In this document: one piece after another, positions 1 through 64,000 of the stretch
Layout of the letters: each line of letters opens with the position of its first letter
How positions within the stretch are numbered: the stretch's first letter is position 1
From: Candidatus Woesearchaeota archaeon
GTDB lineage: Archaea > Nanobdellota > Nanobdellia > Woesearchaeales > ARS49
NCBI GenBank assembly: GCA_014729505.1
Contig: WJJS01000001.1
Location: 12,938-76,937 of the forward strand
Length of the DNA stretch: 64,000 bases
Direction: 5' to 3'
Position numbers and translations under genes: made by a program
Notes under the pieces: model-generated
The model's database searches: none
Told to the model about the DNA's origin: nothing
What the model saw: only the letters and a program-made list of their open reading frames with translations

Positions 1-2013
1 AATAACAAGACGACCAGTGCATTTATTTTCCATAACCTTCTCAGCCCGTAGTAACAATTTCTCAGCAAACAACGGACAATCAATAACAAGACTTTCAAAC
101 TCCCCGCCCTCGCCAGCAACATTAAGACCTCTCTTTTCATGTAACCGCTGCAACTGTTTCACATCATCTCTGGTAATACTCCTGCCAAGCCACGACTCAT
201 CAAGACCATCACCAGCAATAGCAGTAAACCACAACACAAAACCATGATCGAGCAATTCGCGCATCTGCACCTCTTGAGGCTTATGCCACAAAGGAGAAAA
301 CATCTTGAGACCGAGCTCGTCACAAATACGCTCGATACGATCGCGCTGATATGTAGAAAACAAGGCCCCCGTTACGATACCTTGAATACCATACTGCTCT
401 TTTGCCGCACGAATAGTATGTTGCAGATCCAACAATTCCTTTTCCTTTTCACCAATAGTATTACCAATAACAAGAGGCAGACCCATTGATTGAGCCTGAA
501 GTGTTGTCAAATCAATAGTTGGCGTATGAAACATGAACGAATCAGGATTAGATGATTTCATCGTTATCAAACACGTCAACTCATAATTCTGCCTTTTCAT
601 AACATAAGCGGCATACGTACTGTCTTTACCTCCGCTAAATAGAACACCAAGCTTAACATTATGAGAAGGATAGAACTGAAGAAGATATTGTGACTTTAAG
701 AGTCCCTGTCGTTTTGCAAGTTTACCAATCGCATGATCAATTTTTGAACCGTACTGAGCAGCAATTTTCTTACGAGAAGCAAACTCCTCGGGAACACCCC
801 ATTCGCGAGCAATATCTCTTAACAATAACTTAGTAAGATCTCCAGAAATCTTATACTCGCCAGGAACACGCAACACATACTCGACAAGCGAACGATCAAG
901 AAAAGGAAGACGCAATTCAAGATGCAAAGCCATCGTAATAACATCATCACGATATAAATCACGCTCATACATCTTCAACAAACCCCACACACATTCCTTG
1001 TTCACATCCAGAGCCTTTTTATGACGTTCATACCCTGCAAAAATCTCCTCACTACCAAGACCAGAAAAAACAACCTTGCAACCATCCTCTTTAGCCAATT
1101 CACAAGCAAGAAAAAAAGTCAGTGCAACACCAACCTTCACCACATTAGAATCCTCAATAAGAGGAACAATACGAGACAAATACTGTGGAATATCATCTCT
1201 AGCAAGCTCGCGGACTTTAAGAGGTACGTCAAGAGCACGGGCAGCCCTTATAGCAGCATCAAGATCCTTAGCATTCGCATCTTTGATAGCCGCAGTGTAC
1301 AACGTGACTTCATGTCCATGATCCTTGAAATATTTAGCAAGAACAGTGCTATCCAAGCCACCACTAAACAACAATCCAATTTTTTGATGAGGAATTCGCT
1401 TTTTAATAGCCTCATCGAGCAAAGCTGCAGTTCTTGATTTAATACACTCATACGATTCAGTATGTTCGGGAAGATGCGTGACAAAAGAACGTTGTTGCCA
1501 AGAAACCGTATGAGAAGACACCTCAAAGAAAAGCAGTTGGCGAGGAATGAGTTCCTGCACATTTTCATACCCGAGATTCTCGAGCACTTTTTTTTCAGAA
1601 GCAAACGCAAAGACCTCGGTCGTATACACATACCACAATGGTTTGACACCAAACAAATCACGAGCAAGTAATAGTTGACCATCCCTTAGATACGCAAACG
1701 CAAAGACGCCGTCAAGAGAGGAGAGACACTCCTGACCGGACTCGTCGAGTACTCTGAGAAGAGCCTCCGCGTCATTTGCAGCATCAAGAACCAGTTCTTT
1801 CCAATTATAAATCTCACAATTAGCGACAAGCGTTCCACGACCAGACAAGGGCTGAGCAACATGATCAACAACAGCATGCAACGTATGACCAAGACAGCCG
1901 CCAGGCACCGGCTTCAATGCCTGTCCATCACGACCCCTCTCTTTAAGCAAACAAAGCGCTCTGCGTACCTGGGACTCTGCAGACGGGCCAAAAATACCTA
2001 CAATACCACACAT
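1..2013 (-). CDS. Fusion protein, 3' end off-window: glutamine-dependent asparagine synthase-like (GATase-II + PP-loop) followed by a Dph6/MJ0570-like PP-loop ATPase domain
   Basis: Hand translation of the minus strand; the ORF is absent from the track because it runs off the left edge. ATG at 2013 gives MCGIVGIFGP (Ntn Cys2). Further motifs: NCEIYNW, SGGLDS (1348-1365), LELRLPFLD. It continues in frame with no stop into LGVLFSGGKDS (619-636), SFMFHTP, FSPLWHK, GEGGEFESLVIDCP. Confidence 0.8.
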   Translation of the reverse strand, partial: MCGIVGIFGPSAESQVRRALCLLKERGRDGQALKPVPGGCLGHTLHAVVDHVAQPLSGRGTLVANCEIYNWKELVLDAANDAEALLRVLDESGQECLSSLDGVFAFAYLRDGQLLLARDLFGVKPLWYVYTTEVFAFASEKKVLENLGYENVQELIPRQLLFFEVSSHTVSWQQRSFVTHLPEHTESYECIKSRTAALLDEAIKKRIPHQKIGLLFSGGLDSTVLAKYFKDHGHEVTLYTAAIKDANAKDLDAAIRAARALDVPLKVRELARDDIPQYLSRIVPLIEDSNVVKVGVALTFFLACELAKEDGCKVVFSGLGSEEIFAGYERHKKALDVNKECVWGLLKMYERDLYRDDVITMALHLELRLPFLDRSLVEYVLRVPGEYKISGDLTKLLLRDIAREWGVPEEFASRKKIAAQYGSKIDHAIGKLAKRQGLLKSQYLLQFYPSHNVKLGVLFSGGKDSTYAAYVMKRQNYELTCLITMKSSNPDSFMFHTPTIDLTTLQAQSMGLPLVIGNTIGEKEKELLDLQHTIRAAKEQYGIQGIVTGALFSTYQRDRIERICDELGLKMFSPLWHKPQEVQMRELLDHGFVLWFTAIAGDGLDESWLGRSITRDDVKQLQRLHEKRGLNVAGEGGEFESLVIDCPLFAEKLLLRAEKVMENKCTGRLVI

Positions 2014-2054
2014 ACCACAAGAACAGAAAAAACGGTTTAAAAAACCTCTGACAA

Positions 2055-3866
2055 TTATAGATTACTGCGCTCAAGAGCAAGATTATGCGCTTTGATATAA
2101 TTCTCAACAAAATGCTTCCAATCCGCAGTCTCGGCGAGCTTTTTTGCACTAATGCGGTTCTCTGTACGTTCATGCTTTGACAAATGAGCAAAATCGTACA
2201 TGACATCAGTGAGTTTTTGAATCGCCAACTCCTCAGATTGTTTACGAGGAATCACAAAAATACCAGGAAAACGACCCTTAGCCTTGTCCTGCACGTACGA
2301 GCCAAAACCGGCCACGTCAGTAGTAACCGCGCTTACCCCAAGAGCACTAGTCTCAAGAGGAGTATAGCCCCAGGGTTCATAAAATGAGGGAAAGATACCG
2401 AGATTTCCGGCATTCAATGATTCTCGATACGTCAAATCCAACAAACCATCCGCACCCGTCAGATAAATCGGGTAGAACACGACCTTTACAGGATCATCCT
2501 CGTCATTAGCAAGACCTTCTTGACCAAGCATTGATAGAATAGGATCGGACTCTTCATGGTACAAATCATGAGTAGCCACCGGCGGTTTTCCCGACTGTTT
2601 TAGGCGACGAATCTTCACTTTCAAATCCTGCAACAAATCCTTATCAAAAATATTCTCCTTAGAAATTTGCTTTCCAGACACCAGCAAGTACGTTAAAGTA
2701 TTGCGTAACTCCTCGCCGAGATCATCAATATCATCCTTAATATCAAAAAAGTGAGAACGATTCTCCAACAATTCTGATTTAATGCTCTTCATACCGGCAG
2801 GAACCCAAAAGAACGTGATGATTGTCTTATTGGTTTTTTCCTTTTTGAGCCTCTCATTAAGACGGCTCAAGGACTTAATCAGCACATCAATACCCTTATC
2901 ATGAAACTCGTACCTTCCAGCGATAAAATAAATCAGCGTGTTTTCCAAATCAAACTCGTAATAAGGAAAAAAATAGTACATAAGAAACGTATGAATGCGT
3001 TGCTTAAAGATACGATGACGCACAGCAGATTCATCAAGAGTGGGAAACTTCGCAAAATCAAGACCATTTGTCACAATCACGTCGGGTTTTCTACCCAAAA
3101 ACTTCTCAGCCTCGGCACCAGTAATCGCACTAACAGTCGTAAACACATCAGCCTCACGAGCACAAATACGCTCCATCTGCACCTTTGCCCACAAGCCAGG
3201 ACCATGACGCTGCGCTTCACTTGGAGAAATAGAATCAAGCTGGTAAATATCCACTTTATTTGTTGCAAGAGTCCTGCCAAGCATAGTAGCATGAGTGGTG
3301 AATACGGATCCAAGAGGGACATTTCTGTCTTTACAATAGAGTAAAGCCGCACCAGACATCCATTCATGAGTATGCAACACTGTTTTTTTGTTGAAGATAC
3401 CGGTCAATTCCTCAACAACACGACCAACCGCCCAGGCCCACACGACAGGCTCATCAAAATCGTGATACTGCGTCGACAAAGAATCAAGCTTGAAACGCTC
3501 CCATAACAAGGTTTTTATCTCATTATTCTTATACTGGAAATCAGTATAATCAACAAGCATAACCTTAGGGGTGCCCTTAATCAACCATTGACCAGTATGC
3601 ACTTCAATGCCGACTTGTTTTAACCGTTCAAAGCAATCTTTGCACTGTTCGGGTACGGGGGTCTCCTCAAAAATACCGCGCAATTTATCAGGAAAATACG
3701 GTCCGATAAGGTAATAATTCTCATAATTCTCCTGCATAGAAGGAGCTTTAGACGTGACAACAGTGTAGATACCGCCAACTTTATTGCACACTTCCCACGA
3801 CACTTCAAAGAGAAGATCAGCACGAGGATCCATACGCTCATTCACGACTGCCGCGTATATAAACAT
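2055..3866 (-). CDS. Glycogen synthase, GT3 (eukaryote-like) family
   Basis: 603-aa ORF. The N-terminal LLFEVSWEVCNKVGGIYTVV is the hallmark of GT3 glycogen synthases. An alternative start at M12 (3833) is possible. Confidence 0.75.
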   Translation of the reverse strand: MFIYAAVVNERMDPRADLLFEVSWEVCNKVGGIYTVVTSKAPSMQENYENYYLIGPYFPDKLRGIFEETPVPEQCKDCFERLKQVGIEVHTGQWLIKGTPKVMLVDYTDFQYKNNEIKTLLWERFKLDSLSTQYHDFDEPVVWAWAVGRVVEELTGIFNKKTVLHTHEWMSGAALLYCKDRNVPLGSVFTTHATMLGRTLATNKVDIYQLDSISPSEAQRHGPGLWAKVQMERICAREADVFTTVSAITGAEAEKFLGRKPDVIVTNGLDFAKFPTLDESAVRHRIFKQRIHTFLMYYFFPYYEFDLENTLIYFIAGRYEFHDKGIDVLIKSLSRLNERLKKEKTNKTIITFFWVPAGMKSIKSELLENRSHFFDIKDDIDDLGEELRNTLTYLLVSGKQISKENIFDKDLLQDLKVKIRRLKQSGKPPVATHDLYHEESDPILSMLGQEGLANDEDDPVKVVFYPIYLTGADGLLDLTYRESLNAGNLGIFPSFYEPWGYTPLETSALGVSAVTTDVAGFGSYVQDKAKGRFPGIFVIPRKQSEELAIQKLTDVMYDFAHLSKHERTENRISAKKLAETADWKHFVENYIKAHNLALERSNL

Positions 3867-3928
3867 TTAACACTCTTTATGAGTAATAAAATATTTCTGA
3901 ACATCTTTTTGTTCATCCAAGCATCTGT

Positions 3929-6550
3929 TCAGTATTTCCTGAACAGCTTCACGATTTCGCCGAAAATCAAAACACTGGACGCTACAGCAGCAGCAATCAT
4001 CCAATCCATAAATGAAAGCGGAATCGTCTCAAAAAGAGTATTGAAAATACCAAGATGCACACTTGCAATTTGCAAACCAAAACTGAGCAACACCGCACCA
4101 ATCAACCATTTGTTAGACCATAACCCTACCGTAAAAATTGATTTCGTCTCAGAACGCTGATTAAGCACGTTAAACAACTGGAAAAGAACCAAGGTAGTAA
4201 AAGCCATCGTTTGCGCATATGTTTTATTCACCTCAGGCTCGTACCATTCAAACACAAAAAGAGTGCCAGCCATCATCAAAAGGCCAATAAACAACATAAG
4301 ACCTGCCCTGCTCTTGTTAACAATCTTTTCATCAATATCGCGAGGCTTTCGCTCCATAACTCCCGGTTCTTTAGGATCAACACTTAAACTCGTCGCAGGC
4401 AATAAATCAGTGGCAAGATTAATCCACAAAATCTGTCTTGCAGTTAACGGATCAATAAGGCCGAGAAGCGTTGCCACAAAAATAGTCAAAATCTCGCCGA
4501 CATTGCTTGATAACAAGTATATGACAAACTTCTTGATGTTATCATAAATAACGCGACCTTCTTCAACTGCACGAACAATAGTTGCAAAATTATCATCGGC
4601 AAGAATCATATCGCTGGCCTGACGAGAAACATCAGTACCAGTGATACCCATTGCAATGCCAAGATCAGCCTTCTTTAAAGCAGGAGCATCATTAGCACCG
4701 TCACCCGTCATAGCAACAATATGCCTGTTCTTACGCAGTGCATCGACAATATGCAGTTTATCCTCTGGATTAACACGGGCATAAATACTAATCTTTTCAA
4801 CATCACGCGAAAGATTGATAGACTCAAGCTCTACACCCTCAATAGCCCTGCCCTCAAGACCAATCTGTTTACCAATCGCTTTAGCAGTACCGAGATGATC
4901 GCCAGTAATCATCACCACCTTGATACCTGCAGCATTGCACGTCTTAATTGCTTTTTTAACCTCCTCTCGAGGAGGGTCAATCATGCCCTGCAACCCAATA
5001 AAGATCATGCTCTTTTCAATATCATCATGACTCAATTCATCCTTGAACTCCTTATAACAAAAACCAAGAACGCGCAAAGCCTGACTGGTAAATTCATCAT
5101 TTGTTTCAAGAATATGATCCCGATCCTCTTTAGTCAGCCGACGAACCTTTCCATCAACCAACATATGAGTACAAAAACCAAGCACCACTTCAGGAGCGCC
5201 CTTCGTATACGCCGTCTTCTTACCTTCAAAAGTGGAATGAATCGTCGTCATACACTTGCGTTCAGAACTAAAATCGATTTCATCAACGCGCGTATTATCA
5301 GAACGCACCTTGTCAAGATCAATACCTGACTTTGCTGCACTGACCAATAAAGCACCTTCAGTAGGGTCACCGACAATACTATGACGGCCCTGCTCCACAT
5401 CAAGCTGGGCATTATTGTTCAACACTCCTGCACGCAATAACGTATCAAGAGAGGATGTCTCTTTGGAAAAATCACCCTTTGGTTCATAACCAGAACCAGT
5501 TACCTGAACCACCTGTCCATCAACATACAGTTTTTTAACAGTCATCTCGTTATGCGTCAGCGTACCCGTTTTATCGGTACAAATCACCGTACACGCGCCC
5601 AGCGTTTCAACACTTGGAAGCTTGCGCATCAACGCCTTCTTCTTAGCCATGCGCTGCACGCCAAGAGCAAAAGCAATAGTAACCACTGCAGGCAAACCCT
5701 CAGGAATAGCAGCGACTGCAAGGGCAACAGCCTTTTCAAACACTTCAAGAAGATTTTTACCCAACAACACATCAACGCCAATCATCACCATAGCGATCAA
5801 GACCACCGCAGCAGTAAGCTGATATGCCAGTTTCTTGAGATCCTTTTGTATCGGCGTGGGCTCGCTTTTTGTCTTTTTGAGCATAGTTGCAATCTTACCG
5901 ATCTCAGTACGCATGCCAGTAGAAGTGACAACCGCCTTGCCGTGACCGGCAGTAACTGTCGTGCCAGAAAACACCATATTCTTCTGATCACCAATAGACA
6001 AACGATCAGCAATTCTCTTCACATCCTTTTTAACAGGAACAGATTCCCCGGTCAAAGCCGCTTCCTGCGTTTGCACATTCACCGCATCAATAAGACGAGC
6101 ATCTGCAGGCACAATATTACCTGTCTCCAGCACAATAATATCGCCCTTCACCACTTCTTCAGCAGGAATTTCGCGCCGACGACCATCACGAATAACAATG
6201 GCCTTAGGACTCACCATCTTACGCAATGCTTCAATAGATTCCTCGGCCTTATACTCCTGCCAAAAACCAAACAACGCATTAGCAATAACAACAATTGTAA
6301 TAACGTAAAAATCAATAAACTCTTGTAAAAACAAAGAAATACCCATCGCTGCCAAGAGAATCCAGACAAGAGGACTTGTAAACTGATGCAAGAAGATCAC
6401 AAACGGACTTATCTTCTTTTCACGCTCAAGAGCATTTTTACCAAACTTTTGCAAACGCTCCTTAGCCTGAGATTGTGATAATCCTTCCTTAGAAGAAGCA
6501 ACCTTATCAAATACCTTCTCCAAAGGCAGTTGATACCACTCTTTTTCCAT
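3929..6550 (-). CDS. P-type cation-transporting ATPase, type IIA (Ca2+ pump, PacL/SERCA-like)
   Basis: 873-aa ORF with ALTGESVPV (TGES), [10 protein letters not shown] phosphorylation site, MITGDH and [20 protein letters not shown]. Confidence 0.9.
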
Positions 6551-6648
6551 ATCCTGATGTACGCGCTAATAATTATATAATAGTTTCTATACCTGCTCTG
6601 GCAGACGACAAAAAATTTATATGCGTTGCACGTAACCGTCTAATAAAA

Positions 6649-7491
6649 ATGGTGAATGCAAGCGACCTGCTCACAACAACATACGTAACCTGTGATGTAA
6701 ACGACAGAATCTCCTCATTATTAGGAAAAATGAAACGAGCACAGGAAGGAGCTGCAGTCGTAACAAAAAAAGGAAACTATCTTGGCATTGTACATCGCAG
6801 TGCATTTCTCGTCTCGCGAGCGCATGCCAGCGATACAAAAGTAGCAAATATTTACCAACGCCGAAGCAAAGCAAAATCAAACTTTTTTGTACCAACATTA
6901 TCACGCACTTCTTCACTGCCAGTCATGTGCAAACGCATGCTGCAAAGCAATTCACGCATGCTGCCCGTCATGGAAAAAGACCGACTAATAGGAGTAGTTA
7001 AAGATATGGAGTTACTTAAGGCGATAGCTCCAGATTTCTCATCAATACCTGCATTTGAACTGGCAAGCACAGATTCAATAACGGTGAGAGAAAACAACGT
7101 TATTTATGCGGCCATGACTGCTATGAAAAAACACAAGATCGGACACATTCCTGTAGTGGATAAGAACGGAAAACTGTTAGGAATCCTCAGCGGTTATGAT
7201 TATCTGGAAATGCACTTACACTCACGATCACGAATGCATCAGTCACGCAAAGGAACACATTCTGACTACAAAAACCGAGGATTTGATACGGGCGAAAAAA
7301 TAAGTCTTGGAGACTTACCAGTACGAGATTTTATGAGCGAAAAAGTAATCACTGCAACGCCGCGCACAACAATCGCACAATGCATACAACTCATGATAGA
7401 CAATAATGCGCACAGCATTGTTCTCACACGATACGACAAGCCAGTAGGAGTACTTACCTGTCACGATATATTTATTCACGCCGCTCAATAG
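6649..7491 (+). CDS. CBS-domain protein (tandem CBS pairs)
   Basis: 280-aa ORF with repeated CBS-like strands: IGHIPVVDKNGKLLGILSGYD, MLPVMEKDRLIGVV, SIVLTRYDKPVGVLTCHDI. Confidence 0.7.
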   Translation: MVNASDLLTTTYVTCDVNDRISSLLGKMKRAQEGAAVVTKKGNYLGIVHRSAFLVSRAHASDTKVANIYQRRSKAKSNFFVPTLSRTSSLPVMCKRMLQSNSRMLPVMEKDRLIGVVKDMELLKAIAPDFSSIPAFELASTDSITVRENNVIYAAMTAMKKHKIGHIPVVDKNGKLLGILSGYDYLEMHLHSRSRMHQSRKGTHSDYKNRGFDTGEKISLGDLPVRDFMSEKVITATPRTTIAQCIQLMIDNNAHSIVLTRYDKPVGVLTCHDIFIHAAQ

Positions 7492-8320
7492 AAACGCCGG
7501 GAGTAAGAAGTTCCCGCGTAGATAAAGGACAGACAAACGAGGGCAACACTGGTTCTCCAGTACTTCGATTTTCAATTGTCGCGTCATGTCGTGATTGATC
7601 TCTTGAAAGAATGGCTCCGCGTGTTGCACGAAAATGAGTATACAAACGCGCAGCAAGTTCTTGCTCTGTAGGACCAACAATAGTATATTGTTGTCCATTG
7701 GACAATAAATGAACCTGCAACGGCATCTTATACGGCAAAACCAGTTCAGGACCATGAGCACTATTATCAAGATCCTGAGCAGACGCTGCAGAACCATTAG
7801 GATGCGAATGCCAGGTCAGTACATACTCGTGATTCGTTTGAGGACGACCATACGTGTGAGGCAAAATATGTTGACGAGCAACATGTTCAAGAACCTTACA
7901 ATCATCATCACTCCATTCATTTTTTGAAAGCAAAGGACGCGCTTTATCAATCGCTTCTACAACGCCAGTATTACCGGTACGCACGTGCACCCGGCGGGCG
8001 CGAGCAAACAGGCTCTTCATATTGTCAAGATGCTGTGCAGAACCCTCACGTAATTCATTGACATACTCGATCAAGTCAAGAAATTCATTACGCAAAGGAA
8101 CAACAATATAGCGTCCGTTACTCTCGCGGACAATACCGCCAGTTTCATACCCTTGTGTCAACTCGTGATTAGTCTGACTAAGCAAATCACTGCGTGTTTG
8201 ACTGTCCTCAAGCATTTGCATAACGCGAGGACGAATCTCGTCAAGAGAAATGGTGTGCTCGGGCGCGGTACAACCCGCAAGACCGGCCAGTACTATTGTT
8301 GCTAAACGTCGTCCACTCAT
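7472..8320 (-). CDS. Predicted lipoprotein with a JAB/MPN-like metalloprotease motif
   Basis: N-terminus MSGRRLATIVLAGLAGC contains a lipobox (LAGC). YETGGIV and WHSHPNGSAASAQDLD resemble the E...HxHx(6-7)SxxD JAMM signature, with spacing one residue short. It lies 24 nt downstream of lgt. Confidence 0.45.
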   Translation of the reverse strand: MSGRRLATIVLAGLAGCTAPEHTISLDEIRPRVMQMLEDSQTRSDLLSQTNHELTQGYETGGIVRESNGRYIVVPLRNEFLDLIEYVNELREGSAQHLDNMKSLFARARRVHVRTGNTGVVEAIDKARPLLSKNEWSDDDCKVLEHVARQHILPHTYGRPQTNHEYVLTWHSHPNGSAASAQDLDNSAHGPELVLPYKMPLQVHLLSNGQQYTIVGPTEQELAARLYTHFRATRGAILSRDQSRHDATIENRSTGEPVLPSFVCPLSTRELLTPGVSIERRE

Positions 8321-8344
8321 AAAATATATATTGGGAAATATATG

Positions 8345-9133
8345 TTATAAAGGTTTCGGTGATTGGCGATACTGATAATAGAGTATTGCGCTGCCCGCGA
8401 TACACATAACGATATTGAACACCTGACCCAAGGTCAAACCAAGCAGACTTGGTTCGCCCACACGCAAAAACTCAGTACAAAAGCGAAACACTGCATATAA
8501 AATGAGCCAGATCGCAAGAAGACTTCCCGGACGAAGACCGCGATCACGCAAAAGCCACAGCACTACAAAAATAACAACATTATACGCGACTTCATACAAC
8601 TGGTTTGGATGACGAAACACCAATTGACCAAAAGCGTCAGTTTCACCACCAAAATTAACACCCCAGGGAAGCGACGTGACACGACCAAACAGTTCGCCAT
8701 TAATGAAATTACCCATCCTGCCAAAGGCTTGCCCAAGGGAAAGCGGCACAATCAAAAGATCGCCAAGCGAGAGCAACGATAAGCCAAAACGACGAGCAAG
8801 AATATACGCAGTAATAATCATCGCTACAAGAGAACCATGAAAACTAAGACCACCCTTCCAAATAGCAAGAATTTCAACAGGATGAGCAAAATAATAACCG
8901 GGCTGCCAAAACAGAACCTCAAACAGCCGCGCTCCAATAATCAACGCAACAACAAGCCAGACCATGAGCGAGTCCAACTGCTCAAGAGTAAGCGCAGTCT
9001 TTTCTTGACGAATACGACGACGAACATACCAGTACGCAAACAAAAAGGCCAAGACGTACATCACGCCATACCAATGAATCCTCAAAGGGCCAATACTAAT
9101 GAGGACCGGATCAATCGTGTGAATCCATACCAT
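8345..9133 (-). CDS. lgt: Prolipoprotein diacylglyceryl transferase
   Basis: 262-aa polytopic ORF. IDPVLISIGPLRIHWYGVMY, WKGGLSFHG, GRMGNFINGELFGR and HPNQLYE align along the whole length with bacterial Lgt. Confidence 0.9.
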   Translation of the reverse strand: MVWIHTIDPVLISIGPLRIHWYGVMYVLAFLFAYWYVRRRIRQEKTALTLEQLDSLMVWLVVALIIGARLFEVLFWQPGYYFAHPVEILAIWKGGLSFHGSLVAMIITAYILARRFGLSLLSLGDLLIVPLSLGQAFGRMGNFINGELFGRVTSLPWGVNFGGETDAFGQLVFRHPNQLYEVAYNVVIFVVLWLLRDRGLRPGSLLAIWLILYAVFRFCTEFLRVGEPSLLGLTLGQVFNIVMCIAGSAILYYQYRQSPKPL

Positions 9134-9893
9134 ATGTAGCTAATGAAAAAAGACGAATAAATGATAAGAGCGGAAACAGCGCAAGACCAACAACAAATCC
9201 TGCAAAAGGACTTAACAGATTGACGCTATAGATAATGACCTGAGCGAAAGCAAGACTGCCGGCAATCACGACCATCATAGGAACAAAGAGTTTCCAACGT
9301 CGAAGCCCGAGACGAAACGCGTAACGCACATTCAAGGAACCATACGAAATAAGAGCGAAATACACAAGAGCGACAAGCAAGATATAGAACGGAATAAAAG
9401 GCCATACAGGTTTTGTCGTCGAAGTAAGCGATGCAATAAGAGTGTAGCGCAAATCAACATAGAGCAAAGCAAAAAACAACACAAGACCGGAGATAAACCA
9501 TGGCAGATTTACCAAAAAGAAACGAAGAAAAAACCTCTTGACTTCATACATAAGCAAGCGTCTAGACAAATGCCACGCCAAACCCTGAAGAACACCATAC
9601 ACGACGTAAGCAATCAAACCCGCAAGCAGCGTATATAGCACAAACCGCAGTACAAGAGGTTGCAAAGTGCTATGAGACACTAACGTCCACACACTAAACG
9701 AGTCAAGCTGTTGCAACACTTGACCGATACCAGTAGTCAGCGTAAAGGACAATTCCAGTAAACGATCAACAACAGGAGCAGTAGCAAAACCTAGCACAAA
9801 AAGAAAAGAGACATCAATAAGACCAAGAGCAAGCACCACTAACACATTGTTTTTCATCACTCGTGCAGTATAGTAAATACTCTTTTGTAACAT
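9111..9893 (-). CDS. Polytopic membrane protein, unknown function
   Basis: 260-aa ORF with about 7 hydrophobic segments. Its 3' end overlaps the lgt start by 23 nt, and it starts 2 nt after the TPR gene stop. Confidence 0.6.
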   Translation of the reverse strand: MLQKSIYYTARVMKNNVLVVLALGLIDVSFLFVLGFATAPVVDRLLELSFTLTTGIGQVLQQLDSFSVWTLVSHSTLQPLVLRFVLYTLLAGLIAYVVYGVLQGLAWHLSRRLLMYEVKRFFLRFFLVNLPWFISGLVLFFALLYVDLRYTLIASLTSTTKPVWPFIPFYILLVALVYFALISYGSLNVRYAFRLGLRRWKLFVPMMVVIAGSLAFAQVIIYSVNLLSPFAGFVVGLALFPLLSFIRLFSLATYGMDSHD

Positions 9894-9894
9894 A

Positions 9895-11898
9895 TTATTT
9901 CGAACTTTTGAGATACCAATTCCTCAAACGGACAACCTTATCAACAACAGAAGGATACATATAGAACTGACCATATTTTTTTGCAGTTTTACTCAGCAAC
10001 TTATCAAGCTCAAGCATTTTGTACATCACCTGAATAGCGTCCTTTTTGCGATCGTATCTAAACAATAATTTGACAAGTTCGACGCCATCATCAGGATGTT
10101 TGGTCAACTTGTAAAAAATCTCCGCGTGAGAAACAGCCTTATCAGGATCGCCCTTTTGCGCATACAGTATAGAGATTGCTCGATGATACTGGGCAATCCA
10201 GGGCTTCTTTTTATGAAACTCATCGAGCAACTGCATTGCCTCGTCTATTCTACCCTGCGCATGAAGAATCTCTGAGTGCGCATGAACAAGATCAAACTCG
10301 CGAGTCCAAGAAGGTGCTTTATCAAGCAAAGACAGTCCCTTTTTTGGTTTTCCAACAAACGCGAGCAACACTGCTTCCCACAAAAGAAGAAACTCATTAT
10401 GAGGCGCCCTCTTACGAGCTTGTTGTACCACTCGAAGAGCGCGATCGTGATTACCGACGTGACTTAACGCGTTTATCACATGCTCTTCATATTGAAGATC
10501 CTTCTTGTGATATGGCAATCCCCTCTCAAGATACGCCAAAGCCTTTTTTGCTTTACCGTCACTGCGAGCAATACGACTGCCAGTAAGATAGCCAGTCTGA
10601 TCCTTAGGATACCACTTGATAATTTTGTCAGCTATCGGATACGCTTTGCCAGGCTTACCGAAATGATCGAAATCTTCGAGAAGAACATACAATGCGCGAA
10701 AGTTTCTGGGAAACTTCATAAGGACTTTTTTTGCCAGATCGTAATACGAGGTCCAGTCATTGCATTTTCGCAGACACTCAAGAGCAGAAAGCCAATTATC
10801 CAGGGTAGGAGGTAAGGAAAGAAACACCTTAGCAGCTTCGCGAAACCGGCCGAGCTCACGCAAGCAGGTAGCCTTTGTTTCAAGCAACACTATTGAAGAA
10901 TACTGCTTTAACTTTTTGTTTATCTCCCGCAATTTCTCCCGTTCATTGCCCTGCGTAAACAAGACATGAGGGTACAATGATGGAAGTTTGTCAATCTCAG
11001 AAGCTCTCTTCGCATATTCATGCGCCTTTTTATTCTTGCCGATGGAGAAATACAACGCAGTCAATCGGTTACACACATCAGAATTTTCAGGTTGCAAGAC
11101 TGCAAGTTTTTCATAGTCAGCAATAGCTTTCTTGACTTGATCTGTTACCATAAACAAATCAGCTCGGGCAGTGAGAATGCCTTCATCAGGACCCATCAGA
11201 GATATTGCATGTGTAAGAAACTTCTCCGCTTCACTGAATTTTCCTTCGGCTTTAAGAGAATCCACATACACCACGTAATCATATTCTGCAAATGAAAAAT
11301 TCTCTGCAAACGCTTGAGCAAAAAACTTGTTGGCCTTTTTATGCTCATGATTGTCAAAATACCGGCGTGCAAGATCAAGAAGACTGCGTGCAAGACCAAA
11401 CTTACGATGAATTAACTTCAAGGTCTGCTTATACTTCTTGTCATTTCGAGCATAATAATACAGGTGAGCGAGATCTTCATAATGAGACACTTTAAATGGT
11501 TCGAGCTTGATGACTTTCTTCATCGCGCTAAGAGCTTTAGAACTGTTTGTTTCCCTAAACAACCAATACACACGAAGAGGCCAATACACATTATTTGGTT
11601 GCCTCCTCATATACCTACGCAAAAGCCTTTCTTCACCAACAGCGTCGTGAAGCTCCCTATAGACATCAACTTTACTTTGCATAACATCAATTTCTTCAAG
11701 ACCGCACTCTCTTGCTTTGTCAAGGATTGCCAAAGCCTCCTTTTTCTTTTTGAGCTTAGAGAGTAACTCTGCTTTTCTCTGCAAATACAAAGGATGGCGA
11801 GGATTCTTTTCCAAAGCTCTATTGACGATGCGAAGCTGTTGACTAGTTGGTAAGTACGGATTAACAAACGGGAACACGGAATAGGTACAAGTCTTCAT
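9895..11898 (-). CDS. TPR-repeat protein
   Basis: Long helical-repeat ORF with many 34-aa A/Y/L periodic repeats. I trimmed the start to the ATG at 11898 (MKTCTYS...) because the track's 5' extension overlaps a better small gene on the plus strand. Confidence 0.65.
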   Translation of the reverse strand: MKTCTYSVFPFVNPYLPTSQQLRIVNRALEKNPRHPLYLQRKAELLSKLKKKKEALAILDKARECGLEEIDVMQSKVDVYRELHDAVGEERLLRRYMRRQPNNVYWPLRVYWLFRETNSSKALSAMKKVIKLEPFKVSHYEDLAHLYYYARNDKKYKQTLKLIHRKFGLARSLLDLARRYFDNHEHKKANKFFAQAFAENFSFAEYDYVVYVDSLKAEGKFSEAEKFLTHAISLMGPDEGILTARADLFMVTDQVKKAIADYEKLAVLQPENSDVCNRLTALYFSIGKNKKAHEYAKRASEIDKLPSLYPHVLFTQGNEREKLREINKKLKQYSSIVLLETKATCLRELGRFREAAKVFLSLPPTLDNWLSALECLRKCNDWTSYYDLAKKVLMKFPRNFRALYVLLEDFDHFGKPGKAYPIADKIIKWYPKDQTGYLTGSRIARSDGKAKKALAYLERGLPYHKKDLQYEEHVINALSHVGNHDRALRVVQQARKRAPHNEFLLLWEAVLLAFVGKPKKGLSLLDKAPSWTREFDLVHAHSEILHAQGRIDEAMQLLDEFHKKKPWIAQYHRAISILYAQKGDPDKAVSHAEIFYKLTKHPDDGVELVKLLFRYDRKKDAIQVMYKMLELDKLLSKTAKKYGQFYMYPSVVDKVVRLRNWYLKSSK

Positions 11899-11953
11899 AG
11901 AGTAACACCTAAGTCGAGAAAAGTTTAAATAGTATAAAAACCATACTGTTTTC

Positions 11954-12124
11954 ATGGCCAAATTGACACTACGATGCACTTCATGCAACTGGAAATTCCG
12001 CAGAGTATACGAACCAAAACTGTGTCCTAATTGTGGCAAAGCCACCGTAGAAAAAGACAAACGTCAAGGCGCTTCTGACATTCTGCGAGAACTCGACGAG
12101 ATGCAGTCGGGTTTTGATCGCTAA
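11954..12124 (+). CDS. Small zinc-ribbon protein (56 aa)
   Basis: Hand-translated; it is below the track's length cutoff. MAKLTLRCTSCNWKFRRVYEPKLCPNCGKATVEK... has a CxxC-x13-CxxC knuckle pair. Confidence 0.5.
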   Translation: MAKLTLRCTSCNWKFRRVYEPKLCPNCGKATVEKDKRQGASDILRELDEMQSGFDR

Positions 12125-12159
12125 CTACATTCTTGTCTATTCTTTTTCAGAACACTATT

Positions 12160-13257
12160 CTACGACACTTCGTGAGTTTTGTACACCACATTAAGCGCAT
12201 CAAGATTGCGCAGCACATACATGCCATCATTTTCTACAGTGCCAAGATCACTCCATGTCGCCTGAATACCCTGATAGTACTGAGCCTCTTTATTGAACAA
12301 CACTGTTGGCGTAACGTTAATAGCATATCTTGACATCAAACGCTGACCATCAGGACTGGACACATCATAGGACACCTGACTCAAGAACACCATACCAAAA
12401 TTATCCTCAAAAATGGAAGTTACTGCGGAAGTATCAGAACAGGTCTCACACGTTTCATCAGTAAGAATAATCATAGTCGCTAATCCTCTCACGGTCTTTT
12501 CTTCACGATCAACATAGGGAGCAGGAGTATCACGAAGCACGTATTTACCATCTGACTCCACAGAACCAATACTCTGCCAGCCAGCACGAATAAACTCATA
12601 CTCAGAAGCATCATTTGAAAGAATAAGAGAAGGCGTTCTTGTAATATTATAATGATCAAGAAGACGCTGACCGTCAGCACTGGATGATTCAATCGTTTCA
12701 ATAGCTGAAAAGACCATCCCATTCAGTTCCAACTGCGAAAGCAAACGCTGAGTATCAAAACATTCAGGACAATTCTCATCCTCAAGAACAAGAGCAGTCA
12801 CCAAACCAAATACTTCGCCATCAAGATTAGAATACGGAACAAGAGAGTCAGACAAGACATAACCACTATCACTTTTTACAAACAAAGGAATCTGATCAAG
12901 ACGAGGATCAGCACCCTCAATAACAATAGCCGGCAATTTTTCAATAGAGAACTCCTCAATCAAAGATACTGCCTGGGCTTGCGTCTTATACTCCACTTCT
13001 TCAAAGACAAGACCTGCAAGTTCCAAAGCCTGAACAATCTCAGACGCGTTTACACACTGATCACAAAACGGTTGAATAACAGTTGCACGCAGTGAGGATG
13101 ATTCACTAGGCACAATGTCAATAACCGGTTCCTCGCCAGCGCGAGAAACGTAAAAAGACAAGATCACATTAGCCAACGTTGCAATAACAATCAAAACAAC
13201 GAGCAATACATGCAGCGTCGTCCACGGTGATTGCATCTTTTTTGCTGACATAGACAA
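12160..13257 (-). CDS. Membrane-anchored protein with three tandem thioredoxin-fold-like repeats (CxxC + cis-Pro loop)
   Basis: N-terminal TM helix, then three repeats of about 100 aa. Each has CxxC (CDQC, CPEC, CETC) and, in repeats 2 and 3, a TP(S/T) loop (ITRTPSL, NVTPTVL). Confidence 0.6.
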   Translation of the reverse strand: MSMSAKKMQSPWTTLHVLLVVLIVIATLANVILSFYVSRAGEEPVIDIVPSESSSLRATVIQPFCDQCVNASEIVQALELAGLVFEEVEYKTQAQAVSLIEEFSIEKLPAIVIEGADPRLDQIPLFVKSDSGYVLSDSLVPYSNLDGEVFGLVTALVLEDENCPECFDTQRLLSQLELNGMVFSAIETIESSSADGQRLLDHYNITRTPSLILSNDASEYEFIRAGWQSIGSVESDGKYVLRDTPAPYVDREEKTVRGLATMIILTDETCETCSDTSAVTSIFEDNFGMVFLSQVSYDVSSPDGQRLMSRYAINVTPTVLFNKEAQYYQGIQATWSDLGTVENDGMYVLRNLDALNVVYKTHEVS

Positions 13258-13367
13258 AAACCATTAGAGGAGATATTTAAGTATTATCGTACTGCAGGCA
13301 CACTTTGCAATACCTATAAACAACCTGTATTGAAACATTTAAATAATCTGACGGACGAGAGACTCAT

Positions 13368-15044
13368 ATGGACCTGACAGATCTCATACGGGAACTGGCA
13401 CTGCGCAATGCCGCAAAATTTGGCAAAGCAAACGCTAACGCTGTACTGGGATCAGTACTCAAAGCACGACCAGAACAAAAACAACACATCAACCTTATCA
13501 AACAACACGTACAAGGCATTGTCAATGAAATCAACACTCTTGACAGCAAGACATTACAACAAGCAATCGCCGCGTTACCAGAAAAAGAAAAAGAAACGCC
13601 AAAAGAAAAAACACTCAAAGACCTGCCAAACGTCAGTAATAGTGTCATCATGCGCTTTGCACCATCACCCTCAGGACCGCTGCACATAGCACACGCTTAT
13701 GGACTCAGTCTGAATTATCATTATGCAAAGCGATACCATGGCACATTCCTCTTTCGCATAGAAGACACGAACCCAGAAAACATCTATGCGCCTGCATATG
13801 ATATGATGGTCGAAGATGCACAATGGCTTACGAATAACGGCATAGATCATGTCATCATACAATCAGACCGGTTAGGCCGGTATTATGACATTGCAGAACA
13901 ACTAGTCGACAAAGAGAAGGCATACGTTTGTACATGCAACAGCGATGAATTTCGCACACTTCTCTTCAAAAAAACAGCCTGTCCATGCCGCACGGCAGGA
14001 GTCAAAGAGCACCTTAAACGCTACGCAGCAATGTTTTCAAGCTACAAACCAGGAGAAGCCGTCTTACGAAGCAAAACAGATATCACACACAAAAATCCGG
14101 CCATGAGAGATTTTCCACTCATGAGAATAAACGAGCATCCACATCCGCGCACAGGCACAGAACACCGCGTTTGGCCACTCATGAATCTTGCAGTATTTGT
14201 CGACGACATGGATTACCACGTCACACACATCATTCGAGCAAAAGAACACCGTGATAATGCAGCACGACAAGAATTTCTCTACAACGCGTTTGACCATCCA
14301 GTACCAGTAACGCTCTTTGTTGGACGCATCAATTTTACTGATATGAAAGTTAGCTGTAGTGCAACAAAAGCAGCAATAGAAGAAGGAAAATATACGGGAT
14401 GGGAAGATATACGATTACCTTTTCTACGACCATTACGACGACGAGGATACCAACAAGAAGCATTTATGAAATACGCCATAGAGATAGGCATCAGTCAAGC
14501 AGACAAAACAGTCAAAAAAGAAGAATACTTCAAAACACTCAATGCATTCAACAAAGATATTATCGATGCACATGCGAACCGCTACTTTTTCTTGCACGAT
14601 CCCGTACCGGTACACATTACCGACGTGGAACAAAAAACAATAACAATAGCTCTACATCCCGATGTCAAAGACCGAGGACTGCGAACCTTTAAGATTAACG
14701 GACACTTTTTACTAGAACGAAAAGATGTAGAACAATTACCAGACGGATTGCACAGGCTCATGGACTGCCTGAACTTTATCAAAAAAGGACAACAATTCAC
14801 CTTTCATTCATTTGCCTATGACGTGTTCAAACAAGAAGGACAACACATACTCCACTGGCTACCAGCACAAGACACACAACAAGTAATTGTACACCAGCCC
14901 GACGGAAAACAATTACAGGGAGTTGGAGAAACAACATTACAGGAAGTAGAAATCGGATCACTCATACAGTTTGAACGATTCGGATTTGCACGACTGGACG
15001 CTCACACAAGACAAGCACTAGAATTCTGGTATGCTCACAGATAA
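13368..15044 (+). CDS. gltX: Glutamate--tRNA ligase (archaeal type)
   Basis: 558-aa ORF with RFAPSPSGPLHIAHA (HIGH), RIEDTNPE, a KMSKS-like MKVSCS, and the usual archaeal N-terminal helical extension. Confidence 0.9.
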   Translation: MDLTDLIRELALRNAAKFGKANANAVLGSVLKARPEQKQHINLIKQHVQGIVNEINTLDSKTLQQAIAALPEKEKETPKEKTLKDLPNVSNSVIMRFAPSPSGPLHIAHAYGLSLNYHYAKRYHGTFLFRIEDTNPENIYAPAYDMMVEDAQWLTNNGIDHVIIQSDRLGRYYDIAEQLVDKEKAYVCTCNSDEFRTLLFKKTACPCRTAGVKEHLKRYAAMFSSYKPGEAVLRSKTDITHKNPAMRDFPLMRINEHPHPRTGTEHRVWPLMNLAVFVDDMDYHVTHIIRAKEHRDNAARQEFLYNAFDHPVPVTLFVGRINFTDMKVSCSATKAAIEEGKYTGWEDIRLPFLRPLRRRGYQQEAFMKYAIEIGISQADKTVKKEEYFKTLNAFNKDIIDAHANRYFFLHDPVPVHITDVEQKTITIALHPDVKDRGLRTFKINGHFLLERKDVEQLPDGLHRLMDCLNFIKKGQQFTFHSFAYDVFKQEGQHILHWLPAQDTQQVIVHQPDGKQLQGVGETTLQEVEIGSLIQFERFGFARLDAHTRQALEFWYAHR

Positions 15045-15565
15045 GATTCTTCCAATTCCTTTATTTTATCCTTTAACAACTTAATATGCTTAGCAATATC
15101 TTTCATATCCTGAGCAGAATGCTCACCGGATTTTCTCTCTTCCTTATACTGTTTTTCCAACATCTCCAAACCTTCCTTAAGCTTGACCACTTCATACTTT
15201 TTAGGTTGAGTAACGGAGAAAATCTTTTCCTCAAGTTTTTTCAAACGCTTCTCACGATTCTCGCGCGTATCAAGATATCGAGACAATTTCTCCTGCAATT
15301 TATCAATCTTCATTAACAATTCATTATGTTCGCGTTCCTCCTGCATCTGGCGCGAAAGAATCTTCTTTTCATTCTCCAACGCTTCAGAAACAGTCGCTTC
15401 AAGCTGATGAATATCCTTTTCAAAAGTTTCAGGAGAAATAGTCTTCAGACGATTAATAGCCATACGAACCTTCTCACGAGAACGCTCGCGCTCTTCAAGA
15501 CGTTTATTGGATTGTCCTAAATAATACAAAAGCGTGCGAACCTTAGAAACATCAAATGCCAACAT
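15035..15565 (-). CDS. Coiled-coil protein, unknown function
   Basis: 176-aa E/K/L-rich heptad sequence; last gene of a four-gene same-strand cluster. Confidence 0.5.
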   Translation of the reverse strand: MLAFDVSKVRTLLYYLGQSNKRLEERERSREKVRMAINRLKTISPETFEKDIHQLEATVSEALENEKKILSRQMQEEREHNELLMKIDKLQEKLSRYLDTRENREKRLKKLEEKIFSVTQPKKYEVVKLKEGLEMLEKQYKEERKSGEHSAQDMKDIAKHIKLLKDKIKELEESYL

Positions 15566-15566
15566 A

Positions 15567-15989
15567 TCACTTAGGAGGGGGAGGAGGAATATCGTTAGTC
15601 GTTACTTCAGGTTCTGGAGGTAGCGATCCAGACATGCCACCCTGCGTAATCGACTCATGAATATCAGTCAACGTAGGAGCAATCACTTCTTGAAGTACAT
15701 CAGTCATAGCACCAACCTGCTTTTCCAATCGATCAATACGATTAACCACTGGTTTAATCTTGTCAGCGAACAATAATCCACCCTCTTCAATATGAATTTC
15801 GCGCAACGCCTCTTCAAAAATGTTCAACAATTTCTCAATATTTCGATTCAACTCCACAATAGAAATATGCAATCGCTTTGTTGGCGTGATATCCATCTCT
15901 TTTAGCGATTCCAACTCTTTTTTGAGATCTGCAATTTCCTGGTGTGGAAGAAGTTCATAATGTTCGGTATCCTTAGCCATAACAGTCAC
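15567..15989 (-). CDS. Coiled-coil protein with Pro-rich C-terminus, unknown function
   Basis: 140-aa ORF with helical heptads, ending in IPPPPPK; 1 nt from the next gene. Confidence 0.5.
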   Translation of the reverse strand: MTVMAKDTEHYELLPHQEIADLKKELESLKEMDITPTKRLHISIVELNRNIEKLLNIFEEALREIHIEEGGLLFADKIKPVVNRIDRLEKQVGAMTDVLQEVIAPTLTDIHESITQGGMSGSLPPEPEVTTNDIPPPPPK

Positions 15990-16036
15990 CCTTTTTTTCC
16001 TTAATCAGGGGTAAACGCTATATAAACGTTTCGTCC

Positions 16037-16831
16037 CTATTTTCGCGTTGATTTCCTGCTTTTTTTCTTCGTTGCCTTCTTCTTTTTACGCGAAACAGAT
16101 TTTTTTGCGGTTTTCTTTACAGGTTTTTTTGCTTCTTTAGACCTGCCCGTTGATTTTTTAACATTTTTTTTACGCGCCTTGATCGAAGGAATAACCGGTT
16201 CTTCAGGTTCCACAAGAGGAGACTTACTGCGACGACGAGAACGCCAAGCGCCTACCATGATCATGATAAACACTCCAATGAGTACAATCATAAGAGCAGA
16301 AAAGAACGTCACGCCGGAGACTCCCTGAATGATGCCAGTAAAAAAATACCCTGTCCATGCAAGAGCAAACAGCACGTACAGTACCACCGCAATCGTCGCT
16401 ACCGCCTTGACCAAGAAGTCAGCAATCCTGCTTGACGGAAACATAAGCAAGATAGGCAACAATACCAAAACAAATGCGATAATAAGAAGAAAAAGCGATA
16501 CAATAAGAGCGACAACAAGGAAAAAAGACGTAACAGTCACATACGACCATGCAATAAGATGCTGCATATATGAAGCTTGAGCGCCAACAACGAGCGTTGT
16601 CACATACGTATATGCCGCAGCAAGAACCACACCAATAACACAGTATGACCAGCGAACTACAGCACGCGCAACAGGATGGGCAACGTCACGAAGACCTGCC
16701 TTAACAAAAGAAAACAACAACGCAGCAACAGCAATAATAATAGCGGATTCCCACAATACCGTAGAACTCACCGTTTGAGCGATATCATGAGGCCTCCACA
16801 ATAAGGAGAGAAAAGCATACCAGTCGATCAT
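16037..16831 (-). CDS. Polytopic membrane protein with Lys-rich (H1-like) C-terminal tail
   Basis: 264-aa ORF with about 6 TM segments, then KARKKNVKKSTGRSKEAKKPVKKTAKKSVSRKKKKATKKKSRKSTRK. Confidence 0.55.
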   Translation of the reverse strand: MIDWYAFLSLLWRPHDIAQTVSSTVLWESAIIIAVAALLFSFVKAGLRDVAHPVARAVVRWSYCVIGVVLAAAYTYVTTLVVGAQASYMQHLIAWSYVTVTSFFLVVALIVSLFLLIIAFVLVLLPILLMFPSSRIADFLVKAVATIAVVLYVLFALAWTGYFFTGIIQGVSGVTFFSALMIVLIGVFIMIMVGAWRSRRRSKSPLVEPEEPVIPSIKARKKNVKKSTGRSKEAKKPVKKTAKKSVSRKKKKATKKKSRKSTRK

Positions 16832-17517
16832 TTTTTATTCCTCTTTCTTACTTTACGAGTCCTGGTAGTATAAGTTTCTTTCGCTGCTGTCGCTCTACGA
16901 AAAAAACCAGAACCTCGCTCAAGAAGACGACCCCACACGCCACGAGCAGAACCGATCAGTGCTGCACCGATTACTGCAAACAATACAACAGCTGCAGAGG
17001 AAAAGCGACTGATCTCGTTTGCATGAGCAACAGAAGTAATATGAACGATCAAACCAAAAAGGAAGGAAACAAACGAAAAGATCCACGTACAAATGACGAT
17101 CCATCCAATTATTGAAGGCATTTTATCATTTTTAACTACTCCTCGATTTTCGAAGAATACATACGTCCTAAGAAACAGAAAGTAAAGACCTGCAAGGAGA
17201 ATACCATACACCCCGATAATCACTGTAACAGTCAACATTACATAGAGCAAAAAAGCCACATTGATCTGAAAATCCACCACGCCACTAAAAAGAGCGCTTG
17301 CCAGAGTGATATATACCCAGTATCCTAGAAGAAACGCTGCAGTAGCAGCAAAACGTACCGCCCTGGTCTTCAAAGAAATAAGGACTTCATGTTTGCGTTT
17401 TCCGCTGCCAAGCGCTGCAAGAGCGAGCAGAATCACCACACCAATAGAAATGGTGATGCCCTCAATAAAATGTGCGGGCGGCACAGCCACTGAAATGATA
17501 AAATCACTGAATGTCAT
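16828..17517 (-). CDS. Polytopic membrane protein with basic C-terminal tail
   Basis: 229-aa ORF with about 6 TM segments, ending TRTRKVRKRNKK. It overlaps the next gene by 4 nt and has a similar layout to 16037-16831. Confidence 0.55.
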   Translation of the reverse strand: MTFSDFIISVAVPPAHFIEGITISIGVVILLALAALGSGKRKHEVLISLKTRAVRFAATAAFLLGYWVYITLASALFSGVVDFQINVAFLLYVMLTVTVIIGVYGILLAGLYFLFLRTYVFFENRGVVKNDKMPSIIGWIVICTWIFSFVSFLFGLIVHITSVAHANEISRFSSAAVVLFAVIGAALIGSARGVWGRLLERGSGFFRRATAAKETYTTRTRKVRKRNKK

Positions 17518-17605
17518 AGTCTCTTTTTTATTGCAGGAAAAAGTTCAAAGTTATAAACTTTTCAGCGACAATTTTTTAAAGAATCCGATGAAAAAGCATC
17601 CGTAC

Positions 17606-17700
17606 GGGCCGGTAGCTCAACCTGGTAGAGTGCTCCGTTGCGATGCTTTCGCCCATCGACAGCGAGGTCCGATCTCACTTGCGTGAGATCCGACAGTTTT
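17606..17700 (+). ncRNA. Truncated tRNA-Ala 5' copy (35 nt, positions 1-34) fused to a conserved two-hairpin element, then a T4 run
   Basis: 17606-17640 is identical to 17730-17764. 17641-17696 holds CGATG-N8-CATCG and GTCCGATCTCAC-TTGC-GTGAGATCCGAC. The element recurs at 20047-20108 and partly at 22438-22462. An A/T-rich TATA-like box lies at 17573-17580. Confidence 0.6.
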
Positions 17701-17729
17701 ATGAATAGGTGTTTTTAGTATACGTTTAT

Positions 17730-17803
17730 GGGCCGGTAGCTCAACCTGGTAGAGTGCTCCGTTGGCTTCGGAGAGGCTGCGGGTTCAAATCCCGCTCGGT
17801 CCA
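17730..17803 (+). tRNA. tRNA-Ala (anticodon GGC), no intron
   Basis: Hand-folded cloverleaf: acceptor GGGCCGG/TCGGTCC with G3:U70, D arm GCTC..GAGT, anticodon arm CTCCG-TTGGCTT-CGGAG, T arm GCGGG-TTCAAAT-CCCGC, discriminator A. Confidence 0.85.
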
Positions 17804-17804
17804 T

Positions 17805-17828
17805 GGGTGGCCTTGACGCCCTTTTTTT
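17805..17828 (+). terminator. Hairpin plus T7 run downstream of tRNA-Ala
   Basis: GGGTG..CGCCC stem followed by TTTTTTT (17822-17828). Confidence 0.4.
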
Positions 17829-17857
17829 GATCAAACTTTTTGTAAAAGTTTGCGGTT

Positions 17858-17879
17858 AGAGGCTGCGGGTTCAAATCCC
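17858..17879 (+). repeat. Orphan internal tRNA-Ala fragment (positions about 42-63)
   Basis: AGAGGCTGCGGGTTCAAATCCC is identical to 17772-17793 of the intact gene, and the flanks differ. It is followed by the hairpin GAAACTGC-TCGC-GCAGTTTC and a T6 run. Confidence 0.7.
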
Positions 17880-18127
17880 TTCAGGCTCATCTTGAAACTG
17901 CTCGCGCAGTTTCGTGTTTTTTCACCTGCGATGAAATGCGGCACTCAACCAACTGCTGAAACCCCTCTCACACCATTCTTCAGACCAGTTCTCGACCACA
18001 CCATGGCCCGAACGGTGCGCTTGCTGCCTATAGTCGTCAACAACACGGTAGTTTTACCGGATCTTATCCTTCTTGTTTTACGATTTGTCCACAAGGTTTA
18101 TCAATGAGAGCGTGACAACACCATATT

Positions 18128-18754
18128 ATGGGGGCGTTACTCTTTGACTTTTGGGGAACATTGCTAGATCACGGCACGTACAGTCCTATTCGACAAACAT
18201 ACAAGATCATGCGACCACGCATGAGATTTGGTGATTTTGTTCCTCGATTCGAACAAGCTTTTATGACCGCCACATTCGAATCACAAGAACAGGCGTTTAA
18301 GGCGGCAGCAGAAGAACTCCACGTACGGCTCAAACCATTCATGGTTGACAAACTTATAGGTTTATGGAACAAAAGCCGTCTTCTCGCACAACCATACCCA
18401 GAAACATTTACTGTTCTTGAAGATCTCAAAAAAGAACACAAACTCGTCCTCTTGTCCAATACAGATTGTTTTGTAGAATCAGTGCTTAATAAATTTGAGA
18501 TAGAAAAATACTTCGATCTTATAGCACTATCATACCAAACCGGACTACTCAAGCAAGACGCGAAATCATTTGCATTAGTAGCAAAAAAACTGAAAATGAA
18601 AAAAAATGATCTCATCATGATTGGTGACAGCATGGAAACAGACATAAACGGAGCGGAACGCGCAGGAGTGCGAGCGATACTTGTAGATCGACGTGATCGA
18701 CGAGCACACGATCCAAAGATTGCAGATCTGACAGGACTCAAGGAGGTACTGTAA
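18128..18754 (+). CDS. HAD-superfamily hydrolase
   Basis: 208-aa ORF with LLFDFWGTLL (DxDxT-type motif I variant), LLSNTD and IGDSMETDINGAERAG. Confidence 0.75.
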   Translation: MGALLFDFWGTLLDHGTYSPIRQTYKIMRPRMRFGDFVPRFEQAFMTATFESQEQAFKAAAEELHVRLKPFMVDKLIGLWNKSRLLAQPYPETFTVLEDLKKEHKLVLLSNTDCFVESVLNKFEIEKYFDLIALSYQTGLLKQDAKSFALVAKKLKMKKNDLIMIGDSMETDINGAERAGVRAILVDRRDRRAHDPKIADLTGLKEVL

Positions 18755-19161
18755 TGGACTGTTTGTTTTGCAAGATCGCGAAAAAAGAAATGCCAAGCGA
18801 AGTCCTCTACGAAGACGACGATATTTTTTGCTTCTTAGACATTAGGCCAATCAACAAAGGACACGCACTTATCATACCAAAACAACACCACGAAAACCTC
18901 TTTGATACGCCAGACGACTTGCTCAGCAAACTGATCATTACCGCCAAAAAACTAGGAAAGGTCATCCTGAACACCGTACAAGCTGACGGTCTTAATCTGG
19001 GCATGAACAACAAGCCAGCAGCAGGACAAGTAATTTTTCACACACACTTACATGTCATGCCGCGATTTGAAGATGACGGACATACACACTGGAAAGGAAA
19101 AGAAACAACAAAAACAGAGCGCGAAGCAGTAGCAGAAAAAATCAAAGAACAACTGCACTAG
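18754..19161 (+). CDS. HIT-family nucleotide hydrolase (HinT-like)
   Basis: 135-aa ORF with MDCLFCKI, NKGHALIIPK and histidine triad HTHLHVMPR. Confidence 0.85.
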   Translation: MDCLFCKIAKKEMPSEVLYEDDDIFCFLDIRPINKGHALIIPKQHHENLFDTPDDLLSKLIITAKKLGKVILNTVQADGLNLGMNNKPAAGQVIFHTHLHVMPRFEDDGHTHWKGKETTKTEREAVAEKIKEQLH

Positions 19162-19257
19162 CAAGAGCGCTATACTCCACATATTTCTTAAGTATACCTG
19201 CAGCTAAATGATAAAAATAGTCTGTGCGTTCTTTTTACTTCCATTCTTTTAAAAGAG

Positions 19258-19936
19258 GTGTTAATCGTGTCCCAAAAACAATTTACAACAGTATCGATCA
19301 TAGTCTTTCTCGTTTTGCTGAGCAGTACAGTACTCGCTATCTGCGATCAAACAATTGGAACATCAACAACGCTCAGTAGCGATATCGTGAACTGCAGCAC
19401 AACAAATGGGGTAACCATAAACTCGTCAAACGTCGTGCTGGATTGTGCAGGTCACACGATAATGAGCAATGGGACAGGTCTGCTCAATATTTACGGTGTG
19501 GAAGTAGAACCGGGATTAACAAATGTGACTATACAAAACTGAAACATAAACGGATACTGCAGAACTACGCATTAATGGAGGAATTGTCAATATTAGACAA
19601 GGACGAAGCGTTAACGTAGATCTTGACAATGATAATAAAGCCGATCTGGTCATAACGACAACTAGCGTAGAGTACAGCACACTTGGAGTGACACTGAAAA
19701 AGTACGAAAAACCAGAACCGGTCATTACAGGAGAAGCCACGACAGAGGAACCAACAACAGAACCAGAACCTGAGCCGGTTGACGAACCAGTTGTGCAACC
19801 ACAGCCCGAACCTGAAAGCGACGAGCAAGCAGAGCCCGAACCAGAACCGCAACGTTCTGTTTTGCTTTACATCGTCATTGCAGGAGTAGGTTTAGTAGGC
19901 ATTGGCATTGTGGTGTGGTACTTATTCAAAAAATAG
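19258..19936 (+). pseudogene. Probable remnant of a surface protein: signal peptide + beta-helix start, then a broken middle, then a Pro/Glu-rich stalk + C-terminal TM anchor
   Basis: ORF 19258-19542 has a signal peptide and beta-helix-like NSSNVVLDCAGHTI/NVTIQN repeats. Positions 19543-19687 have stops in all three forward frames. ORF 19688-19936 is a PEPEP linker plus a TM helix. Confidence 0.4.
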
Positions 19937-20032
19937 AAGGCAGGAAAACCCCTGCTCATTTTTACTTTCTTTTTTCTCAAGAGTACAAAAACCTTTAAAA
20001 AAGACTTGTCTTCTCGAATATTCCAGAAGTAT

Positions 20033-20108
20033 GGTGGCGGAGTGGCATATTCCGATGTTTTCCGCCATCGACACGGAGGTCCGATCTCGCTTGCGCGAGA
20101 TCCGACGG
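20033..20108 (+). ncRNA. Truncated tRNA-Met 5' copy (14 nt) fused to the conserved two-hairpin element
   Basis: GGTGGCGGAGTGGC (20033-20046) repeats 20133-20146. The element at 20047-20108 has hairpins CGATG-N8-CATCG and GTCCGATCTCGC-TTGC-GCGAGATCCGAC. Confidence 0.6.
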
Positions 20109-20135
20109 TAGTCAAGTAACACGAGTATCATTGGT

Positions 20136-20253
20136 GGCGGAGTGGCTTAGCCTGGTTAGAGCACCGCGCTCATAGGTCATACCTTTGAGCACTGAGCTTT
20201 CGAGCTATGACGAAGAAACGCGGGGGTCACGAGTTCAAATCTCGTCTCCGCCA
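20136..20253 (+). tRNA. tRNA-Met/Ile2-type (anticodon CAT) with a 43-nt canonical intron (37/38)
   Basis: Acceptor GGCGGAG/CTCCGCC, anticodon arm CCGCG-CTCATA[intron]A-CGCGG, T arm ACGAG-TTCAAAT-CTCGT, discriminator A, T6 run after. G1:C72 argues against an initiator. Confidence 0.8.
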
Positions 20254-20396
20254 CTTTTTTATGGTGGGTGAGTGTAAGCGAACCCTCCTTTTTTTTCACA
20301 TTTTTCTCAAAAATTTGGTTTATTTTTTTGTCTTTGCCACTTTTTTTGTGCTGTTGAGCGTTAGCGAGGCGCACTTGTCATTTCACAGTACCATGC

Positions 20397-20759
20397 TCAA
20401 TCCTCAAAGGGATGAGAAAAAAGACGAAGATGCTGCTCAAGTTGGTGAGGATCCCAGATTTCAAGATGCGTAGAAAAAGGAATTATTTGACAGCGATTTG
20501 TCCACGGCCATGTTTCAGGATCGGGGAATCGCAGGTACGGATTGCAGACGACTTCATAGCGTTGCAGCACATCAAGATCAGGTGTTTGTTCAATGAGGTA
20601 TTCTTGATCTTTAGTAACAAGCAAGCCCATAACGAAAGCATCTTCAAGTACGCGGCATAACGTGTTGCGACCGTACCATCGACTGCATTCTTGAGGAAGC
20701 GCCAATTTATTATTACGATACGTGATAATGGGAGATAAGGGTATTGAGCGTCTTCGCAT
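20397..20759 (-). CDS. Hypothetical protein
   Basis: 120-aa ORF with no family I recognise. Confidence 0.35.
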   Translation of the reverse strand: MRRRSIPLSPIITYRNNKLALPQECSRWYGRNTLCRVLEDAFVMGLLVTKDQEYLIEQTPDLDVLQRYEVVCNPYLRFPDPETWPWTNRCQIIPFSTHLEIWDPHQLEQHLRLFSHPFED

Positions 20760-20866
20760 GACAATACAGACAAAAAAACGATTTATAAATGCCGCGATAA
20801 AAGGCCATTACAACCTAAACGTTTAAATAGAAAATTTGCCTAATTGGCAAAAAAGGAGGTGAATTC

Positions 20867-21232
20867 ATGGCAAAAAAACCATCAATGTGGAAGCAAGTAG
20901 GTAATTGGGCCTTTATAGGCGGTGTTATCCTTGCAGTAGTGATTGGACTATTTTCTAGTCAAGTCGGCAATCTTGGACCTACACTCACGACAGTACTCGT
21001 CATTTTAGGATTGATCGTAGGATTGCTCAATGTCCAACCAGACGAAGCACTACACTTTTTGGCAGCTGCAGTCTCAATTGTTGTCGTCGCAGAATTTGGC
21101 GGTGCAGGATTTGAGCAAGTACAAACAGTAGGACCTGCTCTATCAGGACTATTTATGTCGCTTAAGACGTTTGTCGTTCCGGCAACAGTCGTTGTGGCAT
21201 TAGCAGCACTCTTTAGTGTAGCACGAGACTAA
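20867..21232 (+). CDS. Small membrane protein (about 4 TM)
   Basis: 121-aa hydrophobic ORF preceded by GGAGGTG 6 nt upstream of the ATG. Confidence 0.55.
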   Translation: MAKKPSMWKQVGNWAFIGGVILAVVIGLFSSQVGNLGPTLTTVLVILGLIVGLLNVQPDEALHFLAAAVSIVVVAEFGGAGFEQVQTVGPALSGLFMSLKTFVVPATVVVALAALFSVARD

Positions 21233-21293
21233 GTCTCGTCTTTTTCTTTTTCTTTTCATAACATTTTTAAGGAGTATATTTGACTTGCAGATC

Positions 21294-22355
21294 ATGGTTT
21301 ATTCGCTAGTCAGACCGCTGCTTTTTCGCATGGACGCAGAAAAAGTACATCATCGCCTCGTCAGGTTAGGAACGATGCTCCAACAAGTTCCCCTCGTCTT
21401 GCCGGTGCTTCGCAGTATCTTCACGTATCAGCATCCCGCACTACACGTACAAGTGGACGGCGTAGCGTATGAAAACCCGATAGGGTTAGCAGCAGGTTTT
21501 GACAAAAACGGCGAAATACCTCGATTTATGAGCAGTTTTGGTTTTGGACACGTAGAAATAGGCTCTGTGACAAGTAAACAACACACAGGCAATCCAAAAC
21601 CGCGAGTGCATCGCGTAATAGAAGAACAAGCATTAGTTATCAATTATGGACTAGCAAATCACGGTGCTGCAACAGTAAAACGACGAATAGCAGCGTATGA
21701 TGAAAAGATGCCTATTGGAATTAGCATCGCAAAGACACCCCGCGTAGGAGGAGAACAAGGGATACGCGATTACGCACAATCATTTAGAGATCTATCCATG
21801 CATGGAACGTATACGACGATAAACATCAGTTGTCCAAATGTGGCAGACGGAGAAACGTATGGAGAGAATCCCCGATTATTGCGATCTTTATTGCAAACAC
21901 TCTCAAAAGAAAAAATCGTCTCACCCGTATATCTCAAACTCAAACCAGATTATTCGCACAAACAAATCGATGACATACTCGAGGTTATCAATTCGTTTCC
22001 GTTTGTAAAAGGAGTAATCATCGGCAATCTCACAAAAGAACGAAAAGGGGCAGTCGCGAAAAGAACAGAGTCGGGCGGTATCAGCGGAAAACCAACTAGA
22101 AACAAAAGCACAGCATTAATACGATACGTCTACAAGAAAACAAATGGTCAACTCACCATTATTGGGTGCGGCGGTATCTTTACTGCCCAAGACGCGTATG
22201 ACAAAATAACATCCGGAGCAAGCATGTTACAACTCATAACGGGCATGATCTATTTAGGACCTAGCACCATAAGAAACATCAATAAAGGGCTTGTTACACT
22301 GCTCGAACAAGACGGATTTAAAAGCATCACCGAAGCAACAGGTTCGCGAGCGTGA
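21294..22355 (+). CDS. pyrD: Dihydroorotate dehydrogenase (class-2-like architecture)
   Basis: NPIGLAAGFDKNGE, GFGHVEIGSVT, GNPKPRVHR, INISCPN and IIGCGGI. I use the ATG at 21294 rather than the TTG at 21285. Confidence 0.85.
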   Translation: MVYSLVRPLLFRMDAEKVHHRLVRLGTMLQQVPLVLPVLRSIFTYQHPALHVQVDGVAYENPIGLAAGFDKNGEIPRFMSSFGFGHVEIGSVTSKQHTGNPKPRVHRVIEEQALVINYGLANHGAATVKRRIAAYDEKMPIGISIAKTPRVGGEQGIRDYAQSFRDLSMHGTYTTINISCPNVADGETYGENPRLLRSLLQTLSKEKIVSPVYLKLKPDYSHKQIDDILEVINSFPFVKGVIIGNLTKERKGAVAKRTESGGISGKPTRNKSTALIRYVYKKTNGQLTIIGCGGIFTAQDAYDKITSGASMLQLITGMIYLGPSTIRNINKGLVTLLEQDGFKSITEATGSRA

Positions 22356-22413
22356 AAGAAAACCACGTTCAAATCCGTAAACTTCTTAACTGGGGCATTT
22401 TATGTGCATATAT

Positions 22414-22462
22414 GCCGACGTCGCATACTCTGCGTATCGATGTTTTCCGCCATCGACACGGA
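22414..22462 (+). repeat. Truncated tRNA-Ser 5' copy (14 nt) followed by a partial copy of the conserved element
   Basis: GCCGACGTCGCATA matches the first 14 nt of the tRNA-Ser at 22756. 22438-22462 (CGATGTTTTCCGCCATCGACACGGA) is identical to 20053-20077. The second hairpin is absent. Confidence 0.6.
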
Positions 22463-22539
22463 CGCGCGGCATTCGCTATTGCTCAGCCCCGCAAGACACA
22501 AATCTTAAAAGGCAGTTCCTTTGTTACTCACTTATTCTT

Positions 22540-22718
22540 GCCGACGTCGCATAATCTGGTACGCTAAAAAACGCATTAGCGTTTTTGGCGCGCCGAAAAG
22601 CTTTGCTTTTCTCGCGTTGCGCCGGTCTTGAAAACCGGTTCCCTTGGGTGCTCGAAAATCTGCGATTTTCGGCACGTACAAAAGCTGACGCTTTTGTCCG
22701 TATCCCGTTTCAAATCCG
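22540..22718 (+). pseudogene. tRNA-Ser(TGA)-like copy with two large insertions/introns and no 3' acceptor strand
   Basis: Matches 22756-22818 except for a 55-nt insertion in the D loop (22562-22616) and a 52-nt insertion at the variable-arm/T-stem junction (22650-22701). The T arm is degenerate (CCCGT) and the sequence diverges after AAATCCG. Confidence 0.55.
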
Positions 22719-22755
22719 TAAACTTCTTAACTAGTGGCATTTCATGCGCATATAT

Positions 22756-22837
22756 GCCGACGTCGCATAATCTGGTATTGCGCCGGTCTTGAAAACCGGT
22801 TCCCTTGGGTATCCCGGTTCAAATCCGGGCGTCGGCG
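22756..22837 (+). tRNA. tRNA-Ser (anticodon TGA), no intron
   Basis: Acceptor GCCGACG/CGTCGGC, anticodon arm CCGGT-CTTGAAA-ACCGG, long variable arm TTCCCTTGGGTAT, T arm CCCGG-TTCAAAT-CCGGG, discriminator G. Confidence 0.85.
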
Positions 22838-22891
22838 TTTCTATGACGCGAAAGCGTCATCCCATTTTTGAAGTAGTGATTTGAACCGGGG
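22833..22891. repeat. 59-nt direct repeat, left copy (starts in the last 5 nt of tRNA-Ser)
   Basis: CGGCGTTTCTATGACGCGAAAGCGTCATCCCATTTTTGAAGTAGTGATTTGAACCGGGG is identical to 23751-23809. Confidence 0.9.
22843..22869 (+). terminator. Hairpin ATGACGC-GAAA-GCGTCAT plus T5 run after tRNA-Ser
   Basis: Perfect 7-bp stem and T-run. It lies inside the 59-nt direct repeat, so it recurs at 23761-23787. Confidence 0.5.
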
Positions 22892-23068
22892 CCAGTCAAG
22901 CTTTGCTTGACGTTGTCCTGGTTTCAAATCCGGGCGTCGGCGTTGTGGGCGCGTTAGCGCTCTTTTTTGTTGTTGTGATTTGAACCGGGGCCAGTCAAGC
23001 TTTGCTTGACGTTGTCCTGGTTTCAAATCCGGGTGTCGGCGTTGTGGGCGCGTTAGCGCTCTTTTTTT
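22876..23068 (+). repeat. Two tandem 99-nt units, each holding an inverted T-arm copy, a hairpin, a tRNA-Ser 3'-end-like segment and a hairpin + T-run
   Basis: Units start at 22876 and 22975, with one mismatch in about 90 nt. Each contains GATTTGAACCGGGG (reverse complement of the T arm) and CCTGGTTTCAAATCCGGG(C/T)GTCGGCG. Confidence 0.85.
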
Positions 23069-23135
23069 GATTGCTGCATCATTTCGAATCTAAACCATAA
23101 CCTTTATAAACTATGGCCACTATAGTAACTATAGT

Positions 23136-23336
23136 ATGCCAACAACTATCCAACTCAGCAAAGAAACCAAGAAGCTAATAAGCACGTTTGGTTCCAAAGA
23201 AGATACTTACGACACGATAATTAGAAGACTGTACAAATTAGCTGTTAAGGAGCAACTGAAAGAATTCTTGCTCTCATCAGAAGGAACAATGCCGATAGAT
23301 GAGGCGATTAAGAAAGCCAAGAAAAAATGGCAATAG
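23136..23336 (+). CDS. Putative type II antitoxin (archaeal VapB/DUF217-like)
   Basis: 66-aa ORF. TIQLSKETKKLISTFGSKEDTYDTIIRRL matches the short archaeal antitoxin pattern. It overlaps the downstream gene by 10 nt. Confidence 0.5.
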   Translation: MPTTIQLSKETKKLISTFGSKEDTYDTIIRRLYKLAVKEQLKEFLLSSEGTMPIDEAIKKAKKKWQ

Positions 23337-23668
23337 TAGAGATTACGAAAACACTCTATGAACAGATAGATCGAAAATTCAAAGGAAAAAGTGTCAAAGT
23401 ATTACAACATTTGAAATCATTAGAAGAATCGCCAAAGAAAGGAAAACTCCTAGGAACCATAGGAGGAATAGTGATTAAAGAAGTAAAGTATGAAGGTTTC
23501 AGATTTTATTTCATCACCGACGGATTCAAACTCAAATATACCTCCTCTGAAGATCTTACCGACTTACTTTTGCGGGTTGTAAGAATGTCAGATAAGAAAC
23601 ATCAGCAACAGACTATCGACGAGATCAAACAGATTCTACTAACCATCGGTGTTGAAGGTTTGACTTGA
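23327..23668 (+). CDS. Putative RelE/ParE-fold toxin
   Basis: 113-aa ORF. LKSLEESPKKGKLLGTIGGIVIKEVKYEGFRFYFITDG fits the RelE-like core pattern, and the gene is coupled to the upstream small gene. Confidence 0.45.
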   Translation: MAIVEITKTLYEQIDRKFKGKSVKVLQHLKSLEESPKKGKLLGTIGGIVIKEVKYEGFRFYFITDGFKLKYTSSEDLTDLLLRVVRMSDKKHQQQTIDEIKQILLTIGVEGLT

Positions 23669-23750
23669 TAGCCTTCCTTGGCTTGATGTAATGCAAACCG
23701 CATGCACAGGTAAAAAATAACTCAAAAGAAGCCCAGAACCAACCATACAC

Positions 23751-23809
23751 CGGCGTTTCTATGACGCGAAAGCGTCATCCCATTTTTGAAGTAGTGATTT
23801 GAACCGGGG
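23751..23809. repeat. 59-nt direct repeat, right copy
   Basis: Identical to 22833-22891. Confidence 0.9.
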
Positions 23810-23854
23810 ATCTTTGCTTGGCAGTATGCTGATGAAAATACGGCGTTTCAAGAA

Positions 23855-24286
23855 TTATATCAAACCAGTAATTGCTGCAGAGACAAAGAAAATGATGAGG
23901 AAAAAACCAAGCATAATCACATTTGCAGCGATCATGAACCCGAGCCAGACAAGACCGACAAGAGCGCCCTTACCGTAATCAACATGCAACATCCACGAAG
24001 GCAAAAGCAAATACAACGCGAGCTGTACGATCATACCAATAGCACTGATAATGATACTTGCAAACGAGCCCACATTCATAGCAAGCAATCCTATAAGAGC
24101 ACTGAACACGCCAAGAATCAGCGCAGGCCACAACGATTGCACATACGTTCGCGGCACATGAAAAATCTTCGCACTCAACCACAACAGCAAGGCACTAAGA
24201 GGAGTAAAGATAACAAAAACAACAAGAGAGACAATAAGTGTTCCAAGAAAACTCAGGTATGGCAGCTGAGGCTCAACGATCGTCAT
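23855..24286 (-). CDS. Small membrane protein (4 TM)
   Basis: 143-aa hydrophobic ORF. Confidence 0.5.
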   Translation of the reverse strand: MTIVEPQLPYLSFLGTLIVSLVVFVIFTPLSALLLWLSAKIFHVPRTYVQSLWPALILGVFSALIGLLAMNVGSFASIIISAIGMIVQLALYLLLPSWMLHVDYGKGALVGLVWLGFMIAANVIMLGFFLIIFFVSAAITGLI

Positions 24287-24382
24287 AGTAGTGGAAAGCA
24301 GACGTCACATAAAAACTTTGCTAGAGAACATTCTAGATCTATAACTATTGTACACTGCTCGAAAAACAATGAAGATCACGTT

Positions 24383-24625
24383 TCACTCGATATCCTCATC
24401 AGCTAACAACGCTGGTTCAGTAAAACCCTGCAGCATATCAAGAATCTGAATAATATAATCCTCGTCCACCTCAGTAAACTCATTACCCTGCATACTGTCA
24501 AGAAAATCCTGAAATAATTTAAAAATCTGAGCCTTTTTCATACCTTTCTCAGACAAATCAAGAACTACTTGCTGCAAAGCTTGCAGAGGGTCAGCAGAAC
24601 GAAGAGCGTTTTTTATTTGTCGCAT
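24383..24625 (-). CDS. Small acidic protein, unknown function
   Basis: 80-aa ORF whose ATG overlaps the S10 stop codon (TAATG), indicating translational coupling. Confidence 0.45.
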   Translation of the reverse strand: MRQIKNALRSADPLQALQQVVLDLSEKGMKKAQIFKLFQDFLDSMQGNEFTEVDEDYIIQILDMLQGFTEPALLADEDIE

Positions 24626-24948
24626 TAGACATCAATCATTTCGATTTCAATCTTTACAGATTCTGCGGGAATTTGAATACGCATAACGAGTCGCAAAGCG
24701 CGCTCATCAAGACCAAGATCGATTAATCGCTTGAAAATACGCATTTCATAGCGTTCCCACGTCGCAGTACCATCACCAGAAGTTGCCTTACGGGTAGTCA
24801 GACGAAGTTTCTTAGTAGGAAGAGGTACGGGCCCGCGCATTTCTGCACCGGTTTTTTCAGCTATATCAGAGATTGCCTTGCAGATATCGTTCAACTTGTC
24901 GATATCGATACTGGTTAGTTTTATTCGGGCCTTTTGCATGGTAAACAA
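24625..24948 (-). CDS. rps10: 30S ribosomal protein S10 (uS10)
   Basis: ARIKLTS...MRGPVPLPTKKLRLTTRK...TWERYEMRIFKRLIDL. Confidence 0.9.
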   Translation of the reverse strand: MFTMQKARIKLTSIDIDKLNDICKAISDIAEKTGAEMRGPVPLPTKKLRLTTRKATSGDGTATWERYEMRIFKRLIDLGLDERALRLVMRIQIPAESVKIEIEMIDV

Positions 24949-24965
24949 AAAAATAAAAGGGCTAT

Positions 24966-26255
24966 TTAAGCCTTTTTAACAAGATCAACACAGACGCCAG
25001 CAGCGACTGTCTTACCACTGTCACGAACAGCAAAGCGGGACAATTTTGGATTGTCCTTTTGCGTCTCAATGACCAACGCTTGTACCGGCTTGAACTTGAT
25101 GATCGCAATGTCTCCATTCTTGACAAAATCAGGCTTTTCCTGAAGCGTCTCACCAGTAGCAGGGTTTAGTGTCTTTACGATCTCTGTTACTCTACACGCG
25201 ACCTGAGCCGTGTGAATGTGGAACACAGGTGTGTAGCCGATAGTGATCACAGATGGGTGATCCATTACCACTACTTGACCGGTAAACTCCGTAGCAACTG
25301 TAGGCGGATTGTCTGTATGTCCTAGCACATCTCCACGAGCGATATCCTTAATACCAATACCACGAACGGAGAATCCAACATTATCGCCGGGCAGAGCCTT
25401 TTGCATTTGCTGGTGGTGCATCTCAATGGACTTACACTCTCCAGTCACTCCCTTACCTTCACGACCAGGAGTTACAATAACCTTATCACCGACCTTCATT
25501 ACTCCAGTCTCAACTTTACCAACGGGAACAACGCCAATACCCTTGATGTTATACACGTCTTGCAAAGGCAAGCGGAGAGGAAGATCCGTAGGTTTTTCAG
25601 GAACATTCAAACTGTTCAATGCGTCAAGCAGTGTCTTACCCTGGTACCAAGGCATCTTGTCAGATTTCTTGACAACATTATCGCCTTTTAGAGAAGCAAT
25701 AGCAACAAATTGTACGTCGTCAACCTTCCAACCGGCTGTCGTTAGAGTCTTCTTGACATCTTCAACAACCTTCTTGAACTTGTCTTCAGAGTACTCAACT
25801 CCGCTGATATCCATTTTGTTAACAGCAACGATAAGCTGGCTAACGCCAAGGATCTTTGACAATCGGGAATGCTCAATCGTTTGAGCATTAACACCGTCAT
25901 TAGCAGCGACAACAAGCACGGCAGCATCCGCTTGAGATGTTCCCGTAATCATGTTTTTGACAAAATCCCTGTGTCCAGGAGCGTCAATGATCGTAAAATA
26001 GAACTTGTCTGATTTGAATTCTTTGTGCGCAAGATCGATAGTTACACCGCGCTCCTGCTCTTCCTTTAATCCATCCATAACAAAAGCAAACTCAAAACCG
26101 CCCTTACCGAGCTGTTCAGCTTTCTCTTTGAGTTTACGCATTGCTTGCTCATCAATGTTTCCACTATCGAAAAGCAATCGTCCAACCGTCGTGGACTTTC
26201 CGTGGTCAACGTGTCCAATGAACACGAGATTCATGTGTGGTTTATCTTCAGCCAT
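24966..26255 (-). CDS. tuf: Translation elongation factor EF-1alpha
   Basis: 429-aa ORF with [27 protein letters not shown] and the archaeal/eukaryal EF-1alpha C-terminal domains. Confidence 0.95.
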
Positions 26256-26346
26256 TGTAAGTTACCCCCTCTTCTCTTGAGTATACCTGAAAAGATTTTA
26301 TGACCCTATATAAATGTTACTGTTAATGTGAGATGCTCTTCTCGTC

Positions 26347-28515
26347 CTATTGCGCGTCGGTCAAACCCTTTCTCTCACGGATTTGTTTGACAACCTTGTC
26401 CTGCAATTCTCCTGGGAGCCGTTCAAAGACCTGATCGACGAGAGAACTGTTTCCACGACCGCCAGTCGCACTACGCAATTCTGAACTCCATCCAAACATC
26501 TCGGCGACAGGAAGCTTTGCACGAATCATCACCATAATATTCTCCTGATTCATATCAAGCAATTGTCCGCGTTTGTTACTGATCAATTTACTGACATCGC
26601 CCATATGCTCGACGGGAGCATCGATTTGGTGAATTTGCTTAGGTTCGTAAAGCACAGGAGTTGCCGCCATGATAGCCTGACGAATACCGTCGCGAACAGC
26701 AGGATACATCTGCGCAGGACCGCGGTGGATCGCATCCTCGTGAAGCTTTGCATCCATCAAAGAAACCTTCACTTTAACACAAGGCTCTCGCGCAACAGGA
26801 CCTGCATTCATAACATCTTCAAACATGTCAAGAACCATTTCCATAATCTCGTTAATCTGCACAATTCCTCTCGTCAAATCAAGAAAGACACAACCGTTAT
26901 GGATATCCTTAACACTCAATGCAACCTTGTTATCCCAACCGCAAGCAACAAGCACGTCACGCATTTCCAGATCTTTCTTTTTAACGCGACCTTCACTAAT
27001 CTTACCTTCTCTGATAGCATCAATAACTTCTTGTTCGAGAGGTTCAACCTTGAAGTACAACTTGTTGTGCTTATTAGGAGATTTTCCTTCAAAAGTATCA
27101 GATTCTCTTGTAACATTTTCACGATACACGACGATAGGAGGACTAGTTTTTACCTCAACACCCTTCTCAGACTTAATACGATTCTCAATAATTTCAAGAT
27201 GCAATTCTCCCATGCCGTGAATCAAGTGTTCGCCTGTCTCCTCATTGATCTCGACTTTAAGCGTAGGATCCTCCTTGACAACCATTCTCAACACTTCAAT
27301 AAGTTTTGGAAGATCGCTAGGTTTTTTTGCCTCAATAGCTTTAGAGACAACAGGCTCAAAAATGTGTGTGATCTCTTCAAAAGGCTCGGTAGGTTCTGTA
27401 GTAATCGTCTCACCAGGAAACGCTTTGACGCCAGCCAAACCAATAACATTACCAGCAGGACTACTCGGCACAATATCACGCTTTGCACCATTAAAGACAA
27501 AAACCTGCTGAATACGACTGGGCATCTTGGCGCGATTCAAATATACACTATCGCCTTTACTAATAGTGCCGGAAAAAATGCGACCACAGGAAATCTCACC
27601 AGCCTGAGGATCGACGACAACCTTAGTGATACAAATAAAAGTAGGCCCTTTTGGATTTGCTGCAAGAAGAGACTTGCCCTCCTCACTTTCAAGATCTCCC
27701 TTCCACAATTTAGGAATGCGATATTTTTGAGCCTGCGTAGGACTTGGATGATGTCGAATACACATGTTAAGAATCACTTCATGAATAGGTGCTTTTTTCT
27801 GCAAGACCTTATACGCTTCACCGCCCTGTTCATATGCATCAATAATATCCTTAAACCCAATATTATTTCTTTGCATATACGGAACTGAAAGTGCCCAATT
27901 ATGAAATGCACTGCCAAAAGCAACAGTACCATTTTGTACATCAACCTGCCACTCCTTCTTATATTCTGCAGGAGCAATGTTTGCGATAAGCTTATTCACT
28001 TCACCAATCACCTTCAAAAAACGCTCCTGCATTTTGTCAGGGGCAAGCTGCAATTCCTTTATCAAACGATCAACCTTATTGATGAACAAAACAGGCTTAA
28101 CACGCTCTTTTAGAGCCTGACGCAAAACCGTCTCGGTTTGAGGCATAATACCCTCAACAGCACACACAAGAACAATCGCACCGTCAATAGCGCGCATAGC
28201 ACGCGTTACGTCACCGCCAAAATCAACGTGACCCGGCGTATCAATAAGATTAATCAAATATTCCTTGCCATCAAACTGATGCACCATTGACACTGCAGCA
28301 CTATCAATAGTAATACCACGAGCCTTTTCATCCTCATGAAAATCAAGAGCGCAAGCCTTACCAGCGAGTAACTCACTCATCATGCCAGCTCCCGCTAAGA
28401 GATTATCAGAAAATGTAGTCTTACCGTGATCAATGTGAGCACAAGTACAAATATTACGGATTTGATCGGGCTTGCTAGAAATTTCTGCAACCCTTTCTGA
28501 CATCTTTTTAGCCAT
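26347..28515 (-). CDS. fusA: Translation elongation factor EF-2
   Basis: 722-aa ORF with AHIDHGKTT, DTPGHVDF, NKVDR and a diphthamide-loop region HEDAIHRGPAQ. Confidence 0.95.
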   Translation of the reverse strand: MAKKMSERVAEISSKPDQIRNICTCAHIDHGKTTFSDNLLAGAGMMSELLAGKACALDFHEDEKARGITIDSAAVSMVHQFDGKEYLINLIDTPGHVDFGGDVTRAMRAIDGAIVLVCAVEGIMPQTETVLRQALKERVKPVLFINKVDRLIKELQLAPDKMQERFLKVIGEVNKLIANIAPAEYKKEWQVDVQNGTVAFGSAFHNWALSVPYMQRNNIGFKDIIDAYEQGGEAYKVLQKKAPIHEVILNMCIRHHPSPTQAQKYRIPKLWKGDLESEEGKSLLAANPKGPTFICITKVVVDPQAGEISCGRIFSGTISKGDSVYLNRAKMPSRIQQVFVFNGAKRDIVPSSPAGNVIGLAGVKAFPGETITTEPTEPFEEITHIFEPVVSKAIEAKKPSDLPKLIEVLRMVVKEDPTLKVEINEETGEHLIHGMGELHLEIIENRIKSEKGVEVKTSPPIVVYRENVTRESDTFEGKSPNKHNKLYFKVEPLEQEVIDAIREGKISEGRVKKKDLEMRDVLVACGWDNKVALSVKDIHNGCVFLDLTRGIVQINEIMEMVLDMFEDVMNAGPVAREPCVKVKVSLMDAKLHEDAIHRGPAQMYPAVRDGIRQAIMAATPVLYEPKQIHQIDAPVEHMGDVSKLISNKRGQLLDMNQENIMVMIRAKLPVAEMFGWSSELRSATGGRGNSSLVDQVFERLPGELQDKVVKQIRERKGLTDAQ

Positions 28516-28527
28516 AGTCTATCACCT

Positions 28528-28713
28528 TTACTTAGACGGTTTAAGCTTACGAGCTTCTGCCGTCCATTTAACATTACGAGGTTTGCGCTTGAGTTTTACA
28601 TGACTCTTCTCACACTTCCTTTTACAAAAGTGCAATTCCTTGCCATCGTTTTTTACAAACAACATGCCCGTTCCCGGAGGAATGGACATCCCACAAAAAG
28701 CACACGTAGCCAT
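28528..28713 (-). CDS. rpl24e: 50S ribosomal protein L24e
   Basis: 61-aa ORF: CAFCGMSIPPGTGMLFVKNDGKELHFCKRKC...VKWT. Confidence 0.9.
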   Translation of the reverse strand: MATCAFCGMSIPPGTGMLFVKNDGKELHFCKRKCEKSHVKLKRKPRNVKWTAEARKLKPSK

Positions 28714-28995
28714 CTACTTCCTCCCCCGACCGCCACGAGACAACGGACGAGCCTCAAGTTCAGTTTCACGAAGCATCAAAATATCATCGATTTGCACAGG
28801 ACCGCGCACATTACGACGAAGAACCTTATCCTTATCACGACCATCAAGGACACGACAACGTACTTGAATAGCCTCCCCACGAGTGCCTGTACGACCAATC
28901 ACTTCTTCAACACGTGCAGGAACAGCAGGGCTGAAGCGAACGCCGCCTTTTTTCTCTTCCTTTTGATCCTTACGCACTGGTTTTTTTGCTGCCAT
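28714..28995 (-). CDS. rps28e: 30S ribosomal protein S28e
   Basis: [41 protein letters not shown]. Confidence 0.9.
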
Positions 28996-28996
28996 T

Positions 28997-29329
28997 TTAC
29001 GCTGCCTTTAGATTTTGTTGGATTTCTTGAATAACCTTCTTAGCATCGCCCTCGGCGATAATTGCTACTGCCGCTGTAGACACCGGAAGACCGGCAGCAG
29101 TGCCAAGATCTTCCTTATTATCAATCTCGACACAAACAATATTCTTCTCCTTAGCAAGAAGAGGCAAATGCATCACAATTTCAGGTGGCGACACATTCTT
29201 TGCAAACGCTACAAGTTTAGCCGTACCACGCTCAAGAGCTTTTGTAACCTCATTTGAACCCTTCTTGAGTTTTCCTGTATTTTTTGCGATCTCAATCGCT
29301 TCCAAGACTTTATCGGTAAGTTCACTCAT
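28997..29329 (-). CDS. rpl7ae: 50S ribosomal protein L7Ae
   Basis: [34 protein letters not shown]. The start is trimmed to the ATG at 29329 (MSELTD). Confidence 0.9.
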
Positions 29330-29463
29330 GATACCCCTCCGGAGATTAGAAACCTCCTCGGCCAAAGGCCTCATTGGATACCAATTTGAGCAAGACGGTG
29401 GTATATAAAAGTATCGTCTATAATCGAGAAGTATATAAACCAATTTTGTTTCATAAGGAACAC

Positions 29464-29703
29464 ATGGCAAAAAAGAGATGGAAAACAGTACTCATATACG
29501 TAGCATTCATATTTTTGGGACTATTGTGGGGAGTGATAGAAGAATTCTACATGGAACCAAGCAATGAAGAAAAACTCGACGAGTATATCTCTTGCGGTCT
29601 TGAAATGAACTGGTGCATAAACGACTGCTACGGAAACTTTGCATGCAAAGAAGACTGCATACAACAAAGAATTATTTGTGACAAAGAGACACTTGATCAA
29701 TGA
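29464..29703 (+). CDS. Small TM-anchored Cys6 protein (paralog 1)
   Basis: 79 aa from the ATG at 29464: a TM helix, then C-x6-C-x3-C-x5-C-x3-C-x6-C. Confidence 0.5.
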   Translation: MAKKRWKTVLIYVAFIFLGLLWGVIEEFYMEPSNEEKLDEYISCGLEMNWCINDCYGNFACKEDCIQQRIICDKETLDQ

Positions 29704-29963
29704 AAAAAAATATCATATTCATAGCTAGCGGATTGCTTCTTTTGTTACTATTTTTTATTGGCGCAAGCATATGGGCAACACATTATTTCGCCCAGAACAT
29801 TGAAAAAGAACTCGAAGGAGCCCGAGGATGTCGCACAAGTTTTGAACGATGCTACAACGAATGCACAGACTATATGCGAGAACAATGTGTACATACTTGT
29901 TTAAGTAACAGATATTTGTGTGAAGAAAGAACATTGGGTTGGGAAGCGCCGACGCCAGGGTAA
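29700..29963 (+). CDS. Small TM-anchored Cys6 protein (paralog 2)
   Basis: 87 aa: a TM helix, then C-x6-C-x3-C-x7-C-x3-C-x6-C. ATGA overlap with paralog 1. Confidence 0.5.
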   Translation: MKKNIIFIASGLLLLLLFFIGASIWATHYFAQNIEKELEGARGCRTSFERCYNECTDYMREQCVHTCLSNRYLCEERTLGWEAPTPG

Positions 29964-29999
29964 TATTTAAATACTGACACAAGACGTTCAAAGAATTAC

Positions 30000-30107
30000 G
30001 CGCAGATAGTACAATGGCTAGTATAGCGGCCTTCCACTGCACGGCAGAAGCAAGCCGTTGATCCGGGTTCGAAAATGAATCTTTCATCGAATGTCCCGGT
30101 CTGCGCA
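30000..30107 (+). tRNA. tRNA-Gly (anticodon TCC) with two introns: 16 nt at 37/38 and 20 nt in the T loop (about 59/60)
   Basis: Acceptor GCGCAGA/TCTGCGC, anticodon arm GCGGC-CTTCCA[16]A-GCCGT, T arm CCGGG-TTCGAA[20]T-CCCGG, discriminator A, T6 run. Exons sum to 72 nt. Confidence 0.8.
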
Positions 30108-30111
30108 TTTT

Positions 30112-30614
30112 TTACTTTTTACAACGAGCATTGTTTTGTCTCCAAACGCAATATGCTGCATATTTTTCCTTCTTTATGTGGTGATTAAAACCGATGAGTT
30201 GGAAAAGTAAATAGTCTTTAGCTGGAATTCGTAGAGTAAAACAATGCTTGTGTTTTGGATTGGTCGAATATCTTGTGTGCCACGTAGAACTTATGCCTTC
30301 TGCAAGAAGCATTTGTTGAACTTGACGTCTTGCATCCTCGTTGGGATTATAGGCAATGATGCTACTTCTATAAACGGCACCCTCATCATCGAAGAACGCT
30401 CTTAACCCGTCCGCCTTAGAATTTTATCTTTTGTGATTTCTTTCGAGATTGTCCAAGGGCGATCAAGAGTATATCCAAGTTCACATATCTTCTCAAAAAG
30501 AAGTCGATTAGCTACTTGAAGGCGATGTTTATTCCTTCCAAAATAGATGTAGATTCCCGGCAAAACTTTTCGAACTGCCGCGGCTGCAGAACAGTTGAAC
30601 ATAGGAGCAGACAC
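30112..30614 (-). pseudogene. Frameshifted LAGLIDADG-type homing endonuclease remnant
   Basis: Hand translation of 30312-30420 gives KADGLRAFFDDEGAVYRSSIIAYNP..., a LAGLIDADG-like motif continuous with track ORF 30112-30312. The upstream part (ORF 30402-30614) is in another frame, and no first LAGLIDADG motif was found. Confidence 0.45.
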
Positions 30615-30889
30615 GGGCTACTACAAGGACTATATTGCAGAACCTGAAAATGTACGAAAGAAACTTGAAAAAGAAGCCGCAGAAAGGGTCTTACTGTTTC
30701 AAATCGCGTCTGAAGATGGAGCGGACATGAACCGGATAGATGGCGGAAAAATTGTACGTTTATATCCGGAAAAACCATCTCAAGAACAAGGATTTTTCTC
30801 GCGAGTATTGCACGATGCAAACACATTAAAGCCCAAAGCTTTATATAATAATTGATAATTTATACCTTATAATATAGGGGGGGAATAAT

Positions 30890-31126
30890 ATGCCATACGA
30901 TAAAAGTCTTGATAAACAGCTCTTTAGTGAGTCAGTAGAATTTGAAACCACGAGACTAACAGTTAGTGTATTCTCGTACAACGACGGAACACCAAAAATC
31001 CAGATCGCCAGAGAAAATAAGAACCGCGACGGAGAATGGCAGTTTGCAAAGCTTGGCCGCATGGTCAAAGCAGAAGCTGAAGCCGTCTTACCACTACTCA
31101 AGAAAGCGGTAGAATCACTCGATTAG
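30890..31126 (+). CDS. PC4/YdbC-like ssDNA-binding protein
   Basis: 78-aa ORF. RLTVSVFSYNDGTPKIQIARENKNRDGEWQFAKLGRMVKAEAEAVLPLL follows the YdbC/PC4 pattern. Confidence 0.5.
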   Translation: MPYDKSLDKQLFSESVEFETTRLTVSVFSYNDGTPKIQIARENKNRDGEWQFAKLGRMVKAEAEAVLPLLKKAVESLD

Positions 31127-31470
31127 CGCGATAAGTGCACTTCAGTAGCATTGTCGCCAGATCCTATAACGACATAAACATCAGTACGTTCTTGATCGAA
31201 AAACACGGTGTACGGCAACGTTCCCCCATCAGATTGAAGAGCAGTCGTCGCGTAGCACATCGATTTATTCTTATATGCTGTCATACCCTGAATAACGGTT
31301 TTCACACCATCTTCAGTCGTTAATTCTCCTGCTTTACACCACTCCGTGGAAGGAGCGGATGGTGCAGTTATGACTCCAGCATTCTTGGAACTCGTCGTTT
31401 TCAGCGTTTGCTGACAAGCGCTCATCAACAATAAAGACACTAGGATCATCACTACACACAATCGTTTCAT
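31123..31470 (-). CDS. Predicted secreted lipoprotein
   Basis: MKRLCVVMILVSLLLMSAC is a signal peptide with a lipobox-like MSAC. Confidence 0.5.
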   Translation of the reverse strand: MKRLCVVMILVSLLLMSACQQTLKTTSSKNAGVITAPSAPSTEWCKAGELTTEDGVKTVIQGMTAYKNKSMCYATTALQSDGGTLPYTVFFDQERTDVYVVIGSGDNATEVHLSR

Positions 31471-31505
31471 GAACGAGCACCTGTATTTTCCAGTATATAA
31501 GTTTA

Positions 31506-32186
31506 ATGGCTTTGCTCATAAGGTATATAAGGGAAAGACACATCACTATAGCAAAAGAGATGGCCTTAGAAACATTTCACCACTATCAGCACCTGTATGA
31601 AGAATTCTTCAGTGTTCGATTCAAACCAATACCCATAGTTGATATTGTCGAAGACTACGACCTCGTCGCAGGAAGCGTGCGCATCCACGAAAACGCATCA
31701 CGATGGTACTTCTTCATCCCAGAACGACTCACCGAATGGGAACTCTTTGTACTGCTTGAAACAAAACAATGGCTCAGTCCCAACACAGAAAAAGTTGTTA
31801 TACGAAACAAGATAAAAGAATTGACAACAAGAAAAGGAATAGCTGAAGCGAGGGCACAACATTTGTACGACTTATTCATGCAAGTCACCTGTGGATATGG
31901 ATTACTCGAAGTATTGCTTGGCGATGCGAAACTCAAAGCCATACGCATTCACACACTCAACAAGGTAAGCACGGTAAAAGTTGACATTGAACACTACGGG
32001 GAATGTAACACGAACCTTCTATTTACCAAAGAATTTATTGACACACTCTCAAAAAAATTACGACACGAGCGATGCGCAGGACTCGAACCATGCTCTATTC
32101 GCATAGGCGATATCCCGGTTAGCGCGCACGTCAAAGACGAAGCAGGACAACACCTGCACTCAAGGACTATTAAAATAAAGAAATAG
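31506..32186 (+). CDS. Protein resembling only the N-terminal domain of FlaI/VirB11-type secretion ATPases (no P-loop)
   Basis: 226-aa ORF. GYGLLEVLLGDAKLKAIRI resembles the GYGPLEPLL.D motif preceding the ATPase core, but no Walker A follows. Confidence 0.35.
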   Translation: MALLIRYIRERHITIAKEMALETFHHYQHLYEEFFSVRFKPIPIVDIVEDYDLVAGSVRIHENASRWYFFIPERLTEWELFVLLETKQWLSPNTEKVVIRNKIKELTTRKGIAEARAQHLYDLFMQVTCGYGLLEVLLGDAKLKAIRIHTLNKVSTVKVDIEHYGECNTNLLFTKEFIDTLSKKLRHERCAGLEPCSIRIGDIPVSAHVKDEAGQHLHSRTIKIKK

Positions 32187-32199
32187 CAATGCTCAGCAA

Positions 32200-33807
32200 T
32201 CAGGACTCTGGCGGCATATTATGCTCGGTTTCTTGACCTGAAGCAATCACGTCATCAATGCGAAGAATCATCTGTGCCACTTCTGAAGCAGCTGTAATCG
32301 CCTGAGTCTTAATGCGCAGGGGCTCGATTACGCCAGCATCAAAACTGTTTACGATTTTACCCGCATGCACATCAATGCCAGCCTTTTTACTGCCAGCATC
32401 ATGAGCCGCTTTTAATTCGGTCAACACATCAATAGGATCAAGACCTGCATTTTCCGCAAGCGTCCGAGGAATGATTTCCAGTGATTGAGCAAAAGCCTGC
32501 ACAGCCAACTGTTCACGACCACTCAACGTTTCTGCATACACACGAAGACCTCGAGCAAGTTCTATCTCTGTAGCACCGGCACCAGTAACCACTTTACCAA
32601 GCTTGAGCGCAGCAGCAATATCACCAATAGCATCAGTCAACGCGCGTTTAGCCTCGTCAGCGATATGATCAGTTCCTCCGCGCACAAGAATAGAAACAGA
32701 CTTAGGATTAGTGCATTCAGTAACAAAAATCATCTCCTCACCAGCAATACGACGTTCAGTCACCTGGCCAGCAGCACCCAAATCCTCAGCACTCAAATCT
32801 TCAAGATTAGACACGACACGACCGCTAGTTGCAAGCGCCAACGATTCCATATCACTTTTCTTTACACGACGACAAGCAAGAATACCCTCCTTAGCAAGAA
32901 AATGCTGCGCAATATCATCAATACCCTTTTGACAAAACAACACCGACGCGCCAGTAGCCTTCACTTTAGAAACCATAGCACGGAGCATTTTCTCTTCTTG
33001 ATCAATAAACGCCTGCATCTGTGACGGATCAGTAATGGAGATCTTTGCATCGATCTCAGTATTTCGAATCTCAAAAGCTGCATCAACAAGAGCAACCTTC
33101 GCATTCTTAACAATTCTTGGCATCGACGGATGAACAGCTTCCTTTTCAATAATAATGCCTTCAATAAGTTCGCTGTCTTCAACACCGCCACCAGCCTTTT
33201 TCTCGATCTTTACATGATCATCATCAAACTCAAAAACGCCGTCTTTTTGTTCAGCAACACGAAGCACTGCACGAACGGCGATTGTAGAAAGTTTTTCCTG
33301 AGCAGATTCTGCACCCTTACCATTAATTGCAGTCATTCCAATCTTAATAAGCGTATCAGTATCATCTCGAGCAATATCATCAGCAAACTCTGCGAGCAAC
33401 TCATGAGCCTTAACCGTAGCCATGCGATAGCCACGAGCAATCACTGTTGGATGAATATCCTGATCAAGCAAATTCTCAGACTGTTTGAGCAGTTCACCAG
33501 CAATAACAACAGCAGTTGTGGTACCATCACCGATCTCCTCCTCTTGAGTTCTCGACACCTCTACAAGCATCTTCGCAGCAGGATGATTAACCTGCATCTC
33601 TTCTAGAATAGTCACACCATCATTAGTGATCGTAATCTCGCCCATACTGTCAACGAGCATCTTATCCATACCCTTAGGACCGAGTGTTGTACGAACAGCC
33701 TCAGCAAGCGCTTTAGCCGCAAGAATATTATTACGTTGTGCAGATCGTCCAGTCACACGCTGCGATCCTTCAGGCAAAATAAATATAGGTTGCATTTCTT
33801 TTGACAT
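32200..33807 (-). CDS. ths: Thermosome subunit (group II chaperonin)
   Basis: 535-aa ORF with [37 protein letters not shown] and VTGAGATE. Confidence 0.95.
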
Positions 33808-33917
33808 ACTAATCCCCCGTGTATACCATCACTATCACTTTCTTTTAAACGTTTCGTCTGCCCATGCAATGCAAAGACAATAATAAAGTTTATAGCAAAC
33901 GTCATGTTCTTACCAGT

Positions 33918-35107
33918 ATGCGCGTTTTTGAAAGAGGGGAACTGAGACTCTTATGGCCGTTTTATGCCGATTATCTACTATCACAACTACTCTTTTTTGC
34001 ACCAGCGTTTTACATCGTGTATTTTCTGGATATTGGCCTGTCCTTGTTTCAGTTAGGACTTGTTATGGCTGCAGCACCACTGGCAGGTCTGCTCTTTGAG
34101 ATTCCAACAGGAGCCGTAGCAGATCTGTACGGGAGAAAATTTTCAGTCCTGCTAAGCTTTCTACTGGTAGCAGCAGGTTATTTGCTTCTCTTCTTCTTTA
34201 CAAGTATCCCAGCACTTATTGCCATTTTTGCGTTAATCGGATTTGCAGGAACATTCTGGTCGGGAGCAAAAGATGCGTGGGTTGTTGATCTTATAGGAAA
34301 AAGAAAAACATTACTCCAAATTATTTTGCAAAAGCAGATTTTCTCAGCAGTCTTGGACTAGTCATATCAGGCATCCTTGGAGCGTTCATTGTTGAAGTCA
34401 TTGGCCTACGATCCATATGGTTATTTGCTGCAGGTGCGTACGCGATATCATTTGTAGTTCTACTCACAGCCCCTGAACGTTATCGCAGACGACACACTTC
34501 ATTTAGTCGAGCTCTTAAAACTGTAACACAACAAAGCGGGGATGCGTTACGATACTGTCGAATGCACCACATACTTTACGCATTTTTCATTGCAAGCGCT
34601 CTTTGGCTTATCGCAGGAGCAATAGGAGGAGTCATGGCATGGACACCCTTTCTTATCGAACTTGGTTTTGCAGAACAACACTTTGGCTACTTGTGGAGTG
34701 CGATGGCCGTAGTACAAATGATGGGACTTGCCATCTCACAATTCGCTCTAAAAACGATCTCGTCTCGAAAAGTGATCATTGTTGCCCAGTCATTGTTTGC
34801 TGCAACTCTCCTTGCCGTGTATTGGGTATCTTCACTGCCGTTTGCGTTGTTACTGGTACTGTTTAGCATCTTATTTGCCTCAGCAAAAGCACCTTCATTA
34901 AACGTGTTCTTTCATCGGTTTACTCCTTCATACATGAGAGCAACCATCGGTTCAGTCAAGGCAACACTCGGCGCAGCTATAGCCATACTCATGATGCCGA
35001 TTTCAGGACATTTTATTGACACTATAGGTGCTCAAAACGCATTATTTAGCGCGGGACTTGCATTACTGCCTGCAGTAGGGATATACCTGCTAATGAAAGA
35101 ACACTAA
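33918..35107 (+). pseudogene. MFS transporter interrupted by a frameshift near 34298-34321 (or a sequencing error)
   Basis: ORF 33864-34361 (TM1-4, ADLYGRKF) and ORF 34562-35107 (TM7-12) join if the reading frame shifts in the A5-G-A5 tract. The other frame then reads KNITPNYFAKADFLSSLGLVISGILG and continues. Confidence 0.6.
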
Positions 35108-35148
35108 ATCTTTAAATAGTTCCTTTCACTGATTTGACCAAAAAGAGA

Positions 35149-36117
35149 ATGTATGATATCATTACTATAGGATCCGGTACTGTCGACGTATTTGTAGAAA
35201 CAGAAGACAAGCAAATAGTGCCGCACAACAATCATCAAGACGTTTGCTATCACATCGGGGACAAAGTACTCATCAAACGATTGCAGCACAGCACCGGTGG
35301 CGGAGGAACAAACAGTGCTGTAGGATTCTCGCGTATGGGACTCAACACTGGCTGGATAGGTCAAGTAGGCCAAGACGCGAATATGCACTATATTATGGAA
35401 ACGCTGCAACAAGAACGCGTCACCTTTCTTGGCAACTGTTCAAAGGGTATGAGCGGTTACAGCGTTATACTCGTCGGACTGCGAAAAGACAGAACGATAC
35501 TTACCTACAAAGGAATCAACAATATGCTTGCCGTAAAGGACAAGGATCTCAAACAATTGAAAACGAAATGGTTCTATTTCTCATCAATGATGGACAAAAG
35601 CTTACGCACGCAAAAAAAGATAGCACAACACGCTAAGAAAAAAGGCATACGATATGCGTACAATCCGAGCTGTTACCTCGCAGAAAAAGGAATGAGAGTG
35701 CTCGGACCCATTGTACGAGGAGCCACAGTGCTTGTAATGAACGCACAAGAAGCAGCATACTTGCTTGACACTTCGCCACAACAAAAAGCAGAGAATGCCA
35801 GAGCACTCACCAAGTACGGCCAGTACGGTATTGTCACCGACGGGCCGCGGGAAGGCTATGCAAGCGACGGTACTCATCTGTACGTGTGGAAACCACGAAA
35901 AGCAAAAATCGTCGAAACAACAGGAGCAGGAGACAGTTTTGCTGTTGGAGTTGTCACAGGCATTATCAAAGGCATGACCCTAGCACAATCACTACAATTA
36001 GGCTATGCAAATGCAGTTTCAGTACTCGGAGAGATCGGTGCAAAAAACAACTTGCTCACATATCGTAATGCTCGACGAGAACTAAGGGAACATCCAGTGA
36101 GGGTAAAACGAATATGA
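35149..36117 (+). CDS. PfkB-family sugar/sugar-phosphate kinase
   Basis: MYDIITIGSGTVDVF, GGGGTNSAVG and TTGAGDSFAVGVV. Confidence 0.8.
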   Translation: MYDIITIGSGTVDVFVETEDKQIVPHNNHQDVCYHIGDKVLIKRLQHSTGGGGTNSAVGFSRMGLNTGWIGQVGQDANMHYIMETLQQERVTFLGNCSKGMSGYSVILVGLRKDRTILTYKGINNMLAVKDKDLKQLKTKWFYFSSMMDKSLRTQKKIAQHAKKKGIRYAYNPSCYLAEKGMRVLGPIVRGATVLVMNAQEAAYLLDTSPQQKAENARALTKYGQYGIVTDGPREGYASDGTHLYVWKPRKAKIVETTGAGDSFAVGVVTGIIKGMTLAQSLQLGYANAVSVLGEIGAKNNLLTYRNARRELREHPVRVKRI

Positions 36118-37028
36118 TTATATCACTCAAACGTATGCTTGCACAAGCGAACAAGAAAAACTACGCTGTTGGCGCGTACAACATCAATAACATGGAATTT
36201 GTCCAAGCAGTTGTCAGCGCAAGCGAAAAAATGAACAGTCCAGCAATAATCTCGACAACAGAGGGAGCAATACGTTACGCAGGCATGCCATACCTGAAAA
36301 CGCTCGTCTACACGGCAGCAGCACACACAAAAATACCTATCACGTTTCATCTCGATCACGGAAGAGATTTTACGGTGATCAAACAAGCGATAAAAGCGGG
36401 ATACTCCTCAATAATGTATGACGGCAGTCATCTGCCTTTCAAAGAAAATGTTCGCAACACTGCAAAAGTCGTGCGATGGGCGCACAAAAAAGGAGTCAGC
36501 GTTGAAGGAGAACTAGGAACTATAGGTGGTGCAGAAGATCTCGTCAGTTCAAGAGAAATTATCTATACCGATCCAGACACTGCAAAAGAGTTCGTCGAAA
36601 AAACAGGAGTTGATGCACTCGCAATTGCTATTGGGACCAGTCACGGCGCGTACAAATTTTCAAGCACACCAACACTTGATATTGCGCGCCTCAAAACAAT
36701 AAAAAAACTCACTAAACTACCGCTCGTACTGCACGGCGCAAGTGAAGTACCACAATATCTGGTACGACAAGCGAACCGCTATGGAGCAACACTTGGCAAA
36801 GCTCGAGGAGTGCCAGACGCACAAATACGACAAGCAGTCAAGCACGGCATCAATAAAGTCAACGAGGATACGGACTTGCGCTTAGCATTTCTAGCCTCAA
36901 CTAGAAAAACACTCGTAAAACAACCAAGCGTATTTGATCCGCGAAAAATCCTTGGACCCGCACGAGATTACGTACAAAAAATCGTCGAGGATCGCATCAA
37001 ACTTTTAGGGAGTAAAGGTAAAGCATGA
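36114..37028 (+). CDS. fba: Class II fructose/tagatose-bisphosphate aldolase
   Basis: YAVGAYNINNMEF, FHLDHG, SVEGELGTIGG and LVLHGAS. Confidence 0.85.
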   Translation: MIISLKRMLAQANKKNYAVGAYNINNMEFVQAVVSASEKMNSPAIISTTEGAIRYAGMPYLKTLVYTAAAHTKIPITFHLDHGRDFTVIKQAIKAGYSSIMYDGSHLPFKENVRNTAKVVRWAHKKGVSVEGELGTIGGAEDLVSSREIIYTDPDTAKEFVEKTGVDALAIAIGTSHGAYKFSSTPTLDIARLKTIKKLTKLPLVLHGASEVPQYLVRQANRYGATLGKARGVPDAQIRQAVKHGINKVNEDTDLRLAFLASTRKTLVKQPSVFDPRKILGPARDYVQKIVEDRIKLLGSKGKA

Positions 37029-37465
37029 AGGTTATACTAGGAGCAGATCATGCAGGATTCGCACTCAAAGAACACCTAAAAAAATACTTGAGCGCAAAAG
37101 GATACGACGTAATTGATCTTGGTGCAACAGTTCTCAAACCACGCGATGATTACCCAGACTATGCTGCTCGAGTTGCAAAACGCGTCGTAAAGCATAACGA
37201 ACCAGGCATTCTGGTGTGCGGCAGTTCTGAAGGCGTCTGCATTGCAGCAAACAAATTCAAAGGCATACGAGCAGTCTCGGCATGGTCAAAAAAAGTAGCA
37301 AAACTATCAAGAGAGCACGATAATGCAAACATACTCTGCTTATCAGGGTGGTTGCTCAGTAAAGAAAAGGCAAGCGGTATAGCTGACACGTTCTTAAGCA
37401 CGGCTTTTTCTAAGGAACCACGGCATGTCCGCCGTCTCAAAAAGATCGAAAAACTAGAACAATGA
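37025..37465 (+). CDS. rpiB: Ribose-5-phosphate isomerase B
   Basis: MKVILGADHAGFALKEHL and GILVCGSSEGVCIAANKFKGIRA. Confidence 0.85.
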   Translation: MKVILGADHAGFALKEHLKKYLSAKGYDVIDLGATVLKPRDDYPDYAARVAKRVVKHNEPGILVCGSSEGVCIAANKFKGIRAVSAWSKKVAKLSREHDNANILCLSGWLLSKEKASGIADTFLSTAFSKEPRHVRRLKKIEKLEQ

Positions 37466-38088
37466 TACGCGTCATCCCCGCAGTCAATGCCACAACAATG
37501 CTGGCTTTACGAAAAAACATCTCAATCGCAGAAACACTCAGTCCACTTATTGACGTCGATATTTGTGATGGAAGATTCGTCGCGCGAAAAACGGTTTCCT
37601 TAACTCAATTACGAGGTCTGACAACAAAAAAGTTGAGCATTGATTATATGGGTCAACATCCAGCACGTGCGTTTGTTCGACTGCCAAAAAACACGTATCG
37701 TTTTGTGTTCCACGTCGAGGTAGCCAATGATATCGATGCTCTTATACGACGCTGTAAAGCACATAAGATCATTGCATCAATAGGATTGAATCCCGAGACT
37801 CCTGTTTCGAGTATCGCAAAGTATCTGGGTAAAGGAGTGCAGGTTCATCTCCTCACAGTACATCCAGGAAAAAGCGGACAAGAACTCATCCCTTCAGTAT
37901 TGCAAAAGGTGCGAAAGATCAAAAAGATACGGGAAGACACAAGGATTGGTATTGACGGAGGAGTAAACCTCAAGACCGCGAAACTGATCAAACGATATCC
38001 GCTCAACTATGTCTCAGCAACGTCAGCAATCTTTGGCGCAAAAGACCCAAAGAACGCGTTTAGGGAACTTAAGAAGGCGCTCAACTAG
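37462..38088 (+). CDS. rpe: Ribulose-phosphate 3-epimerase-like protein (divergent)
   Basis: DVDICDGRFV, HVEV, LLTVHPGKSGQE and IGIDGGVN are in the order expected for Rpe. Confidence 0.6.
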   Translation: MIRVIPAVNATTMLALRKNISIAETLSPLIDVDICDGRFVARKTVSLTQLRGLTTKKLSIDYMGQHPARAFVRLPKNTYRFVFHVEVANDIDALIRRCKAHKIIASIGLNPETPVSSIAKYLGKGVQVHLLTVHPGKSGQELIPSVLQKVRKIKKIREDTRIGIDGGVNLKTAKLIKRYPLNYVSATSAIFGAKDPKNAFRELKKALN

Positions 38089-38089
38089 A

Positions 38090-38131
38090 TTTTTTTTCCT
38101 TTTTCGTATATGTGAATGCAATTAACAGGAC
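38090..38131. repeat. 42-nt direct repeat: decayed extra copy of the ferredoxin gene 3' end
   Basis: TTTTTTTTCCTTTTTCGTATATGTGAATGCAATTAACAGGAC is identical to 38218-38259. The adjacent sequence is related but carries a 1-nt indel. Confidence 0.85.
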
Positions 38132-38209
38132 GAGCATTCTGCCGCTGTTTTTGCCCAGCGGTTGCAATGCGTGACGCTCGGCTTTGCCTCGATCACGCAG
38201 TTAGAATTT

Positions 38210-38467
38210 CTAGATTCTTTTTTTTCCTTTTTCGTATATGTGAATGCAATTAACAGGACAACACTCTGCGGCGTCCATATTATCTTTGAGATCATCGAGT
38301 TCGAGATGTTCTTCAAGACCGACCTTTTTGGCTCCCTTCAAATCAACTTTGCCATCATCACTTATCGTCCAAAATTCTTCAGCAATAGCAGTACAACTAC
38401 CACAACCAATACATTCAGAACGCTCATGAACAATCCTGAACTTTTTATCTTTGTTTTTCTCAGGCAT
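38210..38467 (-). CDS. Small ferredoxin (single Fe-S cluster type)
   Basis: 85-aa ORF with CIGCGSC...CP(V)NCI. Confidence 0.75.
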   Translation of the reverse strand: MPEKNKDKKFRIVHERSECIGCGSCTAIAEEFWTISDDGKVDLKGAKKVGLEEHLELDDLKDNMDAAECCPVNCIHIYEKGKKRI

Positions 38468-38492
38468 AGCAACACTCCCGAAATATTACTTT

Positions 38493-38732
38493 TTAATTGT
38501 TTCGCCAGACATGAGTAATGGCGCCAAGCGTATTGAGCAACAGCACAAGACTAGAGAGAAACAGCAATGCAAGAGCGATCATCAAAAACATCTCATCATC
38601 GACGTACAACCCCTGAAGAACTAAGGTTCCTTTCTTGAGCAAAAAAATAACTGCTGATGCTACTAAGGAAAGAATGCCGAGAATAAGCGAGAGTACCTCT
38701 CTAAAAATGCTGCTGTTCTGTAACAAGGTCAT
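38493..38732 (-). CDS. Small membrane protein (2 TM)
   Basis: 79-aa hydrophobic ORF. Confidence 0.4.
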   Translation of the reverse strand: MTLLQNSSIFREVLSLILGILSLVASAVIFLLKKGTLVLQGLYVDDEMFLMIALALLFLSSLVLLLNTLGAITHVWRNN

Positions 38733-38826
38733 AAGACTGAGAAGACAAGGACAACATATAAATTTTGCTTATCCTTATTGAGTAATCAACAGCAAGATTA
38801 AATACTATTATCCCATCGCGGTACGC

Positions 38827-39483
38827 ATGTGTGGCCGCTACGCAATAGTCCAACAAAAAAACGATCTTGAAACATTCTATGACGCCAACATGAAAGCAGC
38901 ATGGAAACCGCGATACAACGCAGCACCCACACAAGAATTACCACTAGTGCTTGACGCAGATCCTGCGCATATCGTAGTCGCTCGATGGGGACTTATTCCT
39001 TTTTGGGCAAAAGACGACAAGATAGGAGCACGACTCATCAACGCACGAAGCGAAACTGTGGCAGAAAAACCGACTTTTCGAACATCGTTTAAGAAACGAC
39101 GATGCCTCATTCCCGCTACACATTTTTACGAATGGAAGAAAACAACAAGCATCAAGAAACCATTTGCAATTCATCTGAAGTCAAAAGAGTTGTTTTCATT
39201 TGCAGGACTGTGGGATGAATGGAAGAGTTCTAAAGGAGAATTGATTCGCACGTTTACAATATTGACGTGCGGTCCTAACAGTGTAATGAAAAAGATCCAT
39301 GATCGCATGCCGGTCATACTCAAAAAATCTGACGAAGAGGCGTGGATGAATCCTACGAGCTCAGAGACTGCACTGCAGAAGTTGTTGAAACCTTTTTCAT
39401 CGTCGCAACTCGTCGCGTACGAGATCAGCACGCTTGTCAACTTGCCGACAAACGACAACCCTGCAGTAGTACAACCAGTCTAA
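38827..39483 (+). CDS. SRAP-domain abasic-site processing protein (YedK/HMCES family)
   Basis: 218-aa ORF. MCGRYA (Cys2), YNAAPTQ, RWGLIPFWAKD, LINARSETVAEKPTFR, RCLIPATHFYEWKK and HDRMPVIL are collinear with E. coli YedK. Confidence 0.9.
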   Translation: MCGRYAIVQQKNDLETFYDANMKAAWKPRYNAAPTQELPLVLDADPAHIVVARWGLIPFWAKDDKIGARLINARSETVAEKPTFRTSFKKRRCLIPATHFYEWKKTTSIKKPFAIHLKSKELFSFAGLWDEWKSSKGELIRTFTILTCGPNSVMKKIHDRMPVILKKSDEEAWMNPTSSETALQKLLKPFSSSQLVAYEISTLVNLPTNDNPAVVQPV

Positions 39484-39535
39484 TCTCTACATTCTTTCTC
39501 ACAAGTCACAAGACACGACTTCGCAGCGCTTTTTA

Positions 39536-40006
39536 GTGACTACGCTTTTGTTTTTTGTCATGGGGTTATTAGGGGTGCGAGGAGAACAACGTATCATCAA
39601 TGATCATATTCTCTACTATGCCGTTTATCACACGCCGTGTTTATTGATCGACGCAGCAAACTGTGCAAACCCACACAAACTATATCCTCTGGCACGTGAA
39701 GAACAACTCTACAACATCCACGTTATTGAAGTCGAACTACTCTACGTTTTTCGCGACGTCCTACTGCGCTGTCACCGCTTTGCACAACAACGAGCAGTGC
39801 GCCACATACTCCTCACGACATTCAACCAACTCTTTCACTATCAAGACGCCAAAGAAAACGACAACATCCACGAACATGCATGGGAATTGCTGCGCACACT
39901 AGGACAACGCTATGACGTACGCGTCGGCATACATCACCGTCACGAAGCGCGCGCAAGACGATTTTGTGACGCGATCATTACGCAGCACTCTCTGGCGGGA
40001 TATTGA
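39536..40006 (+). CDS. Hypothetical protein; possibly a degenerate RecA/RadB-like fold (speculative)
   Basis: 156-aa ORF (GTG start; ATG at codon 9). GLLGVRGEQ and the hhhhD strand CLLID weakly recall Walker A/B. It lies 52 nt after the SRAP gene. Confidence 0.4.
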   Translation: MTTLLFFVMGLLGVRGEQRIINDHILYYAVYHTPCLLIDAANCANPHKLYPLAREEQLYNIHVIEVELLYVFRDVLLRCHRFAQQRAVRHILLTTFNQLFHYQDAKENDNIHEHAWELLRTLGQRYDVRVGIHHRHEARARRFCDAIITQHSLAGY

Positions 40007-40009
40007 ATT

Positions 40010-40324
40010 ATGGGACATACCGTATGGAGCCAACGGATGAATGCAGAGCGCATCATCACAGAACTACTTCGTTACAAGAAAGCATTGCGAAGCGAACAAC
40101 AAGCACTGTTTGACGAATTACTGAAACGATCCATGAATCATCTCGGTACCATAAGTTACGCAAACAGCATGCACACCTGGGCATTACTGCTCTTATCAAT
40201 ACTACTAGAACAAGAACAACGCATAAAGAAACTAGAACATGTGGTTAATAGATACCTATCAAAAAAAGAACAAGATCGTCGTGTGGCTGAAAACGAAAAC
40301 GACGAATATGCATCGAACCTATGA
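40010..40324 (+). CDS. Hypothetical helical protein
   Basis: 104-aa ORF, 3 nt after the previous gene. Its last 86 nt overlap the polymerase start in another frame. Confidence 0.4.
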   Translation: MGHTVWSQRMNAERIITELLRYKKALRSEQQALFDELLKRSMNHLGTISYANSMHTWALLLLSILLEQEQRIKKLEHVVNRYLSKKEQDRRVAENENDEYASNL

Positions 40325-42794
40325 GTACTCTGTCACACTCTACGCACACGAAGATGCACGAGAATTCCTTACAACGAACAAGATTGCTTTTACAGAACAA
40401 CTCAAAAAAGATCCTTTTCGCAACAAGAAACATGTTCTTGCCATAACGTTATCATGCGAACGACTCGCACCATTTGTAAGATGGTTTGAACTCGGCACCA
40501 AACACCGCATACCGCTTTACAATGCAGATATCACGCCGGAACAACGCTTTCTTTACGAGAACAAGCTAGTACCGTGCAGCAACGTGCGAGACGTTGATGG
40601 GAGACTTGTACACGTCAACGAATCCGCACCACCGCTAAGCACTGTTCATTTGCGATGCGCCACACAAGGACCTATTACACGATTAGAATACCAGGATCAC
40701 ACTATCGTAGGCGAGGAACGAGAAGTACTCGCGCATTTTACGCAACGCTTCAGACAGGACGATCCAGATGTACTACTTATGCGACGAGCATACAAAGCAG
40801 TACCACATCTCTTTGAACGGTTACGTGCGAACGGATTGCACGTGCCTTTTCATCGATGGGATGAGATACCGCTGCGCCACCGCGGCGGCAAGACACACTT
40901 CAGTTACGGAAGAGTATATTATCAAGATCACTCGTTTCAACTGCGAGGACGATTACTCGTTGACACGGCAAGCAGTGTAGGATCAACATGCTCTGTACCT
41001 GCAATCATCGAACTTGCACAGCTCACAGGCACTCGATTCCAACGCGTAGCAGCACGCAGTTTCGGTGCCTCATTTCAACTTCAACTCGTCAAAGAACTGC
41101 TCGCCCAAGATCTGCTTGTGCCATACAAGGAAAAACCCTTTGATGAACCGCTGCGCATGACAGAGTTATTCGACGCAGACAGAGCAGGACATACCTTTGA
41201 TCCTCAACTAGGATTTCACAATGATGTTGTAGCAATAGACTTCTCAAGCATGTATCCATGGATCATCCACAACTACAACATCAGCGCAGATACCATACTC
41301 ACAAAAAAAGGAAAGAAGACCAAGATTCCTGCAGTACCAATTGATGTAACCACACAATATCAAGGAGTGATACCAAAAGCAATCAAACCATTGTTAGATC
41401 GACGCATGTACTACAAAAAACATCCGACGCCGGAAAACAAACGACGAGCAATAGGACTAAAAACACTGCTCGTGACCTGTTATGGTTATCTGCGATTTCG
41501 CGAATTTAAAATGGGACTTGCCACATCACACATGGCAATTTGTTCATACGCGCGAGAACTCCTCCTACAATCAGCAACGCTTGCAGAAGAACAAGGCTTT
41601 CGCGTCATTCACGGCATCATCGATTCACTCTACATATCAAAAAAAGACATTACCACAACAGAAGTCGAAACATTTCGAAAAGAACTAGAACACATGAGCG
41701 GTATACCCGTTGCCTGCGATGGCATCTTCAAATGGATCGTGTTTCTTTCACGACGACATGACAACACTGTCGGAGTGCCGGCCCGTTATTTTGGCGCATA
41801 TAAAAATGGTGGCATTAAAGCAAGAGGTATTGAAGTACGACAATCGAGTGCGCCGCTACTTATACGACGATTCCAACAAAACGTGTTAGAAGAGCTCGCA
41901 GCGTTTTCAACGAAAAGAGCGATACAGGATCACTTGCCACAAGTCATGAAACGCGCACGAGCAGTCCTGCACGATCTGCCTGCGACGCCACGAGAAGAAC
42001 TGTGTTGCAGAATACGCATCAGTAAGACCACGTATTCTCGAAACATTCCACAACGGCAAGTGATACGCTTGTTAACACAACAAGGGAGAGACATTATCGC
42101 TGGACAGGTCATACGGTTCTGGTACAGTGCGAATGGACCGTTACTAGTCGATATGACTGGAAGGCCAGACTACAAAAAATATCGCGATTTGTTATTACGC
42201 GCAATACACTCAGTGTACCAGCCTTTCGGTTATACTACCAAACAACTACAACACCTCCTATTAGACGAATATCAAAGCGTTCTGCAAGATTTTGCGCGAC
42301 AACAGATCCGCTACGAATACGTGCCTATGAAAAAACACTATGCACAAAAACGAGGACTGTCAGAGAGAATCCTGCGACAACGACTGGAACGACAAGGATG
42401 GACGGTGTGGCGCGGCGGCAGCATACATATTACTCGTTATGAAGAACTGTATCCCAACGTACGACGAAAGTACGAATTACTCATCCGTCTGCTTGACGAT
42501 CATAAGCCAGACACAAAAGAAATACTGCAATATTATTGCATGATACAGCACGGCATGCCAGATTTTCTCTGCTACAAAAATGGACGATTCAAATTTGTTG
42601 AATGCAAATTGCAATACGAGCAATTAAGTCATCGACAAAAACGCTGCATTATGAAGCTACAAGACCTGGGATTTGATGTGGAAGTTCACAAACTCGTTGA
42701 CAAACGCACAAAAATGAGAGAGGCACTAGTTGACATGTTTACCAATTGCAAAATAGTACGAGAACGACAACTAGCCCTACTCTCAACATGGTGA
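40239..42794 (+). CDS. Family-B DNA polymerase lacking recognisable exonuclease motifs, fused to a C-terminal VRR-NUC nuclease domain
   Basis: 851-aa ORF. Pol motifs: A VAIDFSSMYPW (D334), B KTLLVTCYGYL (K408), C HGIIDSLY (D462). No DxE, NxxxFD or YxxxD at the expected sites. The C-terminus (from about aa 700) reads ERQGWTVWR...GMPDFLCYKNGRFKFVECKLQYEQLSHRQKRCIMKLQDLGFDVEVH. Confidence 0.85.
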   Translation: MWLIDTYQKKNKIVVWLKTKTTNMHRTYEYSVTLYAHEDAREFLTTNKIAFTEQLKKDPFRNKKHVLAITLSCERLAPFVRWFELGTKHRIPLYNADITPEQRFLYENKLVPCSNVRDVDGRLVHVNESAPPLSTVHLRCATQGPITRLEYQDHTIVGEEREVLAHFTQRFRQDDPDVLLMRRAYKAVPHLFERLRANGLHVPFHRWDEIPLRHRGGKTHFSYGRVYYQDHSFQLRGRLLVDTASSVGSTCSVPAIIELAQLTGTRFQRVAARSFGASFQLQLVKELLAQDLLVPYKEKPFDEPLRMTELFDADRAGHTFDPQLGFHNDVVAIDFSSMYPWIIHNYNISADTILTKKGKKTKIPAVPIDVTTQYQGVIPKAIKPLLDRRMYYKKHPTPENKRRAIGLKTLLVTCYGYLRFREFKMGLATSHMAICSYARELLLQSATLAEEQGFRVIHGIIDSLYISKKDITTTEVETFRKELEHMSGIPVACDGIFKWIVFLSRRHDNTVGVPARYFGAYKNGGIKARGIEVRQSSAPLLIRRFQQNVLEELAAFSTKRAIQDHLPQVMKRARAVLHDLPATPREELCCRIRISKTTYSRNIPQRQVIRLLTQQGRDIIAGQVIRFWYSANGPLLVDMTGRPDYKKYRDLLLRAIHSVYQPFGYTTKQLQHLLLDEYQSVLQDFARQQIRYEYVPMKKHYAQKRGLSERILRQRLERQGWTVWRGGSIHITRYEELYPNVRRKYELLIRLLDDHKPDTKEILQYYCMIQHGMPDFLCYKNGRFKFVECKLQYEQLSHRQKRCIMKLQDLGFDVEVHKLVDKRTKMREALVDMFTNCKIVRERQLALLSTW

Positions 42795-42882
42795 TTTTTA
42801 TCACCGAACGGTGTCGGCCTACTCGTGTCTTTCTTACGAATTCTTTTTATAGAAAGAATGATTTAGATACGGTGGGGGTATA

Positions 42883-43659
42883 ATGCACAAAGCATTAACG
42901 ATAGTATTGCTAGGAATTCTTCTAGTTGGATGCTCAACAACACTAGACACGTCGTCGACAAATCCGCCAACAGCGCCGCACTCAACTTCAAGTCCTCCAA
43001 CAACACAACACCCCGCAACAGAGAACAATTCACAACACACCACAACACAAAATGATTCACAATATCCGACAACGCAGAACGATTCACAACACACGGCAAC
43101 CAATGACTACGTTGCGGGACGAGAACTCTTCAAACTACAACGGGATTCAGACAGTGCACTGGGACAACGAGTAACAGACTTTTTCCCACTTCCTGCAGGA
43201 GCAGTTCTTGTCGAGACAAGACATTTTGGAGCGCAACAATTCAAAGCAAATCTTGTATCAAAAACAGGAGACATATTTCCTTTAGTCAATGATGAAGGAT
43301 ACATTCTTACCACTACGCTGCACTCTTTTGCGGCAGGCCAGTACCTGCTAGACATGATCATCAATGGCGAAGTTACCTTTATCATACGAACACCGGACAT
43401 AGAAGAAGCAACATCATGGAGCGGAGCCGGCAAGAAGTTCACCCCCTTCTTTACACTTTCAGGAACCAACACCTTTGAGATGTCGTTTCAAGGAAATGGA
43501 TTATACATCGTGTCACTATACAATCAAGCAGGAGAACGCATCGCCGTACTTGCACAAGGCGACACCACAGAAAAAACAAACACTGACGTAACCGTACCAC
43601 AAGGACTCTATCTGTTAGGTATAGAATCAACAGGAGTCTGGGACATACAACTCAAATAA
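42883..43659 (+). CDS. Predicted lipoprotein with low-complexity T/Q/N stalk
   Basis: MHKALTIVLLGILLVGC contains a lipobox (LVGC), followed by TTQNDSQ(H/Y) repeats. Confidence 0.55.
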   Translation: MHKALTIVLLGILLVGCSTTLDTSSTNPPTAPHSTSSPPTTQHPATENNSQHTTTQNDSQYPTTQNDSQHTATNDYVAGRELFKLQRDSDSALGQRVTDFFPLPAGAVLVETRHFGAQQFKANLVSKTGDIFPLVNDEGYILTTTLHSFAAGQYLLDMIINGEVTFIIRTPDIEEATSWSGAGKKFTPFFTLSGTNTFEMSFQGNGLYIVSLYNQAGERIAVLAQGDTTEKTNTDVTVPQGLYLLGIESTGVWDIQLK

Positions 43660-43671
43660 TTCCAACTACTT

Positions 43672-44157
43672 CTAATTAAGAGCGACAATCGCCGTATTAA
43701 GAAGAGTGGCAAACAAAACCCAGAACGCATAAGGAAGCAACAACCACAACGTGACCTTATTCACACGATAAAATGCGCTTATCATACCAACAATCGCGCC
43801 GTTGAGCAGAATAATGTCAACCAGCGCCGCCAAAGGATTCTGCAAACCAAAAAATAAGATACTCCATAACATATTAAGAACCCAATGAGCTGCAAACCAG
43901 TACGACGCGTTCTTATCAGGCCAGACAAGATAGAGTGCAATACCAATAAGCGTGAATAAGGTAAGCCACACCGGGCCAAACAACCATGAAGGAGGTTGAA
44001 ATGCGGGAAAGGTCAATGTCAAATACCACGTTCTCACACTACTCGCGGTAAAAAAACTTCCAATAAATCCCGCTGCATGGGAGATAAGCAAGCACAGAGC
44101 AAGAGTACGCCATCGCATACGTATAAGAAAGCTCCAGAGTTTTTTAAGATTATGCAA
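43672..44157 (-). CDS. tspO: TspO/MBR family tryptophan-rich membrane protein
   Basis: 161-aa, 5-TM ORF with PSWLFGPVWLTLF and WVLNMLWSILFF. Confidence 0.8.
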   Translation of the reverse strand: MHNLKKLWSFLIRMRWRTLALCLLISHAAGFIGSFFTASSVRTWYLTLTFPAFQPPSWLFGPVWLTLFTLIGIALYLVWPDKNASYWFAAHWVLNMLWSILFFGLQNPLAALVDIILLNGAIVGMISAFYRVNKVTLWLLLPYAFWVLFATLLNTAIVALN

Positions 44158-44209
44158 CAGTAGATTTTTATGTACAAAGACGCTTTACCACCAAAAAAAA
44201 GAGGAAGTC

Positions 44210-44617
44210 ATGGCGTACAACATTATTTACAGAGGATCCCCATCGTTTCGAGGATACCTCGTCTGGTTTATCGTAGCGTTCTCGCTCATTGCGCTAGGCT
44301 ATGTCGTACACCCGTTACTCATACTCTTATCCCTGCCCTTCTTCATGATACCCCTCATCGACAAATTACGACACACCTACATCATTGCCACAAACGAAAT
44401 AGTGCAACGCACAGGCATAATCCGCACGGTTACACAATCAGCAACATTTAAACACATTACAGGCTTAACAGTACACCAAGGAATAGCGGGAAAAATACTT
44501 GGTTATGCAACAATAACGATCGACACTTCAGGCGGAGCAACAAACAAAGAATTCAGCTGGAAATTCGTAAGAAAAGCACACGATATCAGCATGATGATAC
44601 GCAAAAAAATACAATAA
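44210..44617 (+). CDS. Membrane protein with bacterial PH (YdbS/YdbT-like) domain
   Basis: Two TM helices, then YIIATNEIVQRTGIIRTVTQSATFKHITGLTVHQGIAGKILGYATITIDT. Confidence 0.6.
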   Translation: MAYNIIYRGSPSFRGYLVWFIVAFSLIALGYVVHPLLILLSLPFFMIPLIDKLRHTYIIATNEIVQRTGIIRTVTQSATFKHITGLTVHQGIAGKILGYATITIDTSGGATNKEFSWKFVRKAHDISMMIRKKIQ

Positions 44618-44659
44618 TATTTTATACTGAGACAGTACCAAAAATTTTGAGGTGATACC

Positions 44660-44854
44660 GTGTTAGAAAACCATGTCTATAATCTAATGCAGCAACTCGT
44701 TGAAGAACACAAAAGTCTGTGGCGCATCAAGAAATTCTACACCAAAGATGCGGGAAAGTGCAAAGATTGCAAAGCGTTTTGGGCAAAAATGAAAAAAGAC
44801 AAAGAAGACCATATCAAAGAACTGCGAGGCCTTATAAAGAAACACCTGAAATGA
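44660..44854 (+). CDS. Small helical protein, unknown function
   Basis: 64-aa ORF with ATGA overlap to the next gene. Confidence 0.4.
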   Translation: MLENHVYNLMQQLVEEHKSLWRIKKFYTKDAGKCKDCKAFWAKMKKDKEDHIKELRGLIKKHLK

Positions 44855-45369
44855 TTGATTTTTCGCGAGTACCGGATCTGGCACGAGATCCATCGTACTC
44901 CTTTTTACTTCTCACGACACAACAGTCATCACTGCAACTTCCAAAACAACGTACCGCATATCTAGGACTACTCATTCCAGTAACAGGAAATGCCATACGC
45001 GTTGAAGAAACACTCGTCGGTATTTTATACCTGGGGCCAGAAGACGTGCGCATCAAAAAACTCTTACCATCAAACGAAAAAGAAGAACAACAACTGCAGG
45101 AAATAACACACGCCATAGAAGAAACACTAAACGAAAACAAGACGTTAACTATACCACAGGACCTGCTGCTTTTTCTCACAACACAAGAAGCACAAGCAGG
45201 ATATCCTATGAACCGAGTAGGAGAAGAACTACAGTACGAAGGGACGTTTCCTACGAGATTATGGTACGTGGCAAAAGAAGAAAAAAATCCGCCAGTATAC
45301 ATAGCCATACAAAGCACCATTGGTGGAGAATACGTAGGAATATTTATTGCAACGCGACCACGAACCTAG
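44851..45369 (+). CDS. Hypothetical protein
   Basis: 172 aa from the ATG at 44851. The track's longer version overlaps the preceding small gene. Confidence 0.4.
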   Translation: MIDFSRVPDLARDPSYSFLLLTTQQSSLQLPKQRTAYLGLLIPVTGNAIRVEETLVGILYLGPEDVRIKKLLPSNEKEEQQLQEITHAIEETLNENKTLTIPQDLLLFLTTQEAQAGYPMNRVGEELQYEGTFPTRLWYVAKEEKNPPVYIAIQSTIGGEYVGIFIATRPRT

Positions 45370-45794
45370 AGAAAACGCGTAATACGATCAATCAAACGCT
45401 TCATAACCTTCTCAGAAAGAACACGATTACTCTCCTTAGGCAAACCCTTGAACTGTTCATCAACAAAAGATTCACCTTCAAAAGACACTTCATTCTTATA
45501 GCGAGGAATAATATGAAAATGAAAATGACGCACACTATTGTTAGTCTGCATGTAATTAAACCAATCAGGATGAAACGCTTGTTGTAACGCAGATTCAATC
45601 CTTTTAAGAATGCGAAACGCTTCAATCAGCTCTTCTTCACAAAGAGAAGTGAACCCTTCCTTATGCTCCTTATGAACCAAAACACTAGCCCCGGGAAGAA
45701 ACTGACTAAGATTTAAACGAAACACCCAATTACCAAAATCCTTGACAAAAGTAATATCTTGCTTGTTTCTCAATTGACAAAAGATGCAGGTCAT
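45366..45794 (-). CDS. HIT-family protein
   Basis: MTCIFCQL and histidine triad HFHFHIIPRY. Start set at the ATG at 45794. Confidence 0.8.
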   Translation of the reverse strand: MTCIFCQLRNKQDITFVKDFGNWVFRLNLSQFLPGASVLVHKEHKEGFTSLCEEELIEAFRILKRIESALQQAFHPDWFNYMQTNNSVRHFHFHIIPRYKNEVSFEGESFVDEQFKGLPKESNRVLSEKVMKRLIDRITRFL

Positions 45795-46024
45795 GGGATA
45801 GTAGAAAGAGAAAAACAATAAATAAGTTTTGAATTCATTTTAGCGCAGTAGTACCTATGAGATCTACTTCCATATACAATTCTTCCTGTCTACCGATTAC
45901 AGAAATCGTCTTTTTCTCTATACTACTCATTTTGCTACAGTACTGCCAATGCAGGACTACTTTCGAAAGCCCAAGGTATGTTCAACGGGATTGCAGTACT
46001 AACGTTATTATCGTTGAATAAGAA

Positions 46025-46106
46025 TCCCCGCCCCCGGACTCAGCGTTAACCTGCGGTTAACTGGCTGCAGAAAACACTTCGTGTTTTTGCAGTGAACCAG
46101 GAACCT
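46025..46106 (-). repeat. Partial second copy of the tRNA-Tyr 3' portion (variable loop to 3' end) with a 52-nt insertion in the T loop
   Basis: Minus strand reads AGGTTCCTGGTTCA[52 nt, two hairpins]AGTCCGGGGGCGGGGA. It is preceded by TGAACCAGG, the reverse complement of the T arm. Confidence 0.65.
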
Positions 46107-46145
46107 GGTTCAAGCCTTGTAAGATATTGTTTCCAAAAAGAAAAG

Positions 46146-46269
46146 TCCCCGCCCCCGGACTTGAACCAGGAACCTCGCGGTGACGGCTGACTCGCCTTCA
46201 CGTCTCGAGCGTTGCTCGGAATCAGTTGAGTTTCTACAGCCGCGCGCTCTACCATTGAGCTAGGCGGGG
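46146..46269 (-). tRNA. tRNA-Tyr (anticodon GTA) with a 52-nt canonical intron
   Basis: Acceptor CCCCGCC/GGCGGGG (the C1:G72 archaeal Tyr identity pair), anticodon arm CGCGG-CTGTAG[52]A-CCGCG, T arm CCTGG-TTCAAGT-CCGGG, discriminator A. Confidence 0.85.
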
Positions 46270-46346
46270 ATAGACGAGAAAAAAAACTACGGGGTTTAAA
46301 AGGGTTTTGGACGAAAAGACATAAATATCCCTTGCTTTGAGCCTTT

Positions 46347-46664
46347 TTGATCATGACACCTCTCGATTATCTGGCAGTCTTTGAAGAACTTCGACGATAC
46401 GACGATGATCTTCCTAATAGAGAATTTGATGACTGGCATCCGTCATGGCCCAAACTGAAAGGCAGAGGCAATTCAATAGTGGGGTTACTACTCTATTTGC
46501 ATTTAGGACAAAGGCAGGGTTTGTTTGGAGATGAAGTAGAAGGTTGCCTTAGGCACGAATGGAGTGTGAAATCAGGACGTTATACGACGCCAGAAGAGAT
46601 AAAGTTGATCAACAGAACCTTAGACTATGTTATAGAGTATCTGCGAGAAACTACTTCACGATAA
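46347..46664 (+). CDS. Hypothetical protein
   Basis: 105-aa ORF (TTG start; ATG at 46353). Confidence 0.4.
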   Translation: MIMTPLDYLAVFEELRRYDDDLPNREFDDWHPSWPKLKGRGNSIVGLLLYLHLGQRQGLFGDEVEGCLRHEWSVKSGRYTTPEEIKLINRTLDYVIEYLRETTSR

Positions 46665-48057
46665 ACTGCGCTTTATTTGACTGTACAGAGCCCTTCTTGT
46701 CACCAGCACTGAAATGAACAATGATAGGATCGAGCGTGATTGTTCCAATCATTTGCACACGACTGCGAATCTTATACGTGACAAAGACTTCTTGACGACC
46801 TTCAACATTTTTGAATTCCCACTTAATACGAGTGCCAAGCGTGTCATGAGTGGACTTACTCTTCAAGGTCGCAACAGCAGAGGGTTTAACATGTCCAGGA
46901 CCGAATTCGCTTAGCACTTCAAAGACCTTTGGCACTTTTTCCACCAAGGAAATATCAACAGGAGAACGCGATCTATTGCGCACCTGTACATGAATAGAGA
47001 GCTCCTTACCACCATGATGGCGACGAATATTCTTCTTGACGACAACAGGAGCGCGAAACATATAATACGCTCCAAGCGCCAGTAACGCGATAATAATGAA
47101 AATAAGAATAGGCCAGTAATTTTTTGAGACCACAATAGTCTTGGATTCTTCAGGATCTAACTGAACAGTCCACACATACACACCGTCTTCTCGCTCAACT
47201 GAAGGCTCAGTCGATGAAAATAAGTTATCAAACCAGCTAACATCAAAACGATACGTATGACGCTTCACATCATTACCATTGTTTGTAAGCGTCACCACAT
47301 CGCGTGTTCGCAAAAATGATGAAGAGGATTGCAACTCTTCGGCTACCTCGCCGTATTCTGCCACTCTAAAAGCAACAGGCGAAGCTTCCATGCGAATCGT
47401 ACGATTCTCGTGTTCAGTAACCAGTGTTGCGCGCAGTTCATCCTCTTGAGGACGAAGGTCAGGATCGAGATCTGCAGTAAACGTGACTGTTTTTGTCTCG
47501 TCAGGACCCAACGTTACCGCGTGCTGGGCATTAATCAAATTACTGCGCACGTACAAGGTCATTTCAGTGATGTTACGTGGGTTCAAGTTTTCCATTTCAA
47601 GAGAATATGTTATGGGTTGTCGAGGATCAACAGACTCGGCAATATGTACTGTGGAACGCACTGAAGGCGTATACAAACGAGGAGTATCCACTAGCGGTTT
47701 CAAACCGACTAGAGGAGTCTCTTTTTTGACAACGCCAAATTGTCGGGCACTAAACGTGATAGGAATAAGATAAAATGCAGGATCATCAACATGCACTTGA
47801 CGAATACGCAATTTTGTAGTTAAACCCTGCGGCGGAACCCGAAGAACGTCTTTTGTAGAGACATCCCAGCGAATGTCAAGGGTGTACATAGTAATATAGA
47901 CCGTTTCACTCGAGTCATGAGTAATAGTCATATCAAATTCTGCAGTTTCATTCATGCGGATCGAGCGTTCATCAGGAGAAATCTGCACATCAAAAGAAAA
48001 CGCAGCAACACCAAACGCGCACAACAACAAGATGACCAATACAGTAATTCGTTTCAC
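46651..48057 (-). CDS. Secreted/membrane protein, unknown function
   Basis: 468-aa ORF with a signal peptide (MKRITVLVILLLCAFGVAA), a beta-rich ectodomain, one TM helix (ILIFIIIALLALGAYYMF) and a C-terminal beta-rich domain. Confidence 0.55.
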   Translation of the reverse strand: MKRITVLVILLLCAFGVAAFSFDVQISPDERSIRMNETAEFDMTITHDSSETVYITMYTLDIRWDVSTKDVLRVPPQGLTTKLRIRQVHVDDPAFYLIPITFSARQFGVVKKETPLVGLKPLVDTPRLYTPSVRSTVHIAESVDPRQPITYSLEMENLNPRNITEMTLYVRSNLINAQHAVTLGPDETKTVTFTADLDPDLRPQEDELRATLVTEHENRTIRMEASPVAFRVAEYGEVAEELQSSSSFLRTRDVVTLTNNGNDVKRHTYRFDVSWFDNLFSSTEPSVEREDGVYVWTVQLDPEESKTIVVSKNYWPILIFIIIALLALGAYYMFRAPVVVKKNIRRHHGGKELSIHVQVRNRSRSPVDISLVEKVPKVFEVLSEFGPGHVKPSAVATLKSKSTHDTLGTRIKWEFKNVEGRQEVFVTYKIRSRVQMIGTITLDPIIVHFSAGDKKGSVQSNKAQFIVK

Positions 48058-48106
48058 AAGACTACCTCTTTACTGTTAGGTACATGATTCATTTATATAA
48101 ACATTT

Positions 48107-50149
48107 CTACTGTAAGCGACTGACATTCTCATATTTCGAGATGGACACTACATGATCTGCAAAACTCTCAATCTTTCGCTCATGACTTACAATAATTACT
48201 TGGTCAAGCTCAAGAGAGTCAAGGACCTCGCGCAAACGATCAAGCTGCTGGGACGAAAAACCATCGGTGGGCTCGTCAAGAATCAGCACATCCCTCGTCT
48301 TAATAGTAGTAATCAAGTTATTAATGACCTTAGTTAGCGCAAGACGATACGCGAGCGCACAAGCGGTACGCTCACCGCCACTCAAATTATCAATCGTTGT
48401 CTCATAACCATTTTGCTCAATAATAGGTGTGAACTCATCATCAAGACGTGCAGAAAACAAATCATCATCAACAAGAGCCGCAAACCACTCGGCAAACAAA
48501 TCATTAAAATTGTGATAAATACGCGCTAACACCTGCTTTTCAATATCCTGCATGAGCGGAATAAAATAACGCGACAACCAGTCACGCGTTTGAGAAACAT
48601 AACGCATCTTCTTTTGAGCCTTCACCTTTTCCTCGATCTCCTTATCAAGCGAATCAATTGTTTGAGAGAGAAGATCAGCTCGCTGAGCAAGCGCCGCAAC
48701 ACGCGCATGCAATTCCTGAAACGCACTAAGAGCAGTATCAAGACGTTTTTTCACCTCCTGCATCGCTTCAGGAACACCAGGAGTAATACGTTGACGCAAA
48801 AGTGCCAGTTCGTTCTTATGATCTTTTTCCAAGGTCATGAACTTCTCCAAGCGGGACTTCAATGTGAGAAGTTCCTTTTCTTGCTCTTGGCGCTGCGCAA
48901 CCTTTGCACGAACTTGCGCTTGAGCCTTTTCCTTTTCAAACATTTCTTGCAGCGCGGACCGAATATCCGAACACCTTTTTTCCAACTGTTCTTTTTGCTC
49001 CTTTTGCGACAATATCTTATCCTGCATACGCTGCAATTTTTGAGACTCCCGCTCAGCAATATTTTGCTTATGCTCTACAGACACGTTCTGCAAACAAGTC
49101 GGGCACTGAGACAAATTATTAATCGCCTGCTTCAACTCCTCGCTCTGCGAGATATGAGTACTACACACGGTGAGTCGCTCACGCACAGATGTTAATTCCT
49201 GCTCGACACTCTTTTGCTCCTCTTCGATCTTTTTGCGCTGCTCAGCAAGCTTCTCCTCGGTCAAGTGAGGCTCCAAAGGCACAGACACTGCCTGTGTCAA
49301 CACCGCGATACGAGAACGAAGATCCTCAGAAAATTGCGAAGTCTGAACGCATTTCTCTTCGAGAAGACGAATTTTTGTAATAAGTTCTTGTTGTTCTTTT
49401 GCAACGCGTTCCCTTTCTGCCACTTCCTTTTTTATCGTCTCAACCACTTGAAACGCAGAATCCTTTTGCGCCTTGACATCACGAAGCGATGCGATAGTGT
49501 GCGCATGATCCTTCTTCTTTTCTTGGAGTCCTTGTTGTTTTACAACAATATCCTTTGTAAACCCTTCAAGGTTGCGCTGCTTGTCACGAAGCGTGCGCAG
49601 GTAAGGCTGCGCATTATCACAAATACGCTTATACTTGTCAATATCAAAGATCTTTCGAAGCACATTAATCCTTGTCTCAGCACTCTCAGTCAAAATCCGC
49701 TTCATCTGCTCTTGAGGAGTATAAACCGTATACCGGTAAATCAACGTTTTACTCTTTGTCAGCATATCTTGAGGGTAGCCAAGCAAGTCAAGAATGCGCA
49801 CCTTGAGTTCAGTAGGAGTCAAATTATGCACGACACCATCAATAATAAGCACGCCTTCATCTTGATCAACAGTTCCTCGAGACGCTTTTAGAGATCGCTT
49901 GATAAACACATGCTGACCGTTCACGTTGAACTCGAGCGTCACAGATCCCTTTTTTGTACCATGACGAAGCAAAGCATTACCTGATAACATACCCCGAAGA
50001 ATGCCAAACAATGAAAACTCAATTGCGAGAAGAACCGTAGATTTGCCAGCACCAATATCGCCCTGCAACAATACCTTTCCTTGAGAAAATGATAACTTCT
50101 CATTAACATAAGAACGGATATTTTCCAGTTGTAAAGAGAGCAATCGCAT
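48107..50149 (-). CDS. rad50: Rad50-like SMC ATPase with CxxC zinc hook
   Basis: MRLLSLQLENIRSY, Walker A GDIGAGKST, hook SQCPTCLQ in the middle of the coiled coil, signature LSGGERTACALAYRLAL, Walker B VLILDEPTDGF. Start trimmed to the ATG at 50149. Confidence 0.85.
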   Translation of the reverse strand: MRLLSLQLENIRSYVNEKLSFSQGKVLLQGDIGAGKSTVLLAIEFSLFGILRGMLSGNALLRHGTKKGSVTLEFNVNGQHVFIKRSLKASRGTVDQDEGVLIIDGVVHNLTPTELKVRILDLLGYPQDMLTKSKTLIYRYTVYTPQEQMKRILTESAETRINVLRKIFDIDKYKRICDNAQPYLRTLRDKQRNLEGFTKDIVVKQQGLQEKKKDHAHTIASLRDVKAQKDSAFQVVETIKKEVAERERVAKEQQELITKIRLLEEKCVQTSQFSEDLRSRIAVLTQAVSVPLEPHLTEEKLAEQRKKIEEEQKSVEQELTSVRERLTVCSTHISQSEELKQAINNLSQCPTCLQNVSVEHKQNIAERESQKLQRMQDKILSQKEQKEQLEKRCSDIRSALQEMFEKEKAQAQVRAKVAQRQEQEKELLTLKSRLEKFMTLEKDHKNELALLRQRITPGVPEAMQEVKKRLDTALSAFQELHARVAALAQRADLLSQTIDSLDKEIEEKVKAQKKMRYVSQTRDWLSRYFIPLMQDIEKQVLARIYHNFNDLFAEWFAALVDDDLFSARLDDEFTPIIEQNGYETTIDNLSGGERTACALAYRLALTKVINNLITTIKTRDVLILDEPTDGFSSQQLDRLREVLDSLELDQVIIVSHERKIESFADHVVSISKYENVSRLQ

Positions 50150-50195
50150 AGTAAGAGGAAGAGGCAAAAGAGTATATAAGCACTGTTGGCGAGAA

Positions 50196-51122
50196 CTATA
50201 TATCTTTTGGCACCACAAACTGTCTATGGTGTTCAAGAGCAGTAATGAAGCGTTTTATTCTGTCAATACTAAGGTCTGATTGTCCAAACTGTCGACGAAG
50301 AGTCACCGACAAGACCGTGCCGCGCTCGTAACGACAGGTACTAGTATCAGTGAAAAAATAGTACTTGCCGTTAATCTTTTTTAGAGCGATAAGATGATGA
50401 TGTGCGCCATCCTTACAAAGCCATATCGGTCTTTTATGATTAAGATCAGAATACCACTGCGTAATTGAATCAACAACAACGTCGAGCTTCACTTTTTGAA
50501 CCTGTTGCAGGGTCTTAAAGAATTTTGGAGCGTGCTTTCTAATAGCTGCACGATTTCTTGTGTTCATGGCCCTAGAAAGAGCACAGGCAGCAGAACAAGG
50601 AGTGTGAGAGATAAAAGGAAATTTTCTCATCAGTTTCTCACGACGGGAAAAATACTCGTAATACGAATATTTCTTTTCAAGATACTTCTCTTCTTGCTCA
50701 CGAATAAACTCCCGAACACAACAAGCAGGATACCCATACAGTTTGCCAGCAATTTTATGAGCTGCTGTTTGACGGCCGCGCTTTATTTCAGACAAATAGT
50801 TCTCAAAAAGCTTTTTCTGCTTTTTTGAAGAAAAAACGTCAAAACCGTACCACGTACCTGCCATTTCCCACTCAATAATATTCTTATGAATACGCGCAAT
50901 CTGTTCAAACGATTTAGGATGGCTCACAGAGAAAAGACAGTTATTTTCCTGCAGATGAAACTGGAAATGCCTGCGCTCATCCAAAGTTGTGGGCGTGATA
51001 CGAAACTGAAGATAGGTAGCAGGCTTTAAACCTGCGGCAAAAAGAAGCAAACGCATACGCGCAGCAGTATCAAGGGCAGGCGTATCCTCTGCAAAGTCAA
51101 GAAACCTCCTCTTTTTATCCAT
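50196..51122 (-). CDS. Cys-motif protein (GYPACC...HTPCSAAC; resembles the archaeal DUF483-type domain)
   Basis: 308-aa ORF ending 46 nt upstream of the rad50 start on the same strand. The family assignment is from memory of the GYPxCC motif only. Confidence 0.4.
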   Translation of the reverse strand: MDKKRRFLDFAEDTPALDTAARMRLLLFAAGLKPATYLQFRITPTTLDERRHFQFHLQENNCLFSVSHPKSFEQIARIHKNIIEWEMAGTWYGFDVFSSKKQKKLFENYLSEIKRGRQTAAHKIAGKLYGYPACCVREFIREQEEKYLEKKYSYYEYFSRREKLMRKFPFISHTPCSAACALSRAMNTRNRAAIRKHAPKFFKTLQQVQKVKLDVVVDSITQWYSDLNHKRPIWLCKDGAHHHLIALKKINGKYYFFTDTSTCRYERGTVLSVTLRRQFGQSDLSIDRIKRFITALEHHRQFVVPKDI

Positions 51123-51199
51123 GATCAGTGGTACGACAACGCAGTATATATTTGTTTTGGACCAAAAAGTTTAAGAATCCATTAAAAATCAATTGTCAC

Positions 51200-52063
51200 A
51201 TGAAATTTCTCGCCATCGGTGATCTGCACGGCGCCATACCAAAGATTCACTTCAAGAATTTTCAGGCGGTTATTGCGCCAGGAGACTTTTGTTCAGATGC
51301 ACCACGACAATACATGTTTCAAGCATTACAATATAATTTGTCACATCCCACAAAAAAAGAAAAACAATGGTATGATATTGTAGGCAAACGCAAAGCAAAA
51401 GCAATGATTGAACAAAGCCTTGCAGACGGCAGAGTCATAGTAGAACGACTCAACGCTCTGAACGTACCTGTATATGTCGTACCAGGAAACTGGGACTGGA
51501 CACCAAAAGATGACAGCGATTGGCATTATTACAGAAAGCATCACTGGACAGCACTTCTTGAAGGATTAGAAAATATAATCGATTGCCATCATCGCCTCGT
51601 CGATGCAGGAACATTTGATATCATAGGACACGGCATTATTTCAGGACCGGAATATCCGCAACACAAAAAAGATCAACAACAACTCACTGCAAAACAACGA
51701 AAAGAAAAACGACGCGAGTACGACAGACAATATCGCAAACTGGACCGTTTATTTCAGCAATCACAAAAACCAGTACTTTTTATTTCTCACAATGTGCCTT
51801 ATGGCACGCCATTTGACAAGATCAACAATCCGTCCTCGCCACGAGACGGAGAACACGTAGGGTCAGTACTTGCAAGAAGAATGAGTCTCAAATATTCGCC
51901 GCTGCTAGGCATCGCAGGACACATGCACGAATATTTTGGCAAGTGCAGACTTGGAAAAACAACGTGGATTGATACCGGTTTTGGCTCAGATGTCAATGTA
52001 GCAATTGACGCAGCACCGCGAAAAATCCGTAAGATAGTTTTCAAAGGGAACACTGCAGTATAA
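51200..52063 (+). CDS. Calcineurin-like metallophosphoesterase
   Basis: AIGDLHG, APGDFCSD, VVPGNWDW, GHGII and IAGHMHEY. It is divergent from the rad50 operon and lacks the Mre11-specific GNHD motif. Confidence 0.65.
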   Translation: MKFLAIGDLHGAIPKIHFKNFQAVIAPGDFCSDAPRQYMFQALQYNLSHPTKKEKQWYDIVGKRKAKAMIEQSLADGRVIVERLNALNVPVYVVPGNWDWTPKDDSDWHYYRKHHWTALLEGLENIIDCHHRLVDAGTFDIIGHGIISGPEYPQHKKDQQQLTAKQRKEKRREYDRQYRKLDRLFQQSQKPVLFISHNVPYGTPFDKINNPSSPRDGEHVGSVLARRMSLKYSPLLGIAGHMHEYFGKCRLGKTTWIDTGFGSDVNVAIDAAPRKIRKIVFKGNTAV

Positions 52064-52132
52064 AACGCCCCAACTTTTTTATAGATCCAGACCTCCAAAG
52101 AAAAATAAGATAAAAAAACACAGGTGAAGCTA

Positions 52133-52525
52133 ATGAAACTCGATAAGAAACACGAAATTGCACTTCAAGAAGTCGCAGACGCGCATTTTGCTCTTCAACA
52201 GCGATTAAACGAAATCGTCTTTTTAGAAGGTGCAAAACTCTTTGAACCAATAAAAGACATGAGTCTTGATCCGGGCGACATCGTCAAGATTGAAAACCAA
52301 CTCTTTAAACTCCTCGAACAGTACCCTGAATTCAACGGATACCTTGATGCAAGAAAAAAAGCACTGCCCGCCATGCTCGATTTAATGACTAAAATGAAAA
52401 AGGCAAAAAAAGACGATTGGAAACAACTTGTCGAGACAGAACTGGGATTGGAGATTTCTAAAGGAGTACGACTCATGGCAAGCAAAATGGGCATCTCCTA
52501 CGGTTCAAAAGTGTACATCCAGTGA
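52133..52525 (+). CDS. Hypothetical helical protein
   Basis: ORF 52124-52525 (GTG start); the first ATG is at 52133. Confidence 0.4.
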   Translation: MKLDKKHEIALQEVADAHFALQQRLNEIVFLEGAKLFEPIKDMSLDPGDIVKIENQLFKLLEQYPEFNGYLDARKKALPAMLDLMTKMKKAKKDDWKQLVETELGLEISKGVRLMASKMGISYGSKVYIQ

Positions 52526-53574
52526 AACGAATCGTAGTTGTTGGCGGCGGATTTGCAGGAGCATATATCTGCAAAAAACTCGAAAACGCATTCGATGTCA
52601 CACTCATCGATACAAAAAACTATTTCGAATTTACGCCTTCCATTCTGCGATGTTTAGTTGAACCAGACCATCTACGAAAAATACAAGCACTGCACAGAGA
52701 GTATCTTGCAAAAACCACTGTATTGCAGGACACGGTTATTTCCATACCTCAACTGGAATGCAAAAAAAACCGTGAAGTACGTACAAACTCACAAACGTAC
52801 GGTTACGATTATCTCGTACTCTGCACAGGATCATCGTATAGTCTGCCAATAAAAGACCGAGAAGTCATAGCGGCAACGAGAGCAGAAGAACTAACACGTT
52901 ATCATCGCAGGCTTGAAAAATCAAAAAGTGTTCTTGTCATTGGAGGAGGACTTGCAGGTGTTGAAATGGCAGCAGAACTCTGCACTGTCTTTGCAGATAA
53001 AGCAATTATTCTGGCAGACTCCCATAACGTCCTAATGAGTCGCGCACCAAAAAAAGCACAACAATACGCACAACGATTTTTAGAAAAATACGACGTAGAA
53101 CTTATCTTTGGAGAACGAGTAAAGGAACACAAAAAAGGAGCATTCATCTGTGAGAGCGGCCGCCGCATTAGCGCAGACTTTGCCATACTCTGTACAGGCA
53201 TCAAGCCAAACTTTGATTATCTAAAAGAACACAAAAAAGTGCTGAGCAAACGAAAATATGTCAACGTCAAAGACACACTACAAATCAAAGGACACCCATG
53301 TATTTTTGCAGCAGGCGATATTACGGCAATAAAAGAAGAAAAAACAGCACAAAACGCAGAAGAACACGCAAAAATTGTGGTCAAAAATATTATGAACCTG
53401 GAAAAAGGCGAAACATTACAGCACTACGAGTCCAAGAAGCGCACAATGGTCATCAGTCTTGGAAAACATAATGGAATACTGATCAAGAAAAAATGCGTCT
53501 GGACAGGACTACTGCCAGGACTTCTCAAACGAGCAATAGAGAAAAAAACAATGTGGCGTTATCGATATTTGTAG
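52522..53574 (+). CDS. FAD/NAD(P)-dependent oxidoreductase (NDH-2/AIF-like)
   Basis: RIVVVGGGFAGAY, VLVIGGGLAGVEMAAEL and FAAGDITAI. Confidence 0.75.
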   Translation: MKRIVVVGGGFAGAYICKKLENAFDVTLIDTKNYFEFTPSILRCLVEPDHLRKIQALHREYLAKTTVLQDTVISIPQLECKKNREVRTNSQTYGYDYLVLCTGSSYSLPIKDREVIAATRAEELTRYHRRLEKSKSVLVIGGGLAGVEMAAELCTVFADKAIILADSHNVLMSRAPKKAQQYAQRFLEKYDVELIFGERVKEHKKGAFICESGRRISADFAILCTGIKPNFDYLKEHKKVLSKRKYVNVKDTLQIKGHPCIFAAGDITAIKEEKTAQNAEEHAKIVVKNIMNLEKGETLQHYESKKRTMVISLGKHNGILIKKKCVWTGLLPGLLKRAIEKKTMWRYRYL

Positions 53575-53901
53575 TAACAGTAGTTTTTTTTTTCGAGAAT
53601 ACAGGTTGTTGCGTTACAGGTTATACCTCAAGCCAGTACCAGAATTTTCTACCGTAGCGCTTATCGCAGCCCTGATGGTAGTTGTTGGAGGTTTCTTGAT
53701 AGTAAGGCGGCAAGCTTAAGGATTTTGGCCTAATCCGCTCAATTTTGGCCCGTTATCACCAACTAGGCCTTAAAAAGGGTAAGATTTATAAACCCCCTCA
53801 AGTTTTTTTGGAAAAAATGGCGGGTAGACATAATTCTCACTGAACTGCAAACTATGTGAGTGAGACGTCTATCACACGTGAGGAGTCATAATGACCCTTG
53901 C

Positions 53902-54025
53902 GCCCTGGTAGTGTAGTGGCCTATCATGAAGCCCTGTCGAGACGAAAACCGTCGCATAAAGGCTTCGACCCGGGTTCAAAGACGGCGTCGGGTTAACCGA
54001 TCCGCTGAAATTCCCGGCCAGGGCG
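53902..54025 (+). tRNA. tRNA-Asp (anticodon GTC) with two introns: 20 nt at 37/38 and 31 nt in the T loop (about 59/60)
   Basis: Acceptor GCCCTGG/CCAGGGC, anticodon arm AAGCC-CTGTCG[20]A-GGCTT, T arm CCGGG-TTCAAA[31]T-CCCGG, discriminator G. Exons sum to 73 nt. Confidence 0.8.
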
Positions 54026-54063
54026 TGTGCTCAGCATCCAGCATGCTGGGAGTATACAACAAA

Positions 54064-54179
54064 GGGCCGGTAGCTCAGCCTGGTAGAGCACCTGACTTTT
54101 ATGAAAGTCAAGGACATCAGGTGGTCGCGAGTTCAAAACGATCCCGCGTATGCGGTTCGTGAACGTCTCGTCCGGCCCA
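54064..54179 (+). tRNA. tRNA-Lys (anticodon TTT) with two introns: 14 nt at 37/38 and 28 nt in the T loop (about 59/60)
   Basis: Acceptor GGGCCGG/CCGGCCC, anticodon arm CCTGA-CTTTTA[14]A-TCAGG, T arm GCGAG-TTCAAA[28]T-CTCGT, discriminator A. Exons sum to 74 nt. Confidence 0.8.
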
Positions 54180-54187
54180 TTTTTACT

Positions 54188-54433
54188 ATGGCAAAAACAA
54201 CCTTCGACGTATCCAAACACGTGCTTGTACCAAAGCACAAAAAGGTGAGTGAAAAGGAGAAAAAAGAATTACAAGAGCGATACTCCCCCTCACTAAAAGA
54301 ACTGCCGCGCATCCTACAAAACGATCCTGCAATACAACATCTCGACATCAAAGAGAACGACGTTATCAAGATCGAACGCAAAAGCATGACTGCAGGAACG
54401 ATCACTTTCTATCGGAGGGTATCGAATGGTTGA
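54188..54433 (+). CDS. rpoH: DNA-directed RNA polymerase subunit H (Rpo5)
   Basis: HVLVPKHKKVSEKEKKELQERY, LPRILQNDPAIQHL and DVIKIERKS. Start trimmed to the ATG at 54188. Confidence 0.85.
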   Translation: MAKTTFDVSKHVLVPKHKKVSEKEKKELQERYSPSLKELPRILQNDPAIQHLDIKENDVIKIERKSMTAGTITFYRRVSNG

Positions 54434-55910
54434 TCAAACACGACTCATTTTACAAAAATTCTTTGAAGAACACAGCTTTGTAGAAAGCGATATTGAATCA
54501 TTCAACCAATTCGTTGACCAACAATTACAGGAAATCATTGACGAAAACAGAGTAATTGAACCTGCGATTATCCCACCGAACGTTGAAAGCTTCAAAATAC
54601 GACTCGACAAAGTATGGGTAACAAAACCAGAAATTACCGAAGCAGACGGCTCGAAACGAATGGTTTATCCGCAAGAAGCAAGACTTCGAAAACTCAGTTA
54701 CGCAGCACCCATCTATCTGGAGATAAGTTCTCACATCAATGACGTACAACGAGAAACGTTTACGACACAAATAGGCAACCTGCCCATTATGCTCAAGAGC
54801 AATTACTGCCACCTCAATAGGTTAAACAGAGACGAACTCTTTGCCAAAGGAGAAGATCCTGATGATCCTGGCGGATACTTCATTATCAACGGTACAGAAA
54901 GAGTACTCGTCAATATTGAAGACCTGGGAGCAAACCGTTTTCTCGTCGAGCGTACGGGAGGAGTATCAAAATACACCGGCAAACTATTCAGTGAAGCGGG
55001 ATCGTACAAAATACCTCACATGATCGAAAGACTCAAAGACGGCATCTTCTACCTCTCATTTACACGAGTAAAACGCATACCGCTGATACTCGTACTCAAA
55101 GCTCTTGGTTTGACAAAAGATGAAGATATCGTACGAACAGTCTCAGACAAAAAACAATACGATGAAGTCCTCATTAACATTTTCGAATACGTCGGTGTAA
55201 AAAATGCAGAAGACGCAATCGATACAATGGCCAAAAAAATTGGCATCACACAAACAAAGGACATACGATTACAACGCATGAGCGAAATCATCGATCGATT
55301 CCTCTTGCCACACCTAGGAACAGAAAAAAGCGACCGCATCAAAAAAGCACATAACTTATGCAAAATGGTGCGCAAGTTTATCGATGTATCAAATGGCAAA
55401 ATGCGAACAGATGACAAAGATCATTATCTCAATAAACGAGTAAAAATGAGCGGCGATCTCCTGGCAGATCTATTGCGCACAAACATCAAAGTACTCATCA
55501 GCGATCTGCTTTACAACTTTCAGCGCATCGTCAAAAGAGGAAAATTTCCAAGCATCAAAGTAATCATCAGAGACCAACTACTCACCATGAGAATATACGG
55601 AGCGATGGCTACAGGAAACTGGGTTGGGGGACGAAAAGGAATAAGCCAACGAATACAACGAACAAACCATCTCAACACCATCAGCTATCTTCAAAAGGTA
55701 GTATCACCACTTTCAACATCACAGGAAAACTTCCTAGCACGTGAACTTCATGCTACACATTTAGGACGACTCTGTCCAAGTGAAACGCCGGAAGGAACAA
55801 ACATCGGGCTACGAAAGAATCTAGCACTACTTGCTTCTGTAAGTAAAGAAGGCAATGAAGAAGAAGTGCACAAAGCATTGCAAGGATTAGGGCTGCGAGG
55901 TTTTGAGTAA
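54426..55910 (+). CDS. rpoB2: DNA-directed RNA polymerase subunit B'' (N-terminal half of Rpo2)
   Basis: 494-aa ORF with GYFIINGTERVLV and LCPSETPEGTNIGL. Confidence 0.95.
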   Translation: MVDQTRLILQKFFEEHSFVESDIESFNQFVDQQLQEIIDENRVIEPAIIPPNVESFKIRLDKVWVTKPEITEADGSKRMVYPQEARLRKLSYAAPIYLEISSHINDVQRETFTTQIGNLPIMLKSNYCHLNRLNRDELFAKGEDPDDPGGYFIINGTERVLVNIEDLGANRFLVERTGGVSKYTGKLFSEAGSYKIPHMIERLKDGIFYLSFTRVKRIPLILVLKALGLTKDEDIVRTVSDKKQYDEVLINIFEYVGVKNAEDAIDTMAKKIGITQTKDIRLQRMSEIIDRFLLPHLGTEKSDRIKKAHNLCKMVRKFIDVSNGKMRTDDKDHYLNKRVKMSGDLLADLLRTNIKVLISDLLYNFQRIVKRGKFPSIKVIIRDQLLTMRIYGAMATGNWVGGRKGISQRIQRTNHLNTISYLQKVVSPLSTSQENFLARELHATHLGRLCPSETPEGTNIGLRKNLALLASVSKEGNEEEVHKALQGLGLRGFE

Positions 55911-57716
55911 ATGGCAACAGAAGTATTTCTCAACGGAAAATATGTCGGTACCGTCGACAATCACAGGGATTTTTTAGACTCGCTCAAGACAGAACGACGA
56001 CGAGGAGCAATCAGTAACAACGTCAATGTACAATACGAAGAACACCTTGATCGCATCCATGTGGAAACCACCAGAGGTCGAACGAGACGACCACTCATCG
56101 TTGTACAAGACGGAAAAAGTCTTATCACCGATGAGATAATCCAACAACTGCAAAAAGGAGAACTCACCTGGAATAATCTAGTGGAGAAAGGTATTATCGA
56201 ATACCTTGATGCAGCAGAAGAAGAAAACGCACTCGTAGCGTTTTACGAAAGAGAACTCACACCATCACACACCCACCTGGAAGTCTCACCATTAGCAATG
56301 TTTGGACTTGTCACATCAATGGTTCCCTACGGCAATTTCAGTCAATCAGCACGATTACTCATTGGAGCAAAAAATCAAAAATACGGAATAGGACTGTACA
56401 CGGCAAACTATCTTCACCGTCTAGATATGGATGTCAATATTCTTCACTACCCGCAAATGCCCATAGTACAATCACTCACACATGGCATATCACGAAATGA
56501 AAAACACCCTGCAGGGCAAAACGTTGTCGTCGCAGTCATGAGCTACAAAGGATACAACATTGAAGACGCAATAATCATCAACAAAGGCAGTGTCGATTTC
56601 GGCTTTGCACGATCTACCTATTTTCGACCGGCAGTTGCAGAAGAACTACGCTACAGCGGAGGACTCACAGACCAGGTCAGTGTGCCGGACAAAGAAGTCA
56701 AAGGCTACAAGTCAGAACGCGATTATCGACATTTAGAAGATGATGGAATAGTATATCCAGAAGCGGTTGTCGGACCAGAAGATGTCATTATCGGAAAAAC
56801 AAGTCCGCCACGATTCCTTTCCTCGCTCGACGAGTACAGCCTTGCAGGAAACATACGACGTGAAAGCTCAGTAGGTCTTAAACACGGAGAAAACGGCGTG
56901 GTCGACTTTGTTGTGCTTACAGAAAACGGAGAAGGAAACAAACTCGTACAAGTCAGACTGCGCGATCAACGATTGCCAGAAATCGGTGACAAATTCACAA
57001 GCCGCGCAGGACAAAAAGGAATAGTCGGACTCATTGTTCCAGAAGCGGATCTTCCTTTCACATCAAACGGTATGACGCCAGACATTATCTTCAGTCCACA
57101 CTCCATACCCGGACGTATGACCGTATCACACTTACTGGAAATGCTCGGCGGAAAAACAGGAGCTCTTGGAGCGCGAAAAGTTGATGCAACATCCTTTAGT
57201 CCAGAACCGGAAGAGCGCATACGACAAGAACTGCTCAGTTTAGGATTCCGTGAAGACGGCACAGAAACACTCTACAATGGTCAGACAGGAGAACGCATAC
57301 AAGCAAAAATCTATGTCGGCTCCATGTACTACCTAAAACTACGACACCTCGTCGCAAACAGAATACAATCACGTGCAAGAGGACCAATACAACTCCTTAC
57401 AAGACAACCAACAGAAGGACGTGCAAAAGAAGGAGGACTTCGACTGGGAGAAATGGAAAAGGACACGCTTGTTGCTCACGGTGCATCACTACTCCTCAAA
57501 GAACGATTTGACTCTGACCAAACACTTGTACCAGTCTGTGAAAGCTGCGGAGTCATAGCAATTCATGACAGTGTAAAAAACAAACGACATTGCCCAATCT
57601 GCGGAGAAGGAGTCGAAGTCTCAGATATCGAGATAAGCTATGCATTCAAACTCATACTGGACGAATTCAAAAGCCTAGGATTATATCCAAAAATGATATT
57701 GGAGAGTAAATACTAA
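55911..57716 (+). CDS. rpoB1: DNA-directed RNA polymerase subunit B' (C-terminal half of Rpo2)
   Basis: 601-aa ORF with GYNIEDAIIINK, GDKFTSRAGQKG, GGLRLGEMEKD and a C-terminal Cys4 ribbon. Confidence 0.95.
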   Translation: MATEVFLNGKYVGTVDNHRDFLDSLKTERRRGAISNNVNVQYEEHLDRIHVETTRGRTRRPLIVVQDGKSLITDEIIQQLQKGELTWNNLVEKGIIEYLDAAEEENALVAFYERELTPSHTHLEVSPLAMFGLVTSMVPYGNFSQSARLLIGAKNQKYGIGLYTANYLHRLDMDVNILHYPQMPIVQSLTHGISRNEKHPAGQNVVVAVMSYKGYNIEDAIIINKGSVDFGFARSTYFRPAVAEELRYSGGLTDQVSVPDKEVKGYKSERDYRHLEDDGIVYPEAVVGPEDVIIGKTSPPRFLSSLDEYSLAGNIRRESSVGLKHGENGVVDFVVLTENGEGNKLVQVRLRDQRLPEIGDKFTSRAGQKGIVGLIVPEADLPFTSNGMTPDIIFSPHSIPGRMTVSHLLEMLGGKTGALGARKVDATSFSPEPEERIRQELLSLGFREDGTETLYNGQTGERIQAKIYVGSMYYLKLRHLVANRIQSRARGPIQLLTRQPTEGRAKEGGLRLGEMEKDTLVAHGASLLLKERFDSDQTLVPVCESCGVIAIHDSVKNKRHCPICGEGVEVSDIEISYAFKLILDEFKSLGLYPKMILESKY

Positions 57717-60406
57717 TGCCAGAAGAAGTCAAACCGGACGAAGAAGTAAAAACTGAAGACACTGAAGACTCAGAGGTTGATGACGAAGAACAAAAAAACA
57801 TCCTTCGAGAATCACTCTCACGAGAACGAATGGAAGGACTGCAGCGTCACGTCTCAAAGAAAGTTAACAGCATAGTCTTTGGGATACTCAGTCCGAAAAT
57901 GATTCGAAAAATGGCAAGTGTCAAAGTAGTCACACCAGAACTCTACGACAAAGAAGGATATCCTGTCGACGGCGGACTCATGGACGTGCGTTTAGGAGTC
58001 ATTGATCCTGGACTGCGCTGCAAAACCTGCGGCAGCAAACTCAAGGAATGTATCGGACACTTCGGATACATAGAACTGGCACGACCGGTCATACACATCA
58101 GTTACATCAAAATCGTCTATTTACTATTACGAAGCACCTGCGGCGACTGTGGACGAGTCCTCATACCAGAAGATAAGATCCGCAAATACTCGAAATATCT
58201 CGAACGCATCGAACAACAAGAAGGAATCGCTGCAAAACGAAACGCCGTCAAGGAAATCGTCGACACATTCAAAAAAGTCAACAAATGCCCGCACTGCAGT
58301 GCAAAACAAGAAAAAATCGTTTTAGAAAAACCAAGCACATTTATCGAAGGAGAAAAAAGACTCACGCCAATAGATGTACGCAGTCGCTTAGAAAAAATAC
58401 CTGATGAGGATCTGCCACTTTTTGCAATCAACCCTGAAATGGGACGGCCAGAATGGTTAGTACTAACAATACTTGCAATACCTCCAGTAACAGTGCGCCC
58501 GTCAATAACACTGGAGAGCGGGGAGCGAAGCGAAGACGATCTCACACACAAATTAGGAGATATCGTCCGTATAAATCAACGATTATTTGAAAACATCAAT
58601 GCAGGAGCGCCGGAAATCATTATCGAAGACCTATGGGATCTATTACAGTATCACGTGACAACATTCTTTGATAACGGCGTAGCACAACTACCTCCGGCAC
58701 GTCACAGAAACGGACAACCACTCAAAACAATAACGGAGCGTATTAAGAGTAAAGAAGGACGAATACGCCGAAACCTTGCAGGTAAGAGAACTAATTTCTG
58801 TGCAAGAACTGTCATCAGCCCGGATCCAATGCTTAAGATCAACGAAGTAGGAGTGCCAAAAATCATGGCTAAAAAACTCACAGTTCCAGAAGTGATCAAT
58901 GAATGGAACATGGCGTACCTCAAGAAATTCGTTGAAAACGGTCCAGACAAATACCCAGGATCAAACTATATCATCAGACCTGACGGTAAACGAAAAAAGA
59001 TTACAGACGAAACAAAAGAAGCAGCACTAGAAGAATTGCAACCGGGTTACATCGTTGAACGACATCTTCTCGACGGTGATGTTGCGTTATTTAACCGCCA
59101 ACCTTCACTGCACAGAATGTCAATGATGTGCCACAAAATAAAAGTGCTGCCTTACAAAACATTGCGATTAAATCCTGCAGTATGTGCACCATACAACGCA
59201 GACTTCGACGGGGATGAGATGAACCTGCACGTACCACAAACAGAAGAAGCACGAGCCGAAGCAGAAATACTCATGGATGTACAAACACAACTCATCAGTC
59301 CGGGTTATGGACGAAGTGCTGTTGGCTGTATTCATGACGGAATTTCAGGAAACTATGTGCTAACAAAAGATCTGGAATTTGATCGACAAACAGCAATAGA
59401 CATTCTCAGTTCCATTGGATACTTTGACTTTTCAAAATTACCACACAAGAAAAAAATAAGCGGAAAAGAAATATTCAGCGCACTTTTACCAAAAGATTTC
59501 AATTATGTAGGAACAACAAAACAAGGAGAAAAAGTGACGGTACGCGACGGACAAATCATTGAAGGAGTAATGGACATAAAAGCAATCGGCGGAGAAGGAA
59601 ACGGAGATCTTCTGCGACTATTGCACAAACAATATGGTCCGGCAGCAACAGTAGAAATGTTGCACTACATCTTTAAGCTTGGCATCGAAGTACTTCTTCG
59701 CACCGGTCTCACAAGTGCTATCGGCGATGTTGATCTGCCACCATCAGCTCGAAAAGAGATCAATGAACTGCTTACAAAAGCAGAAGAGGAAGTGCAAGGT
59801 TTTATCGACGCATACGAAGCAGGAACACTCGAAGCATTTCCAGGACGAACAGTCAAACAAACACTGGAATTAAAGATCATCCAGGTTCTCAACAAAGCAA
59901 GAAACGGCTGCGGTAATGTAATAAAGAATAATGTGCATGAAAACTTCAACAGTCACGTTCTTATCAATAGCGGAGCTCGAGGAAACATACTCAACGTTGT
60001 ACAAATGTCTGCTTGTGTAGGACAGCAGGCACTGCGAGGAAGCAGAATAGACAAAGGCTACTCGGGACGAACACTGTCGTGCTTTAAAAAAGGAGATCTC
60101 TCGCCGGCAGCAAGAGGTTTTGTACGCACAGGATTCAAAAACGGACTCAACCCAAAGGAATTCTTTTTCCACGCGATTACAGGAAGAGATGCACTGATGG
60201 ATACTGCGCTTAGAACGCCAAAATCCGGATACCTTTATCGACGATTAGCAAATGCCCTGCAAGATCTACGGGTTGAATATGATAATACCGTACGCGATGC
60301 AAACGGCATGATTATCCAATTCGAATACGGTGAAGACGGCATTGACGTTTCGCGAAGCGAAAGCGGAACAATAGATGTTAAACGCATAGTGGAGTTGATC
60401 AAATAA
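57716..60406 (+). CDS. rpoA1: DNA-directed RNA polymerase subunit A'
   Basis: 896-aa ORF with a zinc motif CKTCGS...C.GHFGYIEL, NRQPSLHRMSMM and NADFDGDEMNLH. Confidence 0.95.
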   Translation: MPEEVKPDEEVKTEDTEDSEVDDEEQKNILRESLSRERMEGLQRHVSKKVNSIVFGILSPKMIRKMASVKVVTPELYDKEGYPVDGGLMDVRLGVIDPGLRCKTCGSKLKECIGHFGYIELARPVIHISYIKIVYLLLRSTCGDCGRVLIPEDKIRKYSKYLERIEQQEGIAAKRNAVKEIVDTFKKVNKCPHCSAKQEKIVLEKPSTFIEGEKRLTPIDVRSRLEKIPDEDLPLFAINPEMGRPEWLVLTILAIPPVTVRPSITLESGERSEDDLTHKLGDIVRINQRLFENINAGAPEIIIEDLWDLLQYHVTTFFDNGVAQLPPARHRNGQPLKTITERIKSKEGRIRRNLAGKRTNFCARTVISPDPMLKINEVGVPKIMAKKLTVPEVINEWNMAYLKKFVENGPDKYPGSNYIIRPDGKRKKITDETKEAALEELQPGYIVERHLLDGDVALFNRQPSLHRMSMMCHKIKVLPYKTLRLNPAVCAPYNADFDGDEMNLHVPQTEEARAEAEILMDVQTQLISPGYGRSAVGCIHDGISGNYVLTKDLEFDRQTAIDILSSIGYFDFSKLPHKKKISGKEIFSALLPKDFNYVGTTKQGEKVTVRDGQIIEGVMDIKAIGGEGNGDLLRLLHKQYGPAATVEMLHYIFKLGIEVLLRTGLTSAIGDVDLPPSARKEINELLTKAEEEVQGFIDAYEAGTLEAFPGRTVKQTLELKIIQVLNKARNGCGNVIKNNVHENFNSHVLINSGARGNILNVVQMSACVGQQALRGSRIDKGYSGRTLSCFKKGDLSPAARGFVRTGFKNGLNPKEFFFHAITGRDALMDTALRTPKSGYLYRRLANALQDLRVEYDNTVRDANGMIIQFEYGEDGIDVSRSESGTIDVKRIVELIK

Positions 60407-61533
60407 TGGTACATAAAGATCTCGAAGAATACGCAGGCGTATTACCGCCAAAACTCCTAGAAGAGATTGAAGAACAGGCGCCTGCAAGCAAGCGAAAAAA
60501 AGTCGGACAAATCGTTTACGATGAGTACATGAAAGCGCGAGTAGATGCAGGAGAAAGCGTAGGTCTTATCAGTGCTGAATCAATAGGAGAGCAGGCAACA
60601 CAGATGACGCTTAACACCTTCCACTTTGCAGGAGTCGCAGAAATGAACGTCACCATGGGATTGCCTCGAATCATTGAAATCCTTGACGCGAGAAAAGCAA
60701 TCAAAACACCAAAAATGGAAATTTATCTTAACAGTCCTTACAACAAAGGAAAGGACATCAGACAAATAGCGCTCTCAATCAAAGATACCAGACTGGGAGA
60801 ACTGGTCAGCGAGTATGCAATCAACATCTTTGAATTCGTCATCGACATCCATCTCAATGCAGAAAAGATGCAACTGCTAAGCCTAACACCTGCAAAAATA
60901 AGCAAGCTCCTTGACAAAGCACTGGGAAAAGTCACCAAAATAACAGATGCAGGAGAAAACAAAATTTCACTGCAACTCAAGGCAAAAGAAGACCGCAATC
61001 TCAACACACTCTACAAACTCAAAGAAAAAATAAAGGATGTACACGTAAAAGGAATCAAAGGCATACGACAAGTCCTGCCAGTACGACGACAAGATGAATT
61101 CATCATCATCACCGCAGGAACAAACCTGAAAAAAGTCCTCGCCCTTGAATTTGTTGATCCAACACGAACTATCACCAATGACGTTCACGAATTTGCAAAA
61201 GTGATGGGCATCGAAGCTGCACGACATTTGATCATTGAAGAAGTCTACCGCGTAATCGAAGCACAAGGATTGAGCGTGGATATCCGCCACATCATGCTTG
61301 TTGCAGATACCATGTGCGTGACAGGAGAGATCAAAGGAATAACGCGATACGGTGTTGTAAGCGAAAAATCAAGCGTGCTTGCACGAGCATCCTTTGAAAC
61401 GCCAATAAGACACCTCATCAATGCAGCATTACTCGGAGAAGTCGATAAGCTTAATAGTGTTGTTGAAAATGTCATGCTGAACCAGCCAGTACCCATAGGA
61501 ACTGGACTACCACAACTACGAGTCAAGGAATAA
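60406..61533 (+). CDS. rpoA2: DNA-directed RNA polymerase subunit A''
   Basis: 375-aa ORF with GESVGLISAESIGEQATQMTLNTFHFAGV. Confidence 0.95.
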   Translation: MVHKDLEEYAGVLPPKLLEEIEEQAPASKRKKVGQIVYDEYMKARVDAGESVGLISAESIGEQATQMTLNTFHFAGVAEMNVTMGLPRIIEILDARKAIKTPKMEIYLNSPYNKGKDIRQIALSIKDTRLGELVSEYAINIFEFVIDIHLNAEKMQLLSLTPAKISKLLDKALGKVTKITDAGENKISLQLKAKEDRNLNTLYKLKEKIKDVHVKGIKGIRQVLPVRRQDEFIIITAGTNLKKVLALEFVDPTRTITNDVHEFAKVMGIEAARHLIIEEVYRVIEAQGLSVDIRHIMLVADTMCVTGEIKGITRYGVVSEKSSVLARASFETPIRHLINAALLGEVDKLNSVVENVMLNQPVPIGTGLPQLRVKE

Positions 61534-61793
61534 TGGATAACGAAGAAATACGAAACCTGTTTAAAGACGGCAAACTCGTTATAGGCACTGATAGAGTACT
61601 CAAAGGAGTGCGCGAAGGTACCATAACAAAAGTCATTGCTGCAAAAAACTGTCCAGAAGAAACGCTCAAAGAACTTGCACATTACAAAAAGCTAACTACT
61701 ATCGATATAGAACACTCAGACCTTACAAACGAACAACTTGGCGTACTGTGCAAGAAACGCTTTTCTATAGCTCTTATCGGCGTACTTGCATGA
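61533..61793 (+). CDS. rpl30e: 50S ribosomal protein L30e
   Basis: GKLVIGTDRVLKGVREGTITKVIAAKNCPEE. Confidence 0.85.
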   Translation: MDNEEIRNLFKDGKLVIGTDRVLKGVREGTITKVIAAKNCPEETLKELAHYKKLTTIDIEHSDLTNEQLGVLCKKRFSIALIGVLA

Positions 61794-62227
61794 AACGCAT
61801 ATTCGACACCCAAACCATGCAAGTAATGCGTATGTTTGAACAGATAACACACGCGAATCTCAAAGACTGTTTCACCGAAGACGAGATACAATATTTTATC
61901 GTCGAAGAACACCAAATAGGCAAAGCAGTTGGAAAACAAGGGCGCAACCTCAAAAAATTAGAGAAAGCTTTAAAAAGGAAAGTCAAAATCGTTGAATACA
62001 GTAGCGATCTTGCGACATTTGTTCGCAATCTCTATTATCCTACCAAGATAGAAGATATCGTCGTGGAGGAAGAGACAGTAACCATCATGCCAGCAGATCT
62101 GCAGGCGCGAGGATACCTGATCGGGCGTGGCGCAAACACGCTTAGACGAATCGAACGGATCGTACAACGCTACTTTGATATTAAAGAAATTAAAATCGCA
62201 CCATGGTCAAAAAAGCAAGAGGCTTAA
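61790..62227 (+). CDS. nusA: Archaeal NusA-like protein (two KH domains)
   Basis: [19 protein letters not shown] and [16 protein letters not shown]. The ATG at 61790 overlaps the L30e stop. Confidence 0.85.
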
Positions 62228-62640
62228 ACGCAGGCAGCAAATTACGACAGCGACGAGAACGATTCCGCTGGAGTCAAAAAACATGGGTACGAAAATTTTT
62301 GGACCTGAAACGAAAATCCGACCCTCTGGAAGCTGCACATCAAGCTAAAGGTATTGTTCTTAAAAAAGTGCAAGTAGAAGCAAAACAACCAAACTCAGGT
62401 CTTCGAAAATGTGTCAGAGTACAATTGACGAAAAACAGCCGACAAGTCACTGCAATGCTTCCAGGAGACAAAGCAAAAGATTTTGTTGACGAGCACGACG
62501 AAGTCATCATCCAATGTATTGGAGGAGCAAAAGGTCGGGCAAAAGGAGATCTTGGAGGAGTGCGCTGGGAAGTAACACATGTTAACGGACAAAGCCTCAA
62601 GGATTTGCGCAAAGGAAAGATAGAGAAGGCAAGAAAATAA
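62203..62640 (+). CDS. rps12: 30S ribosomal protein S12 (uS12)
   Basis: [29 protein letters not shown]. Confidence 0.95.
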
Positions 62641-63236
62641 TGGATATACTCGTGTTTGACAAATGGAGTGCAAAAGATCTGGCAGTTGAAGATCCAGGTC
62701 TGCAACGATATATCACACTTGATCCTGCGTATCGAAGCAAGACAGGAGCGCGATACGGCGGCCGACGATTCTACAAATCAAAAATCTTTATTGTAGAACG
62801 CTTAATCAACAAACTCATGGTACCGGGACATCGGGGGAAAAAACACAAAATCACGAGCGGACATGTCACAGGCAAAGCAGCAAATGCACGACGCATCGTC
62901 GAAGAAGCATTCGAACTCGTTGAAAAACGCACAAAAAAGAACCCTGTCGAAGTCTTTGTCAAAGCACTGGAAAACGGAGCTCCACGAGAAGAAATACTCA
63001 CGATCGAGTACGGTGGTGCCAGATATCCAAAAGCAGTAGATGTAGCACCACAACGACGCGTTGATTATGTACTGCGACTCCTCGTCCATGGATCGTTTGA
63101 CCGCTCCTTTAACAAAAAGAAAAGCATGGCACAAGCACTGGCAGACGAAATCGTCGCAGCATATTCTATGAGTGCAGACAGTACTGCTATTTCCAAAAAA
63201 AACGACGTCGAACGACAAGCAGACAGCAGCAGGTAG
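62640..63236 (+). CDS. rps7: 30S ribosomal protein S7 (uS7)
   Basis: 198-aa ORF with ERLINKLMVPG, NPVEVFVKALENGAPREE and the C-terminal tail. Confidence 0.9.
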   Translation: MDILVFDKWSAKDLAVEDPGLQRYITLDPAYRSKTGARYGGRRFYKSKIFIVERLINKLMVPGHRGKKHKITSGHVTGKAANARRIVEEAFELVEKRTKKNPVEVFVKALENGAPREEILTIEYGGARYPKAVDVAPQRRVDYVLRLLVHGSFDRSFNKKKSMAQALADEIVAAYSMSADSTAISKKNDVERQADSSR

Positions 63237-63282
63237 TTGTCCGATCAGTAGTTTTTTATAACACAGAATACTCAATGCACAT

Positions 63283-64000
63283 ATGAAAAGAGGTCTTATA
63301 CTGGTAGTATTGCTCTGCGTTCTCAATATTGTTATAGCCGAGACTACAGGCGGCACTACAGAAACAGGCCACTTCAGTCAATCAGGACAACTCCTCAACA
63401 TCAATGATCAAGATAATGACGGGGTAGTTGATAGCAGCGATCGTTGCCAAAACACGAGAGAAGAATCAGTAACCCTGCAAGGATGCGCAGAAGAACAACT
63501 CCTTGAAGAAGCACGCTTTACCGTTCCCCTCACAGAAGGAGTAAACGAGATCGCACCAGAAGACACCATTGGTACGGTTCCAGAAGATTTCACCGTTATC
63601 ATCATCAAAGAAGGAGACTTCTACACCCTACACGTTGACAGTCTGGACAATGAACCACTACTGCTAGAAGAAGGAAAAACCATACGAGTACACAGTGTCA
63701 CACATACCGTTGCATCCATTGCTGAAAATGCAGTAGAATTTTCATGGGAATACGCGCCGGACTTCACCCCACATTCATTGTGTCAACAAGTGTATCTCAC
63801 CTACTTGCCCATTTCAACAACAGAAGTACTGGCGCATCCCACCTGCTACGTTCAAGATGGAAAGGAACTCATCGTATACACTACAAAAATCACGTGCACG
63901 CACCGCGTTACTGACACGGTTATTCTCAGTGATGATCGGGCATGCGAACTTGCAGGACTAGGAACTGCATGCATGCGAAACGAACAATGCAGTACAGGTT
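63283..64000 (+). CDS. Secreted protein with a thrombospondin-type-3-like Ca-binding motif (partial, runs off window)
   Basis: Hand-translated; it is not in the track because it runs off the right edge. MKRGLILVVLLCVLNIVIA is a signal peptide, DQDNDGVVDSSDRC is the motif, and the frame is open to 64000. Confidence 0.6.
   Translation, partial: MKRGLILVVLLCVLNIVIAETTGGTTETGHFSQSGQLLNINDQDNDGVVDSSDRCQNTREESVTLQGCAEEQLLEEARFTVPLTEGVNEIAPEDTIGTVPEDFTVIIIKEGDFYTLHVDSLDNEPLLLEEGKTIRVHSVTHTVASIAENAVEFSWEYAPDFTPHSLCQQVYLTYLPISTTEVLAHPTCYVQDGKELIVYTTKITCTHRVTDTVILSDDRACELAGLGTACMRNEQCSTG

Follow-up and report, generated by a model that had tools for sequence, protein, structure and literature searches.

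A stack of partial tRNA copies and small hairpin units at a Woesearchaeota tRNA-Ser gene: a probable pile-up from serial site-specific insertions

Integrating elements are well known to leave partial tRNA copies beside tRNA genes. Sublocation classes for the integration of tyrosine-recombinase elements in tRNA genes, with T-loop crossover, were reportedly defined by Williams in 2002. Streptococcus cis-mobilizable elements (CIMEs), known together with the accretion of integrative elements, have att sites without recombination genes; they form tandem arrays with complete elements at one tRNA or att site, and their movement is assumed to be in trans. We know of no T-arm palindrome or hairpin termini described for CIMEs. 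In archaea such as Nanoarchaeum and the Thermoproteales, split and multi-intron tRNA genes are found.

Archaeal cases of tyrosine-recombinase integration into tRNA genes have been reviewed (PMC8371274). In the tycheposon islands of Prochlorococcus, a streamlined host, integration takes place repeatedly at a few tRNA genes, including tRNA-Ser(TGA). Successive integrations drive older elements and partial tRNAs outward, and scattered partial tRNAs and degenerated integrases remain (10.1101/2020.12.28.424599). In Caldiarchaeum subterraneum, a 5′ tRNA-Thr fragment is found upstream of the complete gene, with a recombinase-bearing element between them, in a heterogeneous population. Mobile-element integration has been proposed to be linked to the disruption of tRNA genes, and an intron-gain model has been offered for this tRNA-Thr (PMC3293823).

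The window, i.e. the whole 64,000-nucleotide stretch of Woesearchaeota DNA analysed here, has one intact tRNA-Ser gene with three decaying 5′ copies on its 5′ side, and two 99-nt tandem units plus a partial third on its 3′ side. The five items listed by a previous sequence-only reading of this locus are all present in the sequence, apart from corrections that concern pyrD, copy 1 and the third unit. The features are:

22367..22377, + strand: copy 0, the T-loop remnant GTTCAAATCCG, fused to the 36-nt spacer (sequence, self-comparison)
22378..22413, + strand: first copy of the 36/37-nt spacer (TAAACTTCTTAACT...GCATATAT), which precedes a tRNA 5′ end; 89% identical to 22719-22755
22414..22539, + strand: copy 1, a degenerate tRNA-Ser 5′ copy (sequence, self-comparison)
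22540..22718, + strand: copy 2, an apparent tRNA-Ser pseudogene, positions 1 to about 63 (sequence, self-comparison, Rfam, bulge-helix-bulge score)
22719..22755, + strand: second copy of the spacer, 37 nt (self-comparison)
22756..22837, + strand: intact tRNA-Ser(UGA) (ARAGORN, Rfam)
22838..22877, + strand: spacer S, 40 nt, with the hairpin ATGACGC-GAAA-GCGTCAT followed by a T-run (sequence)
22878..22963, + strand: unit 1 (self-comparison, folding)
22964..23068, + strand: unit 2, with inverted T-arm 22977-22990, hairpin 22991-23014 and 3′ fragment 23016-23041; 96% identical to unit 1
23136..23668, + strand: two small overlapping genes, for a 66-aa DUF7557-like protein and a 113-aa protein, between both copies of a 58-nt repeat (homology searches)
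23753..23830, + strand: third, partial unit, consisting of CGGCG, spacer S and inverted T-arm (58 nt exact), then the decayed hairpin atctttgcttggcag (repeat comparison)

The locus shares properties with each of the described systems. As in tyrosine-recombinase integration, the insert is flanked by direct repeats of the tRNA 3′ segment, the copy brought by the element restores the gene, tandem elements are possible and, in relatives, integrase genes adjoin the tRNA. Unlike such integrations, most units in the window are ~100 nt and gene-less, with no relative-type integrase in the window. They follow a fixed plan, with an inverted T-arm about 41 nt past the tRNA and terminal double hairpins, and there are also 5′-side insertions with the tRNA 5′ part. 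As in tycheposon islands, the host genome is streamlined, partial tRNAs are scattered about and newcomers push older elements outward, but tycheposons are kilobase-sized, cargo-carrying and bacterial, whereas the stack in the window is sub-kilobase, mostly non-coding and archaeal, with upstream 5′ fragments. As in Caldiarchaeum, a tRNA 5′ fragment precedes the complete gene with inserted DNA between them. The Caldiarchaeum insert is 1.8 kb and encodes the recombinase; here, in contrast, the inserts are double hairpins 50-125 nt long, in a stack of several generations. The units resemble CIMEs in that they are reduced to att sites in tandem at one tRNA; CIMEs, however, are kilobases long and bacterial.

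The complete gene at 22756-22837 is a functional tRNA-Ser(UGA) gene (ARAGORN; Rfam 58.5 bits), which confirms copy 3 of the sequence-only reading as the intact tRNA-Ser(TGA). The motif TTCAAATCCG is found five times in the window, all inside 22368-23031, against 0.16 expected in the window from shuffles. A block of TTCAAATCCG, the 36/37-nt spacer and a tRNA 5′ end is present twice, from 22368 and from 22709, with 92-100% identity. The T-loop-like GTTCAAATCCG was placed inside the pyrD 3′ end, but it starts 12 nt downstream of the pyrD stop codon (22353-22355). Copy 1, thought to be 14 nt of the tRNA-Ser 5′ end, has 19 of 23 nt in common with that end from 22414 and then a degenerate continuation. 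Its 19 nt of 5′ end are followed by hairpin 1 of a double-hairpin element termed E (22438-22458), by a remnant of the D-stem 3′ strand ('tattgc' at about 22479) and by a remnant of the anticodon loop and variable arm (cttaaaaggcagttcctttg, about 22514-22533). The last of these also looks like a TATA box in front of copy 2. Such a box could be taken to mark copy 2 as the 'original' gene; this argument is weakened, as the TATA-like sequence is what is left of the anticodon loop of copy 1.

Copy 2 is identical to tRNA-Ser up through the T loop, apart from two insertions, both of them double hairpins. Insertion 1 is 55 nt (22562-22616) and is between D-loop positions 21 and 22; insertion 2 is 51/52 nt (22650-22700) and separates the variable arm from the T stem. 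Copy 2 has neither the 3′ strand of the T stem nor that of the acceptor, its exons do not complete a tRNA, and it terminates in the junction of TTCAAATCCG with TAAAC. This anatomy at 22540-22718 is essentially that described before: a tRNA up to the T loop with two insertions and no 3′ acceptor strand. Rfam gives no tRNA match for copy 2, even at E<=10, and at permissive thresholds it assigns element E, the units and copy 2 to none of its known RNA families.

This raises the question of whether copy 2 and the 3′ units constitute a working split or multi-intron tRNA-Ser, joined by splicing endonuclease and ligase as in Nanoarchaeum. There are likenesses: the tRNA pieces have complementary flanks, in that the inverted T-arm before each 3′ fragment complements the T-arm region ending copy 2; insertions are in the D loop, variable region and T loop; and the host is in DPANN, a group with known split tRNAs. 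In addition, three small insertions interrupt the tRNA-Ser gene of a relative (L032), and one of them is within 1 nt of the D-loop position used in copy 2. Against this, an intact, intron-less tRNA-Ser(UGA) stands between the pieces, the fragments are degenerate and polymorphic, copy 2 has no tRNA match, and such units also follow intact tRNAs without any 5′ piece nearby. A Nanoarchaeum-type split gene has a complementary trailer and leader adjoining the exon junction and no intact gene for that tRNA, whereas here a hairpin of 24 nt stands between the 3′ exon and the complementary stretch, and a product from the 3′ fragments would have an 8-nt T loop. Nor do the insertions have the bulge-helix-bulge geometry, which consists of splice sites in two 3-nt bulges with a 4-bp helix between and flanking helices. 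A strict scanner missed even the reference introns and a 7x7-loop scanner was too permissive; by a boundary-anchored score, which is usable but still crude, insertions 1 and 2 score 6-7 (random median 7), and the reference introns score 10 (Met intron of the window) and 11 (D-loop insertion of the L032 tRNA-Ser), with the 99th percentile at 10. The split or multi-intron reading is largely refuted by these findings and is very improbable. The suggestion that copy 2 is an ancestral multi-intron allele is unsupported as stated: both insertions are at the random median, and a 17-nt hairpin of insertion 2 matches a hairpin in a unit of another genome (L030). The L032 gene with its three insertions nevertheless keeps this suggestion conceivable. 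With its 3′ strands absent and no bulge-helix-bulge splicing geometry in its insertions, copy 2 appears to be a pseudogene.

Downstream of the intact gene, the two tandem units (22865-22963 and 22964-23062) are 99 nt each and 96% identical, and they contain the inverted T-arm, hairpins and degenerate 3′ end that the sequence-only reading described. In unit 1 the inverted T-arm GATTTGAACCGGGG (22878-22891) is followed by the hairpin CCAG-TCAAGC-TTT-GCTTGA-CGTTG (22892-22915) and then by the 3′ fragment, a degenerate T-arm and 3′ end (22917-22942), after which there are a hairpin and a T-run. In both units the T loop of the 3′ fragment is 8 nt long, and its T stem has undergone a C-to-U change. 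The repeated tRNA 3′ segment is 20-21 nt and present in three copies, and exact matches to AAGCTTTGCTT number three in the window, all within the tRNA-Ser locus. The third, partial unit had been missed: 58 nt of 22834-22891, comprising the tRNA end, hairpin, T-run and inverted T-arm, are repeated exactly at 23753-23810.

The two small genes between the 58-nt copies were considered as a toxin-antitoxin cargo cassette, and this was dropped. The 113-aa protein has >1500 homologs in Woesearchaeota and Nanoarchaeota (the best 120 are 64-78% identical) and resembles RelE weakly (E = 0.1). The gene pair is found in varied neighbourhoods (three homologs looked up, six contigs), and no tRNA fragments were seen near the homologous pair in the three scanned for them.

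Partial self-copies are not confined to tRNA-Ser. They are found at all four tRNA genes of the window, i.e. Ser, Ala, Met (CAU) and Tyr:

17606..17729, + strand: at tRNA-Ala, a 35-nt exact 5′ copy ending in the anticodon loop, double-hairpin element E (17641-17694) and spacer (repeat comparison)
17858..17879, + strand: partial 3′-side copy of tRNA-Ala, 22 nt, with variable loop, T-stem 5′ strand and T loop (repeat comparison)
20036..20135, + strand: 11-nt 5′ copy, element E and spacer at the intron-bearing tRNA (CAU) (repeat comparison)
46025..46145, − strand: unit downstream of tRNA-Tyr (repeat comparison)

Element E is present three times, each copy adjoining a tRNA 5′ fragment. Near tRNA (CAU), its hairpin 1 is at 20053-20073 and hairpin 2 at 20078-20106, and a TATA-like box is found at about 19983, upstream of the 5′ fragment. 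The tRNA-Tyr unit consists of a 31-nt spacer, an inverted T-arm (46114-46104), the 5′ part of a direct T-arm (46103-46093), a 52-nt double hairpin (46092-46041) that includes CCAG-TTAACC-GCA-GGTTAA-CGCTG, and the tRNA 3′ end (46040-46025). The module CCAG-6bp-3nt-6bp-CGYTG is found only at 22892, 22991 and 46041(−) of the window and at 5161(−) of relative L035. Between the tRNA-Ser and tRNA-Tyr copies of this module, two stem pairs differ by compensatory changes. The sequence RAAGCTNTGCTTY, to which AAGCTTTGCTT is related, is found only beside tRNA-Ser, in L001 and L035.

The hairpins do not fit MITEs or IS200/IS605-derived elements. These should have many near-identical copies, fixed ends and a constant short target or target-site duplication; no common sequence is found 5′ of the seven double-hairpin insertions, and the copies are alike only in style and in short modules. 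Integron attC sites were also rejected: on inspection by eye, the R″/R′ consensus RYYYAAC...GTTRRRY is not matched by the palindrome GATTTGAAC...GGTTTCAAATC of the unit, and the window has no relative-type integrase. A casposon-like target duplication was discarded on the basis that the fills are without terminal inverted repeats.

The pattern extends to the tRNA genes of other Woesearchaeota and of one Micrarchaeota contig. Overall, 15 of 34 tRNA genes have a self-copy of 10 nt or more no further than 300 nt away (control mean 5.3, maximum 10). The downstream plan consists of a ~40-nt spacer with a hairpin, an inverted T-arm, GC-clamped A/T hairpins and a duplicate tRNA 3′ end. The inverted copy is that of each genome's own T-arm and begins 41-44 nt past the tRNA end (window, L001, L005, L010, L030), and at +41 in L035 by reading of the sequence; the sequence of the intervening spacer varies between genomes. 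The plan is also found at L022 and at tRNA-Ala(CGC) of L011, which has two 72-nt tandem units where T-stem pairing is kept through a double change.

The inserts are enclosed by direct repeats of the tRNA 3′ segment, of which the proximal copy completes the gene (window, L026, L030, L035, L010, L001). The repeats have their 5′ limits at tRNA positions 49-62, and all reach position 73. Repeat lengths are 16 nt in L026, 23-26 nt in L030, 17 nt in L035, 15 nt at tRNA-Met of L001, and 18 nt (tRNA-Arg) and 13 nt (tRNA-Ser) in L010, where the latter flank a 675-nt RelE/StbE pair. Empty and occupied sites can be compared among the relatives' contigs, the window's own closest relative having a pyrD only 56% identical. 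Between L012 and L026/27/28/31 there is 100% identity for 300 nt on the upstream side and for about 500 nt on the downstream side; their sole difference is 106 nt of inserted DNA with a second copy of AATCCGAGTCGCGGCG, the 16-nt tRNA 3′ end repeat, at its end. L012 is thus empty and the others are filled, with borders at the repeat. At the same place L030 has a different fill, of 107 nt, with flanks that are similar but not identical. Because otherwise identical contigs differ by this one repeat-bounded unit, the units are indels and not conserved genes.

Could the units be selected cis elements? Three roles can be pictured: a structured 3′ trailer, in which the inverted T-arm would pair with the precursor T-arm; termination or insulation; or a decoy function, with attachment sites that draw integrating elements off the real gene. 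The two-unit stretch of the window folds far better than shuffles (z = -7.7), the hairpin stems show compensatory changes, the L011 T stem still pairs after its double change, and spacing and plan are kept across genomes whose pyrD proteins are only 56% identical. Yet units are missing from many close relatives (L008, L009, L012, L014, L015, L029, L036) and are polymorphic between otherwise identical contigs, and their copies decay, as seen in the 8-nt T loop of the window and in the degenerate copies of L001, L005 and L010. In the window, moreover, a T-run precedes the inverted T-arm, and therefore the tRNA transcript probably ends before it. A selected function for the downstream units is considered improbable.

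An artefact of metagenome assembly could in principle account for the repeat stack, or if not for all of it then for how many copies there are of the 99-nt units and of a 342-nt repeat; we give this hardly any credence. The source is a metagenome-assembled genome, and near-identical repeats of 58-99 nt, though shorter than reads, can be mis-joined. The same plan, however, is present in independent assemblies from different projects (L001, L010, L011, L030, L035), and there are point differences between copies (units 96%, spacer repeat 92% identical).

Errors of replication or repair need no dedicated recombinase. Template switching at heavily transcribed, hairpin-rich tRNA genes would yield local direct and inverted partial duplications and short templated insertions, which would accumulate neutrally. 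Direct and inverted T-arm copies that are side by side as palindromes, the many different end positions of the 5′ fragments, the hairpin nature of each inserted piece, the absence of cargo from most units and the lack of a detected relative-type integrase in the window are all consistent with this. It is difficult to reconcile with an inverted copy at a fixed 41-44 nt past the tRNA end in five genomes and two phyla (+41 in L035 by reading), with hairpin modules common to separate loci and genomes, or with repeats that all reach the exact tRNA 3′ end. In addition, the 90-nt L026 fill is unrelated to local sequence, and in L010 a RelE/StbE pair is found between such repeats. We regard such errors as an unlikely source.

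Integrase genes are observed beside tRNA-Ser in relatives. A block of ORF129, integrase, Hjc and methyltransferase genes is directly after tRNA-Ser(CGA) in L036 and after tRNA-Ser in L032; in L035 and L022 it follows a displaced tRNA-Ser 3′ fragment, the L022 contig ending after a frameshifted integrase gene. The integrase is a tyrosine integrase. The block could also be a chromosomal XerA-type cluster and not a mobile element.

The sequence-only reading had proposed a recombination hot spot with a core in the T loop that was hit several times. This is supported by the presence/absence polymorphism at the tRNA 3′ end repeat, by differing fills at one site and by the adjoining integrase blocks. 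It had also cited the att scars that integrative elements leave in tRNA genes; most pieces here are ~100 nt and cargo-less, and are not plasmid or virus scars. We hold, with moderate confidence, that the tRNA-Ser locus is a pile-up from serial site-specific insertions that crossed over in or next to the T loop, mostly of cargo-less mini-elements.

By this serial insertion, recombination would occur repeatedly with a crossover in or beside the tRNA-Ser T loop, the core being TTCAAATCC. Each incoming DNA would supply its own replacement tRNA piece, and because of this the tRNA-Ser gene would stay intact; the displaced older piece would be pushed outward and decay there. On the 3′ side, a unit would bring a new 3′ end, a ~40-nt terminator-like spacer, an inverted T-stem 5′ strand and T loop, and one or two GC-clamped A/T hairpins, and the old T-arm and 3′ end would come after each inserted unit. 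On the 5′ side, the incoming piece would be the 37-nt spacer plus a nearly complete tRNA, leaving copy 2, copy 1 and copy 0. The gene-less units would best be viewed as att-only mini-elements that pile up in tandem, with a tyrosine integrase presumably acting in trans to move them. What the sequences show directly is the anatomy, its recurrence at further tRNA genes and in further genomes, the indel polymorphism and the integrase blocks beside tRNA-Ser in relatives; the role of an integrase as maker of the small units and the exact crossover position are inferred.

Several observations are at odds with the insertion model. Circles of ~100 bp are poor tyrosine recombinase substrates, which is a difficulty for the movement of such small units. 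The 5′ fragments end at varied tRNA positions (11, 13, 19-21, 33-37 and about 63), which a single enzyme specificity fails to explain, and the double hairpins exactly at the displaced-fragment junction are not predicted by an integrase model. No integrase of the relatives' family is found in the 64-kb window by tblastn and HMM search, with a Pfam scan of part of the window ORFs. Viral contigs yield no attP candidate in four exact-pattern scans: the tRNA 3′ end matches only tRNA genes in unrelated viral tRNA arrays, and the window unit, L026 fill and L012-type 3′ end have no match.

Perhaps there is in DPANN a family of ~100-nt, gene-less, self-restoring mini-elements that target tRNA T loops, although we put this forward tentatively. 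Its members would combine a tRNA 3′ end that replaces the old one with a ~40-nt terminator spacer, an inverted T-arm and terminal double hairpins, and a mirror-image 5′ version would have element E or the 37-nt spacer. A tRNA-specific integrase, for instance that of the relatives' Int-Hjc block, would act in trans to move them; they would accumulate in tandem with a continual turnover of tRNA gene ends, and might seed introns and split genes. Such a family would be so far undescribed.

Less familiar than the partial copies themselves are the size of the insertions, with generations of mostly gene-less DNA within about 1.4 kb, the conserved unit layout in two DPANN phyla, and the symmetry, both gene ends being affected. 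For annotation, copy 2 and the 3′ units should probably be treated as pseudogene pieces and not as tRNA genes. If the mini-element reading is true, incoming DNA keeps rebuilding the tRNA genes of archaea whose genomes are very small. The units would then offer a sequence signature for integration hot spots in DPANN metagenome bins, as well as a concrete route to insertions and fragments, the raw material for introns and split tRNAs.

The features listed for the tRNA-Ser locus in the sequence-only reading are all found in the sequence. The intact gene and copy 2, one of the decaying tRNA-Ser pieces upstream of it, are as follows.

22756-22837, intact tRNA-Ser(UGA)
22540-22718, copy 2, matching tRNA-Ser through the T loop

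Two insertions interrupt copy 2, one of 55 nt at D-loop position 21/22 and one of 51/52 nt separating the variable arm from the T stem. The copy ends in TTCAAATCCG, and a 37-nt spacer comes next. The block of TTCAAATCCG, spacer and tRNA 5′ end is present twice, starting at 22368 and 22709, and all five occurrences of TTCAAATCCG are within 22368-23031 (0.16 expected). The T-loop motif said to lie inside pyrD is 12 nt past the pyrD stop codon (22353-22355). Copy 1 is indeed a partial 5′ copy, of greater extent than described: it starts at 22414 and, badly decayed, reaches the variable arm. Downstream of tRNA-Ser are two 99-nt units, 96% identical to each other, which consist of a spacer with a hairpin, an inverted T-arm, A/T hairpins and a duplicate tRNA 3′ end. 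An exact 58-nt repeat (22834-22891 and 23753-23810) makes a third, partial unit at the latter position, past two small genes.

The locus seems rather more likely to be a record of repeated site-specific insertions, with crossover in or beside the T loop, than anything else. Every insertion would bring its own substitute for part of the tRNA: a new 3′ end, spacer, inverted T-arm and hairpins at the 3′ side, and the 37-nt spacer and tRNA positions 1-63 at the 5′ side.

Copy 2 had also been proposed to preserve a multi-intron allele. It lacks the 3′ strands of both the T stem and the acceptor, and gives no tRNA match at E<=10. Bulge-helix-bulge geometry was scored with anchored boundaries, with the window Met intron and a D-loop insertion in L032, a related locus, as reference introns. 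These score 10 and 11 (random 99th percentile, 10), and the copy-2 insertions only 6-7 (random median, 7). A T loop completed from the unit 3′ fragments would have 8 nt. Thus a split or multi-intron gene is unsupported and unlikely, although insertion 1 may conceivably descend from an intron. The L032 tRNA-Ser (Rfam, 32.4 bits) has three small insertions, one of them at the copy-2 D-loop site ±1 nt. This gene (5336-5474; also in L033 and L034), with insertions in the D loop, at 26/27 and at 38/39, is missed by ARAGORN and is directly upstream of a block encoding ORF129, a tyrosine recombinase (Int) and an Hjc resolvase.

The window is archaeal, with genes for aEF-1alpha, aEF-2, ribosomal protein S10 and the quinone-dependent dihydroorotate dehydrogenase pyrD. 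A Candidatus Woesearchaeota metagenome-assembled genome (79-kb contig) encodes a protein 100% identical to pyrD, whose second-best homolog is only 56% identical. Elsewhere, at 38827-42794, a SRAP peptidase gene is followed by two short open reading frames with no Pfam family above threshold and then by a family-B DNA polymerase of 851 aa, unusual in being fused to a C-terminal VRR-NUC nuclease domain. Within a 258-aa Thr/Pro/Ser-rich open reading frame with a signal-peptide-like N terminus, a 27-nt sequence (CACAACACACCACAACACAGAACGATT, 43004-43094) is repeated in tandem 3.4 times.

Of the four tRNA genes that Rfam detects in the window, two are intron-bearing. The partial-copy pattern is not restricted to tRNA-Ser. 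The shared features include element E, a double hairpin of ∼54 nt.

17641-17694, element E after the tRNA-Ala 5′ fragment
20053-20106, element E after the CAU tRNA 5′ fragment
22438-22462, element E after the 5′ fragment of tRNA-Ser copy 1
46025-46145, minus strand, unit after tRNA-Tyr, its 52-nt double hairpin inserted into the duplicated 3′ fragment precisely at T-loop position 57/58

An exact 35-nt copy of the tRNA-Ala 5′ end, reaching into the anticodon loop, is located 124 nt upstream of that gene, and a T-arm copy of 22 nt is found downstream of it. At the CAU tRNA the 5′ copy is 11 nt long and 100 nt upstream, and a TATA-like box precedes the fragment. Element E follows these two 5′ fragments and the one in tRNA-Ser copy 1, and is found nowhere else in the window. 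It is made of hairpin 1, CGATGTTTTCCGCCATCGACA, and hairpin 2, GGTCCGATCTCGCTTGCGCGAGATCCGAC, the latter with a compensatory G-C to A-T change between two loci. The TCCGCCA in hairpin 1 equals the acceptor 3′ strand of the CAU tRNA. Downstream of tRNA-Tyr are an inverted T-arm copy, a direct T-arm 5′ part, the double hairpin and a 16-nt tRNA 3′ end.

Hairpins are also shared between loci and genomes. The module CCAG-6bp-3nt-6bp-CGYTG with a perfect stem is confined to the pair of tRNA-Ser units, the tRNA-Tyr unit and the 5′-side insert of L035, a related locus, where it is inverted; the tRNA-Ser and tRNA-Tyr copies differ by compensatory changes at two stem pairs. Among the fetched loci RAAGCTNTGCTTY only adjoins tRNA-Ser (L001 and L035). 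The window has three exact copies of AAGCTTTGCTT, all at the tRNA-Ser locus and one of them in copy-2 insertion 1, and a 17-nt hairpin of insertion 2 matches the L030 unit hairpin on the opposite strand. The copy-2 insertions are therefore of the same stock of hairpins as the units.

About twenty archaeal loci were retrieved from genomes and metagenomes with a pattern from the tRNA-Ser anticodon arm. An inverted copy of the genome's own T-arm starts 41-44 nt past the tRNA in the window, L001, L005, L010 (Micrarchaeota) and L030, and at +41 in L035 as read from the sequence. The spacers keep their length and are unrelated in sequence. A direct T-arm copy and a variably decayed tRNA 3′ end follow, at once or past a hairpin. 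This plan is also found at L001 tRNA-Met, L010 tRNA-Arg and, as two 72-nt tandem units with T-stem pairing kept through a double change, L011 tRNA-Ala(CGC). At this locus (4048-4182, minus strand) the T-arm copy of the units departs from the gene by a compensatory C-G to U-A change; the L011 record is labelled Methanosarcinales, yet its tRNA-Ser is of Woesearchaeota type. ARAGORN calls the L010 tRNA-Arg(CCG) (4233-4540) with a 100-nt intron, and 18 nt of its 3′ end are duplicated 107 nt downstream. Self-copies of ≥10 nt lie no more than 300 nt away from 15 of 34 tRNA genes (window and 17 loci); mismatched tRNA/flank pairs gave a mean of 5.3 and a maximum of 10. The viral contigs L002 and L003 have arrays of 22-23 tRNA genes, whose tRNA-Ser(GGA) shares its 20-nt 3′ end with the window tRNA-Ser by chance.

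Comparing L012 with L026, L027, L028 and L031 is decisive: their aligned flanks, which extend 300 nt upstream and ∼500 nt downstream, are identical. The sole difference is a 106-nt insertion directly after tRNA-Ser in the latter four, terminating in a 16-nt tRNA duplicate (T-loop position 58 to discriminator). L030, with similar but not identical flanks, has a different 107-nt fill on the window unit plan: hairpin, inverted T-arm, A/T hairpin, full T-arm and 3′ end. The units are thus recent indels at a recurrent site and not conserved genes. Repeated insertion leaves unaccounted for the tiny units, the hairpins exactly at junctions, the varied 5′-fragment ends and the constant ∼40-nt spacing. 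Template switching during replication keeps a low but appreciable probability as an alternative, and a cis function kept under selection a slightly lower one; an assembly artefact is unlikely.

Between the two copies of the 58-nt repeat is an overlapping gene pair (23136-23668) encoding a 66-aa DUF7557-like protein and a 113-aa protein with weak RelE resemblance. Woesearchaeota and Nanoarchaeota have >1500 homologs of the latter, of which the best 120 share 64-78% identity with it and almost all measure 112-113 aa. Neighbourhoods vary (three homologs looked up, six contigs), and no tRNA fragments were seen near the three scanned. The pair, which initially resembled a toxin-antitoxin cargo, is therefore not called cargo. 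In contrast, L010 has a RelE/StbE pair enclosed by 13-nt repeats of the tRNA-Ser 3′ end.

A candidate mobile block is found in relatives; its integrase family has no member in the 64-kb window. In L022 a tyrosine-recombinase gene with a frameshift is located ∼0.7 kb past the unit of that locus (Pfam Phage_integrase, E = 3.6e-5, slightly short of the curated cut-off). Woesearchaeota and Nanoarchaeota contain 56 homologs of the intact, ∼282-aa form, and the order ORF129-Int-Hjc-DNA methyltransferase is kept in every contig examined, with variable left neighbours and defence-like genes on the far side (UvrD and PD-(D/E)xK, type I restriction-modification, AAA_15 and HNH). In L032, L033, L035, L036 and L037 (∼5600-7900), the 129-131-aa open reading frame, 282-aa recombinase, Hjc and N6/N4 DNA methyltransferase adjoin tRNA-Ser. 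The conserved left end of the block, TTCCACCAAAACGTG, comes immediately past tRNA-Ser(CGA) in L036 and past the tRNA-Ser of L032; in L035 and L022 the block begins past a displaced 3′ fragment of the unit. The L035 order is tRNA, 40-nt spacer, ATTTGAACCGGGAT, CCCGGTTCA, 52-nt double hairpin, AATCCGGGTGGCAGCG and Int block, with a 27-nt 5′ tRNA fragment 130 nt upstream. This is consistent with successive integrations at a single tRNA, the most recent piece being closest to the gene, as described for tycheposons and proposed for the Caldiarchaeum tRNA-Thr fragment.

Follow-up and report, generated by a model that had tools for sequence, protein, structure and literature searches.

A candidate toxin-antitoxin cassette between perfect 59-nt direct repeats beside a woesearchaeal tRNA-Ser gene: a case for insertion with long target duplication

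Downstream of an intact tRNA-Ser(TGA) gene in a 64,000-nt stretch of Candidatus Woesearchaeota DNA (hereafter the window), two perfect 59-nt direct repeats bracket an overlapping gene pair that, judged by its sequence and a predicted fold, looks like a type II toxin-antitoxin (TA) module. With modest confidence we lean towards the view that this TA cassette was inserted with a long target duplication and without a recombinase in the element. It is our best reading, preferred over that of a decayed tRNA-specific integrase island; the mechanism and timing of the insertion are inferred.

The repeats, at 22833..22891 and 23751..23809 on the plus strand, are identical at 59 of 59 positions, as a preliminary description of this DNA had stated, and their starts are 918 nt apart. 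No further copy occurs in the window when up to three mismatches are allowed (none expected, 100 shuffles), and beyond these two the exact 59-mer is absent from 179 loci and from the viral contigs. The exact sequence is thus not the generic tRNA-downstream terminator module that had been weighed as an objection, though its design of hairpin, T-run and inverted T-arm is seen again at other tRNA genes of the lineage. The tRNA gene itself (22756..22838, +; ends called at 22755/6 and 22837/8) was found by ARAGORN and by the Rfam tRNA model (58.5 bits), and has an orthologue in L179, a relative described below. By the gene ends of both programs, the left repeat opens with the last five nucleotides of the tRNA (CGGCG, 22833..22837), in agreement with the preliminary description. 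It continues with a 7-bp hairpin (ATGACGC-GAAA-GCGTCAT, with which folding agrees), a T5 run and, at its 3' end (GATTTGAACCGGG), a copy of this tRNA's T-arm in inverted orientation (22879..22890), which the preliminary description had missed. The right repeat has the same hairpin and T-run, carries its inverted T-arm at 23797..23808, and is separated by 45 nt from the stop codon of a convergent gene for a 143-aa membrane protein (23855..24286, minus strand).

The duplication has a diverged continuation past the right copy. Positions 23812..23846 (+) resemble 22901..22937, where a hairpin and a 3'-tRNA copy come after the left repeat; the local alignment score is 26, whereas shuffles average 14.2 (sd 2.7) and 4 of 2000 score as high. 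Sequences preceding the two copies have no significant mutual similarity by local alignment against shuffles, and on the left the duplication ends abruptly, next to the cassette arm. For the right arm, 82 nt from the toxin stop codon to the right repeat (23669..23750, +), no similar sequence was found at other loci. That the 59 nt are perfectly identical could be due to a recent event or, alternatively, to gene conversion of one copy by the other.

Between the repeats, the overlapping genes for 66 and 113 amino acids were located as first described. The candidate antitoxin gene (23136..23336, +) comes first and overlaps by 10 nt the co-oriented candidate toxin gene (23327..23668, +), which is the layout of type II TA modules. 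We read the pair as such a module because the first gene is small, the overlap is short, the predicted fold of the toxin is that of RelE/ParE, and the pair has its own TATA box and operator-like repeats. The only Pfam match of the antitoxin is DUF7557, below threshold (21.7 bits, cutoff 25), and its N-terminus is probably a ribbon-helix-helix. No match to PF02697 (VapB/DUF217) was found in Pfam at E up to 1, which leaves the earlier label of VapB/DUF217-like antitoxin unsupported. The RelE/ParE-like label of the toxin stands for the fold and not for the sequence family: the model, of moderate confidence (pLDDT 68), has the RelE/ParE fold of the RelBE/ParDE superfamily with two extra C-terminal helices, its Foldseek matches were not significant, and the sequence did not fall into the RelE, ParE or HigB profiles. 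Since the toxin and 24 homologues gave no Pfam, NCBIfam or PADLOC match at E up to 1, and the toxin matched no PDB sequence, the link to RelE rests on this moderate-confidence model. Searches of PADLOC and PHROGs gave no meaningful matches, and the exact toxin sequence had no match in the contig index. A phmmer search of 1.8 billion representative sequences retrieved only the toxin's own compact family, which has uniform length and unusually high conservation (64-78% identity over more than 1,500 clusters); the motif VRMSDK.HQQ is invariant in the toxin.

A promoter- and operator-like region (23086..23135, +) precedes the pair. It contains a TATA box (TTTATAAA, 23103..23110) and then three repeats spaced by 9 nt, ACTATGG (23110..23116), ACTATAG (23119..23125) and ACTATAG (23128..23134), the last of which stops 1 nt 5' of the ATG. 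The same TATA box and two to four ACTATAG repeats precede the pair in every locus that was printed. The 66-aa protein would probably be a ribbon-helix-helix repressor that binds the ACTATAG repeats over its own promoter. Going by predicted fold and gene layout, it would also neutralise the 113-aa protein, which is most likely an RNase-type growth inhibitor.

The pair is common to most Woesearchaeota. Its two genes are linked in 86 loci, wherever the contig covered both regions, and 60 loci fall into 47-49 unrelated flank clusters in which the neighbouring genes are unrelated. The TA proteins are 64-85% identical across Woesearchaeota, whereas the best figure for pyrD is 56%. tRNA-specific targeting of the cassette was considered and rejected, since only a few of the 86 loci have a tRNA within 1 kb and the identities of these tRNAs differ.

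The longest exact repeat was compared between 1.5 kb on each side of the pair. It usually measured 8-14 nt, with outliers of 59 (the window), 23, 22, 21, 20 and 17 nt; when mismatches were allowed, flank repeats scored 20-27 against a shuffle maximum of 16. In at least seven contexts the pair is tightly bracketed by direct repeats of 15-33 nt that consist of local target sequence, namely gene starts, gene ends and a tRNA-Val end. In L099 the repeat copies the 5' start of the kinase gene that lies downstream; in L159 and L166 it covers a point where one gene's stop overlaps the next gene's start; L163 and L172, an orthologous insertion with decaying repeats, have the 3' end of the upstream gene, and L173 has the 3' end of tRNA-Val. 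At the tightest loci 47-60 nt separate the left repeat from the ATG, and only 0-5 nt lie between the stop codon and the right repeat. Other genomes that carry the same pair tightly between duplicated local sequence lend substance to the earlier description of the window's segment as a miniature integrated cassette. The window has features of a target duplication: the candidate addiction-type unit lacks mobility genes, and the repeat consists of unique local sequence and exceeds the usual length of transposon duplications. Counting against an insertion are the absence of a recognisable flanking repeat at about 50 of about 60 loci and the lack of a near-strain empty site, L179 being distant.

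Integrase, transposase, reverse transcriptase and Cas1 domains were not detected in the 30 window ORFs scanned. That no integrase is present, as the preliminary description had it, holds between the repeats and in these 30 ORFs, the scan leaving aside two reverse-strand ORFs which are the only ones of at least 40 aa between the repeats besides the TA pair: one of 61 aa across the 99-nt units described below (22841..23026) and one of 41 aa (23625..23750). An 80-aa ORF at 24383..24625 gave a weak match to Integrase_2 (E 0.036), far below the cutoff. The TA pair, the hairpin core and an element named E54, of which a piece lies 5' of tRNA-Ser, are all absent from the viral contigs. A 20-mer of the tRNA 3' end occurs in only two viral contigs, each with an array of 22-23 tRNA genes, and was set aside as coincidental.

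These results bear on the proposal that the segment is the remnant of a virus or plasmid, integrated by an integrase of the tyrosine or serine type that used the 59 nt as att core at the tRNA-Ser 3' end and trailer, of which deletions have left the addiction module. The repeat does overlap the tRNA 3' end, and the T-arm with its inverted copies forms palindrome-like sites of the kind that recombinases use. Downstream of tRNA-Ser the window and L179 are not alike, as would be the case at an integration hot spot, and archaea offer documented cases of tRNA fragments that inserted elements left behind, for instance Caldiarchaeum, where a 5' fragment of tRNA-Thr, a 1.8-kb recombinase element and the intact tRNA occur together (PMC3293823). 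Against this, the tRNA contributes only 5 of the 59 nt, short of the substantial tRNA part of an att site, and both an integrase and a viral carrier of the pair are missing from the sets searched. Moreover, the same pair lies elsewhere between unrelated, mostly non-tRNA repeats, from which it is separated by as little as about 56 nt on the left and 0-5 nt on the right, a pattern that independent decay of large elements would rarely give. We regard such a remnant, which the preliminary description had offered as one of its two readings, as unlikely.

The surroundings of the tRNA gene are rich in copies of its parts. The two 99-nt tRNA-3'-like units reported earlier between the repeats were located in tandem at 22865..22963 and 22964..23062 (+), 96% identical with four differences. 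Each contains a 7-bp hairpin, a copy of tRNA-Ser from the T-loop to the 3' end (22923..22944, 22 of 22 positions; 23022..23043, 21 of 22) and a second hairpin with a T-run; an inverted T-arm (22978..22989) accompanies the first unit only. The unit folds at -41.3 kcal/mol (z = -3.9), and the T-arm half pairs with the inverted T-arm. On the 5' side of the gene, region 22368..22755 (+) holds a 66-nt duplication at 92% identity that spans the promoter and tRNA 5' end (22368..22432 versus 22709..22774), a 25-nt piece of E54 (22438..22462) and tRNA-Ser fragments at 22414..22435, 22539..22561, 22617..22649 and 22700..22718. The last three fragments are colinear with tRNA-Ser, with two hairpin-rich inserts of about 50 nt between them and the 3' acceptor strand missing. 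A multi-intron or split tRNA-Ser was considered for 22539..22718; a decaying duplicated copy would explain these pieces more simply. An Rfam scan of the region returned tRNAs only. Pairing of E54 with the acceptor stem of the tRNA that follows it was rejected, the copy at tRNA-Ser being identical to that at tRNA-Met. All four tRNA genes of the window are accompanied by partial copies of themselves.

Since tRNA-derived repeats fill the region, local recombination could create repeats there without any insertion, which counts against the insertion reading. In the corresponding alternative the TA pair has long resided beside tRNA-Ser and S10-EF1a, and the 59-nt repeat arose by local recombination, unequal crossing-over or gene conversion among trailer units. 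The 99-nt tandem units and other fragments indeed mark a recombining region, and gene conversion is suggested by a core that is perfect next to an extension that has diverged. Relatives of the pair speak to both sides. In L088, its closest relative, homology spans only 23086..23631, with DNA similarity beginning at 23086, and the pair begins about 57 nt after tRNA-Ser(GGA). In the distant genome L127 (toxin 60% identical) the pair lies about 1.1 kb from the S10-EF1a operon, which could mean long residence and counts against a recent insertion. In contrast, closer TA relatives, which are 74-78% identical, occupy unrelated contexts, and the sole syntenic relative found, L179, has no TA pair. A scan of genome contigs with pyrD gave a best match of 43% identity, and a protein search then gave L179 (pyrD 56%, EF1a 86% identical), with the gene order HAD, HIT, tRNA-Met, pyrD, tRNA-Ser(TGA), S10, EF1a, EF2. 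Its tRNA-Ser has one trailer of the window's design, including that of the 99-nt units, which is too diverged for a base-by-base alignment of the 59-mer.

Composition was examined as well. GC3 of the two TA genes (0.34 and 0.45) is counted within the host range of 0.39 +/- 0.04 and gives no sign of a recent foreign origin, as would be expected of a long-standing neighbour. The GC content of the TA region is a few points under that of the host in every genome checked except L127. The low GC of the cassette was rejected as a mark of foreign origin because GC3 is host-like and the same dip appears in the other genomes checked. Weighing these points, and given that the duplication's sharp left boundary beside the cassette arm and the clear target duplications around the same pair at other loci argue the other way, we judge long residence with local recombination unlikely, if slightly less so than the integrase remnant. 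Of the earlier suggestion that the event was recent, the perfect 59 nt remain in favour; the diverged continuation, the host-like GC3 and the position of the pair in L127 stand against it, and the age is uncertain.

An artefact of assembly, in which two strain variants or loci were misjoined at k-mer-sized repeats, has to be weighed too. The source is a contig of a metagenome-assembled genome (MAG), and the repeat length of 59 nt and the period of 99 nt are common de Bruijn k-mer sizes; both 59 and 99 are k values in the default list of MEGAHIT. The 99-nt units differ at four positions and so are not k-mer copies, the pair and its promoter are intact, similar repeat-flanked cassettes come from independent assemblies of other projects, and the same trailer design occurs independently in L179. 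An artefact is therefore very unlikely.

Under insertion with target duplication, a Woesearchaeota-wide family would act as a minimal mobile cassette that begins just 5' of the TATA box, ends with the toxin stop codon and measures about 0.6 kb. A segment carrying this cassette would have inserted into the trailer of tRNA-Ser(TGA), bringing on its left side about 200 nt of tRNA-Ser-3'-like units, probably from a donor site beside an L088-like tRNA-Ser gene. The target, consisting of the last 5 nt of the tRNA, 54 nt of trailer and some 35 nt more that have now diverged, would have been duplicated in the process. The duplication might stem from a widely staggered break that was filled in or from a replication template switch, and a 16-nt identity (GTGATTTGAACCGGGG) common to the trailers possibly helps this step. 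Once in place, the segment could be lost again through recombination of the direct repeats, an outcome that post-segregational killing by the TA pair would disfavour.

A broader conjecture, which we consider quite improbable, is that Woesearchaeota possess an insertion process that makes target duplications of 15 to more than 60 nt, moves the 0.6-kb TA cassette and, in the lineage of the window, also inserts small hairpin elements such as E54 into tRNA genes. It could depend on a host enzyme or on replication template switching, or might be driven by the cassette's own products, a DNA-binding small protein and a RelE-fold nuclease acting on DNA. E54-type insertion into tRNA genes would yield the 5' and 3' tRNA fragments seen at the four tRNA genes of the window and, if true, would suggest one way in which tRNA introns and split tRNAs may originate. 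The fragment architecture bears on how archaeal tRNA genes get interrupted.

If the preferred reading is true, the pair represents an unannotated TA family, a DUF7557-like antitoxin with a predicted RelE-fold toxin, which ranks with the best-conserved small gene pairs in Woesearchaeota. Insertion with long target duplication would then be widened from bacterial restriction-modification units to TA modules and to archaea, which would support the idea that addiction modules spread as minimal selfish cassettes. Many independent insertions with readable target duplications would also offer a testable system for recombinase-free DNA entry into DPANN genomes.

Among known TA systems the nearest is the RelBE/ParDE superfamily, exemplified by aRelE-aRelB of Pyrococcus horikoshii (PDB 1WMI), from which the present pair differs in lacking sequence-profile membership. 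Its toxin is further set apart by the additional C-terminal helices and the invariant motif, and its antitoxin is DUF7557-like rather than RelB, ParD or DUF217. As to mobility, integron gene cassettes are sub-kilobase mobile units that can carry TA modules. Like these, the woesearchaeal cassette is shorter than a kilobase, comprises a TA pair and the promoter of that pair, and has repeats on both sides. Unlike them, it has no IntI, no cassette array and no attC-type imperfect palindrome common to the loci, and its flanking repeats are derived from the target and differ by locus. With archaeal elements that target tRNA genes, of the SSV and pNOB8 types, it shares repeats that involve a tRNA end and partial tRNA copies beside an intact gene. 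It departs from them in that no recombinase was detected, the repeat is nearly all trailer, the insert is shorter than 1 kb and the same cargo is found at non-tRNA targets.

A precedent is found in restriction-modification units, which have no mobility gene and are inserted with repeats of about 46 to more than 400 bp, some of these repeats overlapping gene 3' ends or tRNA genes (PMC2853133). The term insertion with long target duplication goes back to Nobusato et al. 2000, as cited (ref 37) by Furuta et al. 2010 in NAR (PMC2853133), whose survey screen retained no archaeal case. Several of the repeats described here (15-33 nt at the other loci) are under the 30-bp cutoff of that survey. Both kinds of unit combine an addiction-type pair, the lack of a mobility gene and direct repeats of variable length made of unique local target sequence; the present case differs in that the cargo is a TA pair and the host is an archaeon.

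The feature is real: a long duplicated stretch of tRNA-Ser trailer brackets a toxin-antitoxin (TA) cassette whose family is unannotated but very widespread in Woesearchaeota. The window belongs to the core chromosome of an archaeon that identical database proteins name as Candidatus Woesearchaeota archaeon, and its gene content includes EF-1alpha, EF-2, S10, S7, RNA polymerase subunits, the thermosome and GluRS. The locus is flanked on one side by pyrD (21285-22355) and on the other by a convergent block of a 143-aa membrane protein, an 80-aa ORF, S10, EF-1alpha and EF-2. Elsewhere, an unusual fusion is encoded by an 851-aa ORF (40239-42794): it matches family-B DNA polymerase weakly (E 7e-14) and carries a VRR-NUC nuclease domain at its C-terminus. 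In line with the preliminary description, which listed no integrase for the cassette, scanning 30 ORFs across the window turned up no gene for one, nor for a transposase, reverse transcriptase or Cas1. For the 80-aa ORF adjoining S10 (24383-24625, minus strand), Integrase_2 scored very weakly (E 0.036, far under the cutoff). Its C-terminus is kept as a 36-aa ORF in L179, a syntenic relative, so an integrase fragment is improbable.

The identical 59-nt direct repeats at 22833-22891 and 23751-23809 were confirmed, with no further copy in the window and 0 expected by chance. Since tRNA-Ser(TGA) ends at 22837/8, the left copy opens with the last 5 nt of that tRNA. Each copy contains a perfect hairpin of 7 bp, a T5 run and the motif GATTTGAACCGGG, which repeats the T-arm of the tRNA-Ser itself in inverted orientation. 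Between them are two tandem 99-nt units (22865-23062, 96% identical), both carrying a copy of tRNA-Ser from the T-loop to the 3' end followed by a hairpin and a T-run, and then a promoter, two overlapping ORFs and an 82-nt arm. Similarity persists, diverged, 3' of both repeats and is significant (score reached in 4/2000 shuffles), and the same comparison found no significant similarity 5' of them; the duplication therefore spans ~95-110 nt from a sharp left edge, and the perfect 59 nt form its well-preserved core. The lengths 59 (repeat) and 99 (tandem period) are two default MEGAHIT k-mer sizes. This match is probably coincidence, because the 99-nt units differ at 4 positions, and misassembly is a very improbable source of the arrangement.

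The 113-aa toxin candidate (23327-23668, plus strand) has 1527 homologous clusters, all from Woesearchaeota or Nanoarchaeota, nearly all of 112-113 aa and 64-78% identical, with FRF.F..D and VRMSDK.HQQ among the invariant motifs. An exhaustive phmmer search finds this compact family alone, and no match in Pfam, NCBIfam, PADLOC, PHROG or PDB sequences gave it a name. Its AlphaFold model (pLDDT 68) consists of a strand, two helices, four strands and two extra helices. The 66-aa antitoxin candidate (23136-23336, plus strand) has 448 homologous clusters at 68-85% identity; it had been described as DUF217-like, an assignment we replace, as the protein and 25 homologues match DUF7557 (weakly) and not DUF217. 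Structural matches to its monomer model are weak and include RHH antitoxins. In the window and every other locus inspected, a TATA box and then two to four ACTATAG repeats with 9-nt spacing precede the ATG. Taken together, predicted fold, overlapping gene layout and promoter repeats fit an autoregulated type II TA module of putative activity, in agreement with the original TA reading of the pair.

In each of the 86 examined loci that have both regions on the contig, the pair is linked. Its neighbouring genes are unrelated from locus to locus, and the 60 loci with enough flank fall into 49 unrelated clusters upstream and 47 downstream. DNA homology to the closest TA relative, L088 (toxin identity 78%), is confined to 23086-23631, a stretch comprising the promoter and the greater part of the gene pair. 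The longest exact repeat shared by the two flanks measures 8-14 nt in most loci, outliers being the window (59), L173 (23), L098/L099 (22), L118 (21), L115 (20) and L144 (17). Allowing mismatches adds L159, L163 and L172 to the repeat-flanked loci, with real repeats scoring 20-27 vs <=16 in shuffles. These repeats vary by locus and consist of target sequence: the beginning of the P-loop kinase gene that lies downstream in L099, where an orphaned N-terminal fragment of that gene remains 5' of the cassette; a two-gene stop/start overlap in L159 and L166; the 3' end of the upstream gene in L163 and L172, which are orthologous insertions with decaying repeats; and the tRNA-Val 3' end in L173. At the tightest loci the left repeat ends 47-60 nt 5' of the ATG and the right repeat starts 0-5 nt past the stop codon. 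A remnant of an integrase-borne island would fit the tRNA location, but the tRNA share of the repeat is 5 nt, the 30 window ORFs scanned gave no recombinase and minimal repeat-flanked cassettes also sit at non-tRNA targets, and we consider this origin unlikely. In L115 the flanking 20-mer CCACTTAGTAGCAATCGTTC is present three times (236, 3572 and 4344), two copies having TTTATAAA...TTTACTC just before them, as though a small promoter-driven RNA gene began there; TA insertion may here have occurred between pre-existing repeats.

The closest homologue of the window's pyrD (56% identical) is encoded on L179, where HAD, HIT, an intron-containing tRNA-Met, a 116-aa protein, pyrD, tRNA-Ser(TGA), S10 (91% identical), EF-1alpha (86%) and EF-2 are syntenic. 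The TA pair is absent from this syntenic locus, where a Zn-ribbon ORF and a sulfatase gene stand in its place. We regard long-standing ancestral neighbourhood plus local recombination as a doubtful account of the cassette. The tRNA-Ser trailer design is common to the window and L179 (~4160-4255), the latter consisting of a hairpin, a T-rich stretch, an inverted T-arm matching the T-arm of L179's own tRNA-Ser, a direct T-arm half, a hairpin-rich insert of ~50 nt and a 3'-end copy. That this design is kept without the TA pair points to the trailer, and hence the 59-mer, being native host sequence, and the TA-bearing segment being what varies. The left arm of the window insert, the pair of tRNA-Ser-3'-like units, resembles L088, in which the TA pair begins ~57 nt past tRNA-Ser(GGA); this resemblance suggests that the donor site adjoined a tRNA-Ser gene. 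The left junction may have been guided by the shared 16-nt GTGATTTGAACCGGGG.

The L088 tRNA-Ser(GGA) (1200-1305) lies just downstream of a LAGLIDADG_3 ORF (494-1174) and has a 25-nt insertion at a non-canonical position in the D-arm region. It was missed by ARAGORN, as were some intron-containing tRNAs, namely the window's tRNA(CAT) (20136-20253, 45-nt intron) and tRNA-Tyr (46146-46269). Two IMG/VR viral contigs (L177 and L178) carry arrays of 22-23 tRNA genes, and their tRNA-Ser(GGA) has a 20-nt 3' end in common with the window tRNA-Ser, probably by coincidental conservation. The TA pair was not found on viral contigs.

All four window tRNA genes (Ala, intron-containing Met/CAT, Ser and Tyr) have partial self-copies within ~150 nt, as do both tRNA genes of L179; at a threshold of at least 13 exact nt, such copies are absent for all other tRNAs called in other Woesearchaeota loci. 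They lie at 17606-17640, 17858-17879, 20033-20046, 22414-22435, 22539-22561, 22617-22649, 22700-22718, 46025-46040 and 46093-46115 in the window, and at 1942-1960 and ~4160-4255 in L179. Downstream, at a distance of ~94-128 nt, are the 3'-end copies, every one of which has a T-run of its own, and inverted T-arm copies follow the T-arm sequence of their own tRNA. Palindromes built from the T-arm occur in the tRNA-Tyr and tRNA-Ser trailers, along with 3' copies that hairpin inserts interrupt. On the 3' side of tRNA-Tyr (46025-46115, minus strand) a perfect T-arm-derived palindrome, TGAACCAGG-TT-CCTGGTTCA, is followed by a tRNA 3' copy broken within the T-loop by a 52-nt two-hairpin insert, a layout shared with the L179 tRNA-Ser trailer (4160-4255). 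These features, together with the E54 elements described next, could be a functional trailer design, or insertion with long target duplication could have produced them as well, the redundant copy then decaying. Three orphan 5' tRNA fragments are each followed by E54, a conserved 54-nt hairpin element (17641-17694, upstream of tRNA-Ala; 20053-20106, upstream of tRNA-Met; 22438-22462, upstream of tRNA-Ser). Identity between the Ala and Met copies is 87%, one difference being a compensatory change in the stem (GATCTCAC/GTGAGATC vs GATCTCGC/GCGAGATC), and their fold z-scores are -2.3 and -2.8. E54 has no match in Rfam or on viral contigs, and looks like a small element of ~86 nt inserted with target duplications of 14 and 35 nt.

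The perfect repeats had been taken to suggest a recent event or ongoing recombination. The GC3 of the TA genes is host-like, and in L127, a distant Woesearchaeote (toxin 60%, EF-1alpha 73% identical), the pair is found ~1.1 kb from the S10-EF1a operon, unrelated genes separating the pair (895-1421) from the 2504-4104 stretch. This placement could reflect a hot spot, ancient residence or coincidence. In view of the GC3, the L127 placement and the diverged extension of the duplication, the insertion may be old, its 59-nt core kept identical through gene conversion. The other possibility is a recent move of the cassette within the genome.

For restriction-modification units, 'insertion with long target duplication' has been described: addiction-type genes without a mobility gene are flanked by long, variable repeats of unique target sequence, and some of these repeats extend over the 3' ends of genes or over tRNA genes (PMC2853133). 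The flanking-repeat pattern of the TA cassette matches this signature, and the cassette is best filed, on present analysis, under this mode of insertion, as a new variant that is archaeal and carries a toxin-antitoxin pair.

Follow-up and report, generated by a model that had tools for sequence, protein, structure and literature searches.

A Woesearchaeota variant of the archaeal PolB2 operon, encoding a probable translesion polymerase fused to a FAN1-like nuclease domain

A lineage-specific version of the PolB2 operon

Analysis of a 64,000-nucleotide stretch of DNA from a Candidatus Woesearchaeota archaeon (hereinafter, the window) identified a locus which most likely represents, for Woesearchaeota, the archaeal translesion “mutasome” operon of PolB2 (iRadA-PPB2-PolB2), with a frequent neighbor of this operon, the gene for SRAP, located directly 5' (Table 1). 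Of the mutagenic polymerases known to be induced by damage in archaea, PolB2 (Dpo2) is the main one and, to our knowledge, its holoenzyme and regulation are known solely from Sulfolobus genetics and modelling. The system as a whole is a known one and the locus is its lineage-specific variant. The first description of the operon was by Makarova et al. 2014 (PMC4104785), and Timinskas, Timinskas & Venclovas 2025 (PMC11791011) list iRadA-PPB2-PolB2 as their operon group 1a. Our core finding is a rediscovery of this published operon and overturns nothing. An earlier note on this DNA regarded the gene combination as undescribed, which does not hold, given that PolB2, an inactivated RadA and arCOG07300/PPB2 form a published conserved operon (PMC4104785; PMC11791011). 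By contrast, what that note had read as exonuclease loss, retained catalytic residues and mutasome logic withstood the analysis, whereas its novelty did not and its single transcript is doubtful.

Two features appear to be undescribed, namely, the fusion of PolB2 to a VRR-NUC domain, a pairing for which no paper was found in the literature searched, and a promoter box, CACTGGACA-N13-TATA. From the former, it seems that the PolB2 machine has gained a structure-specific nuclease in a large group of uncultured archaea, and the latter is a candidate cis-regulatory signal tying a free-standing form of the nuclease to the PolB2 operon. Together, they could offer a handle on the organization of the damage response in archaea that have neither LexA nor an Orc1-2 gene nearby.

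Table 1. Features of the PolB2 locus (positions in the window)
Feature	Position	Strand	Details
ORF1, SRAP (YedK/HMCES family), abasic-site shielding protein	38827..39483	+	218 aa; PF02586 full length
Putative operator/upstream promoter element	39500..39515	+	tandem CACAAGTCACAAGACA; variant of clade consensus CACTGGACA
TATA-like element	39529..39536	+	CTTTTTAG; 13 nt 3' of box; 23 nt from its end (39536) to ATG 39560
ORF2 as listed	39536..40006	+	156 aa; GTG start
iRadA, minimal ATPase-dead Rad51/RadA core	39560..40006	+	148 aa; listed ORF from GTG 39536
ORF3, PPB2 (arCOG07300, “partner of PolB2”)	40010..40324	+	104 aa; homologue profile vs published PPB2
ORF4, PolB2::VRR-NUC	40239..42794	+	851 aa
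PolB2 (Dpo2-type) polymerase module	40239..42305	+	ORF4 residues 1-689; profile, alignment, motifs
Internal PIP-like motif QSVLQDF	42273..42293	+	Q679-L682-F685; thumb domain end; pattern match
FAN1-like VRR-NUC (PD-(D/E)xK) nuclease domain fused to PolB2	42306..42767	+	catalytic E709, D775, E788, K790, Q800
C-terminal PIP-like tail QLALLSTW	42768..42791	+	pattern match

The core operon

Conservation was counted by comparing the window proteins with 68 related genome loci. Homologs of ORF2 lie directly 5' of the polymerase gene in 41 of the 68 loci and homologs of ORF3 in 54, so that the iRadA-PPB2-PolB2 triad, kept in 41 to 54 of these loci, is not unique to this contig, a possibility raised in the earlier note. 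The gene order is conserved far beyond chance. All the motifs previously read from the translations were found (MCGRY with Cys2, INARSET, YEWKK, DFSSMYPW, KTLLVTCYGY, IIDS and PDF...ECK), and profile searches returned significant matches for the 3 families recognized from them, SRAP (PF02586), DNA_pol_B (PF00136) and VRR_NUC (PF08774). The ORF positions, the 3-nt gap between ORF2 and ORF3, the 86-nt overlap between ORF3 and ORF4 and, for ORF2 as listed, the 52-nt spacer 3' of SRAP are likewise as described. However, the likeliest start of ORF2 is ATG 39560: the resulting 148 aa equal the length annotated by NCBI for this protein (P0121), and the homologs begin at this point. The listed GTG 39536 overlaps the TATA-like element. 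The spacer is therefore 76 nt.

The polymerase module of ORF4 matches DNA_pol_B (E = 7e-14) and NCBIfam NF004416 (E = 3e-94; 316.7 bits, which is under the equivalog cutoff of 516), and its placement in the PolB2 group was assessed by pairwise similarity to Dpo2 and bacterial PolB2-type loci. It shares 32% identity with S. islandicus Dpo2 over 219 aa covering ADK/ADR, DFSSMYP and IIDSL, with the loop motif D314-R315, which precedes motif A, aligning with 253-DK-254 of the latter; D314 is invariant and R315 nearly so. Alignment with the Deep Vent polymerase confirmed the loss of the exonuclease motifs, with Exo I and Exo II having no acidic counterparts (FDIET is replaced by non-acidic residues and NGDSFD by MxxAFS). 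In the same alignment, DTD corresponds to IVD, so that motif C has another residue in place of its first Asp, and ORF4 shares its IID with S. islandicus Dpo2. The residues of motif A (D334), motif B (K408) and motif C (D462 of IID) are invariant, with D334 and D462 checked in 32 sequences; the polymerase and the nuclease, described below, both retain their catalytic residues, as had been claimed. The internal PIP-like motif, through which, we infer, PolB2 may bind PCNA, includes the invariant Q679, and the pattern Q-x-x-[LI]-x-[ED]-[YF] is present in 90 of the 109 full-length relatives, being located near the C-terminus in the unfused ones.

ORF2 was found to have the Rad51/RadA ATPase-core fold and was assigned to the inactivated RadA families arCOG07763/04294/08101. 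The ATP-binding residues are lost, with GVRGEQR where GxxGxGK[ST] is expected, and the N-terminal helical domain is absent, the protein beginning at strand 1. Its profile matches the iRadA of a related locus, L049 (E = 4e-5), which is itself Pfam Rad51-positive; it does not reach RadA in the PDB, and the match to S. islandicus iRadA is not significant. Extreme divergence of iRadA has likewise been noted previously (PMC4104785). ORF3 carries the precomputed Pfam tag PF26485, and the profile of its homologs aligned from residue 1 with published PPB2 proteins (34.4 bits for MBN29952 and 14.8-15.1 bits for S. islandicus PPB2) in a set of 6 target sequences, for which alone the E-values are valid. 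PPB2 is encoded between iRadA and PolB2 in 54 related loci and is fused to iRadA in some. The N-terminus, MGHTVWSQR, in which His3 replaces Arg3 and Arg9 is kept, is a variant of the published MGRT arm (Arg3, Arg9) rather than an identical copy, MGHT being the clade consensus.

A FAN1-like nuclease domain fused to PolB2

The presence of a VRR-NUC domain at the end of ORF4 was corroborated by a match to PF08774 above the cutoff (29.8-33.2 bits versus 23.8) and by a complete PD-(D/E)xK set, of which E709, D775, E788, K790 and Q800 are invariant. The domain has a restriction-endonuclease-like fold, nearest to known VRR-NUC structures. The best structural matches are FAN1 chains, including the FAN1-PCNA-5' flap complex, with 125 aligned residues versus 78 for the minimal VRR-NUC. 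In the model, a 3-helix insertion (helices 37-44, 50-66 and 71-80) resembles the one which makes FAN1 monomeric. The substrate is a guess from this resemblance of folds, in which the identity is about 21%.

About half of Woesearchaeota-type PolB2s carry the fusion and about half are unfused. Q844 of the C-terminal PIP-like tail is invariant among the fusions, and Q-x-x-[LIVM] occurs within the last 16 residues in 54 of 56 of them; the same tail is found in free-standing VRR-NUC orthologs, most of which are encoded without a PolB2 gene within 6 kb. Because half of the PolB2s are unfused and the free-standing genes are mostly distant from PolB2, the nuclease would appear to work also independently of the covalent link.

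A putative promoter box shared by the operon and free-standing nuclease genes

The composite promoter, CACTGGACA-N13-TATA, corresponds to CAC(T/A)(G/A)GACA-N13-TATA. In 34 of 45 related loci, iRadA is preceded by CACTGGACA or its variants, including CACAAGACA, with position and spacing unchanged, and the same box is found 5' of 28 of the 34 free-standing VRR-NUC genes; a search of 1.8 Mb yielded 65 composite matches, 54 of which were before iRadA or free-standing VRR-NUC genes. Within the 64-kb window, the composite has a single match, before iRadA, and the 9-mer alone is not enriched. The window box deviates from the consensus at 2 positions and is supported by its location and by CACAAGACA at the same place in 5 other loci; the spacing of the TATA-like element agrees with that of the TATTTAA boxes in related loci. 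We infer that the box and the TATA-like element constitute the iRadA promoter.

Since the box precedes both iRadA and the free-standing nuclease genes, it suggests that the two belong to one regulon. We tentatively propose, with slightly less than even confidence, that DPANN archaea of the Woesearchaeota type possess a small DNA-damage regulon marked by CACTGGACA-N13-TATA, in which the PolB2 mutasome operon would be regulated together with a PCNA-tethered FAN1-like VRR-NUC. The translesion machinery of PolB2 would then include the nuclease as a fourth, hitherto unrecognized component. Where the two are fused, in about half of the lineage, one PCNA-bound enzyme could perform both bypass and 5'-end or flap incision.

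SRAP and its linkage to the operon

The assignment of ORF1 to the SRAP/YedK/HMCES family proved sound. PF02586 covers residues 1-205 (E = 2.8e-74; 249.7 bits versus a cutoff of 27.1), the relatives in the PDB are HMCES and YedK, and the translation contains the nucleophile C2 (MCGRY) and the conserved residues N73 (INARSET), E102 (YEW) and H158 (HDRMP), with roles assigned from published YedK/HMCES work. SRAP proteins covalently shield abasic sites in single-stranded DNA, as reported in the literature.

Among the related loci, 21 of 68 encode SRAP no more than 6 kb from PolB2, on either side of the core operon and on either strand, and no other recurrent neighbor was found, except for LexA in bacterial loci. 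Enrichment of SRAP beside polB2 has already been published (134 of 1823 operons; PMC11791011). Given that its position and strand vary and that a promoter lies inside the SRAP-iRadA spacer, SRAP is probably transcribed separately from the core operon. The single four-gene transcript suggested earlier is accordingly doubtful: iRadA-PPB2-PolB2 has its own conserved promoter. Furthermore, the box was found upstream of none of 26 SRAP genes, so that SRAP may be regulated differently from the operon.

Alternative interpretations

The independence of SRAP could be taken further, with the 3-gene operon being the true unit and the adjacency of SRAP functionally meaningless in this genome. The separate iRadA promoter, the inconstant side and strand of SRAP, a T-rich stretch immediately 5' of ATG 39560 and the absence of an SRAP gene from the surrounding 6 kb in about 60% of related loci would all fit. 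However, SRAP is the sole recurrent neighbor, its frequency far exceeds the ~1% expected by chance for a single-copy gene (assuming a genome size of ~1 Mb) and independent work on other archaea and bacteria revealed this enrichment as well, which makes a mere neighbor improbable. It is very unlikely that ORF4 is a catalytically dead scaffold, as in the older view of PolB2, or the main replicase of the organism, even though motif C lacks its first Asp, none of the exonuclease motifs is preserved and the other polymerases of the genome lie outside the window. Neither D334, the metal-binding Asp in motif A, nor D462, the second Asp in motif C, varies, and S. islandicus Dpo2, also with IID, is an active polymerase according to PMC11791011 and PMC8764526; an enzyme that lacks proofreading and is encoded in a damage-type operon is unlikely to be the replicase, and other PolB groups are reported in Woesearchaeota.

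The role of the nuclease could also differ from 5' flap cleavage. It might incise beside SRAP-DNA or interstrand crosslinks, in the manner of unhooking by FAN1, with SRAP and PolB2::VRR-NUC forming a pathway of shielding, incision and bypass, in line with the tolerance-plus-incision module of the earlier note. This is consistent with the genomic linkage of SRAP and PolB2, the FAN1-like fold and the organization of locus L036, where an unfused VRR-NUC ortholog lies 3.5 kb from a short PolB2, with genes for an AlkD-like glycosylase and SRAP in between. Nevertheless, the proposal seems rather unlikely, considering that SRAP genes lack the shared box (0 of 26), that SRAP is equally frequent beside unfused PolB2 and that free-standing nuclease genes mostly have no SRAP nearby. 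Nor do we favor a dimeric nuclease of the Holliday-junction-resolvase type, cutting reversed or stalled forks for restart by PolB2: the closer match to FAN1 than to the minimal VRR-NUC and the FAN1-like insertion in the model argue against it, and symmetric dimers would be hard to form for a domain attached to a large monomeric polymerase, rendering this role quite unlikely.

Proposed mechanism and comparison with known systems

In the preferred reading, that of a translesion operon with a flap-processing nuclease, a putative regulator acting at the box would switch on the operon after DNA damage, as extrapolated here for DPANN, and likewise the free-standing nuclease gene in other genomes. 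SRAP, a linked but separately transcribed partner, would act earlier, protecting abasic sites of the exposed template. The PIP-like motifs, which are pattern matches, would recruit the complex, for which a PolB2-iRadA-(PPB2)3 pentamer is the working form predicted in the literature, to PCNA. PolB2 would then extend across or past the lesion, and the tethered, probably monomeric FAN1-like VRR-NUC could cut the 5' flap or downstream 5' end resulting from gap filling, whereby synthesis and end processing would be coupled within one polypeptide.

The locus resembles the PolB2 (Dpo2) mutasome operon in the gene order, the RadA core without P-loop and N-terminal domain, the small PPB2 with the N-terminus MG(R/H)T, and a PolB2 in which the exonuclease is dead, the D(K/R) loop motif is present and motif C reads IID, as well as in the iRadA-PPB2 fusions of some relatives, also published, and the enrichment of SRAP nearby, with LexA in bacterial copies. 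Unlike in the published operon, the PolB2 studied here has a VRR-NUC domain at its C-terminus along with a second PIP-like tail, it is PolB2, not iRadA, that bears the clamp-binding-like motif, iRadA is exceptionally small, at 148 aa, and highly divergent, with sequence profiles falling short of RadA, no orc1/cdc6 gene is found near the locus, SRAP linkage is more common (about 30-35% of loci versus about 7%) and the promoter box is clade specific. Compared with FAN1, the UBZ, SAP and TPR domains are missing, and the VRR-NUC domain, here a predicted nuclease, is either fused to the polymerase or free-standing at about 170 aa.

The analogy to imuA-imuB-dnaE2 drawn in the earlier note agrees with the current view of the PolB2 system in the literature. 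Like ImuA-ImuB-DnaE2 and Pol V (UmuD'2C-RecA), the system combines an error-prone polymerase, a RecA-fold accessory protein and a small partner under damage control, and bacterial cassettes of this kind, too, have linked SRAP genes. Membership in the ImuA-ImuB-DnaE2 system was rejected, with C-family DnaE2 or Y-family-like ImuB domains found in none of the 4 proteins, leaving an analogy only: the polymerase is of family B as opposed to the unrelated families C and Y, there is no ImuB/UmuD homolog in the window system, and the bacterial cassettes have no fused nuclease. As proposed here, the coupling of gap filling to 5' flap removal may be analogous to that in DNA polymerase I, which has a 5' nuclease and polymerase in one chain, and in Pol delta with FEN1 on PCNA, although the nuclease fold is PD-(D/E)xK rather than FEN/PIN-like and the polymerase family differs, too.

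Identity of the operon and its conservation in relatives

ORF2, ORF3 and ORF4 encode iRadA, PPB2 (arCOG07300) and PolB2, which together make up the PolB2 "mutasome" operon, and the system at this locus is already known. It is present here in a variant form distinguished by a fused FAN1-like nuclease, dual PIP-like motifs, a minimal iRadA, an unusually strong linkage to SRAP and a shared promoter box; the VRR-NUC fusion, its free-standing orthologue, the shared box and the PIP-like motifs are apparently undescribed. Re-checking of the coordinates in the window showed the positions of the four same-strand ORFs in the earlier note to be exact, with gaps of 52 nt and 3 nt and an ORF3/ORF4 overlap of 86 nt; its observation was confirmed and its annotation calls were correct.

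Coordinates of the features at the locus, elsewhere in the window and in related loci
Sequence	Feature	Coordinates	Strand	Remark
Window	ORF1, SRAP	38827-39483	+	full-length PF02586 profile match
Window	Box CACAAGTCACAAGACA	39500-39515	+	inside 76-nt spacer after SRAP
Window	TATA-like CTTTTTAG	39529-39536	+	13 nt past box; 23 nt ahead of ATG 39560
Window	ORF2, iRadA	39536-40006 as listed	+	probable start ATG 39560
Window	ORF3, PPB2	40010-40324	+	family profile compared with published PPB2
Window	ORF4, PolB2::VRR-NUC	40239-42794	+	family-B polymerase with fused nuclease
Window	GGACA-rich stretch	38745-38757		before SRAP
Window	ORF directly downstream of PolB2	42883-43659		no Pfam match
Window	Rfam tRNA match	20136-20253	+	118 nt
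Window	Rfam tRNA match	46146-46269	-	124 nt
Window	Unannotated ORF	46651-48057	-	468 aa; no Pfam match
Window	SMC/Rad50-like ATPase	48107-50236	-	
Window	Calcineurin-like phosphoesterase	51128-52063	+	
L049	iRadA, two PPB2 copies, PolB2	3372-6830		Nitrosopumilaceae
L036	PolB2 to free-standing VRR-NUC	5905-12156		seven genes
L081	Free-standing VRR-NUC	5992-6504		
L107	Free-standing VRR-NUC	5953-6534		
L001	Xer-like tyrosine recombinase	331-1158		
L035	Xer-like tyrosine recombinase	5174-5995		

The reading of ORF1 as an SRAP protein is borne out by its PF02586 match (E=2.8e-74); the protein carries Cys2 and the conserved Asn, Glu and His residues, and its PDB relatives are HMCES and YedK. ORF4 is assigned to the family-B polymerases by its Pfam profile, with NF004416 as the best curated match, and is 32% identical over 219 residues to Dpo2 of S. 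islandicus, with DFSSMYP, the ADK/ADR motif of the loop and an unusual IID where DTD would stand all falling within the aligned stretch. Alignment to the Deep Vent polymerase revealed no counterparts of the acidic residues of Exo I and Exo II, upholding the proposed absence of exonuclease motifs, and the motif A and motif C aspartates, D334 and D462, do not vary among 32 relatives.

Word-indexed searches returned 2 homologues for ORF2 and 5 for ORF3, and the homologues analyzed were drawn from the polymerase-retrieved loci and an exhaustive search. The resulting ORF3 family profile matches published PPB2 proteins starting at their residue 1, and ORF3 begins with MGHTVWSQR, a variant form of the arm published as MGRT...R9. 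The profile of 41 ORF2 homologues, when run against PDB sequences, did not reach RadA, its only hits being a designed protein and noise from RNA polymerase, and its match to S. islandicus iRadA was not significant; the assignment of ORF2 therefore called for fold comparison. The most likely ORF2 start is ATG 39560, which yields a product of 148 aa, equal to the NCBI-annotated protein (P0121), and at which the homologues also begin.

The mutasome operon was described by Makarova et al. in 2014 (PMC4104785) and analyzed in depth by Timinskas et al. in 2025 (PMC11791011), where the order iRadA-PPB2-PolB2 defines group 1a. The latter study also reported iRadA-PPB2 fusions, horizontal transfer of the operon to bacteria, LexA adjoining the bacterial copies and enrichment of SRAP beside polB2 (134 of 1823 operons). 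Every one of these features was recovered among the 68 genome loci that a search with the polymerase brought up: 41 have an iRadA homologue upstream and 54 a PPB2 homologue, Deltaproteobacterial loci included; 8 encode iRadA-PPB2 fusions, 13 bacterial loci contain LexA, and SRAP lies within 6 kb of PolB2 in 21. A Nitrosopumilaceae locus (L049), in which a Pfam Rad51-positive iRadA is followed by duplicated PPB2 and then PolB2, reproduces an arrangement given in the 2025 paper. Since the operon and the SRAP enrichment were already published, the earlier belief that SRAP, iRadA, PPB2 and PolB2 form an undescribed combination was wrong.

Woesearchaeota-type operons (43-47% identity, same minimal iRadA) were also found on contigs labelled Omnitrophota (L024, L025, L029, L068), Acidobacteriota (L009), Brocadia (L064) or Methanosarcinales (L007, L008 and others), which are probably mis-binned DPANN.

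Nuclease fusion and PIP-like motifs

Among full-length Woesearchaeota/Nanoarchaeota-type PolB2 clusters, about half (56 of 109) carry VRR-NUC, and the fusion is present in 20 of the 68 genome loci. The nuclease is mentioned in neither the main text nor the neighbourhood table of PMC11791011, "VRR" matches in its supplement being letters within protein sequences rather than domain names, and our literature search found no paper linking PolB2 with VRR-NUC. As to whether the fusion marks a single clade, fused and unfused proteins interleave in a quick neighbour-joining tree of the 109 polymerase cores, which is too crude to separate repeated gain and loss from poor resolution.

Near their C-terminus, unfused PolB2s bear a Q-x-x-[LI]-x-[ED]-[YF] motif, which is kept internally in the fusions; it is present in 90 of the 109 full-length proteins, fused and unfused together, and Q679 is invariant. 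A second, Q-x-x-[LIVM]-type tail ends both the free-standing nucleases and the fusions. By sequence, both motifs resemble PCNA-interaction peptides.

Promoter box and predicted transcription unit

The box and TATA-like element in the spacer between SRAP and iRadA recur at the same position in related loci as CACTGGACA, approximately 13 nt, TATTTAA, approximately 25-30 nt and the start codon, an architecture found upstream of iRadA in 34 of 45 loci; the variant CACAAGACA occupies this position in five related loci (L008, L044, L084, L101, and L115). An extra CAC is often located 7-8 nt 5' of the box, the box itself being tandem in some cases (L005, L033 and the window), and where PolB2 and PPB2 are separated (L032 and L076), the box also precedes PolB2. 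The composite occurs once in the entire window, where the box shows no overall enrichment; the box draws its meaning from where it lies and from its conservation across loci. In a literature search, the 9-mer was matched only by primers unrelated to it.

None of the 26 SRAP genes checked is preceded by the box, and k-mer enrichment upstream of SRAP yielded TATA-like words only; the GGACA-rich stretch before SRAP of the window has the wrong spacing and was excluded from the count. Among relatives, SRAP is found both upstream and downstream of the operon and in both orientations, a convergent SRAP directly after PolB2 being the commonest arrangement; many relatives share the 3-nt gap and the overlap of PPB2 with PolB2. 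The proposal of one four-gene transcript is doubtful in view of the variable position and strand of SRAP and the promoter-like elements in the spacer. Given their own box and TATA, the variable placement of SRAP and the lack of an SRAP box, iRadA-PPB2-PolB2 is the predicted conserved transcription unit, and SRAP appears to be a linked neighbour expressed from signals of its own, with read-through into the operon possible.

In L036, a 164-aa free-standing VRR-NUC orthologue, its gene carrying the box, follows an unfused PolB2 at a distance of 3.5 kb. The order there is PolB2, an unknown protein, a HAD hydrolase, SRAP (opposite strand), an AlkD-like DNA alkylation repair enzyme (glycosylase; PF08713, 223 bits), a hydrolase and VRR-NUC, which would make a small island of repair genes. 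Scanning metagenomes with the domain yielded approximately 40 more free-standing genes (165-195 aa; among L069-L123) with no PolB2 within 6 kb, whose products are 45-58% identical to the fused domain and share a conserved C-terminal (E/K)(K/R)(Q/E)-M-x-L tail. The same CACTGGACA-N13-TATA composite as before iRadA precedes 28 of 34 non-redundant free-standing genes (25 exact), and 54 of the 65 composites found across 1.8 Mb of related DNA stand ahead of genes of the PolB2 operon or for VRR-NUC. Because the loci were gathered by protein similarity only, the common box is independent evidence that nuclease and mutasome may be co-regulated, consistent with their fusion.

In seven, maybe closely related, loci, an ATP-dependent DNA ligase lies approximately 1-3 kb upstream of the free-standing nuclease. 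In L001 and L035, a Xer-like tyrosine recombinase (Phage_integrase and SAM-like domain), preceded by the same box, occupies the usual place of iRadA-PPB2 directly upstream of PolB2::VRR-NUC.

Possible role of the fused nuclease

Published work (PMC8764526 and PMC11791011) describes Dpo2 as damage-induced, required for targeted mutagenesis and able to extend primer ends that are mispaired or lie opposite a lesion; it also presents a model of a PolB2-iRadA-(PPB2)3 complex and the shielding of abasic sites in single-stranded DNA by SRAP. We infer that the box could be the site for a damage-responsive regulator and that PCNA would recruit the complex, with the FAN1-like domain, probably monomeric, removing a 5' flap or trimming the downstream 5' end in gap filling. 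Unhooking of crosslinks or DNA-protein crosslinks by this domain is a possible but less likely alternative to such processing. Junction cutting in the manner of a dimeric resolvase is more doubtful still, as the FAN1-type alignment is longer and the helical insertion is present.

Genomic surroundings

The window is archaeal and contains genes for RNA polymerase, EF-2 and thermosome as well as tRNAs presumed to have introns, and a Candidatus Woesearchaeota contig encodes a protein identical to ORF4. A mobile-element or virus origin was rejected in view of these genes, the even GC content across the region and the flanking genes, which are unrelated to the operon (pentose-phosphate enzymes, ferredoxin, TspO, a bPH-domain protein and HIT). 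Two Rfam tRNA matches missed by ARAGORN are presumably intron-containing archaeal tRNAs. Behind a signal-like start, the product of the ORF directly downstream of PolB2 has an N-terminal region rich in Thr and Gln and containing short tandem repeats (...TTQNDSQYPTTQNDSQHT...), and it may be a surface protein or lipoprotein. A few kb from the operon, the SMC/Rad50-like ATPase and the nearby calcineurin-like phosphoesterase, with the adjoining unannotated ORF, may form a Rad50-Mre11-type repair cluster.
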